From contig PCYA01000009.1 of NCBI GenBank assembly GCA_002762795.1, positions 5,059 through 69,058 on the forward strand: DNA of 64,000 nt, in the 5' to 3' direction. The notes below the pieces were generated by a model that saw only the letters and a list, made by a program, of their open reading frames with translations, was not told the DNA's origin and did not search any database. How positions within the stretch are numbered: the stretch's first letter is position 1; the number at the start of each line of letters is the position of its first letter. The stretch comes from Candidatus Woesearchaeota archaeon CG10_big_fil_rev_8_21_14_0_10_37_12. GTDB lineage: Archaea; Nanobdellota; Nanobdellia; Woesearchaeales; ARS49. The position numbers were made by a program, and so were the translations under genes. Below are positions 1-64,000 of the stretch, piece after piece.

Positions 1-169
1 TATTATCAACAAACTTTCCCAGAATCACTGCAGGCAAGTTCGTAAGAATGCCAACAATAATCATAAGCACAGTTGCACTCAATAAGCTCGCTTTTTCTTT
101 TTTATGAAGTAATTCTGCAACTTTCTGAAAACTAACTAAAATTTCTTTAAACTCTTTTAGTAAAGACAT
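1..169 (-). CDS. 5' portion of a CDS running off the window start. The N-terminus MSLLKEFKEILVSF... is followed by a hydrophobic TM segment (membrane protein, possibly a transporter)
   Basis: Reverse-strand ATG at 167-169, with the frame open to the window edge. The hydrophobic stretch is VLMIIVGILTNLPAVILG. It is not in the ORF table because it is truncated. Confidence 0.3.
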   Translation of the reverse strand, partial: MSLLKEFKEILVSFQKVAELLHKKEKASLLSATVLMIIVGILTNLPAVILGKFVDN

Positions 170-193
170 AATTTTGAATTATTCCAACCCTTT

Positions 194-1399
194 TTATTCC
201 TTTTGCAACAAAACATCAAGCTCACCATGCAAACGTGTTTCAAAATCAGTAATGCGCTCACCTTCTTTTTTCTCATCAGACAAAACACGCATTAACTGCT
301 TTGCAAGCAAAACATCATTATCAGACAACTTGAACTGATCGCTATGCTCTTCCAAAAGTTTATTCTCCACGTCCTCAACATTAGCTTCTTTAATAGTTAT
401 CATCTCTAATTCCTTGCTGGTAAACCTATTGGTGTTTTTCAACACAACATAAGCCTGTTTTGCATAACAATCATGAAACACATCATTCCAATGCACATCA
501 GCAGGCTTGCCCTGCTTCAAACAACCTTGCACACGAATTGTTACAACTGCATTCTTCAAATCAGCGCTTGCGATTTGCTTTTTTATTTCTAATTCAACAT
601 CAGAAACTGTTTTGTTATCTGAATCAATAGTTAAACAAACAGTATTGTGCACGTGCAACGGAACGTGTCTTATTTCATCATCATTAACAATCACAAAACT
701 ACCATGCTGCAATTTTTCAATTTCAGAAAAATTATTCGGAAAAATCGGACCAGGATAAACAATATTATTTCTATCATCAATAGACTGTCTGTCAACAACA
801 TGTACGTGACCGCCTGCATAATAATCAAAATTGGCAGGCAACAATGAAACAGGCATAGCATCCATTTTCTCCAATTCTTTTGGCTTTAATTCAGCCAATG
901 CACTATGAAACAAAAAAATCTTTTTACCAGGCTCATTTTCCAAATACTCTTTTGCAAGAAAATGATAATAACCTGTTTCCAAACTTCCCTTCTTACCAAT
1001 CATTCCAGTAATTTTAACATTTGTTTTCGGATCAACTGTGAAATGCAAACGAATTCTGCCATCAGACAATTCTTCACCTTTTGCAACATTAATAGCAAGA
1101 CCAGCCTGCTCAAGAACATCGAGCATTGTTTTACCAGACGGAGAAAAATCATGACTGCCAGCAATAAAATACACAGGAATATTATTGTCTTTTATTTTCT
1201 TTAATTGTTCAACAGTCATTCTTAAACTATCAATCGCAGGAACAGCAGTGTTAAACAAATCTCCCGAAATTAAGAGGAAATCAACATGTTCTTTAATGCA
1301 GATATCAATAGCTAACTTAAATGAATTGGTATTTGCAGCTCGTAGTTTTGGATCTCTCCAAGAACCAATATGACAATCTGCAATGTGAGCGAACTTCAT
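194..1399 (-). CDS. mre11: Mre11-like DNA double-strand-break repair nuclease (calcineurin-like metallophosphoesterase)
   Basis: Phosphoesterase motifs [19 protein letters not shown] and GGHVH. It overlaps the upstream HerA gene by 4 bp. Confidence 0.8.
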
Positions 1400-2889
1400 A
1401 AACCTGCAATCCCTCCAAAACTTTGCTTAACTCTCTCAGCCTTCTTATAATCAACCAACGGAACTTTTATTGGAGTTGCAAAACTCAAAAAATTACTCGT
1501 TACAATAATCTCCCCTTTATCCAAACTTGCGATAATGCGATCATCACTTGACAAATCCTGCGCAGCACTCTCCATAATTGCCTGACGTTCTGGCTTTAAT
1601 TCAATACCCAAAATAATTTTAGTGTTCATATTCGCAAGCACTTGCCTTGGAATTAACGAAGGAAGCTGAGTAATAGCAATTAAACCAACATTGAATTTCC
1701 TTCCTTCTCTTGCAATCGTTGAAAAAATATTCGGCCCGTTTTCAAGTACATCCTTACCAAGCACACGAGGAGCTTCCTCAAGAACAATACCAATAACTGG
1801 CTTTGTCTTAAGTTCATTCTGAGAATACTTTTTTGCGCGGTCTAATATAACACTTGCAATCATGCTGCCAATCAGAATTTCAGTACTGCCATGAAAAGAA
1901 CTAGTATCAATAATAATAGTTTTACAATTTTCTAACCCAGATACAATGTCTGAAATAGTTGTTTTACCAGCAACCTTGTCAAACACTCCTTTGCATATCA
2001 GTTCATTATCAGTCACATCTAAACGAAGTAATTGCATCAATATTCTTTTAACAACGGCTAGTGTTGCTTCATGAAAATTAGTTATCTCTTTTTCAAGCAT
2101 AACTGCTTCAATCCAATTAGTTTTATATTTTCTATAATACGCAATTAATGCCTGTTTTTGCGCATCAGACCAATCAACAGCACCATCAAAATGACGCGGA
2201 GTTAACTCTTCAAGATTAATCTTTAATGACAAACCACCAGTAGTTGGGTTTGGAGAATACTGCACGATTTTTTCTTGTGCTTTTTCATGATGTTGTAATG
2301 TTTCAAAATACTCATTATGTGGATCAAGCACAAGCAACGCAGCACAATCTTTATCCACTAAATCCCACAACAAATTTGTCATCAAAACACTTTTGCCCCT
2401 CCCAGTTGTTCCTGCAATCAATACGTGATGGCTTAATGCTTTTCTTGCATCAATTGAAACAGGAACATCAAGCACTTTGCTCCCACTTCTTAAATTACCA
2501 AGCCTTACGGCATTTTGCGGAGCTGTCAAAAATGAAACATCGCTTGCAGCAACATCACGAACTTTTGCAAAAAATAAAGGCAAAGTCTTAGAAGAACGCG
2601 CTTTACCAGCATCAATAAAAGCCAAACTTTTTAGTTTTGCAAGAATATAAGTTCGGAGTTTAGTGTCCATCAATTCCAAAGAATCATCTTCCTCCAACTT
2701 TAACCCGGAAATAAGCTCAAGATGTTGTTGTGTTAACTGCGAACCATACAATAAATCAAACACTTGCAACAATAACTTTCCTTGTCTTGTATTTGCAACT
2801 AACAACTCTCCAAGTTCAAATTCAGCATCCGCTTTTTGCCTAACAAGAATATTGCCGAATTCTCCCCCAATCACTAATCCTTTTACCAC
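1396..2889 (-). CDS. herA: HerA-like hexameric DNA helicase/ATPase (FtsK-HerA superfamily)
   Basis: Walker A GTTGRGKS and an EEAxR Walker-B-like IVLEEAPRV. About 500 aa. It sits immediately upstream of and overlaps mre11, the archaeal herA-mre11 arrangement. Confidence 0.7.
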
Positions 2890-2983
2890 ATATTTCTATG
2901 TTCTGCTGTGATTTTTATTCTTTATTGTAGTAGAAAGTAGAGAGTCCATTAAACAATAAAGAAATTGCCTGAAAACTCGCTAT

Positions 2984-3345
2984 CCCCGCAGCAAGCTGCG
3001 GGGTATTACTCGAGTTTTCTCGGCACTAAAAAACCACCGGGTTTTTGGTGCCCTGAAAATAAAAAGTATTTTCATGGCTTCGCCGACCAGCAATTTCAGT
3101 CTTTCAAGAACTGCCAAACAATGATATGTTTTGCGGCAGTTCTTGAGAATGCTCAGAATTTCAAAACAAAAACAATCAATTTTTGTGAAATTCTGACGTT
3201 TCAAAGTTGGTGCAGATAACTGCAGCAAGCTGCGGGGTACAAGAAAATCTCAAGATTTTCTGTACAGCGAAAAAAACATTTTTCGCGTACAGAAAACCGC
3301 AAGGTTTTCTTGTACAGGAAAAGCAGGGCTTTTCCTTGTATTCAA
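2984..3345. repeat. Hairpin-rich interspersed repeat cluster A. It has 2 copies of the palindrome CCCCGCAGCAAGCTGCGGGG, an 80-bp block shared with locus C and a 70-bp block shared with locus B
   Basis: Palindromes at 2984-3003 and 3220-3237. 3140-3205 resembles 26762-26830. 3270-3340 resembles 15237-15312 (CAGAAAACCGCAAGGTTTTCTTG hairpins). Confidence 0.7.
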
Positions 3346-3417
3346 CCCAACATTTGAAATAAAAAAGTATTATTTAAAAAGAACAATTTTTATATTTCTA
3401 TACATATCATTTCTGCT

Positions 3418-3693
3418 ATGAATAAACTTATGAAAGAAATTACTAAAAAAGCATTAGCCAAAGCAAAAGAGATAGAACAACACAATTTACCGACGGACGA
3501 AGAACTTTTTGAAATGCGCGAAAGAGCAATGGAAGAAGCACAACAATTACGAAGTCTCTTAAAACCAATAAGTCATCTTGACTGCAAACTAGAAGGAACA
3601 GTGCACATCGTCGGAAGAAAACAAAAAATTGCTCGAAAAACCAAATCAAAGAAACCTAAAAAACAGCCTAAAAAGAAAAATCTGCGACGATAA
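3418..3693 (+). CDS. Small, highly basic hypothetical protein with a K/R-rich C-terminal tail (nucleic-acid-binding candidate)
   Basis: ORF with an AT-rich, TATA-like upstream region (tttttatatttc). Tail is KTKSKKPKKQPKKKNLRR. Confidence 0.4.
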   Translation: MNKLMKEITKKALAKAKEIEQHNLPTDEELFEMRERAMEEAQQLRSLLKPISHLDCKLEGTVHIVGRKQKIARKTKSKKPKKQPKKKNLRR

Positions 3694-3895
3694 TGCAAAG
3701 GTTTTTGTTTTCTTTTTGAGAAAAGTTTATAAACAAGCATTGTTTCTCACAATCGTCGATCATAACGTTTAGAAAACGAAAAAAACAATAAAAAATAGTT
3801 TTCGTTTTCTAACTAATAAATGCCGCTAAATTGTTTAAACATATACGGTGTTTACTAGTTTCTCGACGTGGGTCGGAAAAAAGGAGGATGACCAA

Positions 3896-4183
3896 ATGGC
3901 AGAAAAAGTAGCAAAAGCAGGAGTAAAAAAAGAGGGTGGCTATCTTTACTTCGTTGACAAAAACGGAGATGTAAGCCGTGCAAAAATGGCACGCGGAAGA
4001 AAAGGCCGAGCAGGAAAACCAGAAAAAGTAGCAAAAGTAGGAGTAAAAAAACAATCAGGTTACTTATACTTCGTTGACAAAAACGGAGATGTAAGCCGTG
4101 CAAAAATGGCACGCGGCGGCAAAAAAAGAAAAGCAGCAAAACCAAAAGCAAAAAGAAAGACTGCAAAGAAAAAGAGACGATAA
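3896..4183 (+). CDS. Small lysine-rich protein made of two near-identical 42-aa repeats (KVAK-GVKK-GYLYFVDKNGDVSRAKMARG), with a poly-K/R tail
   Basis: Strong SD (aggagg) lies 7 nt before the ATG at 3896. The ORF table starts it at 3848 in the same frame. A 126-bp tandem DNA duplication lies within the CDS. Confidence 0.55.
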   Translation: MAEKVAKAGVKKEGGYLYFVDKNGDVSRAKMARGRKGRAGKPEKVAKVGVKKQSGYLYFVDKNGDVSRAKMARGGKKRKAAKPKAKRKTAKKKRR

Positions 4184-4280
4184 ATCTGATTAATTTTTTT
4201 ATTTTTATTTTACTATTGTATCATAGAAAACTATATAAACACAACTACTTGTCTGATAAACATAAAAAAGTGGGACGGAT

Positions 4281-4916
4281 ATGGTATTAAACAAACTTAA
4301 AAAAATAATTAGTGCTTACTTCTGGACAGGACCAAAACAAAACCTCAAAATAGGTCTATACGGTCCACCAAATGCAGGCAAAACAACACTCGCAAACAGA
4401 ATATGCGTTGACTGGTTAGGAACAGAACTAGGAACAGTCTCACCAATAGCGCACGAAACAAGAGAAGTACAAGTCAAAGAAAACGTTTCCATAAAAGGAA
4501 AAAATGGTAAAGAACTAGTTTTTAATTTGGTAGATACGCCAGGAATTGCAACAAAAATAGACTACGAAGACTTCATGAAATCAGGCATGGGTGAAAAAAA
4601 AGCCAAAAAAAGAGCACGCGAAGCAACAAAAGGAGTTATAGAAAGTATAAAATGGCTAGATGATGTAGATACTGTGCTAGTTGTACTTGACGGAACACAA
4701 GACCCATACAGCCAAGTAAACGTCACAATCATTGGCAATCTTGCTGCACGAAACATCCCAGTAATGATTCTTGCAAACAAATCAGACTTAAAAAAATGCA
4801 GTATCAAAAAAGTACAAGCAGCATTCCCACAATACGAAGTGCTTGGCATCAGTGCCAAAAACGGAAAAAATGTAGAACAATTCTACGAAAAACTATTCGA
4901 ACTAGCAGGTAAATAA
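4281..4916 (+). CDS. Small GTP-binding protein (P-loop GTPase, archaeal type)
   Basis: G1 GPPNAGKTT, G3 DTPG, G4 NKSD. Confidence 0.8.
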   Translation: MVLNKLKKIISAYFWTGPKQNLKIGLYGPPNAGKTTLANRICVDWLGTELGTVSPIAHETREVQVKENVSIKGKNGKELVFNLVDTPGIATKIDYEDFMKSGMGEKKAKKRAREATKGVIESIKWLDDVDTVLVVLDGTQDPYSQVNVTIIGNLAARNIPVMILANKSDLKKCSIKKVQAAFPQYEVLGISAKNGKNVEQFYEKLFELAGK

Positions 4917-4918
4917 AA

Positions 4919-5293
4919 ATGGTAACACTACGATTCGTACCACAAACAGAAATAGAAGGCTTAAGCGGCATAGGCAAAATACGCAAACTACTAGACTTAG
5001 CCAAACAAAACAAAATAGTGCTGTTACAAGGCAGACTCAAACAAGAAGAAGAAACAGAACTAATCAAAGTAACAATGGAAGAAATAAACAAAAAATTCAA
5101 AGGAATAGAATTAGCAGTAATTAACCCATCAGAAACAGCAAAAGACGGATTCCAGAAACTAAAATATGATATGTTGAACCTGCTTTTCAGAGAAACACAA
5201 GGAATAACAGTCATCGGACCATCAACAGTTGTAAAAAACATAAAAAAAGACCCAACACAAATAGAAATGCTCACGCGCGAAGCGAGGAAATAA
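4919..5293 (+). CDS. DUF2073-like protein, the conserved archaeal partner of the upstream GTPase
   Basis: Starts 3 bp after the GTPase stop. Size and sequence (LRFVPQTEIEGL...IVLLQGRL) fit the archaeal GTPase-DUF2073-Zn-ribbon triad. Confidence 0.5.
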   Translation: MVTLRFVPQTEIEGLSGIGKIRKLLDLAKQNKIVLLQGRLKQEEETELIKVTMEEINKKFKGIELAVINPSETAKDGFQKLKYDMLNLLFRETQGITVIGPSTVVKNIKKDPTQIEMLTREARK

Positions 5294-5329
5294 AAATCCC
5301 AACACCGCAAGCGGTAGGTATTTTTAAAG
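5292..5329 (+). terminator. Intrinsic-terminator-like hairpin CCAACACCGCAAGCGGTAGG followed by a T-tract. It is a member of a repeat family (second copy at 26550-26589)
   Basis: GC stem-loop immediately after the stop codon, followed by TATTTTTAAA. A near-identical 38-mer follows the stop of gene 25506-26525. Confidence 0.5.
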
Positions 5330-5385
5330 TTATGATGCCTATCAATTGCGAGTAATACAAGGAGGAACCCAGCTGTATCAATGAG

Positions 5386-5793
5386 ATGCATGGGTATCAT
5401 ACAAATAAAATGCCACACCAATGCGTACGATGCAACAAAATGTATGAAGACGCAGCACAAGAACTTCTTTCAGGATGTGAATGCGGAGCACGACTATTCT
5501 TTTACATCAAAAAAGAAAAATTAGCAGTTGCAAAACAAGTATTGCAGCAAAATATGAACTTAGAACAAAAAAAACAAATGGAAGAAGACGTTCTTGACCT
5601 TGTAGGAAGCGACCACTCAGCACCTGTTGTTCTTGATTTTGAAAGTATACGCGTAACAAAACCAGGACAATACGAACTTGATTTAGTTAAATTATTCAAA
5701 CAAGACCCTTTAGTTTTCAAACTTGAAGAAGGAAAATACATCATTGATGTAGCACAAAGTTTTGAGAAACATAGAAAGAAACACAATCTTTAA
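5386..5793 (+). CDS. Zn-ribbon protein (DUF2072-like), third member of the archaeal GTPase triad
   Basis: CVRCN...17 aa...CECG Cys4 ribbon at the N-terminus. Confidence 0.5.
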   Translation: MHGYHTNKMPHQCVRCNKMYEDAAQELLSGCECGARLFFYIKKEKLAVAKQVLQQNMNLEQKKQMEEDVLDLVGSDHSAPVVLDFESIRVTKPGQYELDLVKLFKQDPLVFKLEEGKYIIDVAQSFEKHRKKHNL

Positions 5794-5849
5794 ATAGGAG
5801 GTTATGTTAATATCCTCTATTATATTATAAAAAATGAGGTGAAAATCAT

Positions 5850-6347
5850 ATGGAAGAAGAACATCGCGGACTAGCACTCATTGTTCTCGGAGTCATATCA
5901 GTCATCGCAGTCGTTGGCTTAGTATTAATGTTCTCTGGAGCAAAACAAAGCACAGGAGCATTATTTACCAACGTAGGAACAGGAGATTTACCTGTTTGCG
6001 ACAGCCCGTGTACACTTGCTGTAGCAGGAAGCGATCATGACAACCAAATGCAAAGTGATATGTTCAACCGAAGAGGATTCTATCTTGCAGGACAAACACA
6101 ATTCACATACGCACTTGGCGCGCCAGAAGCACGAACAGAAACAGTAAACTGCTGGTGCCCAACACAAAACAACGCAGGACCACAATTCAGAGCAACAGGA
6201 GAACCAGAATCACTTGTAGGCTACAGACACGACGCAGTGCCAGTAGACCAATACGGAAACATACAATACCCTGGTGACCCAGTAGGACAAGACGTCCCTG
6301 CACAAGAAAGACCAAATTATCCAATTGGAACAAACACCTGGTCTTAA
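5850..6347 (+). CDS. Secreted or membrane-anchored Cys-containing hypothetical protein. The N-terminus resembles an archaeal class III (type IV pilin-like) signal peptide
   Basis: EHRG|LALIVLGVISVIAVVGL fits the [KR]G-hydrophobic prepilin pattern. Confidence 0.4.
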   Translation: MEEEHRGLALIVLGVISVIAVVGLVLMFSGAKQSTGALFTNVGTGDLPVCDSPCTLAVAGSDHDNQMQSDMFNRRGFYLAGQTQFTYALGAPEARTETVNCWCPTQNNAGPQFRATGEPESLVGYRHDAVPVDQYGNIQYPGDPVGQDVPAQERPNYPIGTNTWS

Positions 6348-6692
6348 ATGCGTTTTATTTTTTATTCTCTTTTTCTTATTCTTTTTATTTCAACAATAAG
6401 CGTTATAACACTTGACACATTCACCGGAGCAATTGTAAACGACGCAGACTGCCCAGGAGGAACAACATATGCATTCTGCAGATTACCAGAAGAATGCAAC
6501 AGAGTAGCAGAAGCATGGCTAAACTCAGGACACTGGCCTGTTGCACAAGTAGAAACACATCAAGGAATGACATATTGTTTCAGACGAATGACTGCAGAAG
6601 AAAAAGAACAAGCACTTATTCGCAAACAATATGCTGGACAACCAATGAACTTCCCAAGAGAACGAATTGTGAGCCAAAGAAACAGCATTTAA
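6348..6692 (+). CDS. Small secreted hypothetical protein (signal peptide, Cys-containing)
   Basis: Hydrophobic N-terminus. Its start abuts the stop of the previous gene (TAAATG). Confidence 0.4.
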   Translation: MRFIFYSLFLILFISTISVITLDTFTGAIVNDADCPGGTTYAFCRLPEECNRVAEAWLNSGHWPVAQVETHQGMTYCFRRMTAEEKEQALIRKQYAGQPMNFPRERIVSQRNSI

Positions 6693-6714
6693 CCTTGCAA
6701 TTCAATAACAAATA

Positions 6715-7647
6715 TTACTTCTTTTCCTCAGAATTATCCATAACAAGCCTTGCAACATTATTCGTTGCAGTTATCATTGACTTAAACAACTCAGCAACAC
6801 CTGGAGAAAGCTCACTTGCAGAGGTAATCAAACCAACTCTGTCAAGAGCAACCTGCTCTGCAAGCTTTCTATCACTCACAAAATAAGCCTTCATTGCATC
6901 AAGATAACTCTTTTCAACACGCTCAAACATCTCCTTGATATTTGATTTTTTCTTTTCCTTACCAACATACTCTGCCAAATGTTTTGTATAATCAGCAAAA
7001 TTTTCCAGATTAATCGTTAAATAATAAAAATTGAGAATCTGATCATTAGACAGCTGAAATGAATCCGCAATATGCTTATTTGCCAAGGAACTTTTTAACA
7101 AACGCATAAGCAAAAAATACGCACGATTCACTTCCTCATCACGCATAATGACGCTGTCAATAAGCTTTGCATCATCCAATGCAGCAACACTATCCTGAAG
7201 CATACTACGCACAAGCATGTCCATCCTACGAACAGTTTTCTCAACATTCACATCCTTAACATTCAACAAATCCTTTGCAACAATACTCTTCGCAGACTGC
7301 TCAGCAACTTCCAGCGCAACAAAATCATGTAACATTTTCCGAATGTCTTTTGTTTTTGCAGCAATAGAAGAACCAGCAAGAACAATTGTATTGTAATTGT
7401 TAATGTACGCGCTCGTGATTTCTCTCTGTAAAGTGCTTAATTCTTTATTATCTACAGAAATTGTAATCTCTTTCTGAGGAAGAGGCTCATCGCCTTTATT
7501 TTCAGGAGTAATCAACAATTCATGATCTCCCCGCTCATGCAGATAAACCAAATCACCCTTTTTAAGACGATGTTTATCTAGCCATTCTTTTGGCAAAGAA
7601 ATGGTATGCGATGCCTGGCCAGCCTTAACTAACCGTCTAATAATCAT
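6715..7647 (-). CDS. phoU: Phosphate-uptake regulator PhoU homolog with an N-terminal SpoVT/AbrB DNA-binding domain
   Basis: The N-terminus MIIRRLVKAGQASHTISLPKEWLDKHRLKKGDLVYL is an AbrB swapped-hairpin, followed by about 230 aa of helical PhoU-like repeats. This is the typical archaeal architecture. Confidence 0.6.
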   Translation of the reverse strand: MIIRRLVKAGQASHTISLPKEWLDKHRLKKGDLVYLHERGDHELLITPENKGDEPLPQKEITISVDNKELSTLQREITSAYINNYNTIVLAGSSIAAKTKDIRKMLHDFVALEVAEQSAKSIVAKDLLNVKDVNVEKTVRRMDMLVRSMLQDSVAALDDAKLIDSVIMRDEEVNRAYFLLMRLLKSSLANKHIADSFQLSNDQILNFYYLTINLENFADYTKHLAEYVGKEKKKSNIKEMFERVEKSYLDAMKAYFVSDRKLAEQVALDRVGLITSASELSPGVAELFKSMITATNNVARLVMDNSEEKK

Positions 7648-7895
7648 TCATAACACCTCTTTAATACGTATAACCGTACAATCAGTACCATAAGTATATA
7701 TAAATTTTTTGTAACTCTAGAATTGGCGCAACAAAGTACCGCAGCCCAGCTGCAAAGTATCAATATTAGGTTTAGCCTGCCTTTATAATCAATCATTAAA
7801 TAAGGACAATATCCAAACAACCCCAAAAACAGAAAAACAAAGCTGACGCATGTTTTTCTGAGTATTAAAAAGCTCAGCTTTTTAACACAACCCAA

Positions 7896-9047
7896 ATGGC
7901 GCATCCTAATTATTCTTGCGCCATTCATAATCCTATGACAACCACCAACCCAAAACTTGTAGAACAAGCCCTTGACTTTCTCAGAAACATCACCAAAAAA
8001 GACAAAATAGCCATCGTGCACGACACAGATCCTGACGGAATCTGCTCCGCAGTCATTGTTGCCAAGTTCATTGAACGATACAGAGGAAAAAAAATAGAAA
8101 TTCATATGCCTCTCAACAGAAAAATGCATGGATTTACTGATGACATGTTTACACAGTTCAAACAAGCCAACATCACCAAAATAATCACCACAGACTTTCC
8201 AGCAGGAGAACACAAAGAAATGCTCCAAAAATTTTCAAAAAAATTCCCTATACTAGTTATTGATCATCACCGCGTATATCTGGACAAACCAATGGACAAT
8301 GTTATTCTCTACAACCCACATTTATTCAGCACAATCGAACCAGCAAGATACTGTACGGGAAAACTAGCGTACGATTTAATATCGCAAATAACAAATATCT
8401 CAGACCTTGACTGGGTCGCAGCTACAGCAAGCATAGCAGATATAGCTCATCAGCCATGGATGCATTGGATAAAACAAACATTTGAAAAATATAATTATGA
8501 GTTCAAAGAAGAATTATTCAAAACAACAATAGGAGATGTTGCAATAACAATCAGCAGCACAGAAGTTTACGATGAAAAACTTGTAAACGATTGTTTTAAC
8601 TTGCTTTACGATGCAAAAACTCCACAAGAATTTACAAACTCAAAACTCAAAAAATACAGAGAAATAATAGATAAAGAAATATACAAACACCTTGACAATT
8701 TTGAAAAAAACGCAGAAAGATACAACGACTTGCTTATATATTCACTCGAATCAAAATATCGCGTAAAATCACCAATCGCAACAATACTCGGACAAAAATA
8801 TAAAAACAAAACAATCATACTAATCAGCGAAAACAAAGAAACAAAAACAATATCAGTCAGCGCACGACGCAGCGACAAAAAAATAGACACAGGGAAACTA
8901 CTTGAAACAACAATCAAAAACTTCAAAGACTCAACAGGAGGAGGACATCCTGCAGCATCAGCAGCAATATTTCCCGCAAAATATTTAGGTGAATTCAAAC
9001 AACTACTCATTAAAGAATATCAAAATGAAAAAACAAAAACAACTTAA
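7896..9047 (+). CDS. DHH-DHHA1 family phosphoesterase (NrnA/RecJ-like nuclease)
   Basis: Motifs DTDPDG, IDHH and GGGHPAASAA. The true start is possibly the downstream Met (MTTTNPK). Confidence 0.7.
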   Translation: MAHPNYSCAIHNPMTTTNPKLVEQALDFLRNITKKDKIAIVHDTDPDGICSAVIVAKFIERYRGKKIEIHMPLNRKMHGFTDDMFTQFKQANITKIITTDFPAGEHKEMLQKFSKKFPILVIDHHRVYLDKPMDNVILYNPHLFSTIEPARYCTGKLAYDLISQITNISDLDWVAATASIADIAHQPWMHWIKQTFEKYNYEFKEELFKTTIGDVAITISSTEVYDEKLVNDCFNLLYDAKTPQEFTNSKLKKYREIIDKEIYKHLDNFEKNAERYNDLLIYSLESKYRVKSPIATILGQKYKNKTIILISENKETKTISVSARRSDKKIDTGKLLETTIKNFKDSTGGGHPAASAAIFPAKYLGEFKQLLIKEYQNEKTKTT

Positions 9048-9194
9048 CATCACACTTGCCGTGTTCAGCATTTTAGCAGTACTCTTCATATTTGCAATAC
9101 TTCTTATTCTAAGCGGGAGAAATGTGATCATGGCAGGTCTTGGATAACCCTCTAACTTCACAAACTTTTTAAACAACCGCTAAAGCCAAAAATC

Positions 9195-10154
9195 ATGAAA
9201 TTGTTAGTTACAGGAGGAGCAGGATTCATTGGGACTAATTTTATAAAATATATGTTTGCTAACAACCCAGATATATTTATTATCAATGTTGACAAACTAA
9301 CATACGCAAGCGTTGCTAATCAAAACGAATTTAATGATCTTTCTCAGTACACCTTTGTAAAAGAAGACATATCAAAACAAAAAAAAATAGAATTTATTTT
9401 TCAACAACACCAACCAGACATTGTTGTTAACTTTGCAGCAGAAACACATGTAGACAGATCAATACAAAATCCAGAACCCTTTATTACAAGCAATATAATC
9501 GGAACATTTAACATACTTGAAGCAGCACGAAAAAACAACACATACGTTCACCAAGTATCTACAGATGAAGTGTACGGTTCAGTAGAAAAAGAGCAATTTA
9601 CAGAAGAATCACCATACAACCCAAGATCGCCATACTCTGCAACAAAAGCAAGCGCCGATCACCTTGTCAGAGCATACAATATTACATATGGATTGCCAAT
9701 AACAATATCTACTTGTTCTAACAATTATGGACCATATCAACATCCTGAAAAATTCATTCCAACAGCGATCATAAACGCACTTAACAATAAACCAATTCCT
9801 TTGTACGGTGATGGTCAAAATGTTCGAGACTGGCTTTATGTTGAAGATCACTGCAGTGCAATAAATTTAATCATCAGGAAAGGAAAAAAAGGAGAAACAT
9901 ACGGAATAAGTTCAGAATCAGAAAAAATAAACAAAGATGTATTGCGCATAATTCTCAAAGAACTTCAAAAAGAAGAGTCACTCATAAACCACGTTACAGA
10001 CAGGAAAGGACATGACAGAAGATATTCATTTAATTCAACAAAAATAAGAGAACAACTCGGCTGGTCACCAAAAACAACATTCGATCAAGGGATTCAAAAA
10101 ACCATTGAATGGTATAAAAAAAACAAACATCTTTGGGAGAAACTCACAACATGA
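9195..10154 (+). CDS. rfbB: dTDP-glucose 4,6-dehydratase
   Basis: TGGAGFIG Rossmann motif, YSATK catalytic motif, about 320 aa SDR-extended. Confidence 0.8.
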   Translation: MKLLVTGGAGFIGTNFIKYMFANNPDIFIINVDKLTYASVANQNEFNDLSQYTFVKEDISKQKKIEFIFQQHQPDIVVNFAAETHVDRSIQNPEPFITSNIIGTFNILEAARKNNTYVHQVSTDEVYGSVEKEQFTEESPYNPRSPYSATKASADHLVRAYNITYGLPITISTCSNNYGPYQHPEKFIPTAIINALNNKPIPLYGDGQNVRDWLYVEDHCSAINLIIRKGKKGETYGISSESEKINKDVLRIILKELQKEESLINHVTDRKGHDRRYSFNSTKIREQLGWSPKTTFDQGIQKTIEWYKKNKHLWEKLTT

Positions 10155-10999
10155 ACATAATTTTACTTGGAAGTACAGGATATCTCGGAAGCCAAATAAA
10201 AACATATCTTGAAAAAACGCATAATGTAATCTGCCCAAAATCAGATGTTACTGATAAACAACAAATACATCAAATACTTCAAAATTACGACAAAAAATAT
10301 ATTGTAATAAACGCAACAGGAAAAACAGGATACCCAAATGTTGATGGATGTGAACACGACAAAAAAAACACGGCAAGCGTTAACATAACAGGCGCAATAA
10401 ATGTGGCAGAAGTTACTAGTAAGTTAGGAATGTATCTTATTCAACTAGGAAGCGGGTGCATATTTCAAGGAACTAATAACGGAAAAGGCTACAGTGAAGA
10501 AGATTTACCAAATTTTTTCGGAAGCTTTTACAGCCAAACAAAAGCAGTGGCTGAACAAGTACTCAAGGAATATGAGCACTTATGCATTCTCCGTATACGC
10601 ATGCCCATTCAGGCTACGCCGAATCAGAGAAATGTTCTCACTAAAATACTCAACTACCAAAAAATCATTAGCCTCCCAAATAGCATTACTGTTGTGGAAG
10701 ATTTTCTTCCATTTATTGAAAAAATTTGTGAGCAAAAAATAAAAGGAATTATAAATGCAGTAAATCCAGGGATTTATCAACATAAAGACATTTTAGATCT
10801 GTACGCACAGCAAGATCCGACTAAAATATTCACATACATAAGTGAGGAAGAATTTGATAAACTTGTTGAAGCAAAACGCAGCAATTGCATTTTATCAACA
10901 AAGAAAACAGAGCAATTAGGAATTGCAATGCCACCTATTCAAGAAAGACTGCCTTGGCTTGTTCAAGAATATATTAAACAAAACACACAACAAAAATAG
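10133..10999 (+). CDS. rfbD: dTDP-4-dehydrorhamnose reductase-like NAD(P)-dependent sugar reductase
   Basis: GSTGYLGS and YSQTK motifs. It overlaps rfbB. Confidence 0.6.
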   Translation: MGETHNMNIILLGSTGYLGSQIKTYLEKTHNVICPKSDVTDKQQIHQILQNYDKKYIVINATGKTGYPNVDGCEHDKKNTASVNITGAINVAEVTSKLGMYLIQLGSGCIFQGTNNGKGYSEEDLPNFFGSFYSQTKAVAEQVLKEYEHLCILRIRMPIQATPNQRNVLTKILNYQKIISLPNSITVVEDFLPFIEKICEQKIKGIINAVNPGIYQHKDILDLYAQQDPTKIFTYISEEEFDKLVEAKRSNCILSTKKTEQLGIAMPPIQERLPWLVQEYIKQNTQQK

Positions 11000-11008
11000 A
11001 GCCTAAAA

Positions 11009-11710
11009 ATGAAAGGAATAATATTAGCAGGAGGAACAGGATCAAGACTACAGCCATTAACTAAAGTCACAAACAAACATTTACTTCCAGTATATGACAA
11101 ACCCATGATTTATTATCCACTTAATACACTTGTCAAAGCAGGAATTAAAGACATTCTTATCGTATCTGGAAGAGGGCATGCAGGACACTTTTTAGAACTC
11201 TTAGGTTCTGGAAAAAATTTTGGAGTTAATATTAATTACGCAATACAAGAAGAAGCAGGCGGAATAGCACAAGCACTATCACTTGCAGAAGACTTTGCAG
11301 ACAATGATTCTGTTGCTGTCATCCTTGGTGATAATGTTTTTCAGAACGATTTCATATTTAGTGATTTTAAGGATGGCGCTCGAGTTTACATAAAAGAAGT
11401 ACCAGACCCACAACGCTTCGGCGTTGTCACACTTGATAGAGACAAAATTACAAAAATAACAGAAAAACCAAAACAGCCTGAGACTAATTGGGCAGTAACT
11501 GGTCTTTATATTTACGATGCAACAGTTTTCGATATTATCAAAACACTAAAACCATCACAAAGAGGAGAATTAGAAATAACAGACGTGAATAACGCATACA
11601 TTCAACGCAATGCCCTCGAAGCACGAAAAATCAAAGGATTCTGGTCAGACGCAGGAACATTCGAAAGCTTATACAGAGCAAGTGAGTTTGTGAGAAATAG
11701 CAAACAGTAA
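11009..11710 (+). CDS. Sugar-1-phosphate nucleotidyltransferase (short RmlA-like)
   Basis: N-terminal ILAGGTGSRLQPLT motif. Confidence 0.7.
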   Translation: MKGIILAGGTGSRLQPLTKVTNKHLLPVYDKPMIYYPLNTLVKAGIKDILIVSGRGHAGHFLELLGSGKNFGVNINYAIQEEAGGIAQALSLAEDFADNDSVAVILGDNVFQNDFIFSDFKDGARVYIKEVPDPQRFGVVTLDRDKITKITEKPKQPETNWAVTGLYIYDATVFDIIKTLKPSQRGELEITDVNNAYIQRNALEARKIKGFWSDAGTFESLYRASEFVRNSKQ

Positions 11711-11752
11711 AAAGTAAGAAGCTAGTGGCTCGTAGCTTGTGGTCGGCAGTAT

Positions 11753-13360
11753 TTGGTAAATAGTGTAGTGTTGAGAGTCACAACTTTTATAAATTCTCAT
11801 TTGACTAGATTAACTATGCTATACGTGGTTGGATCAGGACCTTCAGGAATATCATGCGCTCACGCATTACTAAGCAAAGGCGAACAAGTAACATTACTAG
11901 ATGCAGGCATTGAACTTGAAGAAGACAGAAAGAACATCTTAAAAAAAGTAGGCAAACCAGTCAATCTATCCTTATTCAACAAAATTAAAGGAAACATCAA
12001 TCCTGTTGCTAAAGACGTTTTAAAACTCGTTTACGGATCTGATTACCCGTACAAAGAAGTAAAACAGCACGTACCAATAAAAACAGTTGATACAACTTGC
12101 AGACCATCATTTGCAAAAGGAGGACTGAGCACTGTTTGGGGATCTTCTATCATGCCCTGCATTGATGAAGACATTTCAGACTGGCCCATCTCAATAAAAG
12201 ATTTAAAACAATATTATAACAAAGTCTTTTCTTTCATGCCTCTTGCATGCAACAAAGATGAACTAGCAGACAAGTTTCCCCTTTATGCAGACAAAACATA
12301 CGATTTTCACCAAAGCAGACAAGCAGATCTTCTTATGCAAAGATTCAAAAAACACAAATCAAAATTAAATAAAAAAGGAATACTATTCGGCAGCTCAAGA
12401 CTTGCAGTAAACTTCTCAAAATGCGACTACGGAGGCCTTTGCATGTATGGCTGTCCATACAAACTAATCTACTCTTCAGAATTCACACTCGAAGAACTTA
12501 AAAAAAATAAAAACTTCACATACCTTCCTGGAATAGTAGTTGAGAAAATTATAGAAAACAATGACAATGTACAAATTATATGTCACGAACTCCAATCAAA
12601 ACACCCAAAAAAATTCACTTGCGAAAGAATCTTTCTCGCATGCGGTTCTATACTATCAACAAAAATTATTCTCTCATCACTCGACAAATATGACTATCCT
12701 GTTACACTCAAAGACTCCCAACACATTCATGTTCCATGCATAATGATAAACGGAGCTTCAGAGGTTACAAAAGAAAAACTACACAGTCTCACACAATTAT
12801 ACCTTGAAATCTTTGACAAAAAAATAAGCCCTTACTCAATTCACGCACAAATCTACACATACAACGATCTATACAAAACATTCTTTAAAAAGAAACTCGG
12901 AAAACTATACAACATTCTTCAAAAACCACTAGAATTACTCATGGGCAGAATAATATACATAAAATTCTACCTTCACTCTTACAGCTCTTCAGAAATGAAA
13001 CTTCAACTTAAAAAAGGAAACCCAGATACAGTGACTATTTCTTCAGCAATTAACAAATCTACAAAACAAACCATCAAAAAAATGACCTTTAAATTTCTCA
13101 AAAACTTCAGACTACTTGGCTTCATTCCAATGACACCTATGCTAAAAATAAGCAAACCAGGAGGAGCAAACCACTACGGATGCAGCTTTCCAATGAGCGC
13201 AAACCCAAAAAATAATGAGTCAGACATCCTAGGCAGACCATACGGACTTAAACGAACACACATAGTTGATTCAAGCGTACTACCAAGTATACCAGCACAA
13301 TCCATTACATTAACAGTAATGGCAAATGCTTACAGAATAGGCGATACGTACAAAAAGTGA
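11753..13360 (+). CDS. GMC-family FAD-dependent oxidoreductase
   Basis: N-terminal GSGPSG FAD fold. The C-terminus GGANHYGCSFPM...VDSSVLP matches the GMC C-terminal catalytic region. The real start is probably the Met at 11816. Confidence 0.55.
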   Translation: MVNSVVLRVTTFINSHLTRLTMLYVVGSGPSGISCAHALLSKGEQVTLLDAGIELEEDRKNILKKVGKPVNLSLFNKIKGNINPVAKDVLKLVYGSDYPYKEVKQHVPIKTVDTTCRPSFAKGGLSTVWGSSIMPCIDEDISDWPISIKDLKQYYNKVFSFMPLACNKDELADKFPLYADKTYDFHQSRQADLLMQRFKKHKSKLNKKGILFGSSRLAVNFSKCDYGGLCMYGCPYKLIYSSEFTLEELKKNKNFTYLPGIVVEKIIENNDNVQIICHELQSKHPKKFTCERIFLACGSILSTKIILSSLDKYDYPVTLKDSQHIHVPCIMINGASEVTKEKLHSLTQLYLEIFDKKISPYSIHAQIYTYNDLYKTFFKKKLGKLYNILQKPLELLMGRIIYIKFYLHSYSSSEMKLQLKKGNPDTVTISSAINKSTKQTIKKMTFKFLKNFRLLGFIPMTPMLKISKPGGANHYGCSFPMSANPKNNESDILGRPYGLKRTHIVDSSVLPSIPAQSITLTVMANAYRIGDTYKK

Positions 13361-13440
13361 TATTTATTATTGATTCATATCAAGAGTCTTTTACTATCAT
13401 AGAAAAGTTTTAAATACTATTTACCAATCCATTCTCACGA

Positions 13441-14202
13441 ATGGTTACTGATAGAAAACAAAGAGAGAAGAAACTCCACCAACGTTTAGCTCATGAATAT
13501 GATGAGCGAAGAGAAGGCACAAAGACAGGAAGATATTATTCTAAAGAATGGCTAAGATACATGATAAAAAAAGCCAAAGTTTCAGAAGGATCAACAGTGC
13601 TTGATATTGGCTGCGGAACAGGAATTCTTTATGAAGTTTTGCGCGAAGAAGGTCTTGACTGCAAATACATAGGAGCAGATTTATCTCCTGAAATGATTTC
13701 CGTTGGGAAAAAAAGATATCCTAGCATTGATTTACGAATAATGGATTCTGAAAAACTTGATTTTCCAGACAAGTCAGTTGACTTCATTTTCATGAAAGCA
13801 GTGCTACATCATCTTCCGAACCCTGTAAAAGCACTCAGCGAAATGAAGAGAGTTGCAAAAAAAACAGTTATTGTTTCAGAACCTTTGAATAATATTTTAA
13901 CTGAACTGCCAAGATACCTTCTTAAAAAACTCACAAACCATTTTGATGAAGATCACACTCATTTCTCAAGCAAAGAAATGAAAAATATGCTAGCAAAAAC
14001 GCATATTAAAAATGCAAAAGTATATTACTTCGGATATTTAGCATACCCTTGGGGATTTACTGACATTCTTCCAGGAACAAAATTCTTACCACTTTTTATT
14101 TTGAAAGGGTTGTTTAAACTAGATCTTTTATTAGAATACGTTCCACTTTTATCTAGACTTAGTTGGCAAATTATTGTAGTTTGCGATTTTAGAAAAGAAT
14201 AA
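13441..14202 (+). CDS. Class I SAM-dependent methyltransferase
   Basis: VLDIGCGTGIL motif I. Confidence 0.75.
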   Translation: MVTDRKQREKKLHQRLAHEYDERREGTKTGRYYSKEWLRYMIKKAKVSEGSTVLDIGCGTGILYEVLREEGLDCKYIGADLSPEMISVGKKRYPSIDLRIMDSEKLDFPDKSVDFIFMKAVLHHLPNPVKALSEMKRVAKKTVIVSEPLNNILTELPRYLLKKLTNHFDEDHTHFSSKEMKNMLAKTHIKNAKVYYFGYLAYPWGFTDILPGTKFLPLFILKGLFKLDLLLEYVPLLSRLSWQIIVVCDFRKE

Positions 14203-14208
14203 AATAAC

Positions 14209-15084
14209 TTACTTTTTTGCAATAGAGTCTGCAATAACTCCTAAAAAAATAACAAGTGTGCCCAGTATTAATAACAACACTGGCAAATCACCAAGACCCG
14301 CAACTGATGTTACGGTTTGATAATACCCATAAATAATTCCTGCTAAAATAAGTAAACTTCCAGGCCACGCAAAAAATTTAAGCGGTCTGAAATACAAAAT
14401 TATACGGAAAATAATTCCAATGAAATTAAAAAATGTTTTAATCGCTTTTGGACTTGGAACATCACCCATAATTGAGCTTCCTTTGCGTTTAAAGTAATTA
14501 ATAGGAATATACTTCACGGTATAATCATTCGTAAAAAAAGCAAGCGTAATTGTTGTTGTAAACGAAAAACCAGGCGGATACAGCTTCATAAACTCCAGTG
14601 CTTTTTTCTTGTTGAAAATACGCAACCCGGAATTGATATCTTCAATTTTACGCTTAACCATCATATTCGCAAGCTTTCCCACCACCCACTTTGCGGGACG
14701 CCTGAAAAAAGGAATGTGAACTGTTTTCCCAACCCTAGCACCAACAACCATATCATACTCTGGAACAAGCTTTACTAGCCGCGGAATGTCCTCAATAGGA
14801 TACGTTCCATCAGCATCAGTAATAACAATCCAATCACCCATAGCTTCTCTGAGCCCTACTTTCAAAGACGCACCATACCCACAATTATACGGTCTGTTAA
14901 TAACTTTAATTCCACCTATTTTATTTAGAATCTGTGCAGTTTTGTCCTTAGAACCATCGTTAACAATCAATACTTCTACTTTGTGCTGTTTAAGTTTAGC
15001 GGCGACTTTTTTGGCTCTTTCTACAGTATTTTTAACCGCTTTTTCCTCGTTATAAACAGGTATAACTATGCTAATAGATGCCAT
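14209..15084 (-). CDS. GT2 glycosyltransferase (dolichol-phosphate sugar synthase-like) with a C-terminal TM anchor
   Basis: IVIPVYNEE...VNDGSKD...TDADGTYP and a C-terminal hydrophobic helix. Confidence 0.8.
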   Translation of the reverse strand: MASISIVIPVYNEEKAVKNTVERAKKVAAKLKQHKVEVLIVNDGSKDKTAQILNKIGGIKVINRPYNCGYGASLKVGLREAMGDWIVITDADGTYPIEDIPRLVKLVPEYDMVVGARVGKTVHIPFFRRPAKWVVGKLANMMVKRKIEDINSGLRIFNKKKALEFMKLYPPGFSFTTTITLAFFTNDYTVKYIPINYFKRKGSSIMGDVPSPKAIKTFFNFIGIIFRIILYFRPLKFFAWPGSLLILAGIIYGYYQTVTSVAGLGDLPVLLLILGTLVIFLGVIADSIAKK

Positions 15085-15129
15085 TTTAAATTTTTACTCT
15101 GACCTTTTTATAAGCTTTTCTATACTACG

Positions 15130-15516
15130 CGCCCGTTTTACTGTTCTTTTTTCAATGTCGGAATGCCACTCGTGTGCGTTACGAGTGGTTTACTGGAGCG
15201 AGTGGCACAACAAAATCACACTTGATTTTGTGTGCAACGAAAAATACATTTTTCGTGCACAGAAAACCTCGAGGTTTTCTTGTGCAAGAAAATTCTTTGA
15301 ATTTTCTTTGCATTCCGAGCATGATCAAGCCAAGAAAATCCAGAGGATTTTCTTGGGAACCACTGGACTATCTTTTCTTATGACTTTCTGAACGGTCATG
15401 CCACTGGTGTTTAGCGACGAAGGAGCTGTCAGAAATCGACAATAGTAATTATATTTTGTGTCGGTTTCTGAGCACCCAGAAAACACGCACAAAGCAATAT
15501 TATTTTTGCGTGTTTT
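15130..15516. repeat. Hairpin-rich interspersed repeat cluster B, filling a 430-bp intergenic gap
   Basis: GCCACTCG...CGAGTGGC and CCACTGGTG...CACCAGTGG inverted pairs. The 15237-15312 block is about 75% identical to 3270-3340. Confidence 0.65.
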
Positions 15517-15951
15517 CTATGGATCACCAGTGGTTCTTGACATATTGTGAAAAACAAAGAAATCATAAAGAAGAAATTTAGTTAATGCAAGAAATGCCAT
15601 AACAAGAGTGATGGAAAGAGCATAGTGAATATTCAACCAATCAACAAGTAGTTTTACCAAGTAAATATTTATTAAATAAAATGTAAATGTTAAAACACAA
15701 AAGCGTATAAATCTTGAACGGTGATAATCAGTCACGCGAAAAATAAATTTTGTTGCAACACCAAAATTAAATAAGGTTGTACATGTAGCCGCAATCACAT
15801 AAAATACATAATAATTTATCTTAAACCACTCAGTGAACGCATATGTGAAAAGAAGACTGAATAAATAACTTCCAACGCCACCAAAGGCATATCTTATGAA
15901 TAATTTCGATAAGTATTTATCTCTTACTAAACAAAGAGTTTTTTTTACCAT
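15517..15951 (-). CDS. GtrA-family small membrane protein
   Basis: 144 aa with 4 TM helices. It is adjacent to and overlaps the GT2 gene. Confidence 0.6.
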   Translation of the reverse strand: MVKKTLCLVRDKYLSKLFIRYAFGGVGSYLFSLLFTYAFTEWFKINYYVFYVIAATCTTLFNFGVATKFIFRVTDYHRSRFIRFCVLTFTFYLINIYLVKLLVDWLNIHYALSITLVMAFLALTKFLLYDFFVFHNMSRTTGDP

Positions 15952-16652
15952 TTAACAAACCTAAACCAGATCAAATACCACAAACTTATCCAACCATCTT
16001 TTGCACCAATTTTCTTTCCTTCCTCAAATGTTCTATGCTTAAAATGAATTGGAACCTCAACAAATACTTTTCCTTTTTTTCGCAGTTTAATCATCATTTC
16101 CAAATCAAACACAAAACCATCAGCGTTAACTTTTATTGATTTAAGGTCTTTTAGTCGCATCAATTTATAGCAAGGGCAAGTATCACTTAAATTGTCTTTA
16201 TAGAGAATGTTCCACACCCATTTAAGAAGCATATTCCCCAAATAACTTAACAAGATAACATTTTTCTTTTTTCCAAAACAATACTGCGGCCTGCCTTTAA
16301 ATCGTGATCCAATCACTATATCAACAAGATCTGTTTCCATAAGTGGAAGCATATATTTGAAATCAGCAGGATCGTATTCAAGATCAGCATCATGAAAAAC
16401 TATGTAATCTCCTGCTGCCTTTTCGATTCCGGTCTTAACCGCGCCGCCTTTACCTTTATTCTTCTTATGAAAAATAATCTTAAACTCTTTTTCTTTCTTC
16501 AGAATTTCTCTGCTTTTGTCTTTTGAACCATCATCAACAACAATAACTTCCTTTTTATACGGACCAATATCAACCTTACGTACATAATCCAAAACCTTTT
16601 GCAAAGTTTTCTCTTCATTATACACTGGAATGATAATTGAAAGCGTTTTCAT
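15945..16652 (-). CDS. GT2 glycosyltransferase (polyprenol-phosphate sugar synthase-like)
   Basis: IIIPVYNEE...VDDGSKD...HDADLEYD. Confidence 0.8.
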   Translation of the reverse strand: MKTLSIIIPVYNEEKTLQKVLDYVRKVDIGPYKKEVIVVDDGSKDKSREILKKEKEFKIIFHKKNKGKGGAVKTGIEKAAGDYIVFHDADLEYDPADFKYMLPLMETDLVDIVIGSRFKGRPQYCFGKKKNVILLSYLGNMLLKWVWNILYKDNLSDTCPCYKLMRLKDLKSIKVNADGFVFDLEMMIKLRKKGKVFVEVPIHFKHRTFEEGKKIGAKDGWISLWYLIWFRFVKW

Positions 16653-16689
16653 TTTTTATTAGCACCAACAATCTATTATTTAAACTTTG

Positions 16690-18225
16690 TTAACCTAACT
16701 CAAACAACTGTACAGAAATTTCACTATTATAAAAAATATTTCCAATCATGTAAGACTTCTCATAAACCAAATTACTTCCGTGTTCATTACGAATATTATC
16801 AAGAACAGCTTTTGTTTCAGAGATTCCGGACTTGTACGAATAATTAGGAGTGTCTAGATATAAAACATAAACTTTTTTGCCATTTTTCAAATATTCTATT
16901 GTTTTATTTTCTGCAACAAGCTCGCCATTTTCAAAACCAACAGGTCTTAAAATGCCAACATAACCACGCACACCAAACAATTCACTAAAATAATTACCCT
17001 CCTGCACGCCAATTATTAGAGAATCATTAACAGTATTCGCATAAATATCAGTTATTATTTTTTCTGAACGTGAAGAACCCTGACTCTTCAAATCAAACAA
17101 AGGAACAAAAGCCACTAAAGACAAAACACAACACAAAAGCATAATTTTTCCAAAATGTTTTTTCATTTTTTTAAATCTTGAAAAAACAGACTGCTCAAAA
17201 AAATGAGCATAACCAATAAACAACAAAGGAATTATTGGAAAAATAAACCTATACATACTAATAAGATTAAGAGGATCAAGCTTTACAATAGCATTTACAG
17301 AAGAGAAAAAAAGTAAAGACAAAAGCGCATAAGCTATTGCTTCTTTTCTCAGTGAATATTTGCTTAGAAAAGCCAAAATTAACATCCCAGGATAAAAAAC
17401 ATTCAAAAATAAAAAGTATCTAAATAAATTTCCAAAATATAACCCTGATGCATTCTCATGACCAAACAAAAACTGAAAATTATTATGAATAAAAAAATAA
17501 CCTGAACCTAAAAAATCACCATAAACGTGCCAATTATGCAAAAGAAGAATGATCAAAAAAGGCACAGTTCCTAGAACTAACTTCAAAAGGGAACACACTT
17601 TTTCCTTTTTCTTAACAATATTAATCAAGATGAAAACGCCAATAACAATTGCTGCCAAAAAATTAGTGCTTTTAACTAATGTTGCAAGACCTAAAAAAAT
17701 GCCACAAAATCCGTGCTTTTTTTTCACATAAAAATAAAAAGCTCCAAGAACAAGAGCCATACTCGGCAAATCCATCATTAACGTAGTTGCATGATACAAA
17801 AAAGGAAGGTACCCAAAATATAAAAAAGACCACCAAGGAGATAACTTATTCTCCTGAAGCAATTTGTAAAAGAAAAAAAAGCCCAACAAGAAGAAAAACA
17901 ACCCGAATAAAAATATCGTGTTTAATCCCCCTACAAGAAATGGAACAATAAATATACTTGCAGTCAGCGGATATCTGGAAAAAAATCTGTCATCAGAACC
18001 AACAAAACCATACGCAAATTCTTCATCAGAATATCCTGTAATGCCTTGTGTTAACAAATACGCATTTCTTAAATACTCACTCTCGTCACTCATCAAAGGA
18101 ATAGTTGGATGAAACCAAAAAAATAAGAAAACAAGAAGTAAGAGGCTTGAGGTAAGAAGTAACAAAAAACTTTTTTTCATTTTATTAGCGATAAGACGGC
18201 GCATCGCATGCGGAAGAGTGGGCAA
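16690..18225 (-). CDS. Polytopic membrane glycosyltransferase (ArnT/PMT GT39/GT83-like)
   Basis: At least 10 TM helices. Genomic context is GtrA-GT2-large membrane GT. Confidence 0.45.
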   Translation of the reverse strand: MPTLPHAMRRLIANKMKKSFLLLLTSSLLLLVFLFFWFHPTIPLMSDESEYLRNAYLLTQGITGYSDEEFAYGFVGSDDRFFSRYPLTASIFIVPFLVGGLNTIFLFGLFFFLLGFFFFYKLLQENKLSPWWSFLYFGYLPFLYHATTLMMDLPSMALVLGAFYFYVKKKHGFCGIFLGLATLVKSTNFLAAIVIGVFILINIVKKKEKVCSLLKLVLGTVPFLIILLLHNWHVYGDFLGSGYFFIHNNFQFLFGHENASGLYFGNLFRYFLFLNVFYPGMLILAFLSKYSLRKEAIAYALLSLLFFSSVNAIVKLDPLNLISMYRFIFPIIPLLFIGYAHFFEQSVFSRFKKMKKHFGKIMLLCCVLSLVAFVPLFDLKSQGSSRSEKIITDIYANTVNDSLIIGVQEGNYFSELFGVRGYVGILRPVGFENGELVAENKTIEYLKNGKKVYVLYLDTPNYSYKSGISETKAVLDNIRNEHGSNLVYEKSYMIGNIFYNSEISVQLFELG

Positions 18226-18295
18226 GACGTGATAGCTAAAACTGGCAGGCGTTTTGTCTTTATCTCAATCATAGCTTAATTCTCCAAAGGATGGT

Positions 18296-18940
18296 TTATA
18301 AATTTTGCTATTACACGGGCTTTGTAGAAAGTCTTAACTAAATATGACCCTCTTGCTCACGCAAGAGGGGGTTGGAGTGTACCCCACCATGAGTAAGAAA
18401 GAACGTTTGGATAGAAAAATTAAGCGGTTATTTATGCGCGCGGGACACCCGCGCTGGTTCCATCATATGGGACCTAAGAAGTTTGAAACATGGATTCTTT
18501 ACTTGGGTATTATTGTTAAGCAAGTATACCGTTTATCGTATCGTAGAGCTTCACGATTTCTCGACGATTATTTCTGCATTAAAATACATTTTACAACTTT
18601 GCAGAAGGCAGCAAGGAGGCTGCCAAAAATTGTGTGGCAGGCTCTTCTGGCAGCAACAATAACTACTGATTTTGTGAAGCTTGCTGCTGCGGATGGAACT
18701 GGCTTTTCAAGAACGAACCCGAGCAATTATTATTTGAAAAGAATCGATCGGGACAGTCCCATTGGACGTCCCGTACAAGCAATAACGCTTGTAGATGTGC
18801 AAAAAAGAAAATTTTTGTCAGCAAATTTCTACGCCAAACCATACCATGAAGCACAACGCATTCCTGGTCTGCACAAGAAAAGCCCAGTCAAACCAGAAAT
18901 TTTGCTCATGGAATACACATTCAAAAGCTTTTTATACTGA
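18296..18940 (+). mobile_element. Truncated IS element. The terminal inverted repeat is GCTTTGTAGAAAGTCTTAAC plus the N-terminal about 190 aa of a DDE-type transposase. The ORF ends prematurely (pseudogene)
   Basis: The transposase-like sequence has AADGTGF. The terminal sequence is shared with the MITE at 25326-25495. It sits at the edge of a GC-rich island. Confidence 0.5.
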
Positions 18941-18945
18941 ATGGT

Positions 18946-20637
18946 GTGCAGTTATATGTTATGAGATCACTTCCAGTTATATCAGAATTAAAACAACAAG
19001 TGTTTTCGGTGAAGAGGGAGGAGTTGGACGCTGTGATTGTGGGTCCGGATCAGGGTGAGGATCCATATCAGGAAGGGTCTCGGAAGAACTTTAGTGGGCC
19101 ACCTCTTGGGGCTTATACCGTAGCTCATTTTGCTGAAGCTCAGGGCTTTAAAACGACAGTATGGGATCCTAACTTGGATGGGAAAAAAGGACTATATGAG
19201 TTAATTAGGGATAAAAGGCCTCCTGTCTTGGGATTTTCGATTTTGCATGAAACTCTTGAGGATGATGTAAGGAATATCGTTGCGGCAAAAGAGGCATCGC
19301 CGGATTCGACTATCGTAATCGGCGGCTTTGAAGCAACCTTGAATTGGAGGCAATTATTTACTGAAGTCCCAATGATTGACGTGGCGGTGCTGGGGATGGG
19401 GGAAAAGACATTTTCCTACATCTTGAGCAGTGCTCAGCAAGGACGTAGCGTTGAGTCTATTCCTGGTATTGTCTATAGAAAAGGACTAAATGATCTCGTT
19501 GAGACATCGCGTGAGAAATACACAAGCAGTGATTTCGTCGATGCGCTTAATAATCTTGATTTTGGAAGAGTCCCTTATCCGCGTTATTGGAATGTGATTA
19601 CCTCACAGGGTAGGGCAAGCTTAAACACGATCAGGATTATGCTCACGGCAAATGATTGCAACTATAATTGTTCCTTTTGTACAGTGCCAGAGTTTTGGTC
19701 GGGATCAGATAAACAGCGGATCCAAAGAGGACCGATTCTTGAGGATGATGTTTCTATCGCTCAGATAGTTCGCGCGGTAAGATTACAGCCAGATACGCAG
19801 GCATTCTATATTGAGGACGATAACTTTGGCATGAATCCTAAGAGGATGGAAAGTGTGGCGCGAGGGATTATCCGTGCGAAAGAAATAGGATATCTCCCTA
19901 AAGATATCAAATTCTTCTGCCAACTCCGTGCCGAGTCGCTTCTGGAACAAACGCTTAAAGTCATGTGCGATGCGGGTTTTACTGTGTTATCATTAGGTAT
20001 AGAATCCTTTTCCCCAAATGTGCTTAATGAATTGACCAAAGCAGGCCCGAAGGCTGGGGAAAAGACTGCCAAGAAATGGGATGAGCGCTTGAACATGATT
20101 CTTGGCGTGCCTGGACTGACTCCATCTATGTTTATGATCCTCTTTACTCCTCAATCAACGGTAGATGATGTCAAATTGACGATGGATACTACTCTGTATT
20201 GGGTCAATCGCGGGGTGAATATGAATCTCAATGGCTATATGATATCATATCCTGGGGCCCCTATGGAAGCAAATAAATATGAGACCTTGACGTATCGTCG
20301 TATCAATGTTCCAAACACAACTATTGACTTTAAGGTTACTGATTTGGTGATGCCTATCAATAAAGACGTGAAAAATCTCGCGGAAGAGGCGTATAAACGG
20401 CAGGAAAGAGCAGTGATGGATTTGAGTGATGAATACAACTTGCCTCGTGATAAAATTCCTTTGGTTATCGAGCATCTAGTCCTTTTTAGAGAAGTATATT
20501 CGCTTATCACTGACAAAAAAGGCCAAAAAAATGCCACCAATATGATTAATGAGCGCCTCAGTGAATTAACAAAGTCTGCTGGAGCACCTGTTAATAGCTA
20601 TACGCTTTCAGGAAGTGTTTCAGAACAGTCATGCTAA
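18946..20637 (+). CDS. B12-binding-domain radical SAM enzyme
   Basis: CNYNCSFC (CxxxCxxC) follows an N-terminal Rossmann-like B12-binding region. GC is about 50%. Confidence 0.7.
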   Translation: MQLYVMRSLPVISELKQQVFSVKREELDAVIVGPDQGEDPYQEGSRKNFSGPPLGAYTVAHFAEAQGFKTTVWDPNLDGKKGLYELIRDKRPPVLGFSILHETLEDDVRNIVAAKEASPDSTIVIGGFEATLNWRQLFTEVPMIDVAVLGMGEKTFSYILSSAQQGRSVESIPGIVYRKGLNDLVETSREKYTSSDFVDALNNLDFGRVPYPRYWNVITSQGRASLNTIRIMLTANDCNYNCSFCTVPEFWSGSDKQRIQRGPILEDDVSIAQIVRAVRLQPDTQAFYIEDDNFGMNPKRMESVARGIIRAKEIGYLPKDIKFFCQLRAESLLEQTLKVMCDAGFTVLSLGIESFSPNVLNELTKAGPKAGEKTAKKWDERLNMILGVPGLTPSMFMILFTPQSTVDDVKLTMDTTLYWVNRGVNMNLNGYMISYPGAPMEANKYETLTYRRINVPNTTIDFKVTDLVMPINKDVKNLAEEAYKRQERAVMDLSDEYNLPRDKIPLVIEHLVLFREVYSLITDKKGQKNATNMINERLSELTKSAGAPVNSYTLSGSVSEQSC

Positions 20638-20678
20638 TTCGGTCCCATACTCGATGTCACCACAAAATATTAAGCTAG

Positions 20679-21392
20679 GTGAACATTCTCCTTTCTTTAA
20701 AGATGGAAAAAACAACAATACTCTGGGATGCAGGAGATGCAATATATCCTTTCAACATTGATTTAGCCTTTTCCAGGCTTGCAGCTAATTCAACAAAAGG
20801 ATTAAGCGTAGAAACTATTAAAGAAATTCTCTTTGGCAAAACATACGAAAGCCATGAATACAATGCAGGAATAACAGAAGACTATTATCTTGGAAAAGAA
20901 AGTGACGAACAATTTTACGAACGGGCAAAAAAATCATTAGGCTTAACATTTTCAATTGAGGAATTTGAGCGAGCATATTCAGACATTTTCACAGTAAATT
21001 CACGAATTGCAAGATTTATAGAACACGCCAACCAACAAGGATACGCGCAAGCAGTTGTTTCAAGCACAAACCCATTTCACTGGAAGGCAATGCGCAAAAC
21101 AATAGATCCTCAAACAGGAAAACCATTTGACATGGAAGCAATAATTAGCGAACGAAACATCATTACAACATACAAAGTAGGAGTAAAAAAACCAGACGCT
21201 GCACTCTTTGATCGTGCACTTGCAGTTGTTGGCAGAACAAAGGAGCAAGCAGTGTACGTTGATGATGTTTTAACTTATGTTGAAGCAGCGCGACAATATG
21301 GGCTTTCAGTAATACATATGAACACAAAAGCAAAAGATCCGCAAGGAAACTGTCTGAACGCATTAGAGGAACTTGGTGTAATCATAGAGTAA
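20679..21392 (+). CDS. HAD-superfamily hydrolase
   Basis: The N-terminal ILWDAGDAIYP replaces the DxD motif (weak). C-terminal YVDDV motif. About 237 aa. Confidence 0.4.
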   Translation: MNILLSLKMEKTTILWDAGDAIYPFNIDLAFSRLAANSTKGLSVETIKEILFGKTYESHEYNAGITEDYYLGKESDEQFYERAKKSLGLTFSIEEFERAYSDIFTVNSRIARFIEHANQQGYAQAVVSSTNPFHWKAMRKTIDPQTGKPFDMEAIISERNIITTYKVGVKKPDAALFDRALAVVGRTKEQAVYVDDVLTYVEAARQYGLSVIHMNTKAKDPQGNCLNALEELGVIIE

Positions 21393-21423
21393 ACATTAAA
21401 TAACTCTTTTTTATACAACATTT

Positions 21424-21531
21424 ATGCTTGATATTTTTGAACTTTTTGTGCCAGGAAGACTTTGCATATTAGGAGAATATGCAGATCTTGCAGCAGCACA
21501 TTGCTCAAAAAACTCTGCTATTGGAATATGA
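21424..21531 (+). pseudogene. N-terminal fragment of a GHMP-family sugar kinase (galactokinase/mevalonate-kinase-like motif)
   Basis: A 35-aa ORF. MLDIFELFVPGRLCILGEYADL matches PGR(V/L)xL(I/G)GEHxDY. It then terminates. Confidence 0.35.
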
Positions 21532-21687
21532 CACATACTTGTTATACCAACAAGCCAAGGCACACACGCACAAGTAATAACAAAAAGAAAAACAACAAAA
21601 ACTCATAGAATTACTCCAAAGAGAACTTGATGTAGAACTTTTTGGATTGCTGAGTAGTAGTTTGTAGTGAGCAGACAGAAATTATTT

Positions 21688-22662
21688 TCACAACATATCT
21701 TCAAGATTTACATGAACAACATCATCAACAACACCAGCTATTTTAATTTCGTTCACCATGTTAGCATATGTTTTATCATCACAACGCTGTTTCATCAAAG
21801 CAAGAACAGCAGCAACACAATTACCAATCTGACCATATTCTTGTCTTTTAATATCTTCAGGACCTGCAGTACAAACACCATTTTCAAAATGAATCCCTTG
21901 CCAAGAATTAAGAACTCCTGTGTATCTATTCGCCAAAAATTCTCTGACTGAATCAGGATCGCTTGGAACATACAACAAATGATCATGCTCAACACGATCG
22001 CCAGCTTCTATAAGTTTGCGATTTAATTCAGTAAAAGCAGTTTCAAGTCCTTCAGCAGTTTCATTCACACGAGCATAAGTTACAACAGTAATATTACGTG
22101 AGTCATCACCAGAAGTTAACCCAACATACATCAAGCTTTTTTTATCTACAGATACTCCAGTCTCTTCACTAATTTCTTCAACAGTTAAACGCGCAAAATA
22201 ATCAGCAGGTACGGGATTATCATGATCTGAAAAGCCTGCAGGAGGCGAATACAGACCACCCATATGAGCTGTAGTTTTATGACCAAAAACAAGTTTATTA
22301 TCAGTAGTTTCTACAAGCGCAACAAGATTTAAAACACGCGTAAGAACATGGCTGCCTTCACCATTTAACGCAGCACGTACTGCTTGATAATCAATGTACT
22401 TGGTATCATTTGTAGACAAAAAATGCCTTCCTTTTAAATCCAGACCTGTAAGGTACAACAAAGTTCCATCATATTCGCCAGGTTTTAATGAAAACTCCTT
22501 TATCGTTTCAGTAATATTGCGCTCTTTATCACTTGCTCCAATAAGATTATCCTGAACGCGCAGCATATAAGGAGTATGACTTACAACAAGATCAGTAAGA
22601 GAAATAAATGCTGCATCAAAAACATACGCATTACCAATCGTTGACTTAACCATTATCTTCAC
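21688..22662 (-). CDS. Hypothetical protein with a weak Nudix-box-like segment
   Basis: No secure motif. GG...ARLTVEEISEETGV loosely resembles GX5EX7REUXEEXGU. Confidence 0.3.
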   Translation of the reverse strand: MKIMVKSTIGNAYVFDAAFISLTDLVVSHTPYMLRVQDNLIGASDKERNITETIKEFSLKPGEYDGTLLYLTGLDLKGRHFLSTNDTKYIDYQAVRAALNGEGSHVLTRVLNLVALVETTDNKLVFGHKTTAHMGGLYSPPAGFSDHDNPVPADYFARLTVEEISEETGVSVDKKSLMYVGLTSGDDSRNITVVTYARVNETAEGLETAFTELNRKLIEAGDRVEHDHLLYVPSDPDSVREFLANRYTGVLNSWQGIHFENGVCTAGPEDIKRQEYGQIGNCVAAVLALMKQRCDDKTYANMVNEIKIAGVVDDVVHVNLEDML

Positions 22663-22716
22663 TCAAGTACCTTTTCAGTGACATCAACTACGTTGGTCAC
22701 TATAAAAAGATTTCGG

Positions 22717-23610
22717 TCATTTTTTGCGATTTAACAACTCTTCAAGATAAGCGCGGAACTCATCCTTCATATCTTCTCGTTCAAGAGCAAACTCGACAAG
22801 AGCTTTAACATAAGTTATTTTATTGCCAATATCATATCTTACGCCTGTTTTATCACAAGCAAGAACAGTCTGTTTTTTGCACAATATGTTGATAGCATCA
22901 GTTATCTGAATTTCTCCACGATTAAGCTCAACTTTATCTATTAAATCAAAAATTTCAGGCGGCAAAACATACCTGCCGGTCAATGCGAGATTTGAAGGCG
23001 CAGTTTCTACACTTGGCTTTTCCACCATACCTTTTGATTTGTAGATATCCTTTTCAGCTTCAAAAGGCGCAGGATCAACAACACCACAATTTACAACCTC
23101 GCTCATTGGCACTTGCTCCACACCAATAACTGGCTTCTTGTATCTCTCATACACATCACACAATAGTTTCATAGAAGGAACTGAGTTTTTCATTATTACA
23201 TCCCCAAGCAAAACAGCAAAATCATCATCGCCAACAAAAGTGCGTCCATAGCGTATCGCATCACCAAGCCCGTTTTGTTCCGGCTGTACAACATACTGAA
23301 TATTTGCCAACTCGGAAATTTTCTTAACACTCTCAAACAGAGCTTTATCTTTTTTCTCAAGAATAGCCATTAATTCAGGAGAATAATCAAAATGCTTCTT
23401 TATTATCTCTTTTGACTTGCTTGTAACAATAAGAATATCAGTAATACCAGCAGCAACAGCTTCCTCAACAACAACTTGAATAACAGGAGTATCAATAAGA
23501 GGCAACATTTCTTTAGGTATTGCTTTGGTAGCAGGAAGAAACCTTGTTCCAAAACCTGCTGCAGGAATAACTGCTTTACGTATCATACTAAAAAAAGAAA
23601 AAGAACGCAT
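22717..23610 (-). CDS. galU: UTP--glucose-1-phosphate uridylyltransferase
   Basis: AVIPAAGFGTRFLPATKAIPKEMLP N-terminal signature. Confidence 0.8.
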   Translation of the reverse strand: MRSFSFFSMIRKAVIPAAGFGTRFLPATKAIPKEMLPLIDTPVIQVVVEEAVAAGITDILIVTSKSKEIIKKHFDYSPELMAILEKKDKALFESVKKISELANIQYVVQPEQNGLGDAIRYGRTFVGDDDFAVLLGDVIMKNSVPSMKLLCDVYERYKKPVIGVEQVPMSEVVNCGVVDPAPFEAEKDIYKSKGMVEKPSVETAPSNLALTGRYVLPPEIFDLIDKVELNRGEIQITDAINILCKKQTVLACDKTGVRYDIGNKITYVKALVEFALEREDMKDEFRAYLEELLNRKK

Positions 23611-23626
23611 TTAAAATCTTATCGTC

Positions 23627-25354
23627 TCATTCAACTTTATAAATCCAAGTTTTACTATTTGGAAGAGTACCAACAAGTATCTTATCCAACTTTGCTCTCG
23701 GATAACTATCAAGAAAAACCCTAGCATCATAATCGGCAATGTCTGATAAAGGACCTGTTTCTAAACGCTCATGCACAACAATATAACGCACAGAAGGCCT
23801 ATTTTTAGGATAACTAAAACTCCCTGTAGAAAATTCAGGCTTGTTAAAACCTGTTTTAATGACTTCTTTTAGCAACTCTTCTTTCTCAGGAAGAAGCTCA
23901 ACATACACCCTTTTTTCCTTGTCATTTTTCAAAAAGAAAAAAGCCATCTGATACTGCCTTGAGGTAATCACTGTAAAATCTCCTTTAGTGTTATCAAGCA
24001 TAAACTTAATAGCCCCTTCATAATCGTGCTGCATTGATTGAATATGATTATTATTTGCAATCGTAAACAAAAACAAGCCTGTTTGACCTGCAACAAGTAA
24101 AATTACCAATACTGCAACTGAAAAAATCGCTTTCTTTGGCAACATAAACACACCCCTTGCAGCAAAAACAGAAAGCAAAACTGTAACAGGAATCATATAC
24201 CTTGGAATAAGCCCATGAAAAACAAAAATAACAAAATTAACAAGCGCATAAAAAACAATACACAACTCAACAATGCTGTAACTTTTTGACTCAAACCATT
24301 TTTTCCTCCAAAAAACTCCAAGCAAAATAAACGGCAGAAGAATCCAATTCAAGAATACAGAAGTAATCACAACAACTGCTTTTTGCAACTTACTTAAATC
24401 ATATCGATTCATAATAAGATCTTTCTTATAAGCAGGCAAAGCATAAGAAAACTCAAGATCTTCTGCAGTAATAAAACCAGATCTTTGCTCACTAGATCCA
24501 TAAAAATTCTCTAAATTAGTAGCTGACCTTCCAAGCAGCGTTGAAACTCCAAAATTTACAAAAACAATCTCGCGCGCTATCAGAGGCGTTAAAACCAAAA
24601 AAAACAATGCCAAAGAAACAACCAATGACGTAATAACTTTCTTTCTCGCTATCCAACTAACAAAATCTTTTTTTATCAAAAATACAATCAACAAAACAGG
24701 AACAATCAACAATACTTGTCTTTTAAAAAGCACACCAAGCGCTAAAAATACAGCCAGCCAATACAAATGTTTTGCATTTTCTTTTTTACAATACCTGTTA
24801 AACTGATATATACAAAGAAGGGTAAAAAGCGCAACACCATTCTCAAGCATGGGAACAGCAGCTTCATAGAAAAATAGCGTTCCAAAACCTGCAAAAATTG
24901 CCGCTAAAAAACCTGTTTTTTCGTCATAAATATCACTTGCAAGCCTATACACCATCCACAAAACAAGCAAACTCATTATGAGCGGAACAATCATCATACT
25001 CCAATAAGAAACCCCAAAAAACAAAAACACTATTGTTAAAAGAATAACCTGCAAAGGCTCCCAATCTGCTAAACCTGAAAAAATTTTATAATGCGCATGA
25101 CCATCTATAAACTTCTGAGTAAAATCACCAAGGGAAGTCATATTTACCAATTCTTCACTAATAATATTAGCTGTAAACCCTGCTGCAAGCGCTCTTTGAT
25201 ACGAATTAGATATAGTCATATCAATTTGCGTTCCGATTACTATCTGTAAAACTGCATAAAAAACAAGAAAAATCAACATTATTTTTTTCATAACACTTAG
25301 CACTCCAAAACAATTTATTAACCTTTTGGCTCTGTAGAAAATCTTCGCTAACAC
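23627..25354 (-). CDS. Polytopic membrane glycosyltransferase (ArnT/PMT-like) with a C-terminal extracytoplasmic domain
   Basis: About 11 TM helices in the N-terminal 400 aa, then a soluble C-terminus. Confidence 0.4.
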   Translation of the reverse strand: MLAKIFYRAKRLINCFGVLSVMKKIMLIFLVFYAVLQIVIGTQIDMTISNSYQRALAAGFTANIISEELVNMTSLGDFTQKFIDGHAHYKIFSGLADWEPLQVILLTIVFLFFGVSYWSMMIVPLIMSLLVLWMVYRLASDIYDEKTGFLAAIFAGFGTLFFYEAAVPMLENGVALFTLLCIYQFNRYCKKENAKHLYWLAVFLALGVLFKRQVLLIVPVLLIVFLIKKDFVSWIARKKVITSLVVSLALFFLVLTPLIAREIVFVNFGVSTLLGRSATNLENFYGSSEQRSGFITAEDLEFSYALPAYKKDLIMNRYDLSKLQKAVVVITSVFLNWILLPFILLGVFWRKKWFESKSYSIVELCIVFYALVNFVIFVFHGLIPRYMIPVTVLLSVFAARGVFMLPKKAIFSVAVLVILLVAGQTGLFLFTIANNNHIQSMQHDYEGAIKFMLDNTKGDFTVITSRQYQMAFFFLKNDKEKRVYVELLPEKEELLKEVIKTGFNKPEFSTGSFSYPKNRPSVRYIVVHERLETGPLSDIADYDARVFLDSYPRAKLDKILVGTLPNSKTWIYKVE

Positions 25355-25495
25355 TACTGGTCATTGGCTTCTTGCCTGCACTTATATAAATAAAGAGCAG
25401 ACATTCACCGACGGGGTCACCCCCCTTGTCAGCTAAAAACAACAACCAAAAGAGGCTCGCCTGATGCCAATGACCTACACTTTCTACAGAGTCTA
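25326..25495. mobile_element. Miniature inverted-repeat element (about 170 bp) with roughly 25-bp terminal inverted repeats related to the IS end at 18296
   Basis: Left end GGCTCTGTAGAAAATCTT...GGTCATTGGC, right end GCCAATGACC...CTTTCTACAGAGTC. There is an internal GGGGTCACCCC palindrome. Confidence 0.55.
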
Positions 25496-25505
25496 ACCTT
25501 TTGAT

Positions 25506-26525
25506 ATGGTTTTAAATAATACAAACTATTTTTTCAATACAATGATCCAAAAAAAAGATTTTTTATCAGTCATTTTACTTAATTACAACATGAAAGGACT
25601 CATCAAAGGAGCACTAGACTCCCTGAAACGCCAAGATTATGACAAAAACAAATTTGAAGTGATTGTGTTTGACAATGACTCTAGCGATGGAGCAGATATA
25701 TGGATAGAACAAAATTATCCTTGGGTAAGACTAATAAGAACAGGAAAAAATACAGGCTATGCAGCAATGAATTTAGGACTGAAATATGCAAAAGGAGACT
25801 ATTTATTTTTTCTCAACAACGACTTAACATTTGCGCCTGATTGCCTTTCTAAACTAATGCACGCAATCAAAACCTTGCCAGAAGACGTAGCAGCCGTAAC
25901 ACCGCTTCGCAAAGACATCAAAACCAAAAAAACAGCATACCATCGCAAAATCCTCTCACGATCTTTTTATGGCTGCTCTACAATAGACAAACACCCCAAA
26001 AAATACTACGAAGATGGTTTTACTGGCTTTCCATTATACAAACGCGAAATTTTAAACAAACTTGGAACATTCATAGACCCTGACTACTTCATGTACGCAG
26101 AAGACATAGACTTTTGCTATCGAACAAGAATGATAGGATACCGCAACATACTCGTAACAGACGCAGTTATTTACAACATGGGAAGAGAAACATCAAAAAA
26201 ATATATGGGCGAAGTGAGAATAACATACTTTAACGAGCGAAATTTACTTCAAACATTTTTTAAAGATGTTGAAAAGAAAAATATTTTTGTTTATTTCCCT
26301 TATATGTTTTTTATGCGTATTCTCGCTCTTATCTTAGCCCTTGTCCGCTTTCGTTTTTCAATTTTTTGGGCAAAATTACGAGCATACTGCTGGGTTGCCA
26401 CAAATATTTTTAAAATACTCAAAAAAAGAAAAAATGTTCAGAAAAGAAGAATTTGTTCTGACTCTGAAATATTCAGTGTTATCGGCAACGAATACATTTT
26501 CCTGAAAAAATTGTTAAATTTTTAA
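25506..26525 (+). CDS. GT2 glycosyltransferase with a C-terminal membrane segment
   Basis: LSVILLNYN...VFDNDSSDG...FFLNNDL. Confidence 0.75.
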   Translation: MVLNNTNYFFNTMIQKKDFLSVILLNYNMKGLIKGALDSLKRQDYDKNKFEVIVFDNDSSDGADIWIEQNYPWVRLIRTGKNTGYAAMNLGLKYAKGDYLFFLNNDLTFAPDCLSKLMHAIKTLPEDVAAVTPLRKDIKTKKTAYHRKILSRSFYGCSTIDKHPKKYYEDGFTGFPLYKREILNKLGTFIDPDYFMYAEDIDFCYRTRMIGYRNILVTDAVIYNMGRETSKKYMGEVRITYFNERNLLQTFFKDVEKKNIFVYFPYMFFMRILALILALVRFRFSIFWAKLRAYCWVATNIFKILKKRKNVQKRRICSDSEIFSVIGNEYIFLKKLLNF

Positions 26526-26549
26526 GTTCATAACCTATAAAAAACAAAT

Positions 26550-26845
26550 AAAAATCCCAACCACCGCAAGCGGTGGAGTATTTTTAAACTTCATCGGGAA
26601 AAATCATACCGCAGCAGAGCTGCGGGGTATTATAATGAAATTCGTAAGAAATCGAACAAATAGTTGCGAATGTCAAGAACTGTCAAAAATAATCAATAAA
26701 TTGTGACAGTTCGCAAGAAATGCAAAGCATTTCTGCGCCCAGAAAATAACAAATTTTCTTGGGCTTGAGCACGCTCAGAAATTCATACAAACCATATTAA
26801 ATTTTGTGAATTTCTGACGTTTCAAATATAGTAAATTGCTAAATT
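26550..26845. repeat. Hairpin-rich interspersed repeat cluster C
   Basis: CCACCGCAAGCGGTGG (26560-26575) and CCGCAGCAGAGCTGCGG (26609-26625). The TTTTGTGAATTTCTGACGTTTCAAA block is shared with locus A. Confidence 0.65.
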
Positions 26846-26905
26846 GTTCGATATTTAAGGCAATTTACTATAGACCCAATGAAGAAATAAAAGATCGGTA
26901 TCAAT

Positions 26906-28399
26906 ATGACAAACTACCTTAAAAAAGCAATACTTGGTGTTATTTGGATATTTCTACTCTCGCTATGTGGCTTATTTTTTCTCTACCTTTTTCGCCTTGT
27001 TCTTGCGCGCAACTTAACACCTGAAGAATACGGACTTTTTTATTCAGTGTTATCTTTAGTAATCACACTCCATCTTTTCAAAGACCCAGGACTTAAATAT
27101 GCCCTCATAAAATACGTATCTGAATTTTTCCCACACAAAAAATTTCAGCAAATAAACCGCATATTCTCTTTAACCATATTAACATGGACAGGAACATCGT
27201 TCATCTTCTCAGCAATATTAATACTTCTTGCTCCGTGGCTCACCCAAACATACTTCAAACAAGAATCAGCATACTTTCTCATAATATTCTTTTCGATTGC
27301 TTACTTTTGGACAGGAGACTACATAATAGCATATATTTTTCAAGGCATACAAAAAATGGCACTTTTTGCAGCAGTTGATGCATCGAGATCTTTTCTTTAC
27401 CTTATTATAACTTTCAGCACATTCCATTTCTACTCACACTCTTTAATTTTTCCTGCTATTGCATATGCTGTAACTCCAATTATCCTCACAATCATATATT
27501 TACCATTCCTCAAAAAACAACTCCCCCAACTAAAGCTCACACTTAAAGTTCCATTTCAATTCGTTAAAAAAATGACAACATTTGGAATCCCTCTTTCAAT
27601 CACCAACATATCATACACATTTCTGCAACAAATAAGCATACTGATTTTAACATACTTTGGTTCACTAAAAGATGTTGGCCTGCTAAATGTCGCTTTACCA
27701 ACTGCAGCACTTCTTGTTACTTTATCATCATCACTTTTATACGTTGTCTTTCCCATGAGTTCTGAACTTACATCAAGAGGACATATAAACCAACTCAAAA
27801 AAGGTTTATTTCTCCTTTACAAATACTCTTTCATGATTCTCTTGCCAGCAAGCCTGCTTTTATTTGCATTCTCTGACCTTGCAATACTCACTCTTTTCGG
27901 AGAAAAATACATAGAAGCAACCACAGCATTAATGATCCTAACATTCGGAAGCCTTTTTTGGGTACTAGCCAACATAAATTTCACAGTACTTGCAGGAATA
28001 GGGAAATCACGCGAACCACTTAATGCAATGATATTCATGATGATCATTACTGTAATTTTAAATTTTGTTTTTGTCCCATTTTTTGCTTTAACAGGAGCAG
28101 TTATAGCAATTCTTACTGGATATATATTGGCATTTATTCTAAGTTTGTTCATGTTAAAAAGACACATACCCCTAACTATTCCGTATTGGTTATGGATTAA
28201 AAATCTTTTCGCAGGAATTTTATTTTTATTTGCAGTAGTTATTGCCAAAAAAACTTTTGTTTTAACAAGCTTTCATTTTGAAGCAGCAGTCATATTATTC
28301 GTGACAGGAATAATCTACATACTGCTAATCTTCTTATTTAGAATAGTAACAATAAAAGAACTAAAAAGCATTTTAACACGGTTCTTAATCAAGAAGTGA
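26906..28399 (+). CDS. Wzx-like oligosaccharide flippase (MOP/MATE superfamily)
   Basis: 497 aa with 12 or more TM helices, in glycosylation-cluster context. Confidence 0.65.
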   Translation: MTNYLKKAILGVIWIFLLSLCGLFFLYLFRLVLARNLTPEEYGLFYSVLSLVITLHLFKDPGLKYALIKYVSEFFPHKKFQQINRIFSLTILTWTGTSFIFSAILILLAPWLTQTYFKQESAYFLIIFFSIAYFWTGDYIIAYIFQGIQKMALFAAVDASRSFLYLIITFSTFHFYSHSLIFPAIAYAVTPIILTIIYLPFLKKQLPQLKLTLKVPFQFVKKMTTFGIPLSITNISYTFLQQISILILTYFGSLKDVGLLNVALPTAALLVTLSSSLLYVVFPMSSELTSRGHINQLKKGLFLLYKYSFMILLPASLLLFAFSDLAILTLFGEKYIEATTALMILTFGSLFWVLANINFTVLAGIGKSREPLNAMIFMMIITVILNFVFVPFFALTGAVIAILTGYILAFILSLFMLKRHIPLTIPYWLWIKNLFAGILFLFAVVIAKKTFVLTSFHFEAAVILFVTGIIYILLIFLFRIVTIKELKSILTRFLIKK

Positions 28400-29332
28400 T
28401 TTTTCAGCAACAAGCTCTATTCTACCACCTAACTTTGACCAAGAAAGGACATGACAAAGCGGTAAACAAAGCAAACTACATAATTTACTATTTGCAATAA
28501 AACTATTCTGAAGATTTTTTGGCTTTTTACGGAAAGCATTCAACAAATAAACAACACTTCCTAAAATCTCAAACGGAACAGAAATATATCTGACCTTTTT
28601 AATTACCAAATTGTGTTTTTCACATAGAGCGCTTAACGTATGCTTATTAAAATGAAATAAATGACGAGGAAAATCAAGCTCTGCCCAATAGGTTCCAAAT
28701 AATCTTGCCAAAACTCCATTCTTGTTAGGCACACCTATAATTATTCTTCCTCCAGTTTTTAACAACTTAGCAGCACTTTTTATTGTATCATCAGGATCTG
28801 AAACATGCTCAAGCACATTATTTAACGTTATAATATCAAAACTTTCTTGAGTAAAACCAACAGTATTTAACTCGCCTTTCTTGATATTAAGTGAAGGAAT
28901 ATCTTTTTGAATAAAAGGATCAACTCCATAAACGTTCAAACCAAGAGTTTTCATACGTGATAAAAACACGCCATTGCCGCAGCCAATATCAAGTAACTTT
29001 GCTCCTTTCTCGATAATTGCTGTTCTAAAAAATGGAAAAAGCGGATAAAACAACACTTTCAAAAATTTATTTCCTTCATCAGCAAAAAAAGTAAAATAAA
29101 GAAACTCTGCAAATTTATTCCGTTTAATCTCTCCTGAAAAAGAATAATACTTTTCAGGATAATGCTTACTTAACTCCTCTTTGCCTGGCTGAGGATTAAC
29201 AAAAACCAAACCACACTCAGAACACTTAACTCCTTGAAATATTCCAGGAAGATTATACATCCTATCCTGTCCAATAATAAAATTTGCAAGTTTTCTACTT
29301 CCACACAAATTACAATTTTCAATTTTTTTCAT
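28385..29332 (-). CDS. SAM-dependent methyltransferase with an N-terminal Zn-ribbon
   Basis: CNLCGS...CSECG, then LLDIGCGNGVF. Confidence 0.7.
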   Translation of the reverse strand: MKKIENCNLCGSRKLANFIIGQDRMYNLPGIFQGVKCSECGLVFVNPQPGKEELSKHYPEKYYSFSGEIKRNKFAEFLYFTFFADEGNKFLKVLFYPLFPFFRTAIIEKGAKLLDIGCGNGVFLSRMKTLGLNVYGVDPFIQKDIPSLNIKKGELNTVGFTQESFDIITLNNVLEHVSDPDDTIKSAAKLLKTGGRIIIGVPNKNGVLARLFGTYWAELDFPRHLFHFNKHTLSALCEKHNLVIKKVRYISVPFEILGSVVYLLNAFRKKPKNLQNSFIANSKLCSLLCLPLCHVLSWSKLGGRIELVAEKSLLD

Positions 29333-29399
29333 ATTATTTCTTTTACCAGCATTTCCTTTCTTGGAAACATTTAAATAACTTTTTCTTTTCTAACAACTG

Positions 29400-30026
29400 A
29401 TGAACTTCAAACAAACAATATACTCATTCTACGAAGTTATCGCTCCAACATACTACAAACTCCTTAAAAAAGAACTAAAAAAATGCAAAAATGTTTTGGA
29501 TTTTGGATGCGGAGACCACTCGCCAATAAGAAGGTTCAAAAACATACAATCTATAGGAATAGATGTTCACAAACCCACAATAGAACTTGCAAAAAAACGC
29601 AAAACACACAAAGAATTCATACTTGCAAACATTCTCGAATACAAATCTCCTAAAAAATATGATTGCGCAATAGCACTTGACTTAATTGAACACATTAACA
29701 AAAAAGATGGCTTGCGGCTTTTAGGCAATCTTGAAGCATCTGCAAAAAAAGTAATCATTTTCACTCCAAACGGATACTTGCCTCAAGACCCGAAGATCGT
29801 AGCAAACAATCCCTGGCAGGAACACAAATCAGGATGGACTGCTGCTGAGTTCAAAAAAAAAGGATATGCTGTTTATGGAGTGAACGGGTTAAAATGGCTG
29901 CGCGGTCAGCGAGCAGAAATAAAATGGAAACCAAAAATATTCTGGCAAATAATAAGCGAACTTTCTCAATGGATAATTGTTTATTTTCCAAAACTAGCAT
30001 TTCAATTGTTCGCAGTCAAAAAATAA
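29400..30026 (+). CDS. SAM-dependent methyltransferase
   Basis: VLDFGCGDHSPI motif I and the acidic motif II ALDLIEH. Confidence 0.6.
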   Translation: MNFKQTIYSFYEVIAPTYYKLLKKELKKCKNVLDFGCGDHSPIRRFKNIQSIGIDVHKPTIELAKKRKTHKEFILANILEYKSPKKYDCAIALDLIEHINKKDGLRLLGNLEASAKKVIIFTPNGYLPQDPKIVANNPWQEHKSGWTAAEFKKKGYAVYGVNGLKWLRGQRAEIKWKPKIFWQIISELSQWIIVYFPKLAFQLFAVKK

Positions 30027-30031
30027 AGAAT

Positions 30032-30868
30032 TTATTTAATCAAAGAATTAACAAGCCGACTATACTTGTACTTACTCTTGATTTTTTCCTTCACTTGAGA
30101 AAAATCTATTCTAAAAAACTTACAAAAAACACTATAAGCCAAATAAAAAATCAATGCAAAATAAGCAAAAATCATCCTGCGCTCAAAAGGATTATGACTT
30201 GTATTCCTCATGAAATGAACTGTCAAGAAAATACTTTTTACAAAAACAAACCCAAAGTAAACATAGTTTAATATAACAAAAATTAATTGATATTTAATAC
30301 TTATTAATACCGTTAAACTAAGCAATACTAAAAGAAATCTCATATTATCTTGATGAAAAAACGAAAAAAACAAGCTTTTCTTTTTCAATAAATCAACATT
30401 AACAACATATTCTCTATAAATTCCCCTTATGAACGTTGCGTAATGCGACGCTACAACAGTAATCAATGATGCCCATATAAATAAATAAGATCCTGTCAGA
30501 TTATGTGCTGCAATCCCTGCAGAAATAAAATAAACTAAATTCGAACTCAAATGGTCAAGCAACACATCCATGAACTCGCCAATAAGAGAAGATTCCTTAT
30601 TGTATCTTGCAATCGCTCCATCCATTGTATCAAGAAAAACACACAACTGGTATAGCAAAACTCCCAATATCCAAAAAAACCATGTTGAAGACAAAAAACA
30701 AATAAAACCAAAAACTAATACAATAACTCTTAACAGAGTTATATGGTTTGCACGAGCACCAAATTTCAAAGCACACCACACAACATAAATAGAAAATCGT
30801 CTATACAAATCAGGAGGATTACGCCAACAAATTCTCTTAAGTTTATCTATATCTGGAACTTTTCTCAT
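30032..30868 (-). CDS. CDP-alcohol phosphatidyltransferase family membrane enzyme
   Basis: Exact signature DTMDGAIAR-x8-GEFMDVLLD. Multi-TM. Confidence 0.75.
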   Translation of the reverse strand: MRKVPDIDKLKRICWRNPPDLYRRFSIYVVWCALKFGARANHITLLRVIVLVFGFICFLSSTWFFWILGVLLYQLCVFLDTMDGAIARYNKESSLIGEFMDVLLDHLSSNLVYFISAGIAAHNLTGSYLFIWASLITVVASHYATFIRGIYREYVVNVDLLKKKSLFFSFFHQDNMRFLLVLLSLTVLISIKYQLIFVILNYVYFGFVFVKSIFLTVHFMRNTSHNPFERRMIFAYFALIFYLAYSVFCKFFRIDFSQVKEKIKSKYKYSRLVNSLIK

Positions 30869-32013
30869 TTTTCTTTAACTACATATTCAATAGCATCCTT
30901 AAATCCTTTTACCATTTTATCATAATCATTCCATCTTTCAAACGTCTTACGAGCTTCTTTACGCATAAAAATATTATTTTTTAATGTGCTTTGAATAGCA
31001 TTTGAGATTGCGCTCACATCACGCTCTTTAACAAGAAAACCATTTTTTCCATTTTTTATCATATCATAACCAGCAGCAACAGCAGTTGTTGATACAATAG
31101 GGATGCCAAGACTTAGCGCCTCATTTATAGCTAACCCCCAACTTTCATTCACAACATTATTTTCATACAATGTACGTGAGGGAAGCACAAAAACATCTGC
31201 AAGCAAGTAATGCTCTTTTACCTCACTATGCGGAACACTTCCAATAAACACATAATTTTTCAAGCCAATATTCTTTGCGAGCTTTTTACAATGCGCTTCC
31301 CAGCCACAATCAGGACCGCCAATAATTAGAATTGCGTCTGGATTGGATTTTTCAATTTTTGCAAACGCGCGAATTAAATAATCAAGCCCCTTATATTTTA
31401 TGATGCGTCCTAAATACAAAACAATTTTTTTGTTCTTCAAATTATATTTTTTCTTTAATTCTGCAATTTTTTGACTGTCTGTTTTTTTCTTTAAAAGATC
31501 AACTGCACAATTATTCGCAATAAACACTTTTTTTGGCTTTGCACCAAATGATACATAGAACTCTTTTGCTTTACTTCCTGCAGCAATACATGCATCAGCG
31601 TGCTTAACTATAAATTTTGCATAAAGCTTTGCAATTCTTGCACCAAAAGTTCTAGGCCACTCCCAAGTCTCATCCCACAGAATTAATTTTTTACCAGTTA
31701 TTTTTGCAATTAAAAAAGAAACGTGAGTTGCAAAACTTGCCAGACCACTTGTAATGATTACATCGTGTTTTCTCTTAAACAACCATTTTATTATGCTGGG
31801 AGAAAAATCCCCTTTATATCCTATTATATTGTAACTTCTTAAATCACAATATCTCCACTCTTTTGAAGAAGGATATTGTTTACTCCAACCTCCTCCATGA
31901 GTAAAATAAAAAACAGTGTTGTATGCTTTACTTAATTTATCAAATAAAGGAACCCTATACGATCTTGTTTCCGAATGTATGATTGCAATGTTTGGCTTAT
32001 TTTGTTTTTTCAT
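30865..32013 (-). CDS. GT4 (GT-B) glycosyltransferase
   Basis: C-terminal FVLPSRTLYE...ESWGLAINEALSLGIPIV (EX7E-type). Confidence 0.75.
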   Translation of the reverse strand: MKKQNKPNIAIIHSETRSYRVPLFDKLSKAYNTVFYFTHGGGWSKQYPSSKEWRYCDLRSYNIIGYKGDFSPSIIKWLFKRKHDVIITSGLASFATHVSFLIAKITGKKLILWDETWEWPRTFGARIAKLYAKFIVKHADACIAAGSKAKEFYVSFGAKPKKVFIANNCAVDLLKKKTDSQKIAELKKKYNLKNKKIVLYLGRIIKYKGLDYLIRAFAKIEKSNPDAILIIGGPDCGWEAHCKKLAKNIGLKNYVFIGSVPHSEVKEHYLLADVFVLPSRTLYENNVVNESWGLAINEALSLGIPIVSTTAVAAGYDMIKNGKNGFLVKERDVSAISNAIQSTLKNNIFMRKEARKTFERWNDYDKMVKGFKDAIEYVVKEK

Positions 32014-32837
32014 TTTTTCTCAAAAAGAAACTCGTTACAACCTAAAGAACGGACTTCTTTTATTTTTATTTTTCTAAAACCTAGTTTTCCAACAAAATTG
32101 ACTATTTCATTTACACTAGCATACTCGTATGGATAACCACCAAGCCAATCTTCTACATCAGTAAAAAAATTCATCCCTCTATTGCTCTTGTAATTTCTGA
32201 TGTATTTAACTGGATTAAACCCTTTTGCAGTTATTCCTACTAACAGATACGCTATGTAAAGCATATACAGAATGAGACGGACAGGACGAGAAGAATGACT
32301 ATACATTCTCTTTATCTTTTGCCAAAGTTTGGAAGTTCCTTCTAACTTATATTTTGTATTTTTATTATATATCGCAATATAAAACAAACCATTTTCTCTT
32401 ATTAAACTTGCAGCATTTTCAATAGCAACCCACATGTTTCCAGTATGATGCAAAACACCCCAACTATACACTATGTCAAACTTACCAAGACTATCAAGAA
32501 ACTCTTTATTCAATGCAGACCCAATTTTCACTTTCCAATTTTTAAGTTTATACTTCTTCTTTAACGCTTCTGCACAAGCAACTGAATGACGATCAATATC
32601 AACACTGGTAACCTTCGCATCAAGCAAACCCGCTGCAAGTGAAAACAAACCACTTCCACAACCAATATCTAAAAAACTCTTGTCATCAATACTCATGCCT
32701 AAAAAATCATGCAGAGATTTTTTTGCTTCATCAACACTTTTCTTATCAAGCTTTTTAATAAATTTCTGCCAATTTTTACCAAAACTAAATAACTCATCAT
32801 ATCTCTGTTCATACAACTCTTTTTTATCTTGACTCAT
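32010..32837 (-). CDS. SAM-dependent methyltransferase
   Basis: FLDIGCGSGLFSL. Confidence 0.7.
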   Translation of the reverse strand: MSQDKKELYEQRYDELFSFGKNWQKFIKKLDKKSVDEAKKSLHDFLGMSIDDKSFLDIGCGSGLFSLAAGLLDAKVTSVDIDRHSVACAEALKKKYKLKNWKVKIGSALNKEFLDSLGKFDIVYSWGVLHHTGNMWVAIENAASLIRENGLFYIAIYNKNTKYKLEGTSKLWQKIKRMYSHSSRPVRLILYMLYIAYLLVGITAKGFNPVKYIRNYKSNRGMNFFTDVEDWLGGYPYEYASVNEIVNFVGKLGFRKIKIKEVRSLGCNEFLFEKK

Positions 32838-34653
32838 TCTTTAACACCCATAATTCATACCACTTAAACAACAACAACAACCTGATCTTGTAATTTTGAT
32901 GAATTCTGCTTTCACTATCATTTATTTTTTTATAAAACGAATACCAATTTTCATCCAAGATACAGTGTTTATACAATTCTTCCAGCGCAACGTTTATTTT
33001 GTTTTTTATTGACTTCTTTTTTGTCCATTCTACAATAGGCGGCGTGAACCCTTGTTTTCCTCTAAACACAATAGCCTTTGGAACAAGTCCTTTAATCAGA
33101 TCTCTCATCAATATCTTGGTCTTAAAAATGTTGCACTTCCACTTGACAGGAATCCGCGCTGAAAAATCAATAAACCTGTAATCAAGAAACGGACTTCTTA
33201 CTTCCAAAGAATTTGCCATGGATGCTCTATCAACTTTTACTAAAAAATTATCTGCTAACGTGTTATAAAACAAATCATATTTTATCATCGCTTCAGTAAA
33301 ATTACCTTTTGAAATTTTTAGCACTTCTTCCATCTTTTCTTTTGACCAATCTTTAAACACTTTCGGCTTATAAACAAAAGCAGAACCAACTTCTGAATAA
33401 AACTGACTGTCAGGAATAAAACTCATTCTGAGAGCTTCACTCAACCTGCCAAAAAAAGACATATCATTCTTTTTTGGCAAAATTGAATAAAAAAACTTTC
33501 TCACACTCTTTGGAATTTCTTTAATCACGCTGAATTGTGCAGCAATCTGATGCGTAGGATAACCACCAAAAACTTCATCACCACCATCACCGCTTAAGAC
33601 AACAGTGACGTGCTCCCTTGCAAGCCTGCTCACATCGTACGTAGGGAAATTAGAAAAATCACCAAAAGGCTCGTCATAAAAATAAGATATCTTATTAAGC
33701 AGCTTAATAAAATCTTTTTCTGTAAAATATTTATGATGATGTCTTGTCTTAAACTTCTTTTTAACTATATTAACATACTTTGTTTCATCATAAGATCCTT
33801 CAAAACCTATGGAAAAAGTATGCAATTTTTTAAGATCAACAAACTTTGACATAGTAGCAACAACAGATGAGCTATCAAGCCCCCCTGATAAAAAAGCACC
33901 GACAGGAACATCAGCAATTAAACGCAATCGCGTGGCATCATTGAGAAGAAATGATCCCTCGTCAATTAATTTTTTCTTATCATACTGCGGGTTGTACTCT
34001 GGCAAGTGATAATATATTTTTTTCATAATCTTCTTTGTTTTCAAATTAAACACAAGACATTCTCTCGGCATTACTTTAGAAATATTCTTATAAATAGACT
34101 GTGGACTTGGAATAAATCCCATGCTTAAATGAAAATCTACTGCACCTTTATTAATATCTTTTTTAATATCGTGTAACAAAATAGCTTTCAACTCACTCGC
34201 AAAAATAAACTTTTTTTTATCCCAATAATAAAATAAAGGTTTCTTGCCAAGACGATCACGACACAAAATCAATTCATTCTTTTTTTTATCATAAATACAT
34301 AAAGCCCACATTCCATTGAATTTGTTGAAACAATCCATTCCCCATTTTTTGTAAGCATATAGAATAACTTCAGTATCAGATTCTGATTGAAAATTAAACT
34401 CTTTTAGCTCTTCACGTAATTCCTGAAAATTATAAATTTCTCCGTTAAAAACCATAACAAGATCTTCTTCGCTTGTTGTCATTGGCTGTTTTCCTTTCTC
34501 TGAAAGATCAATAATACTTAATCTTCTATGACCTAACGAAATCGCATGATCGCTATAATACCCCTCTTGATCCGGGCCTCTATGTATTAAAGAGTTGCCC
34601 ATCTTTTTAACTAGTTCTTTATCATTCCAATTAAATCCGGCTATTCCGCACAT
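32824..34653 (-). CDS. asnB: Asparagine synthase (glutamine-hydrolysing)-family amidotransferase
   Basis: N-terminal MCGIAGF nucleophile and SGGLDSS PP-loop. Confidence 0.8.
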   Translation of the reverse strand: MCGIAGFNWNDKELVKKMGNSLIHRGPDQEGYYSDHAISLGHRRLSIIDLSEKGKQPMTTSEEDLVMVFNGEIYNFQELREELKEFNFQSESDTEVILYAYKKWGMDCFNKFNGMWALCIYDKKKNELILCRDRLGKKPLFYYWDKKKFIFASELKAILLHDIKKDINKGAVDFHLSMGFIPSPQSIYKNISKVMPRECLVFNLKTKKIMKKIYYHLPEYNPQYDKKKLIDEGSFLLNDATRLRLIADVPVGAFLSGGLDSSSVVATMSKFVDLKKLHTFSIGFEGSYDETKYVNIVKKKFKTRHHHKYFTEKDFIKLLNKISYFYDEPFGDFSNFPTYDVSRLAREHVTVVLSGDGGDEVFGGYPTHQIAAQFSVIKEIPKSVRKFFYSILPKKNDMSFFGRLSEALRMSFIPDSQFYSEVGSAFVYKPKVFKDWSKEKMEEVLKISKGNFTEAMIKYDLFYNTLADNFLVKVDRASMANSLEVRSPFLDYRFIDFSARIPVKWKCNIFKTKILMRDLIKGLVPKAIVFRGKQGFTPPIVEWTKKKSIKNKINVALEELYKHCILDENWYSFYKKINDSESRIHQNYKIRLLLLFKWYELWVLKNESR

Positions 34654-35732
34654 AGTTTTGTGTACAACTCCTCTGTTTCTTTAATCACACGTGTTATATT
34701 ATGATCTTTTTTTACTTTTTTATATGCATTGTTAACAAGTTTCTCTGTAAATTTTTTATCTGTTAAAACCTTCTTAATCCCTGCTGCAAACTTTCTTGGG
34801 TTCCTCGGAGGAATAAGCAAACCATCAAAATTATTTTTAACAAGTTCTCTTGTTTCAGGAATACTTGTTGTTACAACAGGTTTTTTTGTCGCCATGTAAA
34901 CAAGAACAGCATTTGGTTGTCCCTCATAAAACGTAGACAAAACTCCAGCATCCCCTGCTTTTGTAACTTCAATAAAATTCCTAATGAAACCCAGAAAATG
35001 AACTCGATTATCAATACCGAGCGACTTTGCCAGCAGTTCATATTCTTTCTGAAGCGGTCCTCCTCCAATGATAATCAAATGCACATTTTTTAACAAAGTT
35101 AAAGCTTTGAACAATGTGGGATAGTCTTTTTGACGTCTCATATTAGCACTACTAATAATCACTTTGGCTTTTTGAGGAATGCCCAATTTTTTTCTTAACA
35201 TGTGATCTGCAGAAATTTTATCTATCTTCTCAATTTCTAATCCATTCTTTATGCACACTATTTTTTTATTATTTATTCTGCATACATTTATCATAAATTT
35301 AGTAACACTTTCAGAATTCGTCGTGTAAATATCAACAAGAAACCTCGTAAACCTATCAACCCAATTATGCCATGGATGTTCAATCTGCTTTATGCGAATA
35401 GCAGAAATAACTTTTGCACTGGTGCCAATAGCAGCAAACCTGGCAACAATATTAGCATGAAACAAATAAGCATGAACAACAGCAACATTATACTTTTTTA
35501 TCAATCTATGAACTTTTACAACAGCTAACGGGAATTTTAATGTAGACTTTATGTTTAACACCTGAGTACTACACAATACCTCAAACTCTTTTTTCAACAT
35601 CCCCCCTACAAAACTCACAACAACCATTCTGAACTTATTTTTATTTACTCCCTGAACGGTTCTTAATAGCATCTCCTCAGCACCACCAGGGTTTAAACCA
35701 GTGATGATGTTAAGAACGTTTATTTTTCTCAT
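34641..35732 (-). CDS. GT4 glycosyltransferase
   Basis: STFYEGQPNAVLVYMATKKPVV acceptor-site region. Confidence 0.65.
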   Translation of the reverse strand: MRKINVLNIITGLNPGGAEEMLLRTVQGVNKNKFRMVVVSFVGGMLKKEFEVLCSTQVLNIKSTLKFPLAVVKVHRLIKKYNVAVVHAYLFHANIVARFAAIGTSAKVISAIRIKQIEHPWHNWVDRFTRFLVDIYTTNSESVTKFMINVCRINNKKIVCIKNGLEIEKIDKISADHMLRKKLGIPQKAKVIISSANMRRQKDYPTLFKALTLLKNVHLIIIGGGPLQKEYELLAKSLGIDNRVHFLGFIRNFIEVTKAGDAGVLSTFYEGQPNAVLVYMATKKPVVTTSIPETRELVKNNFDGLLIPPRNPRKFAAGIKKVLTDKKFTEKLVNNAYKKVKKDHNITRVIKETEELYTKLCAE

Positions 35733-36865
35733 GCTTTAACAAGACCTCGCAATTCTAGCATCATTTTTTCATACACGACTGACCAGTCAAGTTCTTTCTC
35801 TGCGAAACTTCTCGCTTTTTTTCCAAACTGAGTTATTTTTTCAGGATGAGACGTCAAAAATTTCAGCTTACTGCAAAATTTGTCCACATTAAAATTTTCA
35901 ATTACAAAGCCAGTATTCAAAGGAATAATATTAGACACATCACCAACATCAAAAGCAACTGAAGGCAAACCTGAAGCAGAAGCTTCAAGAACTACACGAG
36001 GACTACCTTCACCAAAAGAAGGCAACACAAGAACATCACTATTTGACAGATACTCATGAACTTTATTTTCATCAACTCTTCCGATTAATTTGAGATTATT
36101 GAACTTTAATGATAACCCTTCAACAAAACCCATTAAAGGACCATCACCAACAACTAAAAACTCCCAATCAGAAGGAATAGCCCCCAAAATATCTTTGAAA
36201 AGGTTCACACCTTTATTCTCTACAAGACGACCAACAAACACAACTCTTTTATTCAGTTTTTCCCTAACTTTAAACTTCTCAACATACAAAGCATTCTTGA
36301 TATATTTTATACGCTTCTTATTAACACCATACTTTTTTTCAATTAACTCTATTGTAGGACCTGAATTTGAAATTATCAAATCAACATGCTTAAACAAAAA
36401 CCAAGCTAAAGTATTATCATAAACTGTCTTTGCAACACGTAACGGAAAACTCAAACTTTTCTTTATTTCAGGTTCAAGACTGCCACGATACATGAGCACC
36501 ACAGGATTTTTAATTAAACCAATCCATTTGTAAAACGCAACACGCACATTCATGTCAAACATATAACTGTAAAGTAAAATAACATCCACATCTTTTAATC
36601 TGTTCCTTATCAAGTTATACAAACCCCACACAAAAGGAGTTCTTCCAAGAATGCGTGTTATAACAGGAACTTGAATAATTGAAAGATTTTTTTTCTTTAA
36701 CTCTTTAGTTTTTGGAACAACAATTGTAACTTCATTTGCTCGTTTGGCAAGCTCTTTTGCAAACTGATAACAAGATATTGTGAAACCGCTAACATTTGGA
36801 AACCAGTCAGGACAAAGAATAAGAACCTTCATTTTCTCACCAAAGTACCAGGAAACATCCTCCAA
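35729..36865 (-). CDS. GT4 glycosyltransferase
   Basis: VLPSFGEGSPRVVLEASASGLPSV. Confidence 0.7.
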   Translation of the reverse strand: MEDVSWYFGEKMKVLILCPDWFPNVSGFTISCYQFAKELAKRANEVTIVVPKTKELKKKNLSIIQVPVITRILGRTPFVWGLYNLIRNRLKDVDVILLYSYMFDMNVRVAFYKWIGLIKNPVVLMYRGSLEPEIKKSLSFPLRVAKTVYDNTLAWFLFKHVDLIISNSGPTIELIEKKYGVNKKRIKYIKNALYVEKFKVREKLNKRVVFVGRLVENKGVNLFKDILGAIPSDWEFLVVGDGPLMGFVEGLSLKFNNLKLIGRVDENKVHEYLSNSDVLVLPSFGEGSPRVVLEASASGLPSVAFDVGDVSNIIPLNTGFVIENFNVDKFCSKLKFLTSHPEKITQFGKKARSFAEKELDWSVVYEKMMLELRGLVKA

Positions 36866-37521
36866 TAAATAGTCTTAAAAAAAATTTTAAACCCATCAAA
36901 CCAGTTTGTTCCTTTAGTTTTTTTAGGATAAATAGTTCTAATAGGCACTTCACAATACTTTACTTTATTCAAACCGATTTTTGCAACACTTTCAGACTCC
37001 ATTGCATAATCATAAGACTTCCAGCGAGTTTTTTGATATCCTTTCTTAGAAAACGCGCGAAAACCTGATTGCGTATCATGAACTTTAACTCCAAAAAAAA
37101 TACGCGCAAGACGAGTTAATATCCAATTTCCAGACTTTGACAAAAAAGGCATTTCTTTCAGGTTTCTCCTGCTTACAACAACATCATAACCCCAACTCAA
37201 CTTTTCAACAAAACTACCGATATCATTCACATCATGCTGATCATCTCCATCCAGTGTTATCACATATTTAGTATTTTTAAAAGCGTTGTCAAAGCCAATT
37301 CTCAGAGCTTTGCCTTTTCCCTGATTTCTTGACAAACGCAAAACCTCAGCACCAGCATTTTTTGCTTCTGAACTTGTATTATCTGAAGAACCATCATCAA
37401 TAACCAAAACATTGAAACCTTTTTCTTTCACAGCATTAACTACTTTGAAAATGTGCTTTTCCTCATTAAATGCAGGAATCACTACTTTAATAGCAAATTT
37501 TTTGATTTCGCGCTTACTCAT
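36829..37521 (-). CDS. GT2 glycosyltransferase
   Basis: VIPAFNEE...IDDGSSD...LDGDDQHD. Confidence 0.75.
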   Translation of the reverse strand: MSKREIKKFAIKVVIPAFNEEKHIFKVVNAVKEKGFNVLVIDDGSSDNTSSEAKNAGAEVLRLSRNQGKGKALRIGFDNAFKNTKYVITLDGDDQHDVNDIGSFVEKLSWGYDVVVSRRNLKEMPFLSKSGNWILTRLARIFFGVKVHDTQSGFRAFSKKGYQKTRWKSYDYAMESESVAKIGLNKVKYCEVPIRTIYPKKTKGTNWFDGFKIFFKTIYWRMFPGTLVRK

Positions 37522-37581
37522 CTCTTTTTTTCTCTTGAATATGCGTTATAAACTTTACGAACAGGTAGTTAATACCAAATA

Positions 37582-40500
37582 TCATCTTATGCTTTCAACT
37601 CTGATTTTAAACTTCAGAGTTTTATTACCAAGCGGATGTGCATTTGGATCAACTCCATACCCTTCTTTAGGAGGAACAGTTATCGTTTTAATTTCTCCCG
37701 GCATCATCCCTTCTATTCTTTTTTCAAACCCAGGAATTAACTGATCATTTCCTATAATAAAAGCAAGAGGTTTTGTTTCAAATGAATCAAAATCTGAATC
37801 AGAAGAAACATTCTTGCTCCGCCAATCAACAATACTGCTGTCAAACACACCATCATCAGTCCAACCAATGTAATTCAAAGCTACTTGAGCTCCAGATATT
37901 ACAGATGTTTTAGGCAACAACCCCTGAGGAACATATGCATCTTTCCCTTCCCAATCAACTTTCCAGACATAAACAGGGCCGCCAAATAACTGATTATCTC
38001 TAGCAAACAAATCAAAATGCTTTAAACCAAGACCATTCATATAAAATAATCGTGTAAACATGCTATCTGCAAGCGCATCATTTGCAGCAATAGCACTCAT
38101 TCCATTTTCAACAGGCCAAACAATAAATGTTAATTGATCATTACCTTCACTTGATGTAAACACCTGCTTTTCTCCCTTTTCATTATATATAATAACTTTT
38201 TTAGCAAGAGCTTTTCCAGAATCAACAGACAGTTCTCCTCTACCATTCGTAATATCAATCTGCAAACTACCACAAACCAACAAAGATCCTGAAACTTTAC
38301 AACCTTGAACATCATGTGTTACATATCCAGGATATCCACTTATCCAACCATTTGCAGAATCTTCAGACGTCAAAGCTTTTGCTTCTTTGTAAATCTCCTT
38401 CGATTTTTCTTCAGTCCAATTAAAACGATTCATCATTTTTGCAACAGCATCTTTTTCAGGTAAATGTCTCCACTCAAGCCAAACTTCAGCTTTTTTGAAA
38501 TCCCACATACCAAAATGAGACCAAACACCAGCCTTGCCAATCATATCAGGACTAACAATAAAATAATTTTCAGGAGGATCACAATGAGTAAACTGAAGTA
38601 TATCCTCAGACAGGCCTGCATCCCGGAGAGTATCTCTTGCAGAAGACTTATTCTGCATAATAATAGTCTTAATAATTTCAACTGTTTTAAAAGAATCATT
38701 TAATTTTTCAAAAATCATTCCTTGCGCAGTATTACTTCCGCAATCATTCAATCTTAAAATACCAATCGCTTCTCTCTCATCTTCTGTTTGCAACACTCGC
38801 CCAATCCAATGAGCCTGAGGAGATGTTTGTGAAGCACCATCAAAAGTAACCTGCCTATCAGCAATATACTTGAAATGATGACCAAAATCCCACCAAGAAG
38901 TTATGATTGCATCAGGAGCACTCTCTTCTTTTATTTTTGTCAACACAGCCCACCAAGCATCATTAACCATAGGGATACTTCCACGAACAGAACTATACGA
39001 TTGTGCAGCCATGTTGCTCCCACCAAGTGCAGGATTAATAATCATCAAACTAAAAATACCCAAAAGCACCACGCCAGTAATATATTTGTGAATATGCAAC
39101 TGTCTTTTTCCAAAATCTGACAAATACTTGTAACCAAATCCTGCAGCAGCACCAAACGCTATTGCCACAGCAGGACCAAGAAGCAAAGTAAACCGCGCAC
39201 CCTTCAAAGAAGCATACACTGAACCAACAAACCACAACGCCAAAATCAATGAATAAACAAACTCACGCTTATTTTTCTGATCTCGCTTAGAAAAACTCAA
39301 CAAAATGCCAAAGCATGCAACAACAAAAACCAACATGCCTCCAACAGAACTAATTATCATTGAAAAAGAAGCGGGATTTAATTCTGCAACAGTTGTTAGT
39401 ACGTTTGGCCAGATAGTTCCTCCTGCAGCAGATTTAATCGTTCTGAAATTGAGTGCATTATAAAAAATACCATTCCAAAATGCACGAACACCAATTGTAA
39501 ATAAAGACACTACAAACCCACTAACAAATATACACAAAGCAGCTATAAAATGTTTTTTTAAATGAGTCTCTTCCAAAAGAGAAACAAATCCATGCCTGAA
39601 CTTTTTCCTATTCAAAACAATTTCAATTATAATTACAAGACCAACAGCTCCAAAAATAATGTCTGCGAAAAAAAACCAGCCACTCCAAAAACTTGCGAAC
39701 AAACTAATAGCAACACCTGTTCCGCACGCAAACATAATTTGCTTTTTCCAAGACTCTGCAAAAAAAGTCTCAAACAATAAAAACAATATTAACGCTGGAA
39801 AAAACACAACATACATATCAGTATCAATATGCCCCCAAGGCGTACGAGTCATTATTGCAGGAATCAAACCAAGAACTATAACTGCAAAGAAACCGCTTAG
39901 CTTACCACCAAGCCTATATCCAGCAAAGAAAATAAAAATCAACGACAAAAAAATCAGAAAAATACCTATGTAAGCTGCCGAATCCATAAAAGGAACATTT
40001 TTGTTAACCAAAGAATTGACTTTGTAAAATCCTGCAATAACATAACTATGCCAGCTATTGTCAACACCCGTGCCAACAGGAGCAGACATATGATTATCCC
40101 AAGGAACACCATCATGAAGTTCATCATAATTGTGTCCAGTATTCAAAACATTTCGCGCAAGCCTCAAATAATGATAAGGATCAATATCAGGCATGTATGA
40201 ATATAACTTTCCATTTTCTTCATAAGAAAAATGATCACGCACCTGCTTTGCCAACCTCCCTTTTTCTACATCTAGAGTGGCTTTGTTTTCCTGCTGAAAT
40301 TTAAGCTTCAAATCATTAATCACTTTTTGCCTATTCGCTTCAGGCAAATTAGGATACCTTTGCTGTGCAATAGAAGCAACCTGCTGCTGGATAAAATTAT
40401 CTACATTTGAAGAAGCAACATTTTCTGCTATATCCAAATTTTTCGTTTGCATACGCATCCAAATACTGCCCCAAGGAGCATTGCCTTCACTAGGAACAAA

Positions 40501-40599
40501 CTGCAATGCTAATACGAGAAGTAACGTGAACAACACAGCGTGTTTTTGGACAAATGAAACTGTAGTCTTTGCTTTTGCCCAAATCGCATCCTTTTCCAT
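37582..40599 (-). CDS. aglB: Oligosaccharyltransferase AglB/STT3 homolog fused to a C-terminal FKBP-type peptidyl-prolyl cis-trans isomerase domain
   Basis: 13 or more TM helices and the WWDFGHHF (WWDYG) motif encoded at about 38883-38897. The last 110 aa are ALNYIGWTDDGVFDSS...PLAFIIGNDQLIPGFEKRIEGMMPGEIKTITVPPKEGYG, which is FKBP. Confidence 0.8.
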   Translation of the reverse strand: MEKDAIWAKAKTTVSFVQKHAVLFTLLLVLALQFVPSEGNAPWGSIWMRMQTKNLDIAENVASSNVDNFIQQQVASIAQQRYPNLPEANRQKVINDLKLKFQQENKATLDVEKGRLAKQVRDHFSYEENGKLYSYMPDIDPYHYLRLARNVLNTGHNYDELHDGVPWDNHMSAPVGTGVDNSWHSYVIAGFYKVNSLVNKNVPFMDSAAYIGIFLIFLSLIFIFFAGYRLGGKLSGFFAVIVLGLIPAIMTRTPWGHIDTDMYVVFFPALILFLLFETFFAESWKKQIMFACGTGVAISLFASFWSGWFFFADIIFGAVGLVIIIEIVLNRKKFRHGFVSLLEETHLKKHFIAALCIFVSGFVVSLFTIGVRAFWNGIFYNALNFRTIKSAAGGTIWPNVLTTVAELNPASFSMIISSVGGMLVFVVACFGILLSFSKRDQKNKREFVYSLILALWFVGSVYASLKGARFTLLLGPAVAIAFGAAAGFGYKYLSDFGKRQLHIHKYITGVVLLGIFSLMIINPALGGSNMAAQSYSSVRGSIPMVNDAWWAVLTKIKEESAPDAIITSWWDFGHHFKYIADRQVTFDGASQTSPQAHWIGRVLQTEDEREAIGILRLNDCGSNTAQGMIFEKLNDSFKTVEIIKTIIMQNKSSARDTLRDAGLSEDILQFTHCDPPENYFIVSPDMIGKAGVWSHFGMWDFKKAEVWLEWRHLPEKDAVAKMMNRFNWTEEKSKEIYKEAKALTSEDSANGWISGYPGYVTHDVQGCKVSGSLLVCGSLQIDITNGRGELSVDSGKALAKKVIIYNEKGEKQVFTSSEGNDQLTFIVWPVENGMSAIAANDALADSMFTRLFYMNGLGLKHFDLFARDNQLFGGPVYVWKVDWEGKDAYVPQGLLPKTSVISGAQVALNYIGWTDDGVFDSSIVDWRSKNVSSDSDFDSFETKPLAFIIGNDQLIPGFEKRIEGMMPGEIKTITVPPKEGYGVDPNAHPLGNKTLKFKIRVESIR

Positions 40600-40727
40600 T
40601 GTTTTTTCACAACTAAAATAACACCTTAAAAAACTTCCTATGGAGCTCGTCGTTACTTGCCAATAGTTACATTAACGAAAACTTTAAATAGTTGTTCTAT
40701 CGAACCGTTTATACAGGGGTAAGAAAT

Positions 40728-41912
40728 ATGAAGAAAATCCTTTTAACAACAGCAATTGCGGCAGCAGCACCAGTAGCAGCAGAAGCAAACAATGAACTAG
40801 ACACAAGAGCAGACGATATGAGTGGCGTCATCTACGCAGGAACGCAAGTTGAAAATGAAGCAGAAAGAGGCGTGCTTTCCTTGGACTTACGAGGCAACTT
40901 AGGAGAAAAAGGTGATTATCACCCAACACTTCGCGCACTTAGCGGAAGAGAAACAACAGAAATGGGAATTGATACTACTTTAGGAGCAGTACAACTAGGA
41001 TTAGGATTTGACTTCTTATTCTCACAAGGAACTCCTTTACTTCACTTAGAACCTTTTGTCGGCGCAGATTACTCGCGCACAGAAGGAGCATTCAATGAAG
41101 GACCAAACAAAGGAAATGAAATTGAATTAAGCCAATACGCAACAAACTACGGACTTAACCTTGGATTTAGAATTCCACAATTAGGAACAAGACTTGGCTT
41201 AACAGCATACGCAGGAAACGGAAGATATGATGTGGAAGAAAGAGTACGTGCAATGTTGCTCTCTGGAAGAGAACAAGACGGCAACTTTATTGTTGAAGGC
41301 ATTGTTCCTGCGTTTTTATCCGGAAATAAACAAGGAAACAGATCACAAATTGTTCTCGGCGGATCACTCACACAAATGATTCTTGGCACACCATCAAAAC
41401 CAATACGCACACGCGACGGTGATTTGATAGAACAGCAAGGAAATATTCTTTTTGCACGACCAGAAGATTGTGATTTCAACAGCAAAGACCCAACAAGACA
41501 ACTTCGTGCAACAGGAGCACGAACATTTGAACTTGACTTGTACGCAAACGGCCTTTACAGAGAATCAAGAAACGGCGGATTATTTGTTGATACGCTTCAA
41601 GGTGCACAAGCAGGACTTGTAGGAATATTCAACTTAAGAGATTATATTTTGGAAGACGGCAAAGTTGTACAAGAAGGAACAGCAATAGGATTAATGCCTT
41701 ACGCAAGATTCCAAAATTTAATGACGACTGTTCCTGGAGGAGCCAAGTTCCGTAAACAACTCATTGATGTTGGAGTACGAGGACTTGTTGAATACGCATT
41801 CGGCGGAAAACGAGGAATGACTTTAGGAGCCTATATCGATGGCGCGCACAGAAGCGACAGCGAGAAAAATGACGGTCCAATCGTAGAAGGGGGCATACAA
41901 TTATCATTTTAG
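40728..41912 (+). CDS. Secreted hypothetical protein with beta-rich, porin-like features
   Basis: Signal peptide MKKILLTTAIAAAAPVAAEA. The alternating-hydrophobic C-terminus ends in ...IQLSF. The ATG at 40728 follows a GGGG SD. The ORF table uses an upstream TTG. Confidence 0.4.
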   Translation: MKKILLTTAIAAAAPVAAEANNELDTRADDMSGVIYAGTQVENEAERGVLSLDLRGNLGEKGDYHPTLRALSGRETTEMGIDTTLGAVQLGLGFDFLFSQGTPLLHLEPFVGADYSRTEGAFNEGPNKGNEIELSQYATNYGLNLGFRIPQLGTRLGLTAYAGNGRYDVEERVRAMLLSGREQDGNFIVEGIVPAFLSGNKQGNRSQIVLGGSLTQMILGTPSKPIRTRDGDLIEQQGNILFARPEDCDFNSKDPTRQLRATGARTFELDLYANGLYRESRNGGLFVDTLQGAQAGLVGIFNLRDYILEDGKVVQEGTAIGLMPYARFQNLMTTVPGGAKFRKQLIDVGVRGLVEYAFGGKRGMTLGAYIDGAHRSDSEKNDGPIVEGGIQLSF

Positions 41913-41977
41913 TAAATCTTAAATATGAGTGCCACTCTCAAGTGGTCAACAACAAACGATAACGGGGGAAACAAACC

Positions 41978-42982
41978 ATGCAAGGGAAATATCTTACAAC
42001 AACAGCAATTGCATTAGCTGCACCACTAACAGGATGTGTTATTGGAGAAGAAGTAACTAGAGAAGGCGTACCAGAAGCTATTGCGCCAGTAAACGCAACA
42101 ACAAATGCACCAGAACAACAAAGAAACACCCTTGCAACAAACACTGATTATCGTGCACGATTACTTGCAGTTGGAAATAGACTGGACGAAATTGCCAGCG
42201 ACAAAATAGCAAACGGACAACCGAGAATATACACAAGCCCAAGACAAAGCGAAGACGAACTAAAACAACTTCTTGACACAAAAAAAGAACTTGAAGCAAT
42301 ACAAGAAGGCTTTGAAAATCAAAAAAATAACGACGATGCGTTAGGGGCATTAAGAACTGCTTACGCGACAAGACTTGAAGGATACTTAAGCACGCTTGCA
42401 AGTGACAAAGAACAAATCAAAGGACATTTGATTGTAGAATTAAACCCAGACCAAGCAGGAAGAGACATGGTTTACGGTACACGAGCAGGAAACAGACTAA
42501 CATTAGAAGGATCACTTGCAGATCATGTAGGATCATTTGGCGGAACAGAAGGAGTAGTATATGACCGAGACCAAGCACTTGAAAAACTTGCACGAGCAGA
42601 ATTTGGATACGCTGCACAACCAGGCGAAGCACTAGGCCCAGCAAGACTGCAAGAAATAGCAAGCCACGCAATGGAAGTCACACCAGACAATTGGGAAAAA
42701 GTTGCAGATTACATTCCAGCAATAGGAATCAGAGCAGGAAATGAAGTAATGACCAAAAGCAAACTTAAGAAATTAATTGATCATCAAAGAGTTCAATCAA
42801 TCGGCATTGTGTACACACATAACGTGCCAGAAGCTGTTCAACAGAATGATCAACAACTTCAAGGTCAACAAGACCAGAATGGCGATCAAGGCGCAGGAAA
42901 TAATGCCTCAGGTAACCAAGGCAACAATGGCGGCACTCCAGAAGATCCTGCAGCAGATGCAGCATTGGACAATATTGAGTAA
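41978..42982 (+). CDS. Putative lipoprotein (lipobox LTGC), secreted, with a Q/N/G-rich C-terminus
   Basis: MQGKYLTTTAIALAAPLTG|C. Confidence 0.45.
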   Translation: MQGKYLTTTAIALAAPLTGCVIGEEVTREGVPEAIAPVNATTNAPEQQRNTLATNTDYRARLLAVGNRLDEIASDKIANGQPRIYTSPRQSEDELKQLLDTKKELEAIQEGFENQKNNDDALGALRTAYATRLEGYLSTLASDKEQIKGHLIVELNPDQAGRDMVYGTRAGNRLTLEGSLADHVGSFGGTEGVVYDRDQALEKLARAEFGYAAQPGEALGPARLQEIASHAMEVTPDNWEKVADYIPAIGIRAGNEVMTKSKLKKLIDHQRVQSIGIVYTHNVPEAVQQNDQQLQGQQDQNGDQGAGNNASGNQGNNGGTPEDPAADAALDNIE

Positions 42983-43022
42983 TTTTTTTATTTTATCCAA
43001 GTAACATAAAAAGCTGATATAC

Positions 43023-45482
43023 ATGAACCAAAAAATACTCACAACATTAATCGTATTCTTACTAGCAATAACACCAGCAACAGCAGACATGTTCGGCGGA
43101 CAATTTGCAGGCGGACAAGGAATTGGCTCTGGACAAATCGCAGGCGGACAAGGCATAGGATCAGGACAGCTTGCAGGCGGACAAGGAATCGGAGCTGGAC
43201 AACTAGCAGGCGGATTTGGAATTGGCGGACAATTAGCAAGTGGACAAGGCATAGGATCAGGAATGACCGGACAAATGCCAAGCAGCAACTTTGTCACACA
43301 AAACAGCATACAAAACACAAACACATTCACCACACAAAACCTCAACAACAACTTGTTAAACAACTTTGAAACAAGAACAGACACACCACGCACAACAACA
43401 CAAACACTTCAACAAATAACCACAACTGGAACAACGCTGCCAAGAATAACAAGCTCACCAGTCACAACAGCGCGAGTAAACTTCAGATATCACTATCAAA
43501 TCATTGCAACACAACCAAACAACCAACCATTAGCATACTTAATTCTAAACGGACCAAACGGAATGAGCGTAACAAACACAGGACGAGTAAGCTGGACACC
43601 AAACCAAACAGGACAATATAACATACAAATAGGAGTAAAAACACAAGGAACAAACTTAGTAACACCACAATCATACACAATCACAGTCACAGAAAACCAA
43701 GCACCAGAAATCACAAGCCAACCAACACTAACAGCAATTGTTGGACAAGAATACGTTTACCAGATAACAGCAACAGATGCTGACGGAGACAGAACAGGAT
43801 CATTACCAGTGCAATCACCACAAGGAACAAACTTCAACATACAAACACAAACACTAACCTGGACACCAACAGCAAATCAAGTTGGACAACACACATTCAA
43901 AATATTAGTGGGAGACAGCTTTACAACAACAGAACAACAATTCACAGTAACAGTCAGATCAAGTTCATCTAATAACAACGGATCAAATGGTGGTGCAGAT
44001 GGTGGTTCAGACAACACAAACAGAGCACCAGTCATCACAAGTACACCAATAACAAACGCAGCAGCAGGAACAAGATACACATACGATGTTGAGGCAACTG
44101 ATGCAGACAATAACTTACTTACCTATGCACTCTTAAGCTACCCACAAAGCATGCGCATCAACTTCCAAACAGGAGTAATTACATGGATACCGACAACAGC
44201 ACAAGCAGGAAACAATAACGTTCGCGTTGTTGTAAGCGATGGCAGAACATCAACAACACAAGACTTCATAATCAACGTAGCAGCAAATGCCTTGCCACAA
44301 TTTGTGTCAAGCCCAATAAACAATGCGATTGTTAACCAACCATACACATACAATGTTGATGCAATTGATCCAAACAATGACAATATTGTGTACGCACTAC
44401 CAACAAAACCAACAGGAATGACAATCAATCCGCTTACAGGAATCATAACATGGATACCAACAAGTACAGGATTCTTCAACGTCACAGTAAGCGCAACAGA
44501 CGGAGGACAACCAGTACTACAACTATTCACAATTCATGTTCAATCACAAAACACAATCAACAACCATCCGCCAGTCATCACATCAACACCAATCAGAACA
44601 GCAACAGCAGGAACACAGTATTTGTATGTAGTACTTGCAGATGATGCAGACGGAGACACAAAAACATTTAACGTAAACGGACCTTCTGGAATGACAATCA
44701 ACAGCTTAGGAGTTATCAGCTGGACACCAAACAATACACAAACAGGAAATCATCCAGTAAGTGTTTCAGTAACAGACGGAACAGACACAGCATCACAAAC
44801 ATACACGCTAACAGTACAAACTCAAAGTCAAGGGTCTGCCAGTTGGCAAACAATTCCAACAGTAACAATCAATCAAGGAGCAACCTCAGGAACCATTATT
44901 TTAAGCAACGTTCTAGACAGATGCACAGATCCAGCAAACCCATTTGTAAATGTACAAATACTAAGCAACACAGCAGACTTACAATTCACAATTGACAGTA
45001 GAAATGATCTAAAACTCATATACATACATCCAAACGTTGTTGGAACACGACAAGTAAGATTGGCATGCAACGGTGTAGCAACAAGCTTTAACCTAAACAT
45101 ACAAGCAACAAACAACCAAAACAACAACGGAAACAATAATGGAAATACAGGAAGCAACAGTAATTCTGAAATCACAGTAAACTCAATCATCATACCAAAC
45201 GCGTATGATATAAGTCCAGGAAGCAGAATACCAATTACAGTAAGCGTAAGAAAAACAACAGGACCAAGAATAGAAGACGTACAAATAACAGCAACAATAC
45301 AAACACTTGGTGCACGAGCAACAAGCAGTGTTTTTGACATCGAAGGAAGCACATCTGTCAGGAGAACAGTATTCCTCCAAATTCCAGGAAGTGCTGATCC
45401 AGGCATATACACTGTGCGCATATCCATCGATGGAAGAAATGGCGTGCATGAGCAACTACACAGACAAATAACAATACGATAA
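43023..45482 (+). CDS. Large secreted surface protein or adhesin with a GGQGIGSGQ(I/L)A repeat tract and 5 or more cadherin-like/Ig-like (He_PIG/CADG-type) domains
   Basis: Signal peptide. Repeated (Y/L)TY(D/N)V(E/D)A(T/I)D(A/P)D(G/N) motifs. T/N/Q-rich. Confidence 0.55.
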   Translation: MNQKILTTLIVFLLAITPATADMFGGQFAGGQGIGSGQIAGGQGIGSGQLAGGQGIGAGQLAGGFGIGGQLASGQGIGSGMTGQMPSSNFVTQNSIQNTNTFTTQNLNNNLLNNFETRTDTPRTTTQTLQQITTTGTTLPRITSSPVTTARVNFRYHYQIIATQPNNQPLAYLILNGPNGMSVTNTGRVSWTPNQTGQYNIQIGVKTQGTNLVTPQSYTITVTENQAPEITSQPTLTAIVGQEYVYQITATDADGDRTGSLPVQSPQGTNFNIQTQTLTWTPTANQVGQHTFKILVGDSFTTTEQQFTVTVRSSSSNNNGSNGGADGGSDNTNRAPVITSTPITNAAAGTRYTYDVEATDADNNLLTYALLSYPQSMRINFQTGVITWIPTTAQAGNNNVRVVVSDGRTSTTQDFIINVAANALPQFVSSPINNAIVNQPYTYNVDAIDPNNDNIVYALPTKPTGMTINPLTGIITWIPTSTGFFNVTVSATDGGQPVLQLFTIHVQSQNTINNHPPVITSTPIRTATAGTQYLYVVLADDADGDTKTFNVNGPSGMTINSLGVISWTPNNTQTGNHPVSVSVTDGTDTASQTYTLTVQTQSQGSASWQTIPTVTINQGATSGTIILSNVLDRCTDPANPFVNVQILSNTADLQFTIDSRNDLKLIYIHPNVVGTRQVRLACNGVATSFNLNIQATNNQNNNGNNNGNTGSNSNSEITVNSIIIPNAYDISPGSRIPITVSVRKTTGPRIEDVQITATIQTLGARATSSVFDIEGSTSVRRTVFLQIPGSADPGIYTVRISIDGRNGVHEQLHRQITIR

Positions 45483-45568
45483 CTTTAAATAATAACGCTT
45501 ACTTCTAAGTGGTAATATTTGGCTATCACTTTTGGATGGTCAAAACACAAAGTCATGGGGGGAAATGA

Positions 45569-46786
45569 ATGAATTTGCGTAGCATAAGTATCAGTATAAT
45601 CTTCTTACTATGCATAGCAACAGTCACTGCACTCCCTATAAGTATAGACGAAGCAAAAATAGATGACATCCCTGTAAATGAAAACTCTGTTAACAGGCTT
45701 TCTTTAGAACGAGGAGAAGTTTACGAATTATTGCTCAGATTTACAGCATTTCAAGATGTAGATGATCTGCAAGTTCTCGCATTTGTCTCAGGCTTCGAAT
45801 TTGACGACATAGAACCAATAGCCGACAGAACACCTGTATTTGATGCAGACGCAGGCGTAACATACGTCAAAAGATTAGCAATACCAATATCACGAAACGC
45901 AGAAGAAGACGATTACAAAGTAAGAGTCATATTCTCAGACAGATCAGGAGACGAACTAACAGCAAACTACAACATCAAAATAGACGTACCAAGACACGCA
46001 CTACAAATTCTTGACGTTATTTTAAACCCATCAACAAGCGTACGTGCAGGAAGCTCACTATTAGCAAGAGTACGAGTTAAAAACCAAGGAGAAAGAGATG
46101 CAGAAGATGTTCGTGTAAGTGTGAACATACCAGGACTAGGAATTGGAGACACAACATACATCAATGAAATTGAAAGAAATGATGAACAAGCACAATCACA
46201 AGAATTATTCTTACGCATACCAAGATGCGCACAACCAGGATCATACGACGTTCTTATCACAGCAGAATACTTGCAAGGGTACAGAGCAGTACAAGACAGA
46301 AAAACAATCACAGTCACACAAGATGAAACATGCGAAGAATCAAATGAAGCACCAATAACAATAACACTGGGAAATAATGCACAACAAACACTCCCCGGAC
46401 AACCAGTAACATACCCAATCACCATAACAAACATAGGAAAAACCAGCAGAACTTTTGTTATCAACACACCTCCAACAGACTGGGCAGATGTCAGCGTAAG
46501 CCCAACAAATACACTTGTTGTGCAACCAAGACAAACACAAACAACATTCATAAGCGTTGAGCCAAATGAAGAATCAACATCAGGAAGCCACACAATCACA
46601 GCAGCAGTGACATCAAATAATTACCGAGAAGAACTAAACATAATCACAATGGTATTAGAACAACCAAGAAAAACAGGAATTTTTGAAACTGTTCTCATAA
46701 TCCTTGTTATTTTATTGGTTATAATTGGCATAATTATTGGCATAGCACACGCAAGAAGCAAAGAAAATAAACAGGAATACTATTAA
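45569..46786 (+). CDS. Secreted surface protein (CARDB/S-layer-domain-like) with a C-terminal TM anchor
   Basis: Signal peptide, then beta-rich domains, then ...IILVILLVIIGIIIGIAHARSK. Confidence 0.4.
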   Translation: MNLRSISISIIFLLCIATVTALPISIDEAKIDDIPVNENSVNRLSLERGEVYELLLRFTAFQDVDDLQVLAFVSGFEFDDIEPIADRTPVFDADAGVTYVKRLAIPISRNAEEDDYKVRVIFSDRSGDELTANYNIKIDVPRHALQILDVILNPSTSVRAGSSLLARVRVKNQGERDAEDVRVSVNIPGLGIGDTTYINEIERNDEQAQSQELFLRIPRCAQPGSYDVLITAEYLQGYRAVQDRKTITVTQDETCEESNEAPITITLGNNAQQTLPGQPVTYPITITNIGKTSRTFVINTPPTDWADVSVSPTNTLVVQPRQTQTTFISVEPNEESTSGSHTITAAVTSNNYREELNIITMVLEQPRKTGIFETVLIILVILLVIIGIIIGIAHARSKENKQEYY

Positions 46787-46787
46787 T

Positions 46788-49700
46788 ATGAAAAAAATAA
46801 TTGTATTATTGATTTTAATCGTTCTTTTACAAAGCGTAAGCGCTCAGGACTTTAACGCATACGGAGAACAATTCTTAGCAGGACAACCATGCACACAATT
46901 AACAAAACTAATAAGCATACAAAACACACAACAATACGCAGCAAACTACGCATTTAGTGTTGATGGAGATGGAAGCCAGTTTGTCAGCTTCTCACAATTA
47001 TCTTTAACACTAAACCCAGGACAAACTGGAACAATAACTGCATTTTACAACATTCCATGCGACGCAGAACTAGGAACATATGAGGTTGAGATCTATGTAA
47101 CAGACGGCATAACAGACAAACTAATACAACAACAACTTCTTATAGGATACTCAGATAATATACAAGTAAAAATATCTCCAGTCACACAAATAATAACACC
47201 ATGCAGTATTGCAACATACAACATAGAACTTACAAATCCATTAGGATTTACTGAAACATATACTTTGGAGGCAACAGGCCACGCAAACGTACACATAGGA
47301 CAGAAAACACTTTTAGTTCTTGCAAACCAAACAGCAACAACACAAATCACAGTAGCACCAGATGATTGCACTGCGTTCGGAGCACACGCACTAGAATTAA
47401 TTATTGAATCACAAAAAACAAAGCAAGCAAAGACACATTTGTTAGATCTGATTGTTACTCCAACACACATACCAGAACTAGCAACAGGCATAACAAAAAT
47501 CAGAACAGACTATGCTGATAGTACAGCAGAACTGACAATTCAAAATATTGGAGACAGAGAAACAGCCTACACGTTAGCTGTAGATGGAGTTTCTTGGGTC
47601 AGCCTTGCAACAAGAAGCATAACAGTAAGCCCAGGACAAACACAAATAATACCATTAAGCTTACAGCCAACAAAAGTCCTCCCGGCAGGAAAATATCCAC
47701 TAACATTCACAGCAACAGTAGATGAAACAGGAATACAATACAGCAAAGATATTGTTATTGCACTAGGACCACCAACATTCTTTGAACAAAACCCAGCAGC
47801 AGGAATAGTTTTGATCATCGTAGGAATAATTATTGTAATAATCATAGTCTTGCTTGCCATTCACGTAAGAAGCGATTCATACAAAACAAAAAAGAAGAAA
47901 CGAAATGAGGCAAGAGAAAAGAAACGCAAACTTAAACAACAGAAAAAAGAAGAAAAATTAAGGCTTAAAAAAGAAAAGAAAGAAGCAAAACTCAGAAAGA
48001 AAAGAGAACTTTACCTAAAAGCCCTTGAACGCAGACAGCGAGAGAAAAACAGGCTAGAAAAGAAAATACGCAAAAACGTAGAAAAAGAATACAAAACAAA
48101 CTATCATCTTATCTCGCGCAAAGAATTGATTGTGGGCGAATCACGAAAAATAGTACAAACACTATTTGCACTCTTTATATTTGTTATTGTAATACTGATA
48201 TTTATTGCAGCAAGAAAATTCTTATTACAAAATATTGTTGCAGTAGCAACAGGAATAGGAGTGCTTGTAATTCTGTACCTTGCAAAAAAACTAACAAGTT
48301 TCAGAGTTATAAAGAAAAAATGGAACTTATTACTTAAAGGAAAAACCGTAGAATTTACAGCATGGAAAAAAGGACTAACTGCATTATCAATAACTGCAGA
48401 ACAACCCATTAAAAGATTCAAAGCAATAATCAAAAAAGTCAAACCTGCAATCAAACCAAGCGTACGATACCAATCATTCTCATTCAGAACCAACATTCCT
48501 GCAGAAGCAACAGCAGTGTTCAAAATAAAAAAATCATGGCTGCGAAGAAAACACATACCCGAAACAGAAATTAAGCTTGCAAAACACAATACAGGAAACT
48601 GGACAAATATTGCACTAAGAAGAACAGAAGACGATGAAAAATACGTTCACTATCAAGCAACCATAAAATCAGGAGTGTATACTATTTATGGAACGCCAAA
48701 AATACCAAAGACAAAACCAGTAAAAGAAGAGAAAACCAAAAATACAGAAAACCAAAAAAAACCTGCAGAAGAGAAGCCAGTTAAAAAAGAAATCAAACAA
48801 AAAGCAGAGAAAAAAGTAAAGAGTAAAGAGTTAAAAGTAACAAAAATAGGAATTGGAAAAATAGTTGTATTTCTTGCGTTGATTGTGCTGCTCATTATTG
48901 TTCTAGGAATATCTATATCAGTAGGAAGTGCAACATACCTTGGAATAGGAATATTAACATTACTTGCAATTTACATAATAAAAAGAATAACTAAAGGAAA
49001 AATAAAACAAAAGAACTGGAAAATTTTCCCAGGAGAAGTTGAACTTTCAATATGGAATAAAGGATTAAGAAAACTTTACATCTCAGGAAAAGGAATACAA
49101 GACTTAAAAATTGTCGTTAAAAAAACAAAATCCATAATAACGCCATCATTAAACATATACCAAACATTCACATTTAACTTAAACAAACCGGCAAAAACAA
49201 TAGCAACAATTAGCGTTAAAAAAAGATGGCTTAGAAAAAATCATGCTGATTACAAAGACCTAAAACTTGCAAGATACACACCACATGGCTTTGTTAATTT
49301 GCCACTCAGAAAAGCAGGAGAAAACAAAAGAACAATACAATTCACAGTAGAAATAAAACAAGGAATGTACAGCATTTATGCACCAGCAAAGGTTAGCAGT
49401 AAGCAGTTAGCAGTAACCAGTAAACAGCCAGAAGTTAGAAGTAAGAAGCTGGAATTTAAAAGTAAAAAAGAGGTAAAGAGCAAAGGACTCGTAAAGAAAA
49501 AAGCAGTTAAGCCAAGAAACAAAATTAAATGGGCAATTGGGATCATTGTAGTATTGCTTGCGATTGCGATTTTTCTTGCACCAACACCACAACAAGAAAT
49601 AACAGGCATACCACCACAAACATGGACACAAAATACAATTCATGAATTAAACCTGGCAAATTATTTTGCAGACCCTGACGGAGATGAGCTAAATTATTCC

Positions 49701-49964
49701 GTAACACCAACTCAACATATCAATATTGAAGTACAGAACGGAATTGTACGTTTTATACCTGAAGAAAAATGGGCAGGAGAAGAACGCGTTCAATTTATTG
49801 CAACAGACAACCAAGGAAGCAAAACAACAAGCAACACAGTACCATTACAAGTTCAGCGAAGCATCATTGCACCTCACTTATACAAAACAATATCTGGTAT
49901 TGTTGTACTGCTTGTTATAATTCTAATTGTAATAATTGCATACTTTCATGCAAAAAAAAGCTAG
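46788..49964 (+). CDS. 1058-aa multipass surface/membrane protein. An N-terminal secreted domain is followed by a poly-Lys/Arg/Glu segment, then two copies of a diverged roughly 130-aa module separated by TM helices, then a C-terminal TM
   Basis: Signal peptide. 6 or more TM helices. Module 1 is about aa 505-640 and module 2 about aa 735-870 (WKKGL...K(K/R)(S/R)WLR(R/K)(K/N)H motif). Confidence 0.45.
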   Translation: MKKIIVLLILIVLLQSVSAQDFNAYGEQFLAGQPCTQLTKLISIQNTQQYAANYAFSVDGDGSQFVSFSQLSLTLNPGQTGTITAFYNIPCDAELGTYEVEIYVTDGITDKLIQQQLLIGYSDNIQVKISPVTQIITPCSIATYNIELTNPLGFTETYTLEATGHANVHIGQKTLLVLANQTATTQITVAPDDCTAFGAHALELIIESQKTKQAKTHLLDLIVTPTHIPELATGITKIRTDYADSTAELTIQNIGDRETAYTLAVDGVSWVSLATRSITVSPGQTQIIPLSLQPTKVLPAGKYPLTFTATVDETGIQYSKDIVIALGPPTFFEQNPAAGIVLIIVGIIIVIIIVLLAIHVRSDSYKTKKKKRNEAREKKRKLKQQKKEEKLRLKKEKKEAKLRKKRELYLKALERRQREKNRLEKKIRKNVEKEYKTNYHLISRKELIVGESRKIVQTLFALFIFVIVILIFIAARKFLLQNIVAVATGIGVLVILYLAKKLTSFRVIKKKWNLLLKGKTVEFTAWKKGLTALSITAEQPIKRFKAIIKKVKPAIKPSVRYQSFSFRTNIPAEATAVFKIKKSWLRRKHIPETEIKLAKHNTGNWTNIALRRTEDDEKYVHYQATIKSGVYTIYGTPKIPKTKPVKEEKTKNTENQKKPAEEKPVKKEIKQKAEKKVKSKELKVTKIGIGKIVVFLALIVLLIIVLGISISVGSATYLGIGILTLLAIYIIKRITKGKIKQKNWKIFPGEVELSIWNKGLRKLYISGKGIQDLKIVVKKTKSIITPSLNIYQTFTFNLNKPAKTIATISVKKRWLRKNHADYKDLKLARYTPHGFVNLPLRKAGENKRTIQFTVEIKQGMYSIYAPAKVSSKQLAVTSKQPEVRSKKLEFKSKKEVKSKGLVKKKAVKPRNKIKWAIGIIVVLLAIAIFLAPTPQQEITGIPPQTWTQNTIHELNLANYFADPDGDELNYSVTPTQHINIEVQNGIVRFIPEEKWAGEERVQFIATDNQGSKTTSNTVPLQVQRSIIAPHLYKTISGIVVLLVIILIVIIAYFHAKKS

Positions 49965-51091
49965 GAAATAAATCTCATTAACTCATATATCATTCCTGCA
50001 ACAAACATACTAATCAATATTGCATAACCCCAATGAGGGATGTTTATTACATATTCTGGCTTTCTATCTCCAAACTTCTTAGAATAACTGTGGATCAAAA
50101 TAATAATGATACCTACTAAACCTCCCGCAAAGGTTCCTGTAATATCCAATGTTTTAACAAATGACTCAACACCGAGCAGCAAAATAATTGCAGGAACAAG
50201 CATAGTTATCACCCACGCTTTTATATTTGTCATCTTAAAATCAGTCTTAAACACATCCTTTAAAGCATATGCAAGCGCAACAAAAGAACTAGCCATAGCC
50301 AAAATAGCAAAAACATGCAATAAAATAAACCCTGCACCGCCAACCAGCTGCGCAATACTAATCGTAGCAACTTCACTTGTCAACTCTCCAGAAACACCAA
50401 CAACAGCAATTGTAAACAACAAATAAACAATAACAGGAATAACAGAACCCCAGATAATTACTTTTTTTGTCAGTCTTGCACACCTTTTTAACTCTTGGCG
50501 AACTTCAGGAACAGCAGCAGTACCCAGACACGCAAACAACAAAACACCATACGGAATAAACACATTTGTCACATCAAAACCTGTAAACCTTGCAGAAGTA
50601 AAGTGATGCGAATTAAACAAAGCTGCTAAAATTAACACAAAAACAACAAGTTTTACAATTTCCATACACAACTCAGATTCTTCCAACACTTTTAAATTGC
50701 CAAATACAAGAATAGCCATCATGCCATAAAATATAACAGCCCACAACATGAACCAACCACCAAAAATACTCGTCAAACTCTGCGCAACACCTAACGTGTA
50801 CGCAACCAAACTCCCATACACACCAATCATCATCGCAACAAACATCAAATACTTCCCTTTTTTGCCAAGATATTGGTCAGCATATGTTACAAGCTGACCA
50901 CACTTCTTTGAACGCAACCCAATTTCACCTTCTAACAAATGAATAATTAACGCCACAATACCGATAACTAAAATTACAGCAATCCCTGTCCAAAAACCAG
51001 CCTTCATCACAACATAAGGAATAGCTAAAATACCTGCACCAATAATACAACCAGTCATTGTTGCCACTGACCCAAAAAATACTCTATTCAT
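49961..51091 (-). CDS. APC-superfamily amino-acid/polyamine transporter-like permease
   Basis: 376 aa, about 11 TM helices. Confidence 0.4.
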   Translation of the reverse strand: MNRVFFGSVATMTGCIIGAGILAIPYVVMKAGFWTGIAVILVIGIVALIIHLLEGEIGLRSKKCGQLVTYADQYLGKKGKYLMFVAMMIGVYGSLVAYTLGVAQSLTSIFGGWFMLWAVIFYGMMAILVFGNLKVLEESELCMEIVKLVVFVLILAALFNSHHFTSARFTGFDVTNVFIPYGVLLFACLGTAAVPEVRQELKRCARLTKKVIIWGSVIPVIVYLLFTIAVVGVSGELTSEVATISIAQLVGGAGFILLHVFAILAMASSFVALAYALKDVFKTDFKMTNIKAWVITMLVPAIILLLGVESFVKTLDITGTFAGGLVGIIIILIHSYSKKFGDRKPEYVINIPHWGYAILISMFVAGMIYELMRFIS

Positions 51092-51218
51092 AAAACCTCT
51101 TTTTAGTTAGTATGAAGTAAGAGGTTGGAAGTAAGAAGTTATAAATATTTGGTTGGAAGTCAAGAAAACGCATGAGCAAAGGGCAGAAATACATCAGTAA
51201 ACGACATAAAGCAAGTAT

Positions 51219-51839
51219 TTACTGTTTTCTTTGTGCTTCAAGATTATATTTCTTAGCTTGTTTCAAGACATCATCAACTGTAGTACTAATAGCAAGCTGA
51301 CCATGTGAACGTAAGTTAATGTATGTTCTCCCTGATAACTTTAACAAATCAACAACTTCTTTTGCATGTTTCATGCTTGCACCAACAAACACGCTTTTTG
51401 TAATAGGGATATTTTTTAATTCCAAAATTTTATTATCGTGTGTATGAATAATTACCTTAATCTCAGGAAAATCTTTGTATATTTGATGATGAATAAATAA
51501 TCCGCGTGAGGGTTTTCCAATTCCTGCCAGATGGATAATTCTTGAACTATGATCTACTTTTTCAACATATACAATATTGTCTTTTGAAGGATTACTTTTT
51601 TTCACTTTACTGGCAGTCATAAAAAATCCTCTTAGTTGCTTATCAAACATTGCCCCATGAAAGCTAAAATTTCCTGAGGATCTCTTCTGTCCAAAATTTT
51701 CTTCATCTCCAATTAACGGCAAACCGTCAAATTTGTCAAGGTACTTTCCAATACGCTTCATAACTCGCAATACTTCATTAAGAAAGCCATCCTCAAAATT
51801 TTTTATTCTTTTTACTTGATAATCTCTTGCATCAACCAT
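51219..51839 (-). CDS. Class II aldolase/adducin-family protein
   Basis: VIIHTHDN and LRSHGQLAIS motifs resemble HTHS and NHG(L/V) of the family. Confidence 0.45.
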   Translation of the reverse strand: MVDARDYQVKRIKNFEDGFLNEVLRVMKRIGKYLDKFDGLPLIGDEENFGQKRSSGNFSFHGAMFDKQLRGFFMTASKVKKSNPSKDNIVYVEKVDHSSRIIHLAGIGKPSRGLFIHHQIYKDFPEIKVIIHTHDNKILELKNIPITKSVFVGASMKHAKEVVDLLKLSGRTYINLRSHGQLAISTTVDDVLKQAKKYNLEAQRKQ

Positions 51840-51893
51840 GTATCAAAAGTATCATTAGAACTCTTTGTTTTTTCTACCTACATAATTAGGTCT

Positions 51894-52547
51894 TTATCTA
51901 TTCCCAAAAAGAACAGGCAAAATTTTACTTTGCGCCTTTTTCAAATGTTCCTGAAATGTAACTCTTGAAATATTCATCTGTTTTGCAAGTTTTTCAAGAT
52001 CAGTTCTTTTAGGATAATCAAAGTAACCATCCTTAATAGCTAACTGCAACACTTCTTTTTGTCTATTTGTTAACTTTGGCATTACTTGAGGAACAAACAC
52101 ATCTGTAAAATCCGATTTTTCAATTGAAACAAGTTTTACAATAAAATGTTTTTTGAATATCTTATACAAGTCTGTTATGGTTTCTTTCTCCCAAGCGCCA
52201 AAAAGCCAGTCCTCTTTACCATCTTTATGAACTACAGGCTTTAACAGAAACACTTTTGGCGTATAATAGTTTGTTGTATGATGATCAGAATCTTTTAACT
52301 TAATATGTGAGATAAACACATTTCCCTCTCCAGAAAACTTCAGACAACGCTCATCTTTCTTAATTTCATTTACAAACGTACGAATATTATTTTCCTGCCC
52401 GATCAAAATATTTACATTTGTATGATATGTATAATTTCCTTCTCTGTAAGAACTCAAAGGATACATAGAAATAACAACATTATATTTGGATGCATTCTTT
52501 AAGTAAATACAGTTCTCATGCCAAACATTAAAGTGACCTATCCACAT
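51894..52547 (-). CDS. Transcriptional regulator with a C-terminal HTH_10 (bacterio-opsin-activator-type) domain
   Basis: TNRQKEVLQLAIKDGYFDYPKRTDLEKLAKQMNISRVTFQEHLKKAQSKI. Confidence 0.55.
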   Translation of the reverse strand: MWIGHFNVWHENCIYLKNASKYNVVISMYPLSSYREGNYTYHTNVNILIGQENNIRTFVNEIKKDERCLKFSGEGNVFISHIKLKDSDHHTTNYYTPKVFLLKPVVHKDGKEDWLFGAWEKETITDLYKIFKKHFIVKLVSIEKSDFTDVFVPQVMPKLTNRQKEVLQLAIKDGYFDYPKRTDLEKLAKQMNISRVTFQEHLKKAQSKILPVLFGNR

Positions 52548-52633
52548 AAATTCAAAAATGCTTTGTTTGTATATAAACTTAGACCAAAAAACGAATAGCT
52601 TAAAAAAGGATCAGAAAATAACAACATCATATC

Positions 52634-52707
52634 GGGGACATAGTATAACCTGGCTAGAATAGGCGGCTCCAACCCGCCGGATTTGGGTTCGAATCCCAAT
52701 GTCCCCA
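52634..52707 (+). tRNA. trnW: tRNA-Trp (anticodon CCA). The 3' CCA is not encoded
   Basis: 7-bp acceptor GGGGACA/TGTCCCC. Anticodon arm GGCGG-CTCCAAC-CCGCC. Canonical T-arm TTGGG-TTCGAAT-CCCAA. The D-arm is non-canonical as read. Confidence 0.75.
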
Positions 52708-52723
52708 CTTATTACTTTAAAAA

Positions 52724-53284
52724 ATGAAATCAATATTCATAATACACGGAACAGAAGGGTATCCAGAAGAGAACTGGTTTCCTTGGCTGAAAAAGAAATT
52801 AGAAGAATTAGGTTGCAATATTTTTGTTCCTCAGTTTCCTTCACCACCAATTGTTCCCGCAAAGATATCTGAATGGTTTGAAGTATTTGAGAAATACAAA
52901 CAGCACATTAATGAGGATACTATAATTATTGGTCACAGTTTAGGTGGAGTTTTTACCCTTAATCTGCTTGAAACATTAAAACAACCAATTAAAGCAGCTA
53001 TTTTTGTAGGCACTCCGATAGGCGTTCGTCCAATATTAAATTATGACAGAGACAGCAGTTTTAGTGGCTTTTCTTTTGATTGGCAGAAGATAAAAACTAA
53101 AGCACAGAATTTTATCGTTTTTCAATCAGATAATGATCCTTACGTCAGTTTGGGAAATGGCGAAGAATTAGCAAAAAACCTGAATGTAGAATTAAGCTTT
53201 GTACCAAACGCAGGACATTTCAATGAAAAAGCAAAGTATTTGAAATTTGAGTTGTTGCTTGAGAAGTTGAAGTTGATTTTGTGA
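52724..53284 (+). CDS. Alpha/beta serine hydrolase of the YdeN/RBBP9 family
   Basis: GHSLGG nucleophile elbow, 186 aa. Confidence 0.6.
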   Translation: MKSIFIIHGTEGYPEENWFPWLKKKLEELGCNIFVPQFPSPPIVPAKISEWFEVFEKYKQHINEDTIIIGHSLGGVFTLNLLETLKQPIKAAIFVGTPIGVRPILNYDRDSSFSGFSFDWQKIKTKAQNFIVFQSDNDPYVSLGNGEELAKNLNVELSFVPNAGHFNEKAKYLKFELLLEKLKLIL

Positions 53285-53351
53285 GTTTTATAGCAATATT
53301 TATAAGTATGTGCAATTATTTATGTTTAGTTTAGTTGTAGAGGGGGCGAGA

Positions 53352-53501
53352 ATGGAAGAAAGCAAAAACATCACATTGAAAGTCAATACAAAATTGTATG
53401 ACAAATATAGAGAACTCTGTAAACATGAAGGCTGGATTGTATCTCGTCAATTTGAGAAATGTATGGAAGAAGAATTAAAGAAGAGGGGCGAGAATGAGTA
53501 A
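53352..53501 (+). CDS. Small ribbon-helix-helix-like protein. Possible controller or regulator of the R-M operon
   Basis: NITLKVNTKLYDKYRELCK has a beta-strand-helix pattern. It overlaps the hsdM start. Its SD/start AGAGGGGGCGAGAATG is duplicated at hsdM. Confidence 0.35.
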   Translation: MEESKNITLKVNTKLYDKYRELCKHEGWIVSRQFEKCMEEELKKRGENE

Positions 53502-55515
53502 TTTTCAAGAAAAAATAACATTTATCTGGGATTGTGCTGATTTACTAAGAGGACCATATAAGAGAAATGAATATCAGAAAGTAATTCTTCCTTTTACTGT
53601 ACTAAAAAGATTTGATTGTGTTTTATCAGATTCTAAATCAAAAGTTCTTGAAACTTATAATCAGTTCAAAGGACAATTTGAAAACACGGAGCATGTTTTA
53701 CAAGAAGCGTCCAAAGATAAAAAGGGCAATCCTTTAGGATTTTACAATTATTCAAAATATGATTTTAAAACATTGCTTGAAGATCCTGAGCATATAGAAC
53801 AGAACTTAATTCATTATATTGATAGTTTTAGCAAAAATGTCCAAGATATTTTTGAGAAATTTAAACTTAAAGCACAAATAGAAAAACTTTCTAAAACAGA
53901 TAGACTGTTTAGGCTTGTAAAGAAATTTTCTGAATCAAAAGTTGATTTACATCCAGACGTTGTATCAAATCATGAGATGGGAACAATTTTCGAAGAATTA
54001 ACTCGTAAGTTTGCAGAACAGTCAAATGAAGAAGCAGGAGACCACTTCACCCCTAAGGATGTAGTTGAATTGATGACAAAATTGATGTTTATTGAGAATG
54101 GAGTTCATTTAACAAAGAAGAATTTGATTAAAACAGTTTATGATCCTGCTTGTGGAACTGGCGGAATGCTTTCTAGTTGTAAAGATTTTATAAGTAAAAT
54201 GAATGAATCGGTTGATATTGTTCTATTTGGTCAAGAAATTAATGATGAAATTTTCGCAATATGTAAATCTGATATGCTAATTAGAGGAGAAGATGCAAAT
54301 AATGTTAAAGGAGGAGATGATTTAAGCACACTTTCTAAAGATCAGTTTCCTAATGAAAAGTTTGATTATATAATCTCAAATCCACCTTATGGAACAAAGT
54401 GGGAAGCTGACCAAGACGAAGTAATAAAAGAATCTAAAAAAGGTTTTGAGGGTCGTTTTGGAGCAGGAACTCCAAGAATTAAGGATGGTCAATTATTGTT
54501 TTTGCAGCACATGATTTCTAAGATGAAATTAAAGGAGAAATCAAGAATTGCGGTTATTACAAATGGTTCTCCTTTGTTTACTGGTGATGCAGGTTCAGGA
54601 GAAAGCGATATTCGTAAATGGATTATTGAAGGAGATTTGATTGAAGCGATTATTGCCCTGCCTCATCAAATGTTTTATAAAACAGGTATAGGAACGTATA
54701 TCTGGATTTTGACTAATGAAAAGCCAATTGAAAGAGTTGGTAAAATACAGCTAATTGATGCAACTTCTAAATTTAAGAAGATGCGTAAAAGCTTAGGTAG
54801 TAAAAGGCAATATATTTCCCCTGAAGATATTAAAGAAATTCTGGAATATTATGAAAATTTCAAGCCTTCAAGAAATATTAAAATATTTGATAATGAAGAA
54901 TTTGGATATACTAAGATAACGGTTGAAAGACCATTACAATTAAACTATTGTGTTAATGAAGAAAGACTTGAAAATCTTTATTCTTATAGTGCTTTTTCAA
55001 AACTAGCTGAAAGCAAAAGCAAGAATCCTGATGAAAAGCTAAAAGAGGAAGAAGAAGGAAAAGCAGAGCAAGAGGAAATTATTAAAGCTTTGAAATCTGT
55101 CGGAGATAAAACTTATAAGAATTGGGATGAATTTGAAGAACTTGTTAAGAACGCTTTGAAAAACATTAAATTAACTCCCATATTTATCAAGAATATTATT
55201 CTTAAATTATCAGAACATGATGAAACTGCTGAATATGTTTTAGATGGAAAAGGCAAAAAACAAGCAGATTCCAATTTAAGAGATTCTGAAAAGATTCCAT
55301 TAAAAGAAGATATTCAAGAGTATTTTGACAGAGAAGTGAAACCATATTATCCTGATGGATGGATGGATAGAAGCAAGGATAAAATAGGTTATGAACTAAA
55401 CTTTACTCAATATTTCTACAAATATGTTCCTCCAAGACCTTTGGAAGAGATTGAAACAGACATCAAGAAAGTAACTGATGAGATTGCAGAACTAGTCAAG
55501 GAGGATGTCGAGTAA
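53494..55515 (+). CDS. hsdM: Type I restriction-modification N6-adenine DNA methyltransferase subunit
   Basis: IISNPPYG motif IV and DPACGTGGML motif I. Confidence 0.85.
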   Translation: MSNFQEKITFIWDCADLLRGPYKRNEYQKVILPFTVLKRFDCVLSDSKSKVLETYNQFKGQFENTEHVLQEASKDKKGNPLGFYNYSKYDFKTLLEDPEHIEQNLIHYIDSFSKNVQDIFEKFKLKAQIEKLSKTDRLFRLVKKFSESKVDLHPDVVSNHEMGTIFEELTRKFAEQSNEEAGDHFTPKDVVELMTKLMFIENGVHLTKKNLIKTVYDPACGTGGMLSSCKDFISKMNESVDIVLFGQEINDEIFAICKSDMLIRGEDANNVKGGDDLSTLSKDQFPNEKFDYIISNPPYGTKWEADQDEVIKESKKGFEGRFGAGTPRIKDGQLLFLQHMISKMKLKEKSRIAVITNGSPLFTGDAGSGESDIRKWIIEGDLIEAIIALPHQMFYKTGIGTYIWILTNEKPIERVGKIQLIDATSKFKKMRKSLGSKRQYISPEDIKEILEYYENFKPSRNIKIFDNEEFGYTKITVERPLQLNYCVNEERLENLYSYSAFSKLAESKSKNPDEKLKEEEEGKAEQEEIIKALKSVGDKTYKNWDEFEELVKNALKNIKLTPIFIKNIILKLSEHDETAEYVLDGKGKKQADSNLRDSEKIPLKEDIQEYFDREVKPYYPDGWMDRSKDKIGYELNFTQYFYKYVPPRPLEEIETDIKKVTDEIAELVKEDVE

Positions 55516-56440
55516 GATGGGGGATTTTCCAGAGAATCAAATAAAGTATATTTTAAAGGAGAAGTGGGATAATTCAAATAGAGTCGAATCTGCAATAACA
55601 GACTATTTTTACAAAGAGAAAAAAGGTTCAAAACCTACAAAAACTGATGATTTTATTCTATTATTTATACTTGGAATAAACAAAGATGGGAAGAAAGCAT
55701 TCTCTACAAAATATAGTACTTGGAAACAATCGAAAAATCAAAATTTGTCAAATGAGCTATTAAAACTCTTTTTCATTTCTTCCTTAAAAGATAAAAATGA
55801 CTTTAAGAAAAAAACAACAGAATTTCTAAAAGAAACAAAAATAAAAGATTTTGATAATAGTTTATCGCCACTCTATCTCTTTCTAGAAGAGTTATACTTG
55901 AATAAAAAAAATGAATTCGCAACAGGAATAAAAAACTCAATCTTGCCATTGATAGCTTCACTATTCGGATTTTATAGGCATAATAAAGTAAAACAATTTT
56001 ATCAGATGCAAATAGATCTTATTGATTTAGTAACCCAAAAAAGCATTAACACTTATGAAAAAATAGCCTTGTTGTTATATTCTGAGAACAAACAATTTCA
56101 AGGCATACAACTGAATAGAAAAGATTCTTTAGAATATCTTAAAAACAACAATCCTCCTGTTTTTTATGGATACATTAAGAAAAAATATCTAGACATATTA
56201 AAGGACTTCAAACTATGGGGTATTTCTGCAATTATTGGTTTATTTGCAATCTTGAGAACATTTGGGTTGCTTGACTTTACAGGTATCTACGAGGGAGAAT
56301 TTTTTAAGATAACAGGACTACCAATTATTGTTAATTGGATCTCAGAACCCATTAATCTATTAGTTCTTTTCTTGTTGTCAGTAATTGTTATTGGTGTAAT
56401 AAAGACAATGCAATTTTTTAAGGAGATGAAAAGACAATGA
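55505..56440 (+). CDS. Hypothetical protein X1. About 230 aa are soluble and the C-terminus has two TM helices. It is embedded between hsdM and hsdS
   Basis: It overlaps hsdM by 11 bp and X2 by 4 bp. No recognisable catalytic motif. Confidence 0.5.
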   Translation: MSSKMGDFPENQIKYILKEKWDNSNRVESAITDYFYKEKKGSKPTKTDDFILLFILGINKDGKKAFSTKYSTWKQSKNQNLSNELLKLFFISSLKDKNDFKKKTTEFLKETKIKDFDNSLSPLYLFLEELYLNKKNEFATGIKNSILPLIASLFGFYRHNKVKQFYQMQIDLIDLVTQKSINTYEKIALLLYSENKQFQGIQLNRKDSLEYLKNNNPPVFYGYIKKKYLDILKDFKLWGISAIIGLFAILRTFGLLDFTGIYEGEFFKITGLPIIVNWISEPINLLVLFLLSVIVIGVIKTMQFFKEMKRQ

Positions 56441-57915
56441 AGACAACAATATATTTTAGCGTCAATATTGATGTAGGGGAATATCCTTATGAAGCGTTGT
56501 ATAATGCTTTAGAGAGTCTAAAGTTAAGTATTAACAAAGAAAACAGAACCCTTTCCTTTAATGGCTTATTGATATCTTATCGCCTTAGACATAGGAAAGC
56601 AATACAACGTTATGTATTGACATTTAGTTTGGACAGACCTGCTTCTCAATTAACTGTGAGTGAAACAACACAAAGATATAATCAGATTTGTGGACTTATA
56701 GATTTCTTCCCTCCCGAGATTACAGTGGGGACACTTAAATTTACTCGTGAAGAAATAAAAGATGAAATAGATATTGGAGAATGGTCAATTACAAATCCTT
56801 ACAGTTCTCAAGAAGTAAGCATATTTGACAACTATAACCTTCAAAAACTTAAGGACGAATATGCTGGAAAAATACCCCTAAAACCCATATTTATACAACT
56901 CGATAATAGCGATAATGCTTCAGTCATAATTAATACACTGAAAACATTCTTTTCTGATAACCCTGAAGTGATAGAGGAACGAGTTAATCTTGTTAGAGAC
57001 ATAATTGATGGACGAGCAGACAAAAATAGAATATTTGTCATAATTATATACAGTGCAGATATAAATGATAGTTATATTAAACTGAAGAAATATTTCTTGC
57101 AAAATAACATTCCATCACAATTCATCAACATGGATGATAAGAAATTCTTTTTCAAAACAAAAAATCTCATACCTGAGATGCTGACTAAAGCATCTTGCTA
57201 TCCATTCAAATTTCCAGAGAACATCTCAACTGTAGACGGGTATATTTGCTTGAATGATGTTTATGATGAAAGAAACCCTCTTTTCGGAATAAACATTACC
57301 TATAACACAGAAGAAAATGTGTTTCACAATAAAATTAAAGTCTACTCAGATATAAAATATAATTCAGACTGGAAAAAAATAAACTTTGACGAGGGTAATG
57401 TTAACCTACTAGTGCAAAAAATAACATCCTTAAGTCCTGAATTAAAAGGGAAAACAATCAATGTTTATCTTACCAAATATTGGAAATATACAAACCTAAA
57501 AACACTACAAAAAAAACTTAAAGAGGCAGAAATTAAGATTAACAAAGTGTTTAACATATCATTCTTTTCAGATAAATTCGTGTTTCAAGGGATGGATTCT
57601 TTGGATAAAACAAAGATTCCATTTCTTATTAAAGACAAGTATGTTGCATACATACAACCAAACACTAGAATTGGACTATTTGGCAGTCTTTTCCCAATAA
57701 GTTTGGAGTTATCACTTAGGGATTCAGAAGAGGAAATAATAAGAGAAGATATTGAAGAATATTTGTGGCTGATTAAGAGAAGAGTTTATCGTTTACAGTA
57801 TATAGATATGTTAAGATACCCTGAGTTTTTGGCGTATTCTAAGAAAATAAAAGAACTTAAACTAAGCGAAGAAGAACTCTCTCAATTAACTTTTAGCGGG
57901 GATTTACTAATATGA
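56437..57915 (+). CDS. Hypothetical protein X2 (492 aa, soluble), embedded between hsdM and hsdS
   Basis: 4-bp ATGA overlaps on both sides. No P-loop or known nuclease motif identified by eye. Confidence 0.5.
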   Translation: MKTTIYFSVNIDVGEYPYEALYNALESLKLSINKENRTLSFNGLLISYRLRHRKAIQRYVLTFSLDRPASQLTVSETTQRYNQICGLIDFFPPEITVGTLKFTREEIKDEIDIGEWSITNPYSSQEVSIFDNYNLQKLKDEYAGKIPLKPIFIQLDNSDNASVIINTLKTFFSDNPEVIEERVNLVRDIIDGRADKNRIFVIIIYSADINDSYIKLKKYFLQNNIPSQFINMDDKKFFFKTKNLIPEMLTKASCYPFKFPENISTVDGYICLNDVYDERNPLFGINITYNTEENVFHNKIKVYSDIKYNSDWKKINFDEGNVNLLVQKITSLSPELKGKTINVYLTKYWKYTNLKTLQKKLKEAEIKINKVFNISFFSDKFVFQGMDSLDKTKIPFLIKDKYVAYIQPNTRIGLFGSLFPISLELSLRDSEEEIIREDIEEYLWLIKRRVYRLQYIDMLRYPEFLAYSKKIKELKLSEEELSQLTFSGDLLI

Positions 57916-59243
57916 AACTCAAACCATATCCAAAATACAAAGACTCTGGAGTTCAATGGATTGGAGAGATTCCTGAAGAGTGGGGAGTTAAAAAACTCAA
58001 GATAGTAGCTGATGTTAATATCAGTAATATAGATAAGAAATCATCGGATTTTGAGCCTTATGTTAAATTATGCAACTATACAGATGTTTATTATAATGAC
58101 TTCATAACTTCTGACATAATTTTTATGGTAGCAACAGCAAGTCACCAACAGATATCAAAGCTCAGACTTAAAGAAGGAGATGTACTGATTACCAAAGATT
58201 CAGAAGAAGCTGATGATATTGCCATTCCTGCATTAGTTAAGGAAACTTTCAAAGATGTTGTATGTGGATATCACTTAGCCCACATCAGACCTAATAAATT
58301 GGAATTACTAGGAAGTTACTTGTTCAGATTGTTTAAGTCAAAGAACGTTTCAGATTATTTTACCTTAAACGCTAATGGAGTTACCCGATTTGGTATTAGC
58401 ACATATCCAATAAAAAATGTCCAAATTCTCTTACCCTCCCTTCCAGAGCAGGAAAAGATGATCACTTTCCTAGATTCAAAAACATCTCAATTTGACCAAA
58501 CAATCGAAAAAGACAAACAATTAATTGAACTTCTAAAAGAAAAAAGAACTGCATTAATCAATCATGTTGTAACAAAAGGACTCGATAAAAATGCAAAGAT
58601 GAAAGATTCTGGAATTGATTGGATTGGAGAGATACCTGAAGGTTGGAGTACAAGAAGAATTGATAAGCTTTCAAAAGTAAGTAGAGGAGCATCTCCAAGA
58701 CCCATTGATGACCCAATATACTTTGATGAAAAGGGAGAATATTCTTGGGTTAGGATTGCAGATGTAAGTTCAAGCGATAGATATTTAGAGGAATCATCAG
58801 AAAAACTTTCAGTTTTAGGAAAATCGTTAAGCGTTGCTTTAGAATCCGGGAGATTATTTGTTTCAATAGCCGGAACAGTTGGAAAACCAATTATTACCAA
58901 AATAAAATGTTGTATTCATGACGGATTTGTTTATTTTAAAAATTTAAAAGTTAATAATGAGTATTTATATTATATTTTCATCGGAGAACAAGCATACCTA
59001 GGTTTAGGGAAATGGGGAACACAATTAAATCTTAATACTGAAACAATTGGATTAATTGCAATTCCTTTACCAGATGATAAAGAACAACACCAAATAGTCC
59101 AATACTTAGACAAAGAAACTTCAAAGATTGATCAAATTATTAAAAAGATTGAAGAAAAGATAAATTTAATGGAAGAATATAAAAAATCATTAATTCATCA
59201 TGTTGTAACAGGTAAAATCGATGTGCGAGGTGTTGCACTATGA
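57912..59243 (+). CDS. hsdS: Type I R-M specificity subunit with two target-recognition domains
   Basis: Duplicated DSGxxWIGEIPExW TRD starts and conserved central and C-terminal helices. Confidence 0.8.
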   Translation: MKLKPYPKYKDSGVQWIGEIPEEWGVKKLKIVADVNISNIDKKSSDFEPYVKLCNYTDVYYNDFITSDIIFMVATASHQQISKLRLKEGDVLITKDSEEADDIAIPALVKETFKDVVCGYHLAHIRPNKLELLGSYLFRLFKSKNVSDYFTLNANGVTRFGISTYPIKNVQILLPSLPEQEKMITFLDSKTSQFDQTIEKDKQLIELLKEKRTALINHVVTKGLDKNAKMKDSGIDWIGEIPEGWSTRRIDKLSKVSRGASPRPIDDPIYFDEKGEYSWVRIADVSSSDRYLEESSEKLSVLGKSLSVALESGRLFVSIAGTVGKPIITKIKCCIHDGFVYFKNLKVNNEYLYYIFIGEQAYLGLGKWGTQLNLNTETIGLIAIPLPDDKEQHQIVQYLDKETSKIDQIIKKIEEKINLMEEYKKSLIHHVVTGKIDVRGVAL

Positions 59244-60145
59244 ACAATACTTCAATCATTAGTGATGCAACAAGTACAATCGTGAATAATTCAGCACCAA
59301 TTCTGGCTTCTATTGACCCAAATTGGTTTTATAGTGCAATTGCTCAAAGTTCAGCAGCAATTGTTGGAATTATGGGCGCATTTCTAACTTCAAGAATAAT
59401 AAGTCAGAGAAGTGCAATATCCACTCTTCAAAATGAAATTCATGATAATAATAATAAAATGGAATTCTTGAAAAAAAGAATCTTTGAAAAAAAACAATGG
59501 GTTGAGCAAATAGATGAAGAAGAAAATATGACAAATGTCAAAGATTTCCTCAAAGAAATAAGAGATGATCTTGATCCAGATAATCCTCCTACCATAGATG
59601 AATTAATTGAAAAAGGTAATCAAGATGAAAATGAAGATTACCATAATCTTCCTAAAAATATACTTGAATTAAGTTTTAATGAAGAATATCTTACAGAGTT
59701 AAGAGAAAGACAAAGAAAGCGCTCATCTCCTTTTGGTATGCTTAATATGGATGGATTGATGCTTGATAGGTCAATACTTATAAATCCAAATATTACTGGT
59801 AAAAAATGGGACAGATATCGAAGATATAGTGATGAAATTTATGCAACAGAAGTTGAAATTGATTACTTATCTGATTTAAATAAAACAAAAAATGAGGAAC
59901 TCACTAAATTGATGGAAGCTAATGAAGTTAAAAAAACACTTTTGTTTCTTGGGGGATTTTCAATATTAGGAGTATTTGCTCCTCTAGGAATTATGATGAC
60001 TCAAAACAATTACACCATGAATTTATTTTTACCTTATACATTTTGGATTATTTTTGGTTCTTGGATATTAATACTATTTTATTTTACAAAAGAAATAATT
60101 CAACTAAATAATAAGATTCATAAGATGTCAAAAAATGGAAACTAA
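59240..60145 (+). CDS. Hypothetical membrane protein X3. It has an N-terminal TM, a coiled-coil or acidic middle region and two C-terminal TM helices. It lies between hsdS and hsdR, the position PrrC occupies in prr loci
   Basis: Overlaps on both sides. The E/K-rich middle is predicted coiled coil. Confidence 0.5.
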   Translation: MNNTSIISDATSTIVNNSAPILASIDPNWFYSAIAQSSAAIVGIMGAFLTSRIISQRSAISTLQNEIHDNNNKMEFLKKRIFEKKQWVEQIDEEENMTNVKDFLKEIRDDLDPDNPPTIDELIEKGNQDENEDYHNLPKNILELSFNEEYLTELRERQRKRSSPFGMLNMDGLMLDRSILINPNITGKKWDRYRRYSDEIYATEVEIDYLSDLNKTKNEELTKLMEANEVKKTLLFLGGFSILGVFAPLGIMMTQNNYTMNLFLPYTFWIIFGSWILILFYFTKEIIQLNNKIHKMSKNGN

Positions 60146-63068
60146 CACTTCAGAAAAAGCATTTCAAAATGATATTATTGCTCATTTAGTTAGTACAGGA
60201 TATAAAAGCAGAGGAACAAACTGCTTCAATAAAGCATCATGCCTTGATCCAGAATTGACTTTAAAGTTTATCATGGACACCCAAGAGAAAATTTGGAAAA
60301 AATTTCAAAAAGTTTATGGAGATGAAGCAGAAAATAAATTATTTTACAGATTAATCAATGAAATAGATAAAAAGGGAACAATCAATGTTCTAAGAAATGG
60401 CTTTAAAGATGTTGGATGTCAATTCAATATATTTTATCCTAAACCAAATAACAACAAAAATCCTGATTTATTCGAGCATTTTGAGAAAAACATATTTTCA
60501 GTTATTGATGAATTAGAATATCAAGACAGAGAAAAAGGAAATAGATTGGATTTGGTTATATTCATAAACGGACTGCCCATTTTAACAATAGAACTTAAAG
60601 ATACATTTTCTCAAGGTGTAGAGAGAGCAATAAAGCAGTATAAAGAAGATAGAGACTCTAAAGAAAAAATATTTCAAAATTGCTTTGTTCATTTTGCTAT
60701 GAGTGATGAAAAGATATTCATGGCAACAAAATTGGCTGGATGGAAAACAAGATTCTTGCCTTTCAACAAAGCATTAGATAATCCTGAAGTACAAAACGAT
60801 TACAAAACTTCATACCTATATAATGATATTTTACAAATAAACAAACTATCAAAATTAATTAATAATTTTGTTTATATTGAAAAAGAAGATACTGAGGAAT
60901 ATCCAATTTTCCCAAGATACCATCAATTAGATTGTGTTAATTTGCTTTTGGCAGATGCAAACCCTAGTAAAAATTATCTCATTGAGCATAGTGCAGGTTC
61001 TGGAAAAACCAAAACAATTGCATGGCTTTCTCATGGATTGATTAATAAATTTAACAGGTTAGATAATCGTATCTATGATATGGTTATTGTAGTTTCGGAT
61101 AGAAAGGTAATAGATAAACAATTACAAAATCAAGTTCAGGCAATTGAAAAAGTAAAAGGTATTGTTGATGTTATTGATGAAAAGAAATCTTCAAAAGATC
61201 TTAAAGAAGCAATGAAATCAGGAAGTAATATTGTTGTAACAACATTACATAAATTCCCTTATATCTTAGATGAAGTTAAGGATTTACCAAAACGAAATTA
61301 TGCAGTAATCATTGATGAAGCACATTCTTCACAATCTGGAGCAATGGCTCGAAAAATGAAACAAATTCTCTCAACAAACAGTTTAGAAGAAGCTGAAGCA
61401 CTAGAAAAAGATGTTGATGAAGAAGTTGAAGAAGAAATACTAAATGAAATTGAATCTTATAGGAATCTAAAAAATGTTAGTTTTTTTGCATTTACTGCAA
61501 CTCCTAAAAATAAAACTCTTGAAATGTTTGGGACTAAAGATGATGAAGGAGAATATCATTCATTCCATTTATATTCTATGAAACAGGCAATTGATGAAGG
61601 TTTTATTTTAGATATTCTCAAGCATTATCTTTCTTATGCAACTTATTTTAAGTTAGTCAAGAAAATAACAGATGATCCTGAATATGATGAAAAGAAAGCA
61701 AAAAAATTATTGAGAAATTTTGTTGAAAAGCATCCTCATGCAATTTCAAGAAAAACTGACATAATGCTTGAGCATTTTATGAGTTCAAGTTATAATAAAA
61801 TCAAAGGTAAAGCTAGAGCGATGGTTGTAACAAGGTCAAGACTTCATGCAGTATTATACAAAAAAGCATTTGATAAATTAATCAAAGAAAACAATTATCC
61901 AATAAAGACTTTGGTTGCATTTACTGGAATAGTAAAACATGATGAGCAGGAGTATACTGAAAGTAATATGAATGATTTACCTTCAAAAAAATCAATTGAA
62001 AATGCTTTCAAAGAAGAACCTTATAGAATTTTAATTGTTGCTAATAAATATCAAACTGGTTTTGATCAACCATTACTTCATACTATGTATGTTGATAAAA
62101 TGCTTAATGGGATTACTGCTGTTCAGACTCTTAGTAGGACAAATAGGATATATCCTCCTCACAAAAATGATACTCTGATATTGGATTTTGCAAATCAAAC
62201 AGAAGTAATTGAGAAAGCCTTTCAACCCTATTATGAAGCTACTTTCTTAAAAGAAGGAACTGATCCTCACAAATTATACGAGCTTGAAGAAAAATTAATT
62301 GATTATCAAATATTTGACCAAACAGATGTAGACGCTTTCATTAAAGCATGGAAAAAAGGAGAACCACAACCTAAACTTCACAATCTTTTGAACCCTGTTG
62401 TAAATGAGTTTAGAAAGAAGACTAAAAAAGACCAAGTCGGATTTAAGAAAACATTGAAGCGATATCAAAGTATATATTCATTTTTATCCCAATTAATGCC
62501 GTTCTCTGATGTAAATCTTGAAAAGATATTCCTATTTAATAAGTTTCTATCAAAGAAACTTCCAACAATAAATAATCCCTTACCCTTCAATGTTTTAGAA
62601 GATGTAGATATGGATTCATATAAAATCGTAAATAAAGGGGAAAAAGAGATAAAATTAAAATCGGAAGGCGAATTAAAACCTATTTCGGCAGGAGTTGGTG
62701 AATTTGCGCCAGATATAAACACTAAATTATCTAAAATTCTCCAAGCTTTAAATGATGCTTTTGGGACTGATTTTACTGAAGATGATAAAGTTTTCTTAGG
62801 AAGAGTTAAAGACCATCTTCTTGAAAATAAAGAATTATTAAACAAGATGGAACATAATTCTAAAGAAAATGTTAAAGCCGTTTTCGATAAATATTTCAAT
62901 CAAGAAATGACAGGATTATTAAATAGCAATATGAAATTCTATAAAAGATTAGTTGATAATGAAAAACTTAAATCAAAACTGAAATCTGCATTGTTTGATT
63001 TAATGTACTATGAGTTCAATAAACTTAAGAAGAATAAAGAATCAGAAAAACAAGAAAAAATAATATAA
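60135..63068 (+). CDS. hsdR: Type I restriction enzyme R subunit (SF2 helicase-nuclease)
   Basis: IIDEAHSSQ (DEAH box), FTATPKN motif, 977 aa. Confidence 0.8.
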   Translation: METNTSEKAFQNDIIAHLVSTGYKSRGTNCFNKASCLDPELTLKFIMDTQEKIWKKFQKVYGDEAENKLFYRLINEIDKKGTINVLRNGFKDVGCQFNIFYPKPNNNKNPDLFEHFEKNIFSVIDELEYQDREKGNRLDLVIFINGLPILTIELKDTFSQGVERAIKQYKEDRDSKEKIFQNCFVHFAMSDEKIFMATKLAGWKTRFLPFNKALDNPEVQNDYKTSYLYNDILQINKLSKLINNFVYIEKEDTEEYPIFPRYHQLDCVNLLLADANPSKNYLIEHSAGSGKTKTIAWLSHGLINKFNRLDNRIYDMVIVVSDRKVIDKQLQNQVQAIEKVKGIVDVIDEKKSSKDLKEAMKSGSNIVVTTLHKFPYILDEVKDLPKRNYAVIIDEAHSSQSGAMARKMKQILSTNSLEEAEALEKDVDEEVEEEILNEIESYRNLKNVSFFAFTATPKNKTLEMFGTKDDEGEYHSFHLYSMKQAIDEGFILDILKHYLSYATYFKLVKKITDDPEYDEKKAKKLLRNFVEKHPHAISRKTDIMLEHFMSSSYNKIKGKARAMVVTRSRLHAVLYKKAFDKLIKENNYPIKTLVAFTGIVKHDEQEYTESNMNDLPSKKSIENAFKEEPYRILIVANKYQTGFDQPLLHTMYVDKMLNGITAVQTLSRTNRIYPPHKNDTLILDFANQTEVIEKAFQPYYEATFLKEGTDPHKLYELEEKLIDYQIFDQTDVDAFIKAWKKGEPQPKLHNLLNPVVNEFRKKTKKDQVGFKKTLKRYQSIYSFLSQLMPFSDVNLEKIFLFNKFLSKKLPTINNPLPFNVLEDVDMDSYKIVNKGEKEIKLKSEGELKPISAGVGEFAPDINTKLSKILQALNDAFGTDFTEDDKVFLGRVKDHLLENKELLNKMEHNSKENVKAVFDKYFNQEMTGLLNSNMKFYKRLVDNEKLKSKLKSALFDLMYYEFNKLKKNKESEKQEKII

Positions 63069-63071
63069 ACT

Positions 63072-63245
63072 ATTCTCGCCCCTCAATTAAATACTTTCTC
63101 GAAGAGAAAGACTATCTTAAAAGCCCCCTCGTTATTAAATTTCTTTTTCCGCAGAAAAAGGCACTCTGTCTGTAGGACTCGGAATTCCCCCCTCGTCGTT
63201 TCGTTTTTAGTTTAGTTTTTAGAAAATTGCCCCCTTTCGTTAGCT
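63072..63245. repeat. C-rich short repeats (CCCCCTCGTT-like, 3 or more copies) plus ATTCTCGCCCCTC. The latter is an inverted copy of the GAGGGGCGAGAAT motif found at 53339 and 53482
   Basis: 63072-63084, 63128-63140, 63193-63208, 63228-63242. Confidence 0.5.
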
Positions 63246-63409
63246 CCTGAAATTATTGAATAGAATGCAAATTAGAGCAAATAACCAATTTACTCATTAC
63301 TAAATACAGAGAAACTGAAACAAAACATAGCTGATACGTGCCAATTTTTTTATAAACAATTCTTTTTCGGAGCGATAGTTTTAAATATTATCTGATATTA
63401 TTTGGTATT

Positions 63410-63661
63410 ATGTCTATGCAGATTAATTTGAGGATTTCGGAAGGGTTTCTAGAGCAAGCTAAGGAGTATGCTAAGAATAATGGGTTTTTGAATGTTCAAG
63501 AATTTATTCGTGATGCTGCTAGAGAGAAGATTTTTGGTTCTATGGAAGTGAGACCAGAATATTTAGAACGGTTGAATAGTATTGAAGCAAATACTTTTTT
63601 GTCTGATGGTGAATCTGAAGAGTTTGAAAGAGAACTTAAAAAAAGAGCACAGTTGGAATGA
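63410..63661 (+). CDS. Ribbon-helix-helix (CopG/Arc-like) antitoxin
   Basis: N-terminal beta-strand INLRISEGFLEQAKEYA. It overlaps the downstream toxin by 4 bp. Confidence 0.55.
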   Translation: MSMQINLRISEGFLEQAKEYAKNNGFLNVQEFIRDAAREKIFGSMEVRPEYLERLNSIEANTFLSDGESEEFERELKKRAQLE

Positions 63662-63954
63662 GAAGGAGAAAGCACAGTCATCTTTTTAGAAAACAACTCA
63701 AAAAAATTAAAGGGCAAGAGTTACAAAACACATTAAATAAAATAGATGAAATTTTAAATTCCACTGATTTGAATCATTATAAGAACTTAACACGCGATCT
63801 TAAAAAGTATAAAAGAGTTCACGTAAATAATTCTTATGTGATATTATTTTTTGGAGATGATGACACAGTTTATTTTGTTGATTATGCTCATCATGATATC
63901 ATATACAAACATAGCAAGAGAGATCTTAAAAAGTATGATGATCTAAAATTCTGA
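63658..63954 (+). CDS. RelE/ParE-family type II toxin
   Basis: C-terminal YVILFFGDDDTVYFVDYAHHDIIYK resembles the RelE/ParE Y-R-I-x-Y...V-x-I-L-R-I-G-H-R core. Confidence 0.5.
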   Translation: MRRRKHSHLFRKQLKKIKGQELQNTLNKIDEILNSTDLNHYKNLTRDLKKYKRVHVNNSYVILFFGDDDTVYFVDYAHHDIIYKHSKRDLKKYDDLKF

Positions 63955-64000
63955 TATGGTTTTATACCCCAAACGTTGTGCATCCAAGATGGTTTCGTAG

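Follow-up and report, generated by a model that had tools for sequence, protein, structure and literature searches.

An apparently undescribed family of mosaic hairpin-chain repeats in Pace- and Woesearchaeota archaea

Several known families of palindromic repeats resemble the elements described here. REP and BIME elements of Enterobacteria and Pseudomonas, which RAYT (Y1 HUH) transposases mobilise, are short, extragenic, multicopy palindromes made imperfect by a bulge or mismatch, and form mosaic clusters with alternating hairpin orientation, linker motifs and a varying number of hairpins. BOX elements of Streptococcus pneumoniae (boxA-boxB(n)-boxC), like ERIC, RUP and Correia repeats, are modular, intergenic and strongly folding, with variable internal modules. 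MITEs and PATE-like derivatives of IS200/IS605 are small, non-coding and discrete, occur in near-identical form at unrelated sites and are present or absent at orthologous ones. Among RNAs, CsrB/RsmZ-type sponges are chains of similar hairpins in variable number. The hairpin-chain family analyzed here shares these properties and departs from each system in others. REP stems are GC-rich, whereas the present stems are rich in A- and T-tracts and their host is archaeal (DPANN); the GTAG tetranucleotide that is the hallmark of the REP palindrome 5' foot is absent, and a four-hairpin unit with fixed ends, conserved across many species, is unusual for REPs. For neither the BOX-type repeats nor the present family is an own transposase known, but the sequences are unrelated, the domain of life is another, and the modules here, unlike those of BOX, are single hairpins with one stem-base consensus that can nest in each other's loops. 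Wide phylogenetic sequence conservation distinguishes the family from MITEs, while its subterminal hairpins without long terminal inverted repeats would fit a single-strand mechanism of the IS200/IS605 type. CsrB/RsmZ RNAs keep a conserved motif (GGA) in their loops, whereas in the present family conservation lies in the stem base and the loops vary. Tandem Repeats Finder detected no CRISPR array, that is, no identical repeats with unique spacers, and inspection by eye found no integron attC GTTRRRY core at the unit ends.

Three loci in the window (the whole 64-kb stretch of DNA analyzed), designated A, B and C, are genuine copies of one hairpin-chain repeat family, and a survey of the literature on hairpin, MITE or REP repeats of DPANN, Woesearchaeota and Pacearchaeota found no description of it. 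The original prediction was that the three loci share four modules in mosaic fashion, and all four modules were found where it had placed them. Its locus bounds have been redrawn to 2955-3366, 15155-15543 and 26546-26885, and the non-coding gaps, which it had put at 300-430 bp, measure 528 nt at A, 432 nt at B and 380 nt at C. The features of the loci and of their smaller relatives are listed below, with the strand where one applies.

2955-3366: locus A, a complete "A-type" composite array of about ten hairpins running from 5'-AATAAAGAAATTGCC to CCAACATTTGAAATAAA-3'
2984-3003: perfect 20-nt GC palindrome CCCCGCAGCAAGCTGCGGGG, nested in an outer stem GAAAACTCG/CGAGTTTTC (about 2969-3019)
3022-3074: two hairpins, GGCAC..GTGCC (3022-3052) and TGAAAATA..TATTTTCA (3054-3074)
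3105-3195: two-hairpin module common to C, CAAGAACTGCC..GGCAGTTCTTG (3105-3145) and CAGAATTTCA..TGAAATTCTG (3154-3195)
3220-3239: second copy of the GC palindrome, CTGCAGCAAGCTGCGGGGTA, a repeat of the first
3240-3338: four tandem A-tract/T-tract hairpins joined by GTA (3240-3262, 3265-3287, 3290-3312, 3315-3338)
3769-3812: single 14-bp A-tract/T-tract hairpin TAGAAAACGAAAA..TTTTCGTTTTCTA, placed in the family by resemblance only
5288-5328, plus strand: mini-copy D, one H1-type hairpin that has a T5 tail and overlaps the oapB stop codon
7830-7885: divergent PhoU/DHH gap with two family-type hairpins, CAGAAAAACA..TGTTTTTCTG and TTAAAAAGC..GCTTTTTAA
15155-15543: locus B, bounded by canonical termini in inverted arrangement (left, ATGTCGGAATGC at 15155-15166; right, TTCTTGACAT at 15534-15543)
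15206-15310: four tandem hairpins joined by GTGC, homologous to A 3240-3338
15330-15533: further hairpins of B, CCAAGAAAATCC..GGATTTTCTTGG (15330-15356), TCAGAAATCGACA..TGTCGGTTTCTGA (15430-15472) and CCCAGAAAACACGC..GCGTGTTTTCTATGG (15476-15522)
26546-26885: locus C, with seven to eight hairpins that mostly lie inside a long-range stem CTTCATCGGG (26589-26598)/CCCAATGAAG (26875-26884)
26550-26585, plus strand: nested H1-type hairpin of C, outer AAAAAT../..ATTTTT around CCACCGCAAGCGGTGG (26561-26576), with a T5 end
26609-26625: GC palindrome of C, CCGCAGCAGAGCTGCGG, part of a hairpin chain at 26609-26817
26677-26712: hairpin of C, GAACTGTCA..TGACAGTTC
26713-26738: hairpin of C, GCAAGAAATGC..GCATTTCTGCGC
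26738-26763: hairpin of C, CCCAGAAAAT..ATTTTCTTGGG
26776-26817: hairpin of C, CAGAAATTCA..TGAATTTCTG

Each large locus folds into 8-10 hairpins, and the modules common to A, B and C are 86-100% identical. A 3254-3322 and B 15224-15292 share 86% identity across 69 nt (E 1e-10), and the 3240-3338 block as such is 86% identical to B. A 3181-3205 and C 26802-26826 agree at 24 of 25 positions (E 5e-6; 83% across 40 nt), and within the 3105-3195 stems the differences from C are compensatory. The 18-nt core of the GC palindrome at 2984-3003 is repeated exactly at 3222-3239 and recurs at C 26609-26632 with one base inserted, and C 26546-26588 is 93% identical to 5288-5328 across 43 nt (E 3e-7). The predicted mini-copy at 5292 is thus present, although its inner stem is imperfect (ACCGCAAGCGGT). 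Long-range closing stems occur in all three loci. In A, 3199-3210 pairs with 3347-3359 around the 3240-3338 block; hairpins one and two of this block have their single-base bulge on the 5' arm, hairpins three and four on the 3' arm. In B, the hairpins at 15206-15310 are enclosed by CGGAATGC (15159-15166) with GCATTCCG (15310-15317), an enclosure that also takes in a CCACTCG..CGAGTGG hairpin (15167-15189), and those at 15430-15472 and 15476-15522 by CCACTGGTG (15401-15409) with CACCAGTGG (15525-15533); the inverted termini of B are the ends of two units in opposite orientation.

RNA-fold z-scores against shuffled sequences were -10.9 for A, -10.4 for B and -11.7 for C, and none of 100 shuffles folded as well as any of the three. 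When folding was scanned across the whole window in sliding 50-nt segments, A, B and C were prominent along with a stretch at 18.3-18.9 kb; smaller clusters also rose above the threshold, including a tRNA at the stricter both-strand setting. The hairpin-dense stretch (18321-18910) was rejected as a family member, being a GC-richer and apparently coding ORF region, for which no Pfam match was found. The strict hairpin finder used in this work overlooks bulged hairpins.

The building block of the family is a hairpin of 24-45 nt with a conserved stem base, CA[N]GAAAA...TTTTC[N]TG, and one bulged base; its tip varies freely provided complementarity stays. The H2 hairpin, with its bulge on the 5' arm, and the H3 hairpin, with its bulge on the 3' arm, are the same hairpin inverted, and the arrays of the window show the orientation pattern ++--. 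Hairpin feet read CA...TG and junctions GTAC, GTGC or GCA; the hairpins abut without spacers, differ in sequence from one another and can nest at helix tips, where variable insertions are located. The canonical unit consists of four hairpins, measures 105-235 nt, ends in ATCAAAAA...CTGACAT with AT at each end, and is found in many AT-rich metagenome contigs. These ends are sharp, with conservation stopping outside them. In the organism of the window, the modules have been shuffled and multiplied into arrays of 300-400 nt, and the window spends that length on each of its three large loci in 64 kb.

The further copies that the original prediction had proposed to look for were found both as mosaics on other contigs and as units across the lineage. 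The family is scattered genome-wide in the Woesearchaeota-like organism of the window and across Pace- and Woesearchaeota archaea; in the reference genomes, all 11 unit matches come from archaeal MAGs, the majority of them named Pace-, Woese- or Nanoarchaeota. Copy density can be high, as in one contig (L019) with five units in 14 kb. Mosaic copies on other contigs, probably of the same organism as the window, are 92-98% identical to modules of A, B and C, lie at unrelated sites and have flanks that differ from those in the window; about ten more loci were found on retrieved fragments of such contigs. C 26578-26629 is 98% identical to contigs L083 and L035, and B 15357-15426 is 91-94% identical to L044. 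The hairpins at 7830-7885 match the covariance model R1 described below weakly (E 0.12), and the orthologous PhoU/DHH gap of two relatives (L108, L109) holds different family-type hairpins.

Covariance model R1 was built from 12 foreign units only, with the window excluded; three contigs of the same organism (L001-L003) are 100% identical to the window and so of no use for covariation. Applied to the window, R1 gave full-length matches to B (68 bits), A (54 bits) and C (39 bits), the match to B covering 15209-15313 with an E-value of 9e-13 and A being matched once per strand with 54 and 52 bits. Stem cells are paired in 96.4% of cases against 37-58% in slid controls, 16 of 27 pairs show double (compensatory) changes, and none of 500 shuffles reached the observed pairing. 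The pairing in the stems is selected, and the consensus folding suggested in the original prediction bears out strong structure at A, B and C together with covarying stems in the foreign units. The pairs are almost purely Watson-Crick, with G-U against A-C at 25 to 11, or 14 to 11 when one doubtful pair is left out, and the better-folding strand is the forward one in 15 units and the reverse one in 16, so that there is no strand signal. Watson-Crick pairing without a strand signal suggests a structure at the DNA level.

The behavior of the elements at their insertion sites was then compared. The A-type array occurs in four copies (A and contigs L052, L030 and L044c) with two identical ends and unrelated flanks, and AATAAA borders it at both ends, invariant in all copies. 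No target-site duplication varying between sites was seen among these copies, and the AATAAA of the A-type ends and the AT of the canonical-unit ends could be a specific target or part of the element. Clear terminal inverted repeats were not found either, as ATCAAAAA and ATGTCAGAAA, the reverse complement of the right end, have only a generic CA(R)AAA in common. Every indel comprises one or more whole hairpins bordered by direct repeats of 3-18 nt: module 3022-3074 is missing in L044c, module 3105-3195 is missing in L052 with the gap bordered by a TTTCAA direct repeat, and L030 lacks a 234-nt segment of A enclosed by an 18-nt direct repeat that includes 2988-3005. In comparisons made between genera or species rather than strains, the gap upstream of herA is 528 nt here and 70-121 nt in three relatives (L108-L110), and a unit upstream of RNase J in contig L026 is missing in three others (L111-L113), where the gap is 77-104 nt. 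The L026 locus, which has an mre11 homolog, was rejected as the orthologous site of A on account of its different gene order. Unit orientation relative to the flanking genes is random, with the four classes numbering 9, 7, 7 and 7.

The best explanation, to which we give about an even chance, is that these are non-autonomous mosaic palindromic DNA repeats, the archaeal counterpart of REP/BIME, BOX or MITE-type elements. Members of the family are discrete, intergenic, multicopy and independent of gene orientation, are missing from orthologous sites in relatives, and gain or lose whole hairpins between short direct repeats. Of the roles put forward in the original prediction, MITE-like mobile hairpins is accordingly the best supported, given the fixed ends, unrelated sites, absence from orthologous sites, random orientation and near-identical copies. 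Such elements would have spread as DNA into AT-rich, promoter-proximal spacers, moved by some enzyme or recombination process. Their hairpins would matter in single-stranded DNA, much like REP-RAYT or IS200/IS605 ends, and the single extrahelical base would mark the strand, the hairpins alternating in orientation. Slipped mispairing at the palindromes may yield the mosaics, and elements that are transcribed through would also fold in RNA, with a possible secondary role as a barrier or stabiliser.

Several observations count against mobile repeats, among them the lack of GTAG, of clear terminal inverted repeats and of a variable target-site duplication. No transposase, RAYT or parent insertion sequence was found in the genome fragments searched; a phmmer search with E. 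coli RayT, a low-sensitivity single-sequence search of all stop-to-stop segments of at least 60 aa from 796 kb of archaeal DNA (genome fragments) and the window, returned no RayT-like protein. Among 331 clustered neighboring ORFs, likewise from genome fragments, no consistently recurrent neighbor gene emerged; what did recur were spurious ORFs that cover the element and, at seven loci in inconsistent position and orientation, a helicase that is Lhr-like by eye. The stem-base sequences are kept across contigs ranging from ~27-28% to ~40% GC. Copies in one genome may differ by compensatory changes and yet resemble the copies of other genomes, and this combination resembles the outcome of functional constraint over long times more than that of recent bursts of a transposon. 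A tentative reading, which we think possible but would not bet on, is that the family is a conserved nucleic-acid device of Pace- and Woesearchaeota and not junk, either the DNA half of a new hairpin-enzyme pair or a multi-hairpin RNA or RNP scaffold. A conserved hairpin that covaries, pairs almost purely by Watson-Crick rules and has one bulged base suggests that a specific protein recognizes the folded single strand of nucleic acid, and the literature surveyed describes no such system for DPANN archaea. If the enzyme version were true, this would be the first REP-RAYT-like system in Archaea; under either version, tens of copies per ~1-Mb genome would be kept through host need. Pace- and Woesearchaeota genomes are small and tightly packed, yet the organism of the window spends 300-400 nt per array locus.

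The original prediction also named a structured ncRNA family, in which the units would be genes or transcribed parts of such RNAs, their chain of hairpins would bind multiple copies of a single protein as a sponge or scaffold or be processed into small hairpin RNAs, and the window arrays would be expanded versions of them. Its structural part stands: the hairpins covary strongly, and their stem bases are kept across many species. The units are also asymmetric, scoring 65-120 bits on the forward strand against 35-55 on the reverse, a subset of H4 loops has a common GAAnnTTAGTGA-like motif, the variable insertions lie at helix tips, A, B and C have long-range closing stems, and hairpins nested at helix tips are typical of structured RNAs too. 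The pairing itself argues otherwise, with G-U about as rare as A-C and neither strand folding better, and conserved unpaired nucleotides are hardly present in the units. No TATA-like signal was found at a fixed distance upstream of the units, their orientation relative to genes is random, and their sites are patchy among relatives. The proposed comparison with Rfam brought no family match: at the gathering score, Rfam 15 detected tRNA-Trp alone in the whole window, and at E<=1 the three loci, together with six foreign ones, gave only chance miRNA- or sRNA-like hairpin matches far below threshold. We regard a dedicated RNA family as rather unlikely.

Transcription barriers are less probable again. 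Here the elements would be bidirectional terminator or insulator cassettes that stop or stabilise transcripts, their hairpins bearing T4-T5 runs on both strands. T3-T5 is indeed present in every hairpin on both strands, the units tend by eye to sit just upstream of TATA-like sequences (such sequences lie just outside A and B), and both C and D have an H1-type GC hairpin, with T5 directly after it, 0-24 nt past the stop codon of a co-oriented gene, in C 24 nt past that of the upstream glycosyltransferase gene. However, A, like several units, is located between divergent genes and would have nothing to terminate there, the convergent gene pairs of the window overlap or stand 5-22 nt apart and are hairpin-free, and at the same sites relatives manage with no such element. 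H1 alone has the T5 run that an archaeal terminator should have, and a bacterial-type terminator scan did not call the first hairpins of C and D; a terminator-like appearance is confined to the GC hairpin with T5 at the start of C and of D. The more specific proposal that such terminator/promoter cassettes coordinate glycosylation operons is not supported, given the genome- and lineage-wide distribution of the family, the position of A outside the cluster and the hairpin-free convergent pairs. The loci had been placed mostly inside a glycosylation supercluster; B and C do lie among glycosyltransferase, GtrA and flippase genes, but A is flanked by herA and by a small basic-protein gene adjoining oapABC. 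A link between the family and glycosylation genes is not supported.

We consider it very unlikely that the arrays are duplex-DNA binding sites, with CAGAAAA..TTTTCTG inverted repeats bound by a putative dimeric transcription factor or nucleoid protein. What is conserved in each hairpin amounts to two inverted half-sites, and arrays occur near promoters, but the variable inner positions are kept complementary by compensatory changes that a duplex-binding protein would not need, and half-site spacing ranges from ~8 to >40 nt. Locus A as a replication origin was rejected as scarcely credible: OapB and OapC domains (oapABC being origin-associated) lie 1.5-2.4 kb away, and GGGGT/GGGGTA follows the GC palindromes, which we take to resemble the G-string of origin recognition boxes (ORB), a candidate likeness, but the GC skew is unchanged at A, orc1/cdc6 is absent among the annotated genes of the window, the same modules are found again at B, at C and at about ten other loci, and the element is missing from relatives whose oap-herA synteny is the same.

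Two further candidates were dismissed. The CTGACAT end as the start (ATGTCAG) of a small reverse-strand ORF was rejected, as most copies contain in-frame stops, and the GC-palindrome pattern in viral contigs proved to be only a gut-phage coding motif (...LGSIAAGY...) and irrelevant. Whatever their origin, the repeats have practical consequences. Dispersed near-identical copies could drive rearrangement of surface-glycosylation gene clusters, and R1 provides a handle for a census of the family. The repeats can mislead ORF callers, with spurious ORFs crossing them, and they break assemblies, as in contig L001, which starts within locus A.

When the three gaps were compared with the window by local BLAST, every shared module listed in the original prediction was reproduced.

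Hairpin arrays, shared modules and long-range stems enclosing hairpin groups (window positions)
2955-3366: array A
15155-15543: array B
26546-26885: array C
5288-5328: D, a single-hairpin mini-copy
A 3254-3322 with B 15224-15292: 86% over 69 nt, E 1e-10
A 3181-3205 with C 26802-26826: 24/25, E 5e-6
A 2988-3005 with A 3222-3239: 18/18, E 4e-4
A 2986-3008 with C 26609-26632: 96% over 24 columns (one-base gap), E 0.005-0.007
C 26546-26588 with D 5288-5328: 93% over 43 nt, E 3e-7
A 3199-3210 paired with 3347-3359: long-range stem
B 15159-15166 paired with 15310-15317: long-range stem
B 15401-15409 paired with 15525-15533: long-range stem
C 26589-26598 paired with 26875-26884: long-range stem

Each of A, B, and C is a chain of 8-10 hairpins and, as predicted, is strongly structured, with fold z-scores against dinucleotide shuffles of -10.9, -10.4 and -11.7, respectively. 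A scan that folded sliding 50-nt segments along the full window made all three prominent, alongside a stretch at 18.3-18.9 kb that is GC-richer and apparently coding; lesser clusters exceeded the threshold too, the tRNA among them at a stricter both-strand setting. Most hairpins follow a common design: a conserved stem base (5' arm CA-(N)-GAAAA, 3' arm TTTTC-(N)-TG) in which one arm carries a single bulged base, then a tip of 2-6 variable pairs and a variable loop of 3-5 nt. Four such hairpins stand head to tail in A (3240-3338) and in B (15206-15310), separated only by GTA or GTG linkers, with the bulge on the 5' arm in hairpins 1-2 and on the 3' arm in hairpins 3-4. Others are nested, a GC mini-hairpin sitting inside an A/T-rich outer stem (2969-3019 around 2984-3003; 26550-26585). 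Where a hairpin is common to two loci, its arms have diverged through compensatory changes; examples are CAGAATTTCA/TGAAATTCTG (A) and CAGAAATTCA/TGAATTTCTG (C), and likewise GCGAAAAA/TTTTTCGC (A) and ACGAAAAA/TTTTTCGT (B).

The family has many more copies outside the window, in metagenomes and in archaeal MAGs. A metagenome search for the core hairpin CAGAAAAYCNNNNGRTTTTCTTGT matched 83 loci; those in contigs above ~43% GC have no hairpins beside them and appear to be matches by chance or in coding sequence, while the AT-rich ones form two groups, window-type mosaics and a canonical unit. The mosaics were found in nine fetched stretches, spread over two contigs of sample 3300004210 and the contigs Ga0210057_1000041 (282 kb) and Ga0210057_1000046 (266 kb); they carry exactly the window's modules at 92-98% identity, in flanks with no match to the window. 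They are dispersed copies, probably in the window's organism, judging by the very high repeat identity and the source samples in common. A 5S rRNA gene (L083 48-160; Rfam, 62 bits) lies ~5 kb from a window-type array on Ga0210057_1000046.

Groundwater and sediment metagenomes contain, on dozens of contigs, the canonical unit, which is built of four hairpins (H1 to H4) and reads aTCAAAAAnn..nnTTTTTgGGAT-G-CA[A/T]GAAAAnn..nnTTTTC[T/G]G-CA-CAGAAAATCnnnnGATTTTCTTG-TG-yTCAGAAAn..nTTTCTGA-CAT. H2 and H3 are one bulged hairpin in opposite orientations. In anchored logos the edges of the unit are abrupt, conservation running from ATCAAAAA to CTGACAT(A), and no conserved promoter-like signal was seen upstream. 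A reference-genome scan gave 11 matches, all in archaeal MAGs, named mostly Candidatus Pacearchaeota, Woesearchaeota or Nanoarchaeota; the remaining names include one Methanosarcinales and two plain "archaeon". A covariance model, R1, was trained on 12 simple foreign units and no window sequence, and it matched all three arrays at full length.

Full-length R1 matches in the window
15209-15313 (B): 68 bits (E 9e-13)
3239-3373 (A): 54 bits on one strand and 52 on the other
26682-26782 (C): 39 bits

R1 also recovered the mosaic copies, further units in relatives and, at the foreign loci, additional copies besides those used for fetching; L019 has five in 14 kb and L064 two in inverted orientation. 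The additional matches in 411 kb give, as a rough estimate rather than a direct count, about one extra detectable copy per 30 kb, which would amount to tens per genome.

Pairing was measured in 41 high-scoring units aligned to R1. Standard pairs filled 96.4% of cells against 86.7% in shuffles, the observed pairing being somewhat inflated since the alignment was fitted to the model; slid registers used as a control were 37-58% paired, and 0 of 500 shuffles reached the observed values. Both sides had changed in 16 of 27 pairs (109 cells), and compensatory tips are also evident in the raw sequences. The hairpin structure is under constraint. This covariation favors the structured ncRNA of the original prediction, but the types of pair and the strand comparison do not. 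Structured RNA in an AT-rich genome is normally permissive of many G-U pairs on its own strand, and the window has a GC content of 34.7%. Pairing was nearly pure Watson-Crick, with 25 G-U/U-G and 11 A-C/C-A among 1059 cells (14 and 11 without one doubtful outer pair), and folding was even, the forward strand being the better folder in 15 units and the reverse strand in 16 (mean difference 0.7 kcal/mol); neither comparison carries an RNA strand signature. The units are nonetheless asymmetric in sequence, R1 scoring 65-120 bits forward and 35-55 reverse. Strand symmetry together with Watson-Crick pairing fits hairpins formed in DNA, or on both strands. Comparison with Rfam yielded no matching family: tRNA-Trp was the sole match at gathering scores, and at E<=1 the three arrays and six foreign loci gave only weak miRNA- or sRNA-like matches far below threshold, which rules out a known RNA family. 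We consider a structured-RNA family rather unlikely.

The genomic behavior of the units bears on a different reading, that of mobile palindromic repeats, to which we attach about even confidence. Units are mostly intergenic, and flanking-gene orientation classes are even (9, 7, 7 and 7, on model-defined coordinates). No protein family recurs as a neighbor except an Lhr-like helicase, recognized by eye, near units at 7 loci with no fixed position or orientation. The gap 5' of herA measures 528 nt in the window versus 70-121 nt in three relatives, where the oapCBA / small genes / herA-mre11 synteny is kept and the element is absent. On a Pacearchaeota contig (L026), a 121-nt unit directly adjoins what appears to be the TATA box of a putative RNase J promoter; in three relatives (80-84% protein identity) this gap is 77-104 nt, with promoter-like sequence recognizable and the unit absent. 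Judged from sequence, herA, the 91-codon gene beside A and the glycosyltransferase gene 3' of B have candidate TATA-like sequences that would lie just outside the elements.

Arrays of the A type, in window A and three stretches outside the window (L052, L030, L044c), start with AATAAAGAAATTGCC and end with CCAACATTTGAAATAA(A) between unrelated flanks. They differ solely by the loss or gain of complete hairpins, singly or in groups, and each such indel is bracketed by short direct repeats (18-nt GC palindrome core, TTTCAA, TGTACAG, GTA, GGC), the pattern expected of slipped mispairing at palindromes or of module recombination. At L089 2560-3560, an ORF of 103 codons (2913-3224, membrane-protein-like) lies between two direct ~290-nt hairpin arrays, a cassette-like layout through which this gene could be lost or gained by recombination. 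In L112 two full units follow one another in tandem, and the loop of a nested hairpin houses further ones. A second-order module, CTTCAGnnnn..nnnnCTGACAG plus TCATCAnGAAn..nTTCnTGAGAG, occurs in L017, L057, L091 and L112 (in the last at 4843-5549, reverse strand); it follows the TAAAG loop of a GC mini-hairpin itself nested in H1 or H4, and nesting is thus three levels deep. In two Pacearchaeota relatives (L111 16586-16687, L113 19547-19691) a unit occupies the corresponding gap, flanked by genes for a proteasome subunit and an aCPSF1-type (KH + beta-CASP) ribonuclease; it is among the few copies that look syntenic.

This combination of features resembles REP/BIME, BOX and MITE-type repeats more closely than any other known kind. 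Discrete ends and numerous copies at unrelated intergenic sites, irrespective of gene orientation and missing from orthologous sites, recall these bacterial repeats and favor the MITE-like mobile hairpins first proposed; the likeness extends to the near-identity of dispersed mosaics, indels of entire hairpins, hairpins of alternating orientation, the single extrahelical base and the near-exclusive Watson-Crick pairing. Y1/HUH transposases and some recombinases recognize bulged ssDNA hairpins (REP-RAYT, IS200/IS605, integron attC), in which the extrahelical base marks the strand. Because bulged hairpins are the targets in those systems, the present ones would by analogy act in single-stranded DNA, and an enzyme or recombination would move or maintain them. 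However, a search of 796 kb revealed no RAYT-like gene (a weak test), the GTAG motif of REPs is absent, and, unlike in MITEs and transposons, there are no clear terminal inverted repeats and the variable target duplication was not found. Stem bases are also unusually well conserved across many species, and copies within one genome show compensatory divergence. These points argue against a simple selfish transposon and keep alive a functional reading, whether as RNA scaffold or as DNA device of use to the host. Full-text literature searches on hairpins, MITEs and REPs in DPANN, Woesearchaeota and Pacearchaeota turned up no description of the family, and a recent REP survey of bacteria and archaea mentions neither DPANN, Nanoarchaeota nor RAYT. 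Interspersed mosaic palindromic repeats are a known kind; we rate as new their occurrence in this host lineage with an unusual fixed four-hairpin unit.

Terminator or insulator cassettes are quite improbable. Only the H1-type (nested) GC hairpin with T5 that opens C and D, immediately following stop codons, is terminator-like; a general terminator role was rejected, as convergent window genes are overlapping or almost contiguous with no hairpin between them, and divergent genes flank many of the units. A tie of the arrays to the glycosylation operons, as in the original prediction, is likewise not supported, locus A being outside the cluster and the family lineage-wide. Arrays of duplex protein-binding sites, and a replication origin at A despite OapB/OapC nearby, are very improbable, the origin because there is no skew change and the element is multicopy and absent in syntenic relatives. 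A CRISPR array was rejected for lack of repeat-spacer periodicity, and a small ORF read backwards from the unit end (ATGTCAG...) because most copies contain in-frame stops.

The window is archaeal by its gene content, which includes HerA and OapB/OapC (Pfam), an Mre11-like gene at 194-1399 (by eye), a PhoU/MazE-domain gene (precomputed Pfam) and a DHH gene; HerA homologs at 66-70% identity carry Woesearchaeota names, and the source contig measures 784 kb. Directly 3' of A lies a lysine-rich 91-codon ORF (3418-3693) without Pfam match and with identical copies in three other assemblies. Another contig, L001, starts within A, and the repeat therefore breaks assemblies. A very basic 111-codon ORF (3848-4183), with no convincing Pfam match, consists of two 40-residue repeats (KVAKAGVKKEGGYLYFVDKNGDVSRAKMARG...) from a 120-nt tandem duplication at 88-90% identity (copies 3900-4003 and 4020-4123); its product may bind nucleic acid, and a homolog adjoins oapA in the same place in the relative L108. 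An oapA-like GTPase gene is followed by OapB and OapC ("origin-associated protein" domains) at 4281-5793, syntenic with herA-mre11 in the window and three relatives, and no orc1/cdc6 was seen among the annotated window genes. The divergent DHH/PhoU gap of three relatives (L108 5900-5960, L109 900-960, L110 640-700) holds a strongly conserved GC hairpin, GGCAGGTCC(GA/TG)GGACCTGCC, then CTGTGAGTGATGC, that may be a small conserved RNA or operator; the window sequence differs. A GC-richer island (18226-20637, 42% vs 35%) may be foreign DNA and contains a 198-codon ORF (18344-18940) without Pfam match, transposase-like by eye only, and then a B12-binding radical SAM gene (18946-20637). An 819-codon protein with several Ig-like (He_PIG/Big_9) domains (43023-45482), likely a surface protein, has near its start a 33-nt tandem repeat (43098-43288) encoding GQxAGGQGIGS units.

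Follow-up and report, generated by a model that had tools for sequence, protein, structure and literature searches.

A probably horizontally acquired cobalamin-binding radical SAM gene beside a dead IS5-family element in a woesearchaeal surface-glycan cluster

Genes and features of the locus

The window, by which we mean the whole 64,000-nt stretch of DNA analysed, comes from a genome of Candidatus Woesearchaeota (DPANN), a small symbiotic archaeon with a reduced genome; a database protein (P0001) that is 100% identical to the radical SAM protein encoded in the window is named Candidatus Woesearchaeota archaeon CG10_big_fil_rev. The region studied here (18296-21531) falls within a 30-kb gene cluster for surface/N-glycan biosynthesis, spanning about 9-40 kb of the window. 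The cluster contains RmlB/D/A-like genes, GT2s, GtrA, GT-C, Wzx, GT4s and AglB/STT3, and is followed by genes for Ig-domain surface proteins. A truncated insertion sequence precedes an intact gene for a radical SAM enzyme; next comes a phosphatase gene and, beyond a short spacer, two genes on the opposite strand (Table 1). The remaining contigs of the same population were 100% identical to the window, and we found no island-free close relative or empty site: searches that used HAD and the 324-aa protein as queries gave no close relatives.

Table 1. Features of the locus and of a related element nearby, with their positions in the window.
Feature	Position	Strand	Basis or remark
IS5-family remnant, 633 bp of a ~0.9-kb element	18318..18950	+	Aligned at DNA level with the full copies L007, L008 and L009
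Left terminal inverted repeat GGCTTTGTAGAAAGTC	18318..18333	+	Family consensus GGCTCTGTAGAAAATC
Disrupted DDE transposase ORF	18344..18940	+	NCBIfam NF033579 and protein alignment to homologues
Indel in transposase gene	18913..18928	+	IS consensus has 6 nt where this copy has 16 (net +10)
TATA-box-like octamer TTTTTATA	18929..18936	+	~28 nt upstream of radical SAM ATG; derived from IS sequence TTTTGATG
Radical SAM enzyme of class B type with cobalamin-binding domain, 558 aa, intact	18961..20637	+	Pfam PF02310 and PF04055
HAD-superfamily phosphatase, YihX (glucose-1-phosphatase)-like	20703..21392	+	Pfam HAD_2
35-codon ORF	21424..21531	+	In 295-nt spacer between two convergent genes; galactokinase-signature-like motif PGRLCILGEYAD
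324-aa protein, no family assignment, Nudix-box-like segment	21688..22662	-	Conserved partner of HAD
GalU (UTP-glucose-1-phosphate uridylyltransferase)	22717..23610	-	TIGR01099, E=1.5e-96
166-nt MITE-like element derived from this IS family	25328..25493	+	Exact left repeat, right repeat with 3 mismatches

A dead insertion sequence upstream of the radical SAM gene

The element shares with IS5-family insertion sequences (DDE_Tnp_1, PF01609) a homologous transposase, terminal inverted repeats of 16-17 nt and a full length of about 0.9 kb. The disrupted transposase ORF, whose true start is likely the ATG at 18389, matches the NCBIfam IS5 transposase model NF033579 with E=1.4e-12, over positions 35-177 of the 289-position profile. 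It also has about 205 full-length homologues, mostly of 266-290 aa, that carry PF01609; the closest IS copies are 82-85% identical to it in protein sequence. Unlike intact copies of the family, the copy in the window is a stump with a GC content of 0.419. What is left represents roughly the first 625 nt of an 893-nt element, the final ~270 nt having gone together with the right end and the right inverted repeat, which in intact copies is the reverse complement of the left one (about 995-1010 in L008; 4805-4820 in L026). The first catalytic Asp region (AADGTGF) is kept, and the second Asp (LLM|DKGFD) and the Glu of the DDE triad are lost. The indel shifts the transposase frame, at about codon 190, onto a TGA at 18938-18940; past the indel, homology to the IS resumes, with 18929-18950 aligning to positions 722-742 of L008 at 18 of 22 matches, which 1 of 300 shuffles equalled. 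We found neither the C-terminal part of the transposase nor the right IS end elsewhere in the window, and no right inverted repeat, target-site duplication or tRNA at the boundaries of the segment. The copy at 18318 is dead, being both frameshifted and 3'-truncated. The terminal repeat and the prematurely ended DDE transposase had both been recognised in an earlier sequence-only reading of this DNA, which set the start at 18296; the repeat begins 22 nt further in.

IS5-type elements of this family occur commonly in archaeal metagenomes of low-GC DPANN type, and a second derivative lies in the window itself. As in IS5 families with decayed copies and MITEs, the MITE-like element at 25328 has the same ends as the IS. 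It folds into a hairpin (z=-3.6) and is flanked by a 9-nt direct repeat (TAACCTTTT), in contrast to intact IS copies, which have a duplication of about 3 nt (AAC, in L008) or no clear one (L026); an element related to it follows the IS in L007. This MITE shows past activity of the IS family in this genome that did not involve the radical SAM gene.

Composition of the segment

The compositional anomaly is confined to 18318-20637, where GC content is 42.8%, compared with 34.3% for the rest of the window; the mean for 18296-20700 is 42.5%, and 200-nt windows reach a maximum of 49%. An island of about 50% GC in surroundings of about 32% had been proposed from the sequence. The anomaly is real, and a recount of 19021-19080 agrees with the 33 of 60 G+C reported for it, although its extent and strength fall short of what was proposed. 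Raw GC of the segment (0.428-0.43) is the highest among windows of the same size, with 41-43.3 kb close behind at 0.423, whereas its tetranucleotide distance is modest (z=1.33) and is exceeded at 42.5-45.5 kb (z=4.5). GC3 is the clearest compositional signal. The transposase fragment (0.412) and the radical SAM gene (0.419) have the top two values among 49 ORFs, whose mean is 0.27 (sd 0.046); the radical SAM gene stands 3.2 sd above the host mean, at a value shared only with the IS fragment. By contrast, GC3 is host-like in HAD (0.265), the 324-aa gene (0.200) and GalU (0.268). Given that HAD is host-like while the radical SAM gene is not, the compositional island ends at about 20.64 kb rather than at 20.7 or 21.5 kb. 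GC1 and GC2 of the radical SAM gene are also somewhat raised, which partly reflects amino-acid content.

Identity and origin of the radical SAM gene

The radical SAM protein was previously read as 563 aa long and has 558 aa from its ATG at 18961; the N-terminal B12-binding-like domain and the CxxxCxxC motif described with it are confirmed by Pfam (B12-binding, E=3.8e-14; Radical_SAM, E=4.7e-12). The cluster motif, CNYNCSFC, provides C233, C237 and C240, which are invariant in 26 homologues. The architecture, an N-terminal B12-binding Rossmann domain and then a radical SAM barrel bearing CxxxCxxC, is that of class B enzymes, TsrM, TokK, CysS, MgmA and OxsB among them. Sequence matches in the PDB are TokK and TsrM, and an AlphaFold model (pLDDT 84.6) gave Foldseek matches to TsrM, OxsB, TokK, CysS, MgmA and AprD4 (E=1e-17 to 4e-13), the predicted fold having a TM of 0.52-0.61 to solved class B members. 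Identity to any solved or named class B member is 17% or less. The best partial matches in NCBIfam are BchE, KedN5, HpnJ, PhpK and the lipid 'ladder' radical SAM enzyme, and all named class B subfamily models score 5- to 30-fold below cut-off. Unlike the named class B groups, the family has two members, both from DPANN archaea; a bacterial sister family, roughly 28% identical (27-29%), has no assigned function.

The protein has one homologue above 30% identity among 5.8 billion proteins. This homologue, 73% identical over 418 aa, is encoded in a glycan operon on a Nanoarchaeia contig (L001) with a GC content of 0.49, where its GC3 of 0.50 compares with 0.52-0.59 for its neighbours; no orthologue is present at 15 related Woesearchaeota HAD loci. 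Since the only close relative resides in a 49%-GC Nanoarchaeia operon, the donor was probably a GC-richer DPANN archaeon. Between the two orthologues dN is 0.20 and dS is saturated (~2), so the donor lineage can be placed only roughly. The low dN against a saturated dS, together with the invariant cluster cysteines, suggests that the gene is functional.

We consider it improbable that the radical SAM gene is old in this lineage, inherited vertically or long resident, with a GC content set by gene-specific constraints, and that the IS landed alongside later and decayed. Such a history would fit the weak tetranucleotide deviation, the raised GC1 and GC2, with their partial dependence on amino-acid content, the residence of the IS family in the genome that the MITE attests and the saturated dS, by which no recent transfer from the lineage of the only orthologue is shown. 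However, long residence should have drifted GC3 to that of the host, the phyletic distribution of a two-member family is extremely patchy, and the IS breakpoint lies 10 nt before the ATG, leaving no upstream region that belongs to the gene itself, which points to a rearrangement linked to arrival or capture.

Horizontal acquisition of the radical SAM gene, which the sequence-only reading had also put forward, is well supported and is the best reading of its outlying GC3, its lone homologue at home in the Nanoarchaeia contig and its absence from the 15 HAD loci. It is the one clearly foreign gene of the region, and its transfer is of an ordinary kind. We are confident of its foreign origin taken jointly with the anatomy of the dead IS as described above; with more reserve, we favour describing the feature as a single-gene acquisition in the surface/N-glycan cluster of a Woesearchaeota archaeon. 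Mosaic surface-glycan clusters gain single modification genes by horizontal gene transfer, often beside IS elements. The locus resembles such clusters (O-antigen, capsule, archaeal agl) in that one compositionally foreign modification gene sits beside an IS remnant, among glycosyltransferases, a flippase, nucleotide-sugar genes and AglB. It differs from the usual ones in having a DPANN archaeon as host, and in having gained a B12-radical SAM enzyme where they usually gain a glycosyltransferase, an acetyltransferase or a SAM methyltransferase.

Native nucleotide-sugar genes downstream

YihX-type HAD phosphatases (alpha-D-glucose-1-phosphate phosphatase) top both the NCBIfam and the PDB lists for the HAD protein, with glucose-1-phosphatase as best match in the former and YihX (E=2e-8) in the latter. 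Motif I of the protein is WDAGDA, similar to that of YihX, which we take to be FDLGNV, with Gly replacing the usual second Asp. Nonetheless, it scores far under the YihX equivalog cut-off (51.6 vs 295 bits) and belongs to a small Woesearchaeota-centred subfamily, with nine representatives at E below 1e-24 among 1.84 billion sequences. Its closest relatives are Woesearchaeota genes in nucleotide-sugar/sugar-modification clusters. At one related locus (L034), the HAD homologue is translationally coupled to a 28%-identical homologue of the 324-aa gene, which lies directly upstream and overlaps the HAD start; the 324-aa protein itself has no match in Pfam, NCBIfam or PDB. The HAD phosphatase that had been counted as cargo of the island is thus a real HAD protein that lies outside it, as its GC3, its relatives and the L034 coupling indicate. 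HAD, the Nudix-like 324-aa protein and GalU are native nucleotide-sugar genes that took no part in the acquisition.

The same observations bear on a larger event, in which the IS, the radical SAM gene and HAD were inserted as one island that destroyed a GHMP sugar-1-kinase feeding GalU, with the 35-codon ORF left as its stub. All three genes point the same way with little space between them, and the ORF carries PGRLCILGEYAD at residues 10-21, which we take to be the position of the galactokinase signature in short archaeal GalK proteins. Its sole match, to Pfam GalKase_gal_bdg, has E=0.071 and scores 13.1 bits where the cut-off is 23.1, and the frame of the ORF stays open for 32 further codons past the TGA. 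We nevertheless regard this event as highly improbable. Besides the host-like GC3 of HAD against that of the radical SAM gene, and the woesearchaeal relatives and coupling of HAD just described, the ORF has no homologue among 5.8 billion proteins and no match in NCBIfam or the PDB; N-termini of GalK, entered as approximate sequences, match it only at E=1.3-1.7; and no GHMP motif II follows it. ORFs of its size are abundant here (84 of at least 30 aa in this 10 kb). No GHMP kinase occurs near HAD at the 15 related HAD loci, or beside it in the relatives examined in detail (L014-L016 and L034), and nothing lies between the members of the L034 pair. Neither the kinase stub nor the destruction of a sugar-1-kinase is upheld by these results, and the 35-aa ORF may be a chance ORF.

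The junction between the insertion sequence and the radical SAM gene

We propose that the interior of the IS became fused to the beginning of the radical SAM gene, either by illegitimate recombination or by a deletion adjacent to the IS; given that the boundaries have no right repeat, target-site duplication or tRNA, this mechanism of integration is an inferred one. The IS stump would now supply the 5' region of the gene, including the TATA-like TTTTTATA at about -28, which by its sequence and placement is a candidate promoter. Alternatively, the IS fragment and the radical SAM gene could have come from the donor already fused, the IS not having been resident here before, which would account for their direct joining and nearly equal GC3. 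We find this rather doubtful. The IS family has this raised GC content wherever it is found (0.39-0.46, including in a 34%-GC archaeal host), so its similarity in GC to the radical SAM gene is no evidence that the two travelled together; the MITE is a second, independent derivative of the family in this genome; and the closest IS copies have the 82-85% protein identity given above.

Possible role of the radical SAM enzyme

Class B radical SAM enzymes that act on sugars include GenK/GenD1 and HpnJ, and the chemistry of the class extends beyond methylation, for example in OxsB, BchE and HpnJ. From fold and gene neighbourhood, a glycan-modifying role for the enzyme seems to us an evenly balanced proposition, and C-methylation of a glycan sugar a more tentative one. 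In such a reaction, the [4Fe-4S] cluster would cleave SAM to give a 5'-deoxyadenosyl radical, which would take a hydrogen from an unactivated sugar carbon of a nucleotide-sugar or lipid-linked glycan residue; methylcobalamin would then donate a methyl group, yielding a C-methylated sugar in a cell-surface glycan. We consider it unlikely that the foreign enzyme instead acts elsewhere, on archaeal membrane lipids, a cofactor or a peptide, or carries out non-methylating or other class B chemistry (ring contraction, cyclisation, P-methylation). Among its partial matches are indeed the cyclase BchE, HpnJ, which acts on a hopanoid sugar head group, the lipid 'ladder' enzyme and the P-methylase PhpK; two of its fold matches, OxsB and AprD4, are non-methylating enzymes; and it reaches no subfamily cut-off. 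Yet three independent contexts, those of the window, the archaeal orthologue and the distant bacterial homologues, are all glycan or polysaccharide operons. The Nanoarchaeia operon comprises an ADP-heptose synthase-like gene (rfaE-domain-II-like), GT9 (heptosyltransferase-like), GT4, a methyltransferase and the radical SAM gene, and the 27-29% identical bacterial homologues are always found in an operon of radical SAM, GT2_3, methyltransferase and beta-helix genes, then GGDEF/EAL. Sister clusters also have a bona fide sugar C-methyltransferase family near HAD: in other Woesearchaeota, a TylCIII-type enzyme is encoded one or two genes from the HAD homologue (L014, L015, L031 and L033). At two further loci (L016 and L035), a non-orthologous B12-radical SAM gene lies next but one to the HAD homologue.

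Extent of the foreign segment

The sequence-only reading described a horizontally acquired island of about 50% GC comprising an insertion sequence (IS), a B12-binding radical SAM gene (here rSAM) and a HAD hydrolase. The compositional anomaly is real, and 19021-19080 does contain 33 G+C in 60 nt, but mean GC over 18296-20700 is 42.5%, with 200-nt windows peaking at 49%, against 34.3% in the rest of the window (34.7% for the window as a whole). The interval 18318-20637, at 42.8% GC, is the window maximum at that size, with 41-43 kb near it at 42.3%. At third codon positions (GC3), the transposase fragment (0.412) and rSAM (0.419) rank as the top two among 49 ORFs (mean 0.27, sd 0.046), the two ORFs of 18318-20637 together lying 3.2 sd above the mean; values for the HAD gene (0.265), the 324-aa gene beyond it (0.200) and GalU (0.268) are host-like. 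Since the GC3 outliers are confined to the transposase fragment and rSAM, we conclude that the compositional island is limited to 18.3-20.64 kb. The deviation is absent from the HAD gene and from the 35-aa ORF that follows it, which the earlier reading had taken for the stub of a sugar kinase.

Raw GC and GC3 thus set the segment apart, but its tetranucleotide distance is modest (z=1.33) and far exceeded by that of a surface-protein gene at 42500-45500 (z=4.5), the strongest such deviation in the window, where AT skew also reaches 0.47. Encoded there is an 819-aa protein with He_PIG/Big_9 Ig-like repeats. Genes at 41-45 kb owe their high GC to first and second codon positions (GC3 0.23-0.29), and the composition of this ORF therefore reflects amino-acid or repeat content rather than horizontal transfer.

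Coordinates of the features discussed, in the window and on the contigs used for comparison
Feature	Sequence	Position	Strand	Detail
Surface/N-glycan biosynthesis cluster	window	~9-40 kb		Pfam annotation
GT2 gene	window	15945		47% identical to GT2 of L034
IS left repeat	window	18318-18333		2 mismatches
Region upstream of likely transposase start	window	18344-18388		start at 18389
Inverted repeat in IS	window	18346-18371		GACCCTCTTGC...GCAAGAGGGGG
Replacement in IS	window	18913-18928		16 nt for 6 consensus nt (+10 nt indel)
Resumed IS homology	window	18929-18950		18/22 matches to L008 722-742
Candidate TATA box	window	18929-18936		TTTTTATA; IS consensus TTTTGATG
TGA ending transposase ORF	window	18938-18940		reached by frameshift
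rSAM	window	18961-20637		558 aa
HAD phosphatase	window	20703-21392		229 aa
35-aa ORF	window	21424-21531		starts MLDIFELFVPGRLCILGEYADL
324-aa gene	window	21688-22662		convergent with HAD
MITE-like element	window	25328-25493		166 nt; between PMT_2 and GT2 genes; same IS-family ends
MITE flanks	window	25319-25327, 25494-25502		9-nt direct repeat TAACCTTTT
AglB/STT3 oligosaccharyltransferase	window	37582-40599	-	1005 aa
Large Ig-domain surface proteins	window	40.7-50 kb		after glycan cluster
819-aa surface protein	window	43023-45482	+	Ig-like repeats
Bacterial rSAM operon (example)	L002	8001-17623
77-aa JGI gene call	L006	8464-8707		equals window 21424-21667
MITE relative	L007	~1305-1480		follows full IS copy
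TylCIII-type C-methyltransferase	L014	3110-4345		near HAD homologue
TylCIII-type C-methyltransferase	L015	5508-6731		near HAD homologue
Second B12-rSAM	L016	5393-6853		486 aa
Second B12-rSAM (same gene)	L035	3396-4853
316-aa gene	L034	424-1374		homologue of 324-aa gene
HAD homologue	L034	1368-2048

A truncated IS5-family element heads the radical SAM gene

The 198-aa transposase ORF has no Pfam match and is a partial match to the NCBIfam IS5 transposase family NF033579 (E=1.4e-12; profile positions 35-177 of 289). Nearly all of its 205 homologues are 266-290 aa long with PF01609, the best being 82-85% identical, and most lie on ~1-kb contigs, as expected of a repeated element. DNA alignment with three full copies gives an element of ~893 nt with left repeat (C)GGCTCTGTAGAAAATC; the reverse complement of this repeat lies at the right end, where it coincides in part with the C-terminus of the transposase. 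An intact 905-nt copy was found on an archaeal contig of 34% GC. All aligned copies share an inverted repeat ahead of the likely transposase start (table), which may act as a regulatory hairpin in the 5' UTR of the IS.

In the window, in-frame transposase homology ends at LLM, just ahead of the second catalytic Asp (LLM/DKGFD), where 16 nt stand in place of 6; homology to the full copy on contig L008 then resumes over 22 nt, with a match count reached by 1 of 300 shuffles. The replacement and the resumed homology together indicate that the ORF was frameshifted onto a TGA and that the element was cut at ~18950, with loss of its last ~270 nt; they also led us to revise a clean truncation at 18910. 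The C-terminal ~95 aa of the transposase are absent, the DDE triad is incomplete and the reading frame is not intact, and of the two terminal repeats and target-site duplication of a functional IS the left repeat alone is present. We considered that rSAM might lie as cargo between a pair of IS ends, or have been inserted into the IS, and rejected both arrangements because the 64 kb contain no right inverted repeat except that of the MITE described below, no C-terminal transposase remnant, no target duplication and no second copy of the left flank. We likewise rejected the GC of the IS as a sign of co-transfer with rSAM: the family has 39-46% GC in every host sampled, making the composition of the remnant uninformative as to its origin. 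A MITE-like element further along the window has an exact left repeat, a right repeat with 3 mismatches and a hairpin fold (z=-3.6), and a relative that shares its ends and its central CCGACGGGG.CACCCCCCT core comes after the full IS copy on contig L007; members of this IS family have thus been active in the present genome. No viral or mobile-element carriers of rSAM or the IS were found in IMG/VR.

Because the IS breakpoint is only 10 nt ahead of its ATG, rSAM is without an upstream region of its own. For leaderless mRNAs in archaea, a TATA box is expected roughly 28 nt upstream of the start codon, about the distance at which the IS-derived TTTTTATA lies. We infer that this octamer is a candidate TATA box of rSAM, and expression from it or from the transposase promoter is plausible.

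The radical SAM protein belongs to the cobalamin-dependent class

The first reading was right about a radical SAM gene with an N-terminal B12-binding domain, but its product is 558 rather than 563 aa; a GTG called by the ORF finder at 18946 adds five residues missing from the database protein, P0001 ("hypothetical protein COV18_02075"), to which the window protein is 100% identical. The B12-binding domain (PF02310, E=3.8e-14, N-terminal) and the radical SAM domain (PF04055, E=4.7e-12) both score above cut-off, and the cluster motif CNYNCSFC (C233-x3-C237-x2-C240) has its cysteines invariant across 26 homologues. Sequence searches of the PDB matched TokK and TsrM. An AlphaFold model built with the 26 homologues (pLDDT 84.6, pTM 0.84) resembles TsrM, OxsB, TokK, CysS, MgmA and AprD4 (E=1e-17 to 4e-13, TM 0.52-0.61) and superposes on TsrM, OxsB and TokK over both domains. 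Domains, motif, PDB matches and predicted fold therefore make membership of the cobalamin-dependent class (class B) well supported. By contrast, all 18 NCBIfam matches are weak, partial and far under their cut-offs (BchE, the best, scores 69.9 bits against 481; others include KedN5, HpnJ, MJ_1487, ApyD, PhpK and HpnR), such that no cut-off for a named class-B subfamily, including MgmA, was reached. Literature searches returned nothing specific to this family.

Origin of the radical SAM gene

A search of 5.8 billion clustered proteins yielded one close homologue, 73% identical over 418 aa, from a Candidatus Nanoarchaeia metagenome-assembled genome; all others are at most 30% identical. The contig carrying this orthologue has 49% GC, and the gene is at home there (GC3 0.50, neighbours 0.52-0.59). 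The two genes share 71% nucleotide identity (dN 0.20; dS saturated at ~2). Judged by these rates, both copies are under purifying selection, and the transfer was apparently not recent from the exact lineage of the orthologue. Horizontal acquisition of rSAM is the best reading of its outlying GC3, its two-member distribution, the fit of the orthologue's composition to a GC-richer DPANN genome and the location of the gene beside a dead IS within a mosaic glycan cluster. The core of the earlier proposal, a foreign B12-dependent radical SAM gene headed by a dead IS, is upheld; the feature as first drawn was nonetheless mostly mis-bounded and over-interpreted, and the HAD gene and the kinase are excluded from it.

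Two other contigs carry the rSAM protein, and their DNA is 100% identical to the window over the region. An exact-protein look-up for an island-free strain or close relative gave identical contigs only, with no record of the 324-aa protein, and single-protein scans of genome and metagenome collections gave no close relatives. Alignment-based scans reached distant HAD loci only, the more distant Woesearchaeota loci being without rSAM and not syntenic.

The HAD phosphatase and its 324-aa partner are native

The HAD start is consistent between our call, the source gene call (also 229 aa) and the alignment of homologues. The protein scores above cut-off for PF13419 (33.2 bits) and PF00702 (30 bits), is YihX-like in both PDB (best match YihX) and NCBIfam searches, and has its motif I Asp (W8-D9) and D187-D188 invariant within a small subfamily (9 representatives with E <1e-24 among 1.84 billion). 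The relatives recovered by alignment-based scans, from 3 Woesearchaeota genomes and 12 metagenome contigs, sit within nucleotide-sugar modification clusters alongside 4,6-dehydratases/epimerases, TylCIII-type C-methyltransferases, DegT aminotransferases, cupins, hexapeptide acetyltransferases, GT2s, Wzx, a second HAD paralogue and GalU-like nucleotidyltransferases. On one of these contigs, L034, a GT2 gene is followed by one for a 316-aa protein homologous to the 324-aa protein of the window (E=1e-22 at 28% identity; Nudix-box-like KELGEEVGL), then by HAD and GFO_IDH_MocA. The 316-aa gene and HAD overlap stop to start there and are translationally coupled; the window pair is convergent. The L034 arrangement argues that the HAD and 324-aa genes are a conserved native pair, so the HAD gene is not cargo, in keeping with its host-like GC3 and the clusters in which its relatives are found. 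The 324-aa protein itself has no Pfam, NCBIfam or PDB match, and no significant similarity to a 286-aa protein that precedes HAD in other loci. A Nudix-like enzyme and a sugar-1-phosphatase beside GalU suggest a nucleotide-sugar hydrolysis or salvage step.

The proposed destruction of a GHMP sugar-1-kinase drew on the 35-aa ORF, which occupies part of the 295 nt separating the HAD gene from the convergent 324-aa gene. Within it, PGRLCILGEYAD is similar to the galactokinase signature, and its frame is open for 32 codons past the TGA. Its sole match in Pfam, NCBIfam and PDB searches at E up to 10 is GalKase_gal_bdg (PF10509; E=0.071), which scores 13.1 bits and so misses the Pfam cut-off of 23.1; tblastn with GalK N-termini matched the ORF at E=1.3-1.7 only, which counts as a lead rather than a test. 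The 68-aa read-through has no homologue, the GHMP ATP-binding motif PxGSGLGSSA occurs in no frame of the ~200 nt available before the next gene, and GHMP kinases are absent from the surroundings of all related HAD loci. The surrounding 10 kb contain 84 ORFs of at least 30 aa. The supposed loss of a sugar-1-kinase is unsupported, and we regard a genuine kinase remnant as improbable. On contig L006, where the DNA is identical to that of the window, a 77-aa JGI gene call covers the ORF. The call is possible solely by reading through two TGA codons; it is thus an artefact of genetic-code choice rather than a variant allele.

Glycan context and possible function

The segment lies within one large surface/N-glycan biosynthesis cluster. 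This begins with RmlB-, RmlD- and RmlA-like genes, a GMC-type oxidoreductase and a methyltransferase, followed by two GT2s, GtrA and a GT-C-like membrane protein; beyond the segment come the 324-aa gene, GalU and a PMT_2 GT-C, then a GT2, a Wzx flippase, methyltransferases and a CDP-alcohol phosphatidyltransferase, and finally GT4s, an asparagine synthase and an AglB/STT3 oligosaccharyltransferase. The orthologue's operon encodes an rfaE-domain-II-like adenylyltransferase, a heptosyltransferase-like GT9, a GT4 and a methyltransferase. Bacterial homologues of ~540 aa (27-29% identity; Steroidobacteraceae and others, seven loci) occupy an invariant operon of rSAM, a 479-aa GT2_3, a methyltransferase, a NosD/beta-helix protein, two unknowns and a GGDEF/EAL protein, which looks like an uncharacterised c-di-GMP-linked exopolysaccharide system. 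These three independent contexts tie the rSAM lineage to glycan synthesis and provide a concrete substrate hypothesis for class-B radical SAM biochemistry.

Other loci of the HAD subfamily carry a different B12-rSAM, 25% identical to that of the window and one gene away from the HAD homologue (L016 and L035), or a TylCIII-type SAM-dependent sugar C-methyltransferase near it (L014, L015, L031 and L033), which may represent non-orthologous displacement. Taken with the three glycan contexts and the class-B fold, these neighbours point to radical C-methylation of a surface-glycan sugar as a candidate role of rSAM, although the enzyme may instead perform another class-B chemistry or act on another substrate. 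In the class-B mechanism, a [4Fe-4S] cluster reductively cleaves SAM to a 5'-deoxyadenosyl radical that abstracts a substrate hydrogen, methylcobalamin transfers the methyl group, and a second SAM re-methylates the cobalamin. The window enzyme would follow the same steps of SAM cleavage, hydrogen abstraction and methyl transfer on a glycan sugar.

A broader scenario is possible, though we think it on the unlikely side: rSAM would found an uncharacterised class-B family that places a C-methyl group, or another radical modification, on an archaeal N-glycan or surface-glycan sugar, acting together with the HAD and Nudix-like module that Woesearchaeota conserve. The organism, a DPANN symbiont with a reduced genome, would have to scavenge cobalamin from its host, the dead IS would have been co-opted as promoter, and the recurrent replacement of TylCIII-type C-methyltransferases by non-orthologous B12-rSAMs would be an instance of non-orthologous displacement as archaeal glycans diversify. 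Gene gain next to an IS is routine in glycan clusters, and current understanding is not overturned; one more such gain, together with an uncharacterised class-B lineage, is of modest interest. The case is nevertheless a clean and well-delimited one of a genome-reduced DPANN archaeon diversifying its cell-surface glycan through one foreign modification gene at a dead IS. If active, the cobalamin-dependent enzyme would make the organism dependent on B12 from outside, a point relevant to exchange between host and symbiont. The family is essentially unstudied: two members are archaeal, and a sister family in bacteria is tied to an exopolysaccharide-type operon.

The AglB/STT3 protein at the end of the glycan cluster is fused at its C-terminus to an FKBP-type peptidyl-prolyl isomerase domain, and its gene immediately precedes those for the surface proteins.

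Follow-up and report, generated by a model that had tools for sequence, protein, structure and literature searches.

A woesearchaeal AglB oligosaccharyltransferase with a C-terminal FKBP-type prolyl isomerase domain

The aglB-FKBP gene and its neighborhood

The window analyzed here, a stretch of 64,000 nucleotides, contains a gene on the minus strand (37582..40599, stop codon included) that consists of a single open reading frame (ORF) with an ATG start and zero internal stops, and encodes a protein of 1005 amino acids. The identical protein is present in NCBI on two contigs (COV18_02155, Candidatus Woesearchaeota archaeon CG10 metagenome-assembled genome). Pfam recognizes in this protein, in the N to C direction, the STT3 domain (PF02516; residues 133-515, 86.2 bits against a cut-off of 24.5), the STT3-PglB_core domain (PF21436; residues 565-702, 36.5 bits against a cut-off of 23) and the FKBP_C domain (residues 902-1001, 56 bits, E 5e-15, cut-off 21.1, profile positions 7-93 of 94). 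The AlphaFold2 (AF2) model of the full protein has a pLDDT of 91 and a pTM of 0.83. A sequence-only reading had interpreted this ORF as an AglB/STT3 oligosaccharyltransferase (OST) with a WWDFG motif and a C-terminal FKBP domain, quoting the peptides VALNYIGWTDDGVFDSS, PLAFIIGNDQLIPGFEKRIEGMMPGEIKTITVPPKEGYG, KFKIRV and WWDFG; all four are found in the ORF, the Pfam domains and their order agree with that interpretation, and the coordinates given for the domain (37582-37930) correspond to residues 890-1005 plus the stop codon. No second AglB or peptidyl-prolyl isomerase (PPIase) gene was found in the window.

The only, and general, ground for suspecting that two separate genes were joined by a frameshift error in sequencing, a chimera in the assembly or faulty gene calling is that the source is a metagenome-assembled genome; no specific support for such an artifact was found. 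Against it stand the uninterrupted ORF, the identical protein on two contigs, the recurrence of the same one-ORF junction in 53 independent species-representative genomes and in 97 protein clusters, and the fact that the FKBP segment is the best conserved part of the protein. We accordingly give an artifact virtually no credence and reject a frameshift, chimera or stop between the AglB and FKBP parts.

Downstream of aglB, Pfam identifies a tight co-directional cluster (28385..37521, minus strand) with the gene order GT2, GT4, GT4, asparagine-synthase-like amidotransferase, methyltransferase, GT4 and CDP-alcohol phosphatidyltransferase, ending in a further methyltransferase gene past a gap with opposite-strand ORFs. 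The ORF ends overlap or abut from 30032 to 37521, and the cluster is probably an N-glycan assembly operon headed by aglB. Close to it, on the plus strand, are genes for a flippase-like Polysacc_synt protein (26906-28399) and a GT2 glycosyltransferase (25506-26525). In a divergent plus-strand cluster (40692..49964), all five ORFs have N-termini that resemble signal peptides, and three of them contain Ig-like, CARDB or He_PIG domains. From their context, these are candidate surface proteins and might be AglB substrates. Sequon enrichment was rejected as a mark of these neighbors as substrates, given that their sequon density (0-0.6 per 100 amino acids) equals that of the other sampled proteins of the window.

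Features of the oligosaccharyltransferase and FKBP parts

A short Lys-rich cytoplasmic N-terminus is followed by the first transmembrane helix (TM1; residues 12-36, 40492..40566, from hydropathy, with AF2 helices at 3-32) and by a lineage-specific helical insert of about 100 amino acids in external loop 1 (EL1; residues 37-135, 40195..40491, from the alignment and AF2). In the AF2 model, this insert forms four helices spanning residues 45-123, and it carries a near-invariant YPNLP motif with invariant P83 and P86. The insert has no Pfam match, and neither a profile search against PDB sequences nor a fold search turned up a relative. The idea that it could be a SurA/PrsA/trigger-factor-like chaperone module of a split foldase found no support, the best E value of the profile search, 0.14, being to unrelated proteins.

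The STT3 membrane domain (Pfam residues 133-515, 39055..40203) contains the DxD motif of EL1, D138-I-D140 (40180-40188), as well as H-I-D259-T-D261 (39817-39831) and T-V-A-E406 (39382-39393), which align, respectively, with the DTD motif of PglB and with its TIME motif (the TIxE/SVSE Glu of EL5). The extracytoplasmic AglB C-terminal domain (residues 529-885, 37945..39015, delimited by Pfam, alignment, hydropathy and Foldseek) contains WWDFG 569-573 (38881-38895), aligned to WWDYG of PglB, and, as a candidate for the DK (DxxK) or MI (MxxI) motif of the Ser/Thr pocket, D685-M-I-G-K689 (DMIGK 685-689, 38533-38547), where D685, M686 and K689 are invariant and the spacing is DxxxK rather than DxxK. 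In 60 aligned sequences, D140, D259, D261 and E406 are invariant, as are W569, W570, D571 and G573 of the WWDxG motif; the ectodomain cysteines 620, 673, 767 and 776 are all invariant as well. Judged by these motifs, the AglB/STT3 oligosaccharyltransferase (GT-C, CAZy GT66) encoded here is complete and equipped for catalysis.

The end of the last TM helix lies close to residue 525, no hydrophobic segment is detected by hydropathy past residue 528, and the AF2 helices are consistent with 13 TMs. The WWDxG domain is periplasmic or external in PglB and AglB enzymes of known structure, and by analogy with these structures an N-in/C-out orientation is predicted. The FKBP domain would thus be located outside the cell because it is contiguous with the external AglB domain and no membrane helix intervenes. 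Pfam, alignment, hydropathy, AF2 and Foldseek together bear out the extracytoplasmic location originally proposed.

Foldseek searches with the AF2 model retrieved PglB (E 2.6e-23, target-normalized TM 0.65-0.68) and also human STT3, yeast STT3 and A. fulgidus AglB. The solved AglB of A. fulgidus (3WAK/5GMY/7E9S) and PglB of C. lari (3RCE/5OGL/6GXC) share with the query the 13 predicted TMs, the external C-terminal domain and the DxD, DxD/DTD, TxxE and WWDxG motifs (Foldseek E 1e-23 to 1e-13). However, none of the solved AglB, PglB or STT3 enzymes contains a PPIase domain, whereas the query lineage adds both the EL1 insert and the C-terminal FKBP, with an identity to the solved enzymes of only 11-16%. 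Matches to the NCBIfam PglB equivalog NF050801 (45.7 bits, cut-off 1300) and the archaeosortase-A-associated STT3 TIGR04154 (38.5 bits, cut-off 450) fall far below the respective cut-offs. By its sequence, this AglB belongs to a separate Woesearchaeota/Nanoarchaeia lineage.

The FKBP-type PPIase domain comprises residues 886-1005 (37585..37944), with the Pfam core at 902-1001 (37597-37896), and is supported by Pfam, PDB sequence matches and Foldseek. With the last 127 amino acids as the query, 104 solved FKBPs match at E<=0.01, and superposition of the modeled FKBP part onto FKBP13/FKBP2 and FKBP12 gives a target-normalized TM of 0.72-0.80 at 25-28% identity. Both the linker and the domain are modeled with a pLDDT of 86-95. 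The predicted pocket is formed by Y910, F919, D920, L954, I955, F958, Y981, H988 and F997. Depending on the position, 45-54 of the 54 fused homologues retain the equivalents of FKBP12 Y26, F36, D37, I56, W59 (as Phe), Y82, H87 and F99, with individual counts of 54 for Y26, 52 each for F36 and D37, 51 for V55 (V/L/M/I), 53 for I56 (I/V), 50 for Phe at the W59 position, 53 for Y82 and 54 for F99; the positions of R42, F46 and E54 vary. Mean identity is also highest in the FKBP domain, at 56%, compared with 50% in the ectodomain and 44% in the TM core.

A family-specific insert of about 20 amino acids at the 'bulge' position (approximately 922-944) is conserved along with the fusion and contains the sequon N930-V-S (37804..37812); 43 of the 54 fused homologues have a sequon at this column. 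A second sequon, N992-K-T (37618..37626), precedes the last FKBP strand and is kept in 52 of the 54, but it overlaps the general FKBP motif N-A-T-L, so that its conservation may be structural. The IF/flap domain of the SlyD type is absent, with only about 13 residues between G-Y981-G and the last strand, and the SlyD and MtFKBP17 matches stop ahead of the flap; the 'bulge' insert is the sole additional element of the domain. Given that this chaperone insert is missing, the chaperone capacity of the FKBP domain alone may be low. Taken at the level of sequence, this is a short-type FKBP with an intact predicted prolyl-peptide pocket, continuous with the AglB ectodomain.

Woesearchaeota are presumed episymbionts, so that a surface FKBP could target host or matrix proteins, similarly to the Mip-type FKBPs of bacterial pathogens. 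The Mip and BpML1 FKBPs are indeed among the best sequence matches, and the lineage lies within DPANN (Nanobdellati). Nevertheless, a role as a host-interaction factor appears highly improbable, considering that the domain lacks a Mip-like dimerization or long-helix module and is tethered close to a membrane enzyme, whereas the locus shows no sign of host targeting and the gene belongs to a probable glycan-assembly operon.

FKBP and parvulin domains across the AglB family

The AglB-FKBP architecture is present in 97 of the 264 retrieved family proteins, and in 53 of the best 80 loci from species-representative genomes a single stop-to-stop ORF spans both the AglB core and the FKBP domain, joined at the same position. 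Among the 264 proteins and the 80 best loci, all carriers of the fusion are DPANN Woesearchaeota/Nanoarchaeia. The fusion is ancient within this lineage and is subject to strong purifying selection. The suggestion that this architecture was not a recognized one therefore holds in part: the fusion is common within one archaeal lineage, although no description of an AglB-FKBP fusion was found in the full-text literature, a coverage that leaves out most subscription journals. The sequence databases already hold fusion proteins with matches to each Pfam domain, and NCBI names some of them for the FKBP alone. In a 2021 survey of archaeal PPIases (PMC8530231), neither 'transmembrane' nor DPANN, Woesearchaeota or STT3 is mentioned.

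In place of FKBP, 12 of the 264 family members carry a parvulin domain (PF00639/PF13616) at this C-terminal junction. Matches to Rotamase or Rotamase_3 that exceed the gathering score (59-112 bits) were obtained for P0085, P0089, P0091, P0097, P0101, P0163, P0235, P0250 and P0256, and lie within the last ~170 residues of these AglB homologues, mostly within the last ~110; locus L071 also bears an AglB-parvulin gene. Most of the parvulin-fused members retain the HIL.../GYH motifs, and in some, Glu replaces the second catalytic His. Among the 264 proteins, no folded C-terminal domain other than FKBP and parvulin was found; cyclophilin and thioredoxin were considered and rejected, the other tails of at least 45 amino acids being acidic or Asn/Ser/Thr-rich low-complexity sequences.

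The PPIase domain is missing in 155 of the 264 family members. A gene-fission counterpart was rejected because no stand-alone FKBP or parvulin gene lies within +/-6 kb of the FKBP-less aglB in 26 loci. Jointly, these observations indicate that the coupling is dispensable. The one additional FKBP match, at locus L079, comes from the end of a tandem AglB-FKBP paralogue located upstream.

This distribution bears on the possibility that the domain is a general extracellular foldase of the Gram-positive PrsA type for which the AglB C-terminus is a mere membrane anchor near the Sec exit, glycosylation being unlinked. The occurrence of FKBP and parvulin at one position is what would be expected if any surface PPIase sufficed, the domain is missing from many family members, and surface or periplasmic Mip-type PPIases are among the FKBP fold matches. 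However, the presence of two unrelated PPIase folds at the same AglB junction also suggests that AglB may be the preferred partner, the linker is short and confidently modeled rather than a long flexible tether, and conservation of the fusion extends to the family-specific insert of the FKBP domain. On balance, an anchor function alone seems rather unlikely, albeit worth keeping in mind.

Glycosylation and folding of exported proteins

Several known systems place a folding catalyst close to an OST or to exported chains. In Ost3p/Ost6p and TUSC3/MagT1, a folding-catalyst domain located on the OST binds unfolded substrate and improves site occupancy. The concept is shared with AglB-FKBP, and yeast Ost6p-containing OST (7OCI) is among the fold matches, but these separate eukaryotic subunits have a thioredoxin fold with disulfide chemistry and no homology to FKBP or parvulin. 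PrsA of Gram-positive bacteria and the periplasmic SurA, PpiD and FkpA are extracytoplasmic ATP-independent PPIase-chaperones for Sec-exported unfolded proteins, PrsA being membrane-tethered; they differ from AglB-FKBP in having a lipid or single-TM anchor, their own chaperone domain and no attached glycosyltransferase, and the EL1 insert of the query has no SurA/PrsA-like fold. Trigger factor, SlyD and archaeal FKBP17/FKBP26 each combine a PPIase with a module that binds unfolded proteins as substrates, as proposed here. The query shares with them the 'bulge' insertion and Phe at the W59 position, the usual residue there in active SlyD, trigger-factor and archaeal FKBPs, and its matches include 1IX5 and 3PR9/3PRB. 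In contrast, these proteins are cytoplasmic and contain the IF/flap insert, whereas the query has no flap and AglB itself would be the putative substrate-binding module.

A spatial parallel is human FKBP11, which was seen in 2025 at the SEC61-TRAP-OST-A translocon (PDB 9N9J; PMC12804085) and, like the domain described here, is a lumenal or external FKBP fold beside the STT3 catalytic subunit where exported nascent chains emerge. In that complex CCDC134 buries the FKBP11 pocket, and the study disfavors an isomerase role toward nascent chains, reading FKBP11 instead as an adaptor that restrains GRP94 glycosylation (PMC12804085). Proximity to an OST is thus no proof of catalysis. FKBP11 differs in being a separate single-pass protein that is recruited non-covalently in a ribosome-dependent manner, whereas the FKBP of the query is archaeal and covalently fused, with a pocket that, as predicted, is apparently free.

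By analogy with FKBP11, the FKBP fold of AglB could be a non-catalytic interaction module that recruits a partner (S-layer, Sec or other) or gates the acceptor site of AglB. The variability of R42, F46 and E54, the replacement of W59 by Phe and, in some parvulin-fused members, the Glu that takes the position of the second catalytic His are compatible with such an adaptor or regulator. Yet the core of the pocket (the Y26, F36, D37, I56, Y82 and F99 equivalents) is nearly invariant, Phe at the W59 position is usual in the active FKBPs of the three groups named above, and the swap for parvulin, a different fold with only the catalytic activity in common, fits poorly with fold-specific docking, which makes this explanation decidedly improbable.

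We lean, if only somewhat, toward a role of the FKBP domain as a tethered extracellular prolyl isomerase or holdase that would work on the unfolded exported chains glycosylated by AglB. The coupling of glycosylation with proline isomerization that had been suggested from the sequence is an idea strengthened by the conserved pocket and by the parvulin domains of relatives at the same position, which themselves suggest a physical coupling between glycosylation and folding of exported proteins. We also count in favor of this role the two conserved sequons inside the FKBP domain and the four invariant cysteines, which are consistent with the outside location, along with the position of AglB at the head of the probable glycan-assembly operon, facing a cluster of putatively secreted Ig-domain proteins.

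In the proposed mechanism, Sec-exported chains would appear unfolded at the outer membrane face, where AglB would have to bind N-X-S/T sequons before the chain loses flexibility, and the FKBP domain, fixed at a defined place on the AglB ectodomain, would then act on the same chains. Transient binding by the FKBP could prolong sequon accessibility (holdase option), or the domain could catalyze slow Xaa-Pro isomerization, allowing faster folding once the glycan is attached (foldase option); one or both roles might apply. The peptide-binding site of AglB would supply the substrate-binding module that is missing from isolated short FKBPs. Together, these parts might constitute a minimal glycosylation-folding station in one polypeptide, suited to a small-genome DPANN cell without ATP outside the membrane.

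Because OSTs can act on a sequon only while its chain segment is unfolded or flexible, glycosylation competes with folding, a competition that eukaryotes handle via accessory subunits such as Ost3/6-type oxidoreductases. A single-chain AglB-PPIase would amount to a 'Rosetta-stone' argument that the OST and the prolyl isomerase share substrates, an argument that gains weight from the presence of PPIases of two non-homologous folds at one and the same position. We suggest, more tentatively, that prolyl isomerization may be an integral, selected step of N-glycosylation-coupled export in Woesearchaeota/Nanoarchaeia, the OST itself being a bifunctional glycosyltransferase-foldase whose PPIase module was gained on two or more occasions from unrelated folds, FKBP first and parvulin later as its in-place replacement. 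AglB-PPIase would be the first candidate extracellular protein-folding catalyst in DPANN archaea and, if the proposed role is correct, the archaeal equivalent, in covalent form, of the eukaryotic OST with its foldases (Ost3/6, TUSC3/MagT1, FKBP11). How folding and glycosylation compete kinetically, a matter of long debate, would then become testable within a single polypeptide, and AglB-PPIase would offer a compact system for studying the effect of foldase proximity on site occupancy and, perhaps, for engineering it.

Domain architecture and predicted topology of AglB-FKBP

The aglB gene (positions 37582-40599, minus strand) is an uninterrupted ORF that encodes a protein of 1005 amino acids, in which the Pfam domains STT3 (residues 133-515, 86.2 bits), STT3/PglB/AglB core (residues 565-702, 36.5 bits) and FKBP_C (residues 902-1001, 56 bits, E-value 5e-15, 87 of 94 profile positions) all score above the curated cut-offs. 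The sequence-only reading, which assigned positions 37582-37930 (residues 890-1005 and the stop codon) to an FKBP-type prolyl isomerase (PPIase), is confirmed far beyond chance: every peptide it quoted is found in the ORF and, in addition to the Pfam match, the C-terminal 127 amino acids have 104 matches among solved FKBP sequences (E<=0.01).

The protein belongs to the STT3/AglB family, of which it shows five defining features. The catalytic motifs of the oligosaccharyltransferase (OST) are complete (D138-I-D140, H-I-D259-T-D261, T-V-A-E406 and W569-W-D-F-G573), the latter three of which align with 'DTD', 'TIME' and 'WWDYG' in C. lari PglB, and D140, D259, D261, E406 and WWD are invariant across a 60-sequence alignment. 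The AlphaFold2 model derived from this alignment (mean pLDDT 91, pTM 0.83) matches PglB in Foldseek with an E-value of 2.6e-23, as well as human STT3A and STT3B, yeast Stt3 and A. fulgidus AglB. Nevertheless, identity to the solved OST enzymes is 11-16%, and the protein falls far below the NCBIfam cut-offs for PglB and for archaeosortase-associated STT3; judging by sequence, it belongs to a distinct AglB lineage. All members of this lineage contain a helical insert of approximately 90-107 amino acids with a near-invariant QYPNLP motif in external loop 1 (EL1), between TM1 and the DxD motif. A putative Ser/Thr-pocket motif, D685-M-I-G-K689, has invariant D, M and K, with a spacing unlike that of the textbook DxxK. 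Many family members possess cytoplasmic N-terminal extensions of 90-190 amino acids that are absent from the protein in the window.

The C-terminal domain is a bona fide FKBP and belongs to the short rather than the SlyD type; alignment to human FKBP12 and to the solved FKBP matches shows that the IF/flap chaperone insert is absent. The FKBP12 pocket positions Y26, F36, D37, Y82, H87 and F99 correspond to Y910, F919, D920, Y981, H988 and F997, which are conserved in 54, 52, 52, 53, 51 and 54 of the 54 fused homologues (AglB family members with a C-terminal FKBP), respectively. The hydrophobic positions V55 and I56 are represented by L954 (V/L/M/I in 51/54) and I955 (I/V in 53/54), and W59 is replaced by F958 (Phe in 50/54); SlyD, trigger factor and archaeal FKBPs usually have Phe at this position. 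FKBP is conserved better than any other part of the protein: across 52 fused homologues its identity averages 56%, compared with 50% (ectodomain), 44% (membrane core) and 42% (EL1 insert). Nearly all fused homologues share a family-specific insert of about 20 amino acids at the 'bulge' position (about 922-944), which argues for a single ancient acquisition of FKBP.

The final membrane helix is predicted at about 505-525 and, because the hydropathy profile contains no hydrophobic stretch after it, residues 529-1005 are expected to lie on one side of the membrane. FKBP is accordingly predicted to be extracytoplasmic, on the same side as the WWDxG domain, which to our knowledge is periplasmic or external in all solved PglB, AglB and STT3 structures. 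Four invariant ectodomain cysteines (C620, C673, C767 and C776) fit this location, and two N-X-S/T sequons within FKBP are consistent with it: N930 (37804-37812, minus strand; kept in 43 of the 54 fused homologues) and N992 (37618-37626, minus strand; kept in 52), the latter overlapping the generic FKBP 'NATL' motif, so that its conservation may be structural. These conserved sequons suggest that the foldase domain of AglB might itself be N-glycosylated. Both the linker (residues 891-900, pLDDT 86) and FKBP (pLDDT 88-95) are modelled confidently, suggesting a fixed rather than floppy attachment. The protein is a complete OST fused to a strongly conserved, predicted extracytoplasmic FKBP with an intact pocket.

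Distribution of the fusion and the parvulin counterpart

An identical protein is present in NCBI ('hypothetical protein COV18_02155', Candidatus Woesearchaeota archaeon (CG10_big_fil_rev...)) on two contigs, the longer of 784 kb. The whole-protein search listed 120 cluster representatives, of which 54, with identities as low as 29%, have FKBP as their last ~115 residues. An exhaustive HMMER search with residues 556-1005, covering 1.84 billion representatives, yielded 539 relatives at E<1e-30; among the best 150 of these, the alignment runs continuously through FKBP in roughly 50. When one genome per GTDB species was scanned, at least 559 relatives were detected, and in 53 of the 80 best loci a single stop-to-stop ORF encodes both the AglB core and FKBP, joined at the same position. 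Given the uninterrupted frame, the identical NCBI protein and this recurrent junction, the chance that the fusion is an artefact, with a frameshift or stop setting FKBP apart, is negligible: the fusion is real, ancient and widespread within its lineage. Record labels of the relatives are nearly all Woesearchaeota, Nanoarchaeia, Nanoarchaeota (DPANN/Nanobdellati) or plain 'archaeon'; the label 'uncultured Methanosarcinales' on many third-party assemblies is probably generic, and one relative resides on a 3.4-kb contig binned as a bacterium.

The 264 proteins pooled from both searches comprise 97 with FKBP, 12 with a parvulin-type PPIase and 155 with neither, proportions that are inflated by the FKBP-containing query. 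The parvulin domains (nine confirmed by Pfam at 59-112 bits, with a further example at locus L071) replace FKBP at the C-terminal end, mostly starting within ~10 residues of the last AglB strand. Most retain both His motifs (HIL... and GYH...). A subgroup (P0085, P0235 and P0256) has 'GYE' for 'GYH', with Glu at the second His, and a Cys-rich 'SECSD...C' variant; this subgroup may have been acquired separately or have altered catalysis. In a rough neighbor-joining tree built from the AglB core and lacking support values, the protein in the window belongs to a large FKBP clade, outside of which FKBP-bearing, parvulin-bearing and domain-less members interleave. Among the 264 proteins, C-terminal tails of at least 45 amino acids contain no other folded domain, the rest being acidic or Asn/Ser/Thr-rich low-complexity sequence. 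The presence, at one junction, of two unrelated folds that share only prolyl isomerase chemistry is the strongest comparative argument that the PPIase function itself would have been selected beside AglB.

Members lacking a PPIase (P0232, P0172, P0224, P0179, P0055 and others) often end in tails of 45-92 amino acids, either extremely acidic or with many N-x-S/T sequons, which may be self-glycosylated stalks. The recent Pfam family PF27869 is annotated (precomputed annotation) on P0050, P0062, P0063, P0064, P0069 and P0075. At locus L079, an AglB-FKBP ORF represented by its C-terminal end (L079:2-757) is directly followed by a second AglB ORF that lacks FKBP (L079:748-3657); the two are tandem paralogues, and fused and unfused forms can therefore coexist in one genome.

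Genomic context

The aglB gene is the first in a tightly packed co-directional run that continues with GT2, two GT4, an asparagine-synthase-like amidotransferase, a methyltransferase, GT4 and a CDP-alcohol phosphatidyltransferase, and ends with a second methyltransferase beyond a gap with opposite-strand ORFs. With a flippase-like gene and an additional GT2 close by, this run is a plausible N-glycan assembly locus. Five ORFs whose N-termini resemble signal peptides (40692-49964, plus strand) are transcribed divergently from aglB, and three of them contain He_PIG/Big_9, CARDB/NPCBM_assoc or FixG_C/DUF2207_C domains, Ig-like domains among them; the ORFs have a GC content of 0.40-0.42, compared with about 0.33 in the glycan operon, and their AT skew is strongly positive. 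The products may be cell-surface proteins; the sequon density of the five ORFs is not elevated, so that they add no support as AglB substrates. No second AglB or PPIase gene was found within the 64-kb window. The window also encodes an HTH_10 regulator (51894-52547, minus strand) just upstream of tRNA-Trp (CCA) (52634-52708, plus strand), the sole RNA gene found, and a type I restriction-modification system (53494-63068, plus strand) with an HsdM-like N6 methylase (53494-55515) and an HsdR-like helicase/nuclease (60135-63068).

Known systems and possible function

Solved or described AglB, PglB and STT3 enzymes do not include a PPIase-fused architecture. No AglB-PPIase fusion is described in the full-text literature searched, which covers a minority of subscription-journal papers, in a 2024 review of archaeal N-glycosylation, or in a 2021 survey of archaeal PPIases that mentions neither STT3 nor DPANN (PMC8530231). 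The impression of an unrecognised architecture thus holds for published descriptions, but the fusion is widespread within its own lineage and implicitly present in sequence databases. As far as can be told, this fusion of two well-known enzyme families, with a convergent parvulin counterpart, is undescribed.

Functionally, the nearest systems include accessory folding factors of the eukaryotic OST, such as the thioredoxin subunits Ost3/6 and TUSC3/MagT1, and the bacterial extracytoplasmic PPIase-chaperones PrsA, SurA and FkpA. That FKBP is a PrsA-like general foldase for which AglB is merely the anchor is doubtful, and that it is a host-directed, Mip-like factor is highly improbable. We lean, with slightly better than even confidence, towards coupled glycosylation and folding. 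Sec-exported chains would arrive unfolded at the external side of the membrane, where AglB requires flexible sequons; the tethered PPIase could hold these chains, giving glycosylation more time, or speed rate-limiting Xaa-Pro isomerisations once the glycan is transferred, or do both. Short FKBPs catalyse protein folding poorly unless joined to a substrate-binding module, a principle embodied in trigger factor, SlyD and engineered SlyD-FKBP12 chimeras; two such chimeras, 4ODP and 5I7Q, are among the solved FKBP matches. The peptide-binding site of AglB could serve as this module. However, most of the retrieved family members lack a PPIase and no compensating PPIase gene is found beside aglB of domain-less members (+/-6 kb, 26 loci), which counts against strict necessity.

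Another of the nearest counterparts is human FKBP11, recently visualised beside OST-A with its pocket buried, for which a non-catalytic role has been argued (PMC12804085); a similar adaptor or regulatory function of FKBP in AglB appears improbable. AglB-FKBP might tentatively be regarded, at somewhat less than even confidence, as an obligatorily bifunctional glycosylation-folding enzyme whose lineage would have acquired PPIase modules repeatedly, paralleling the accessory foldases of the eukaryotic OST.
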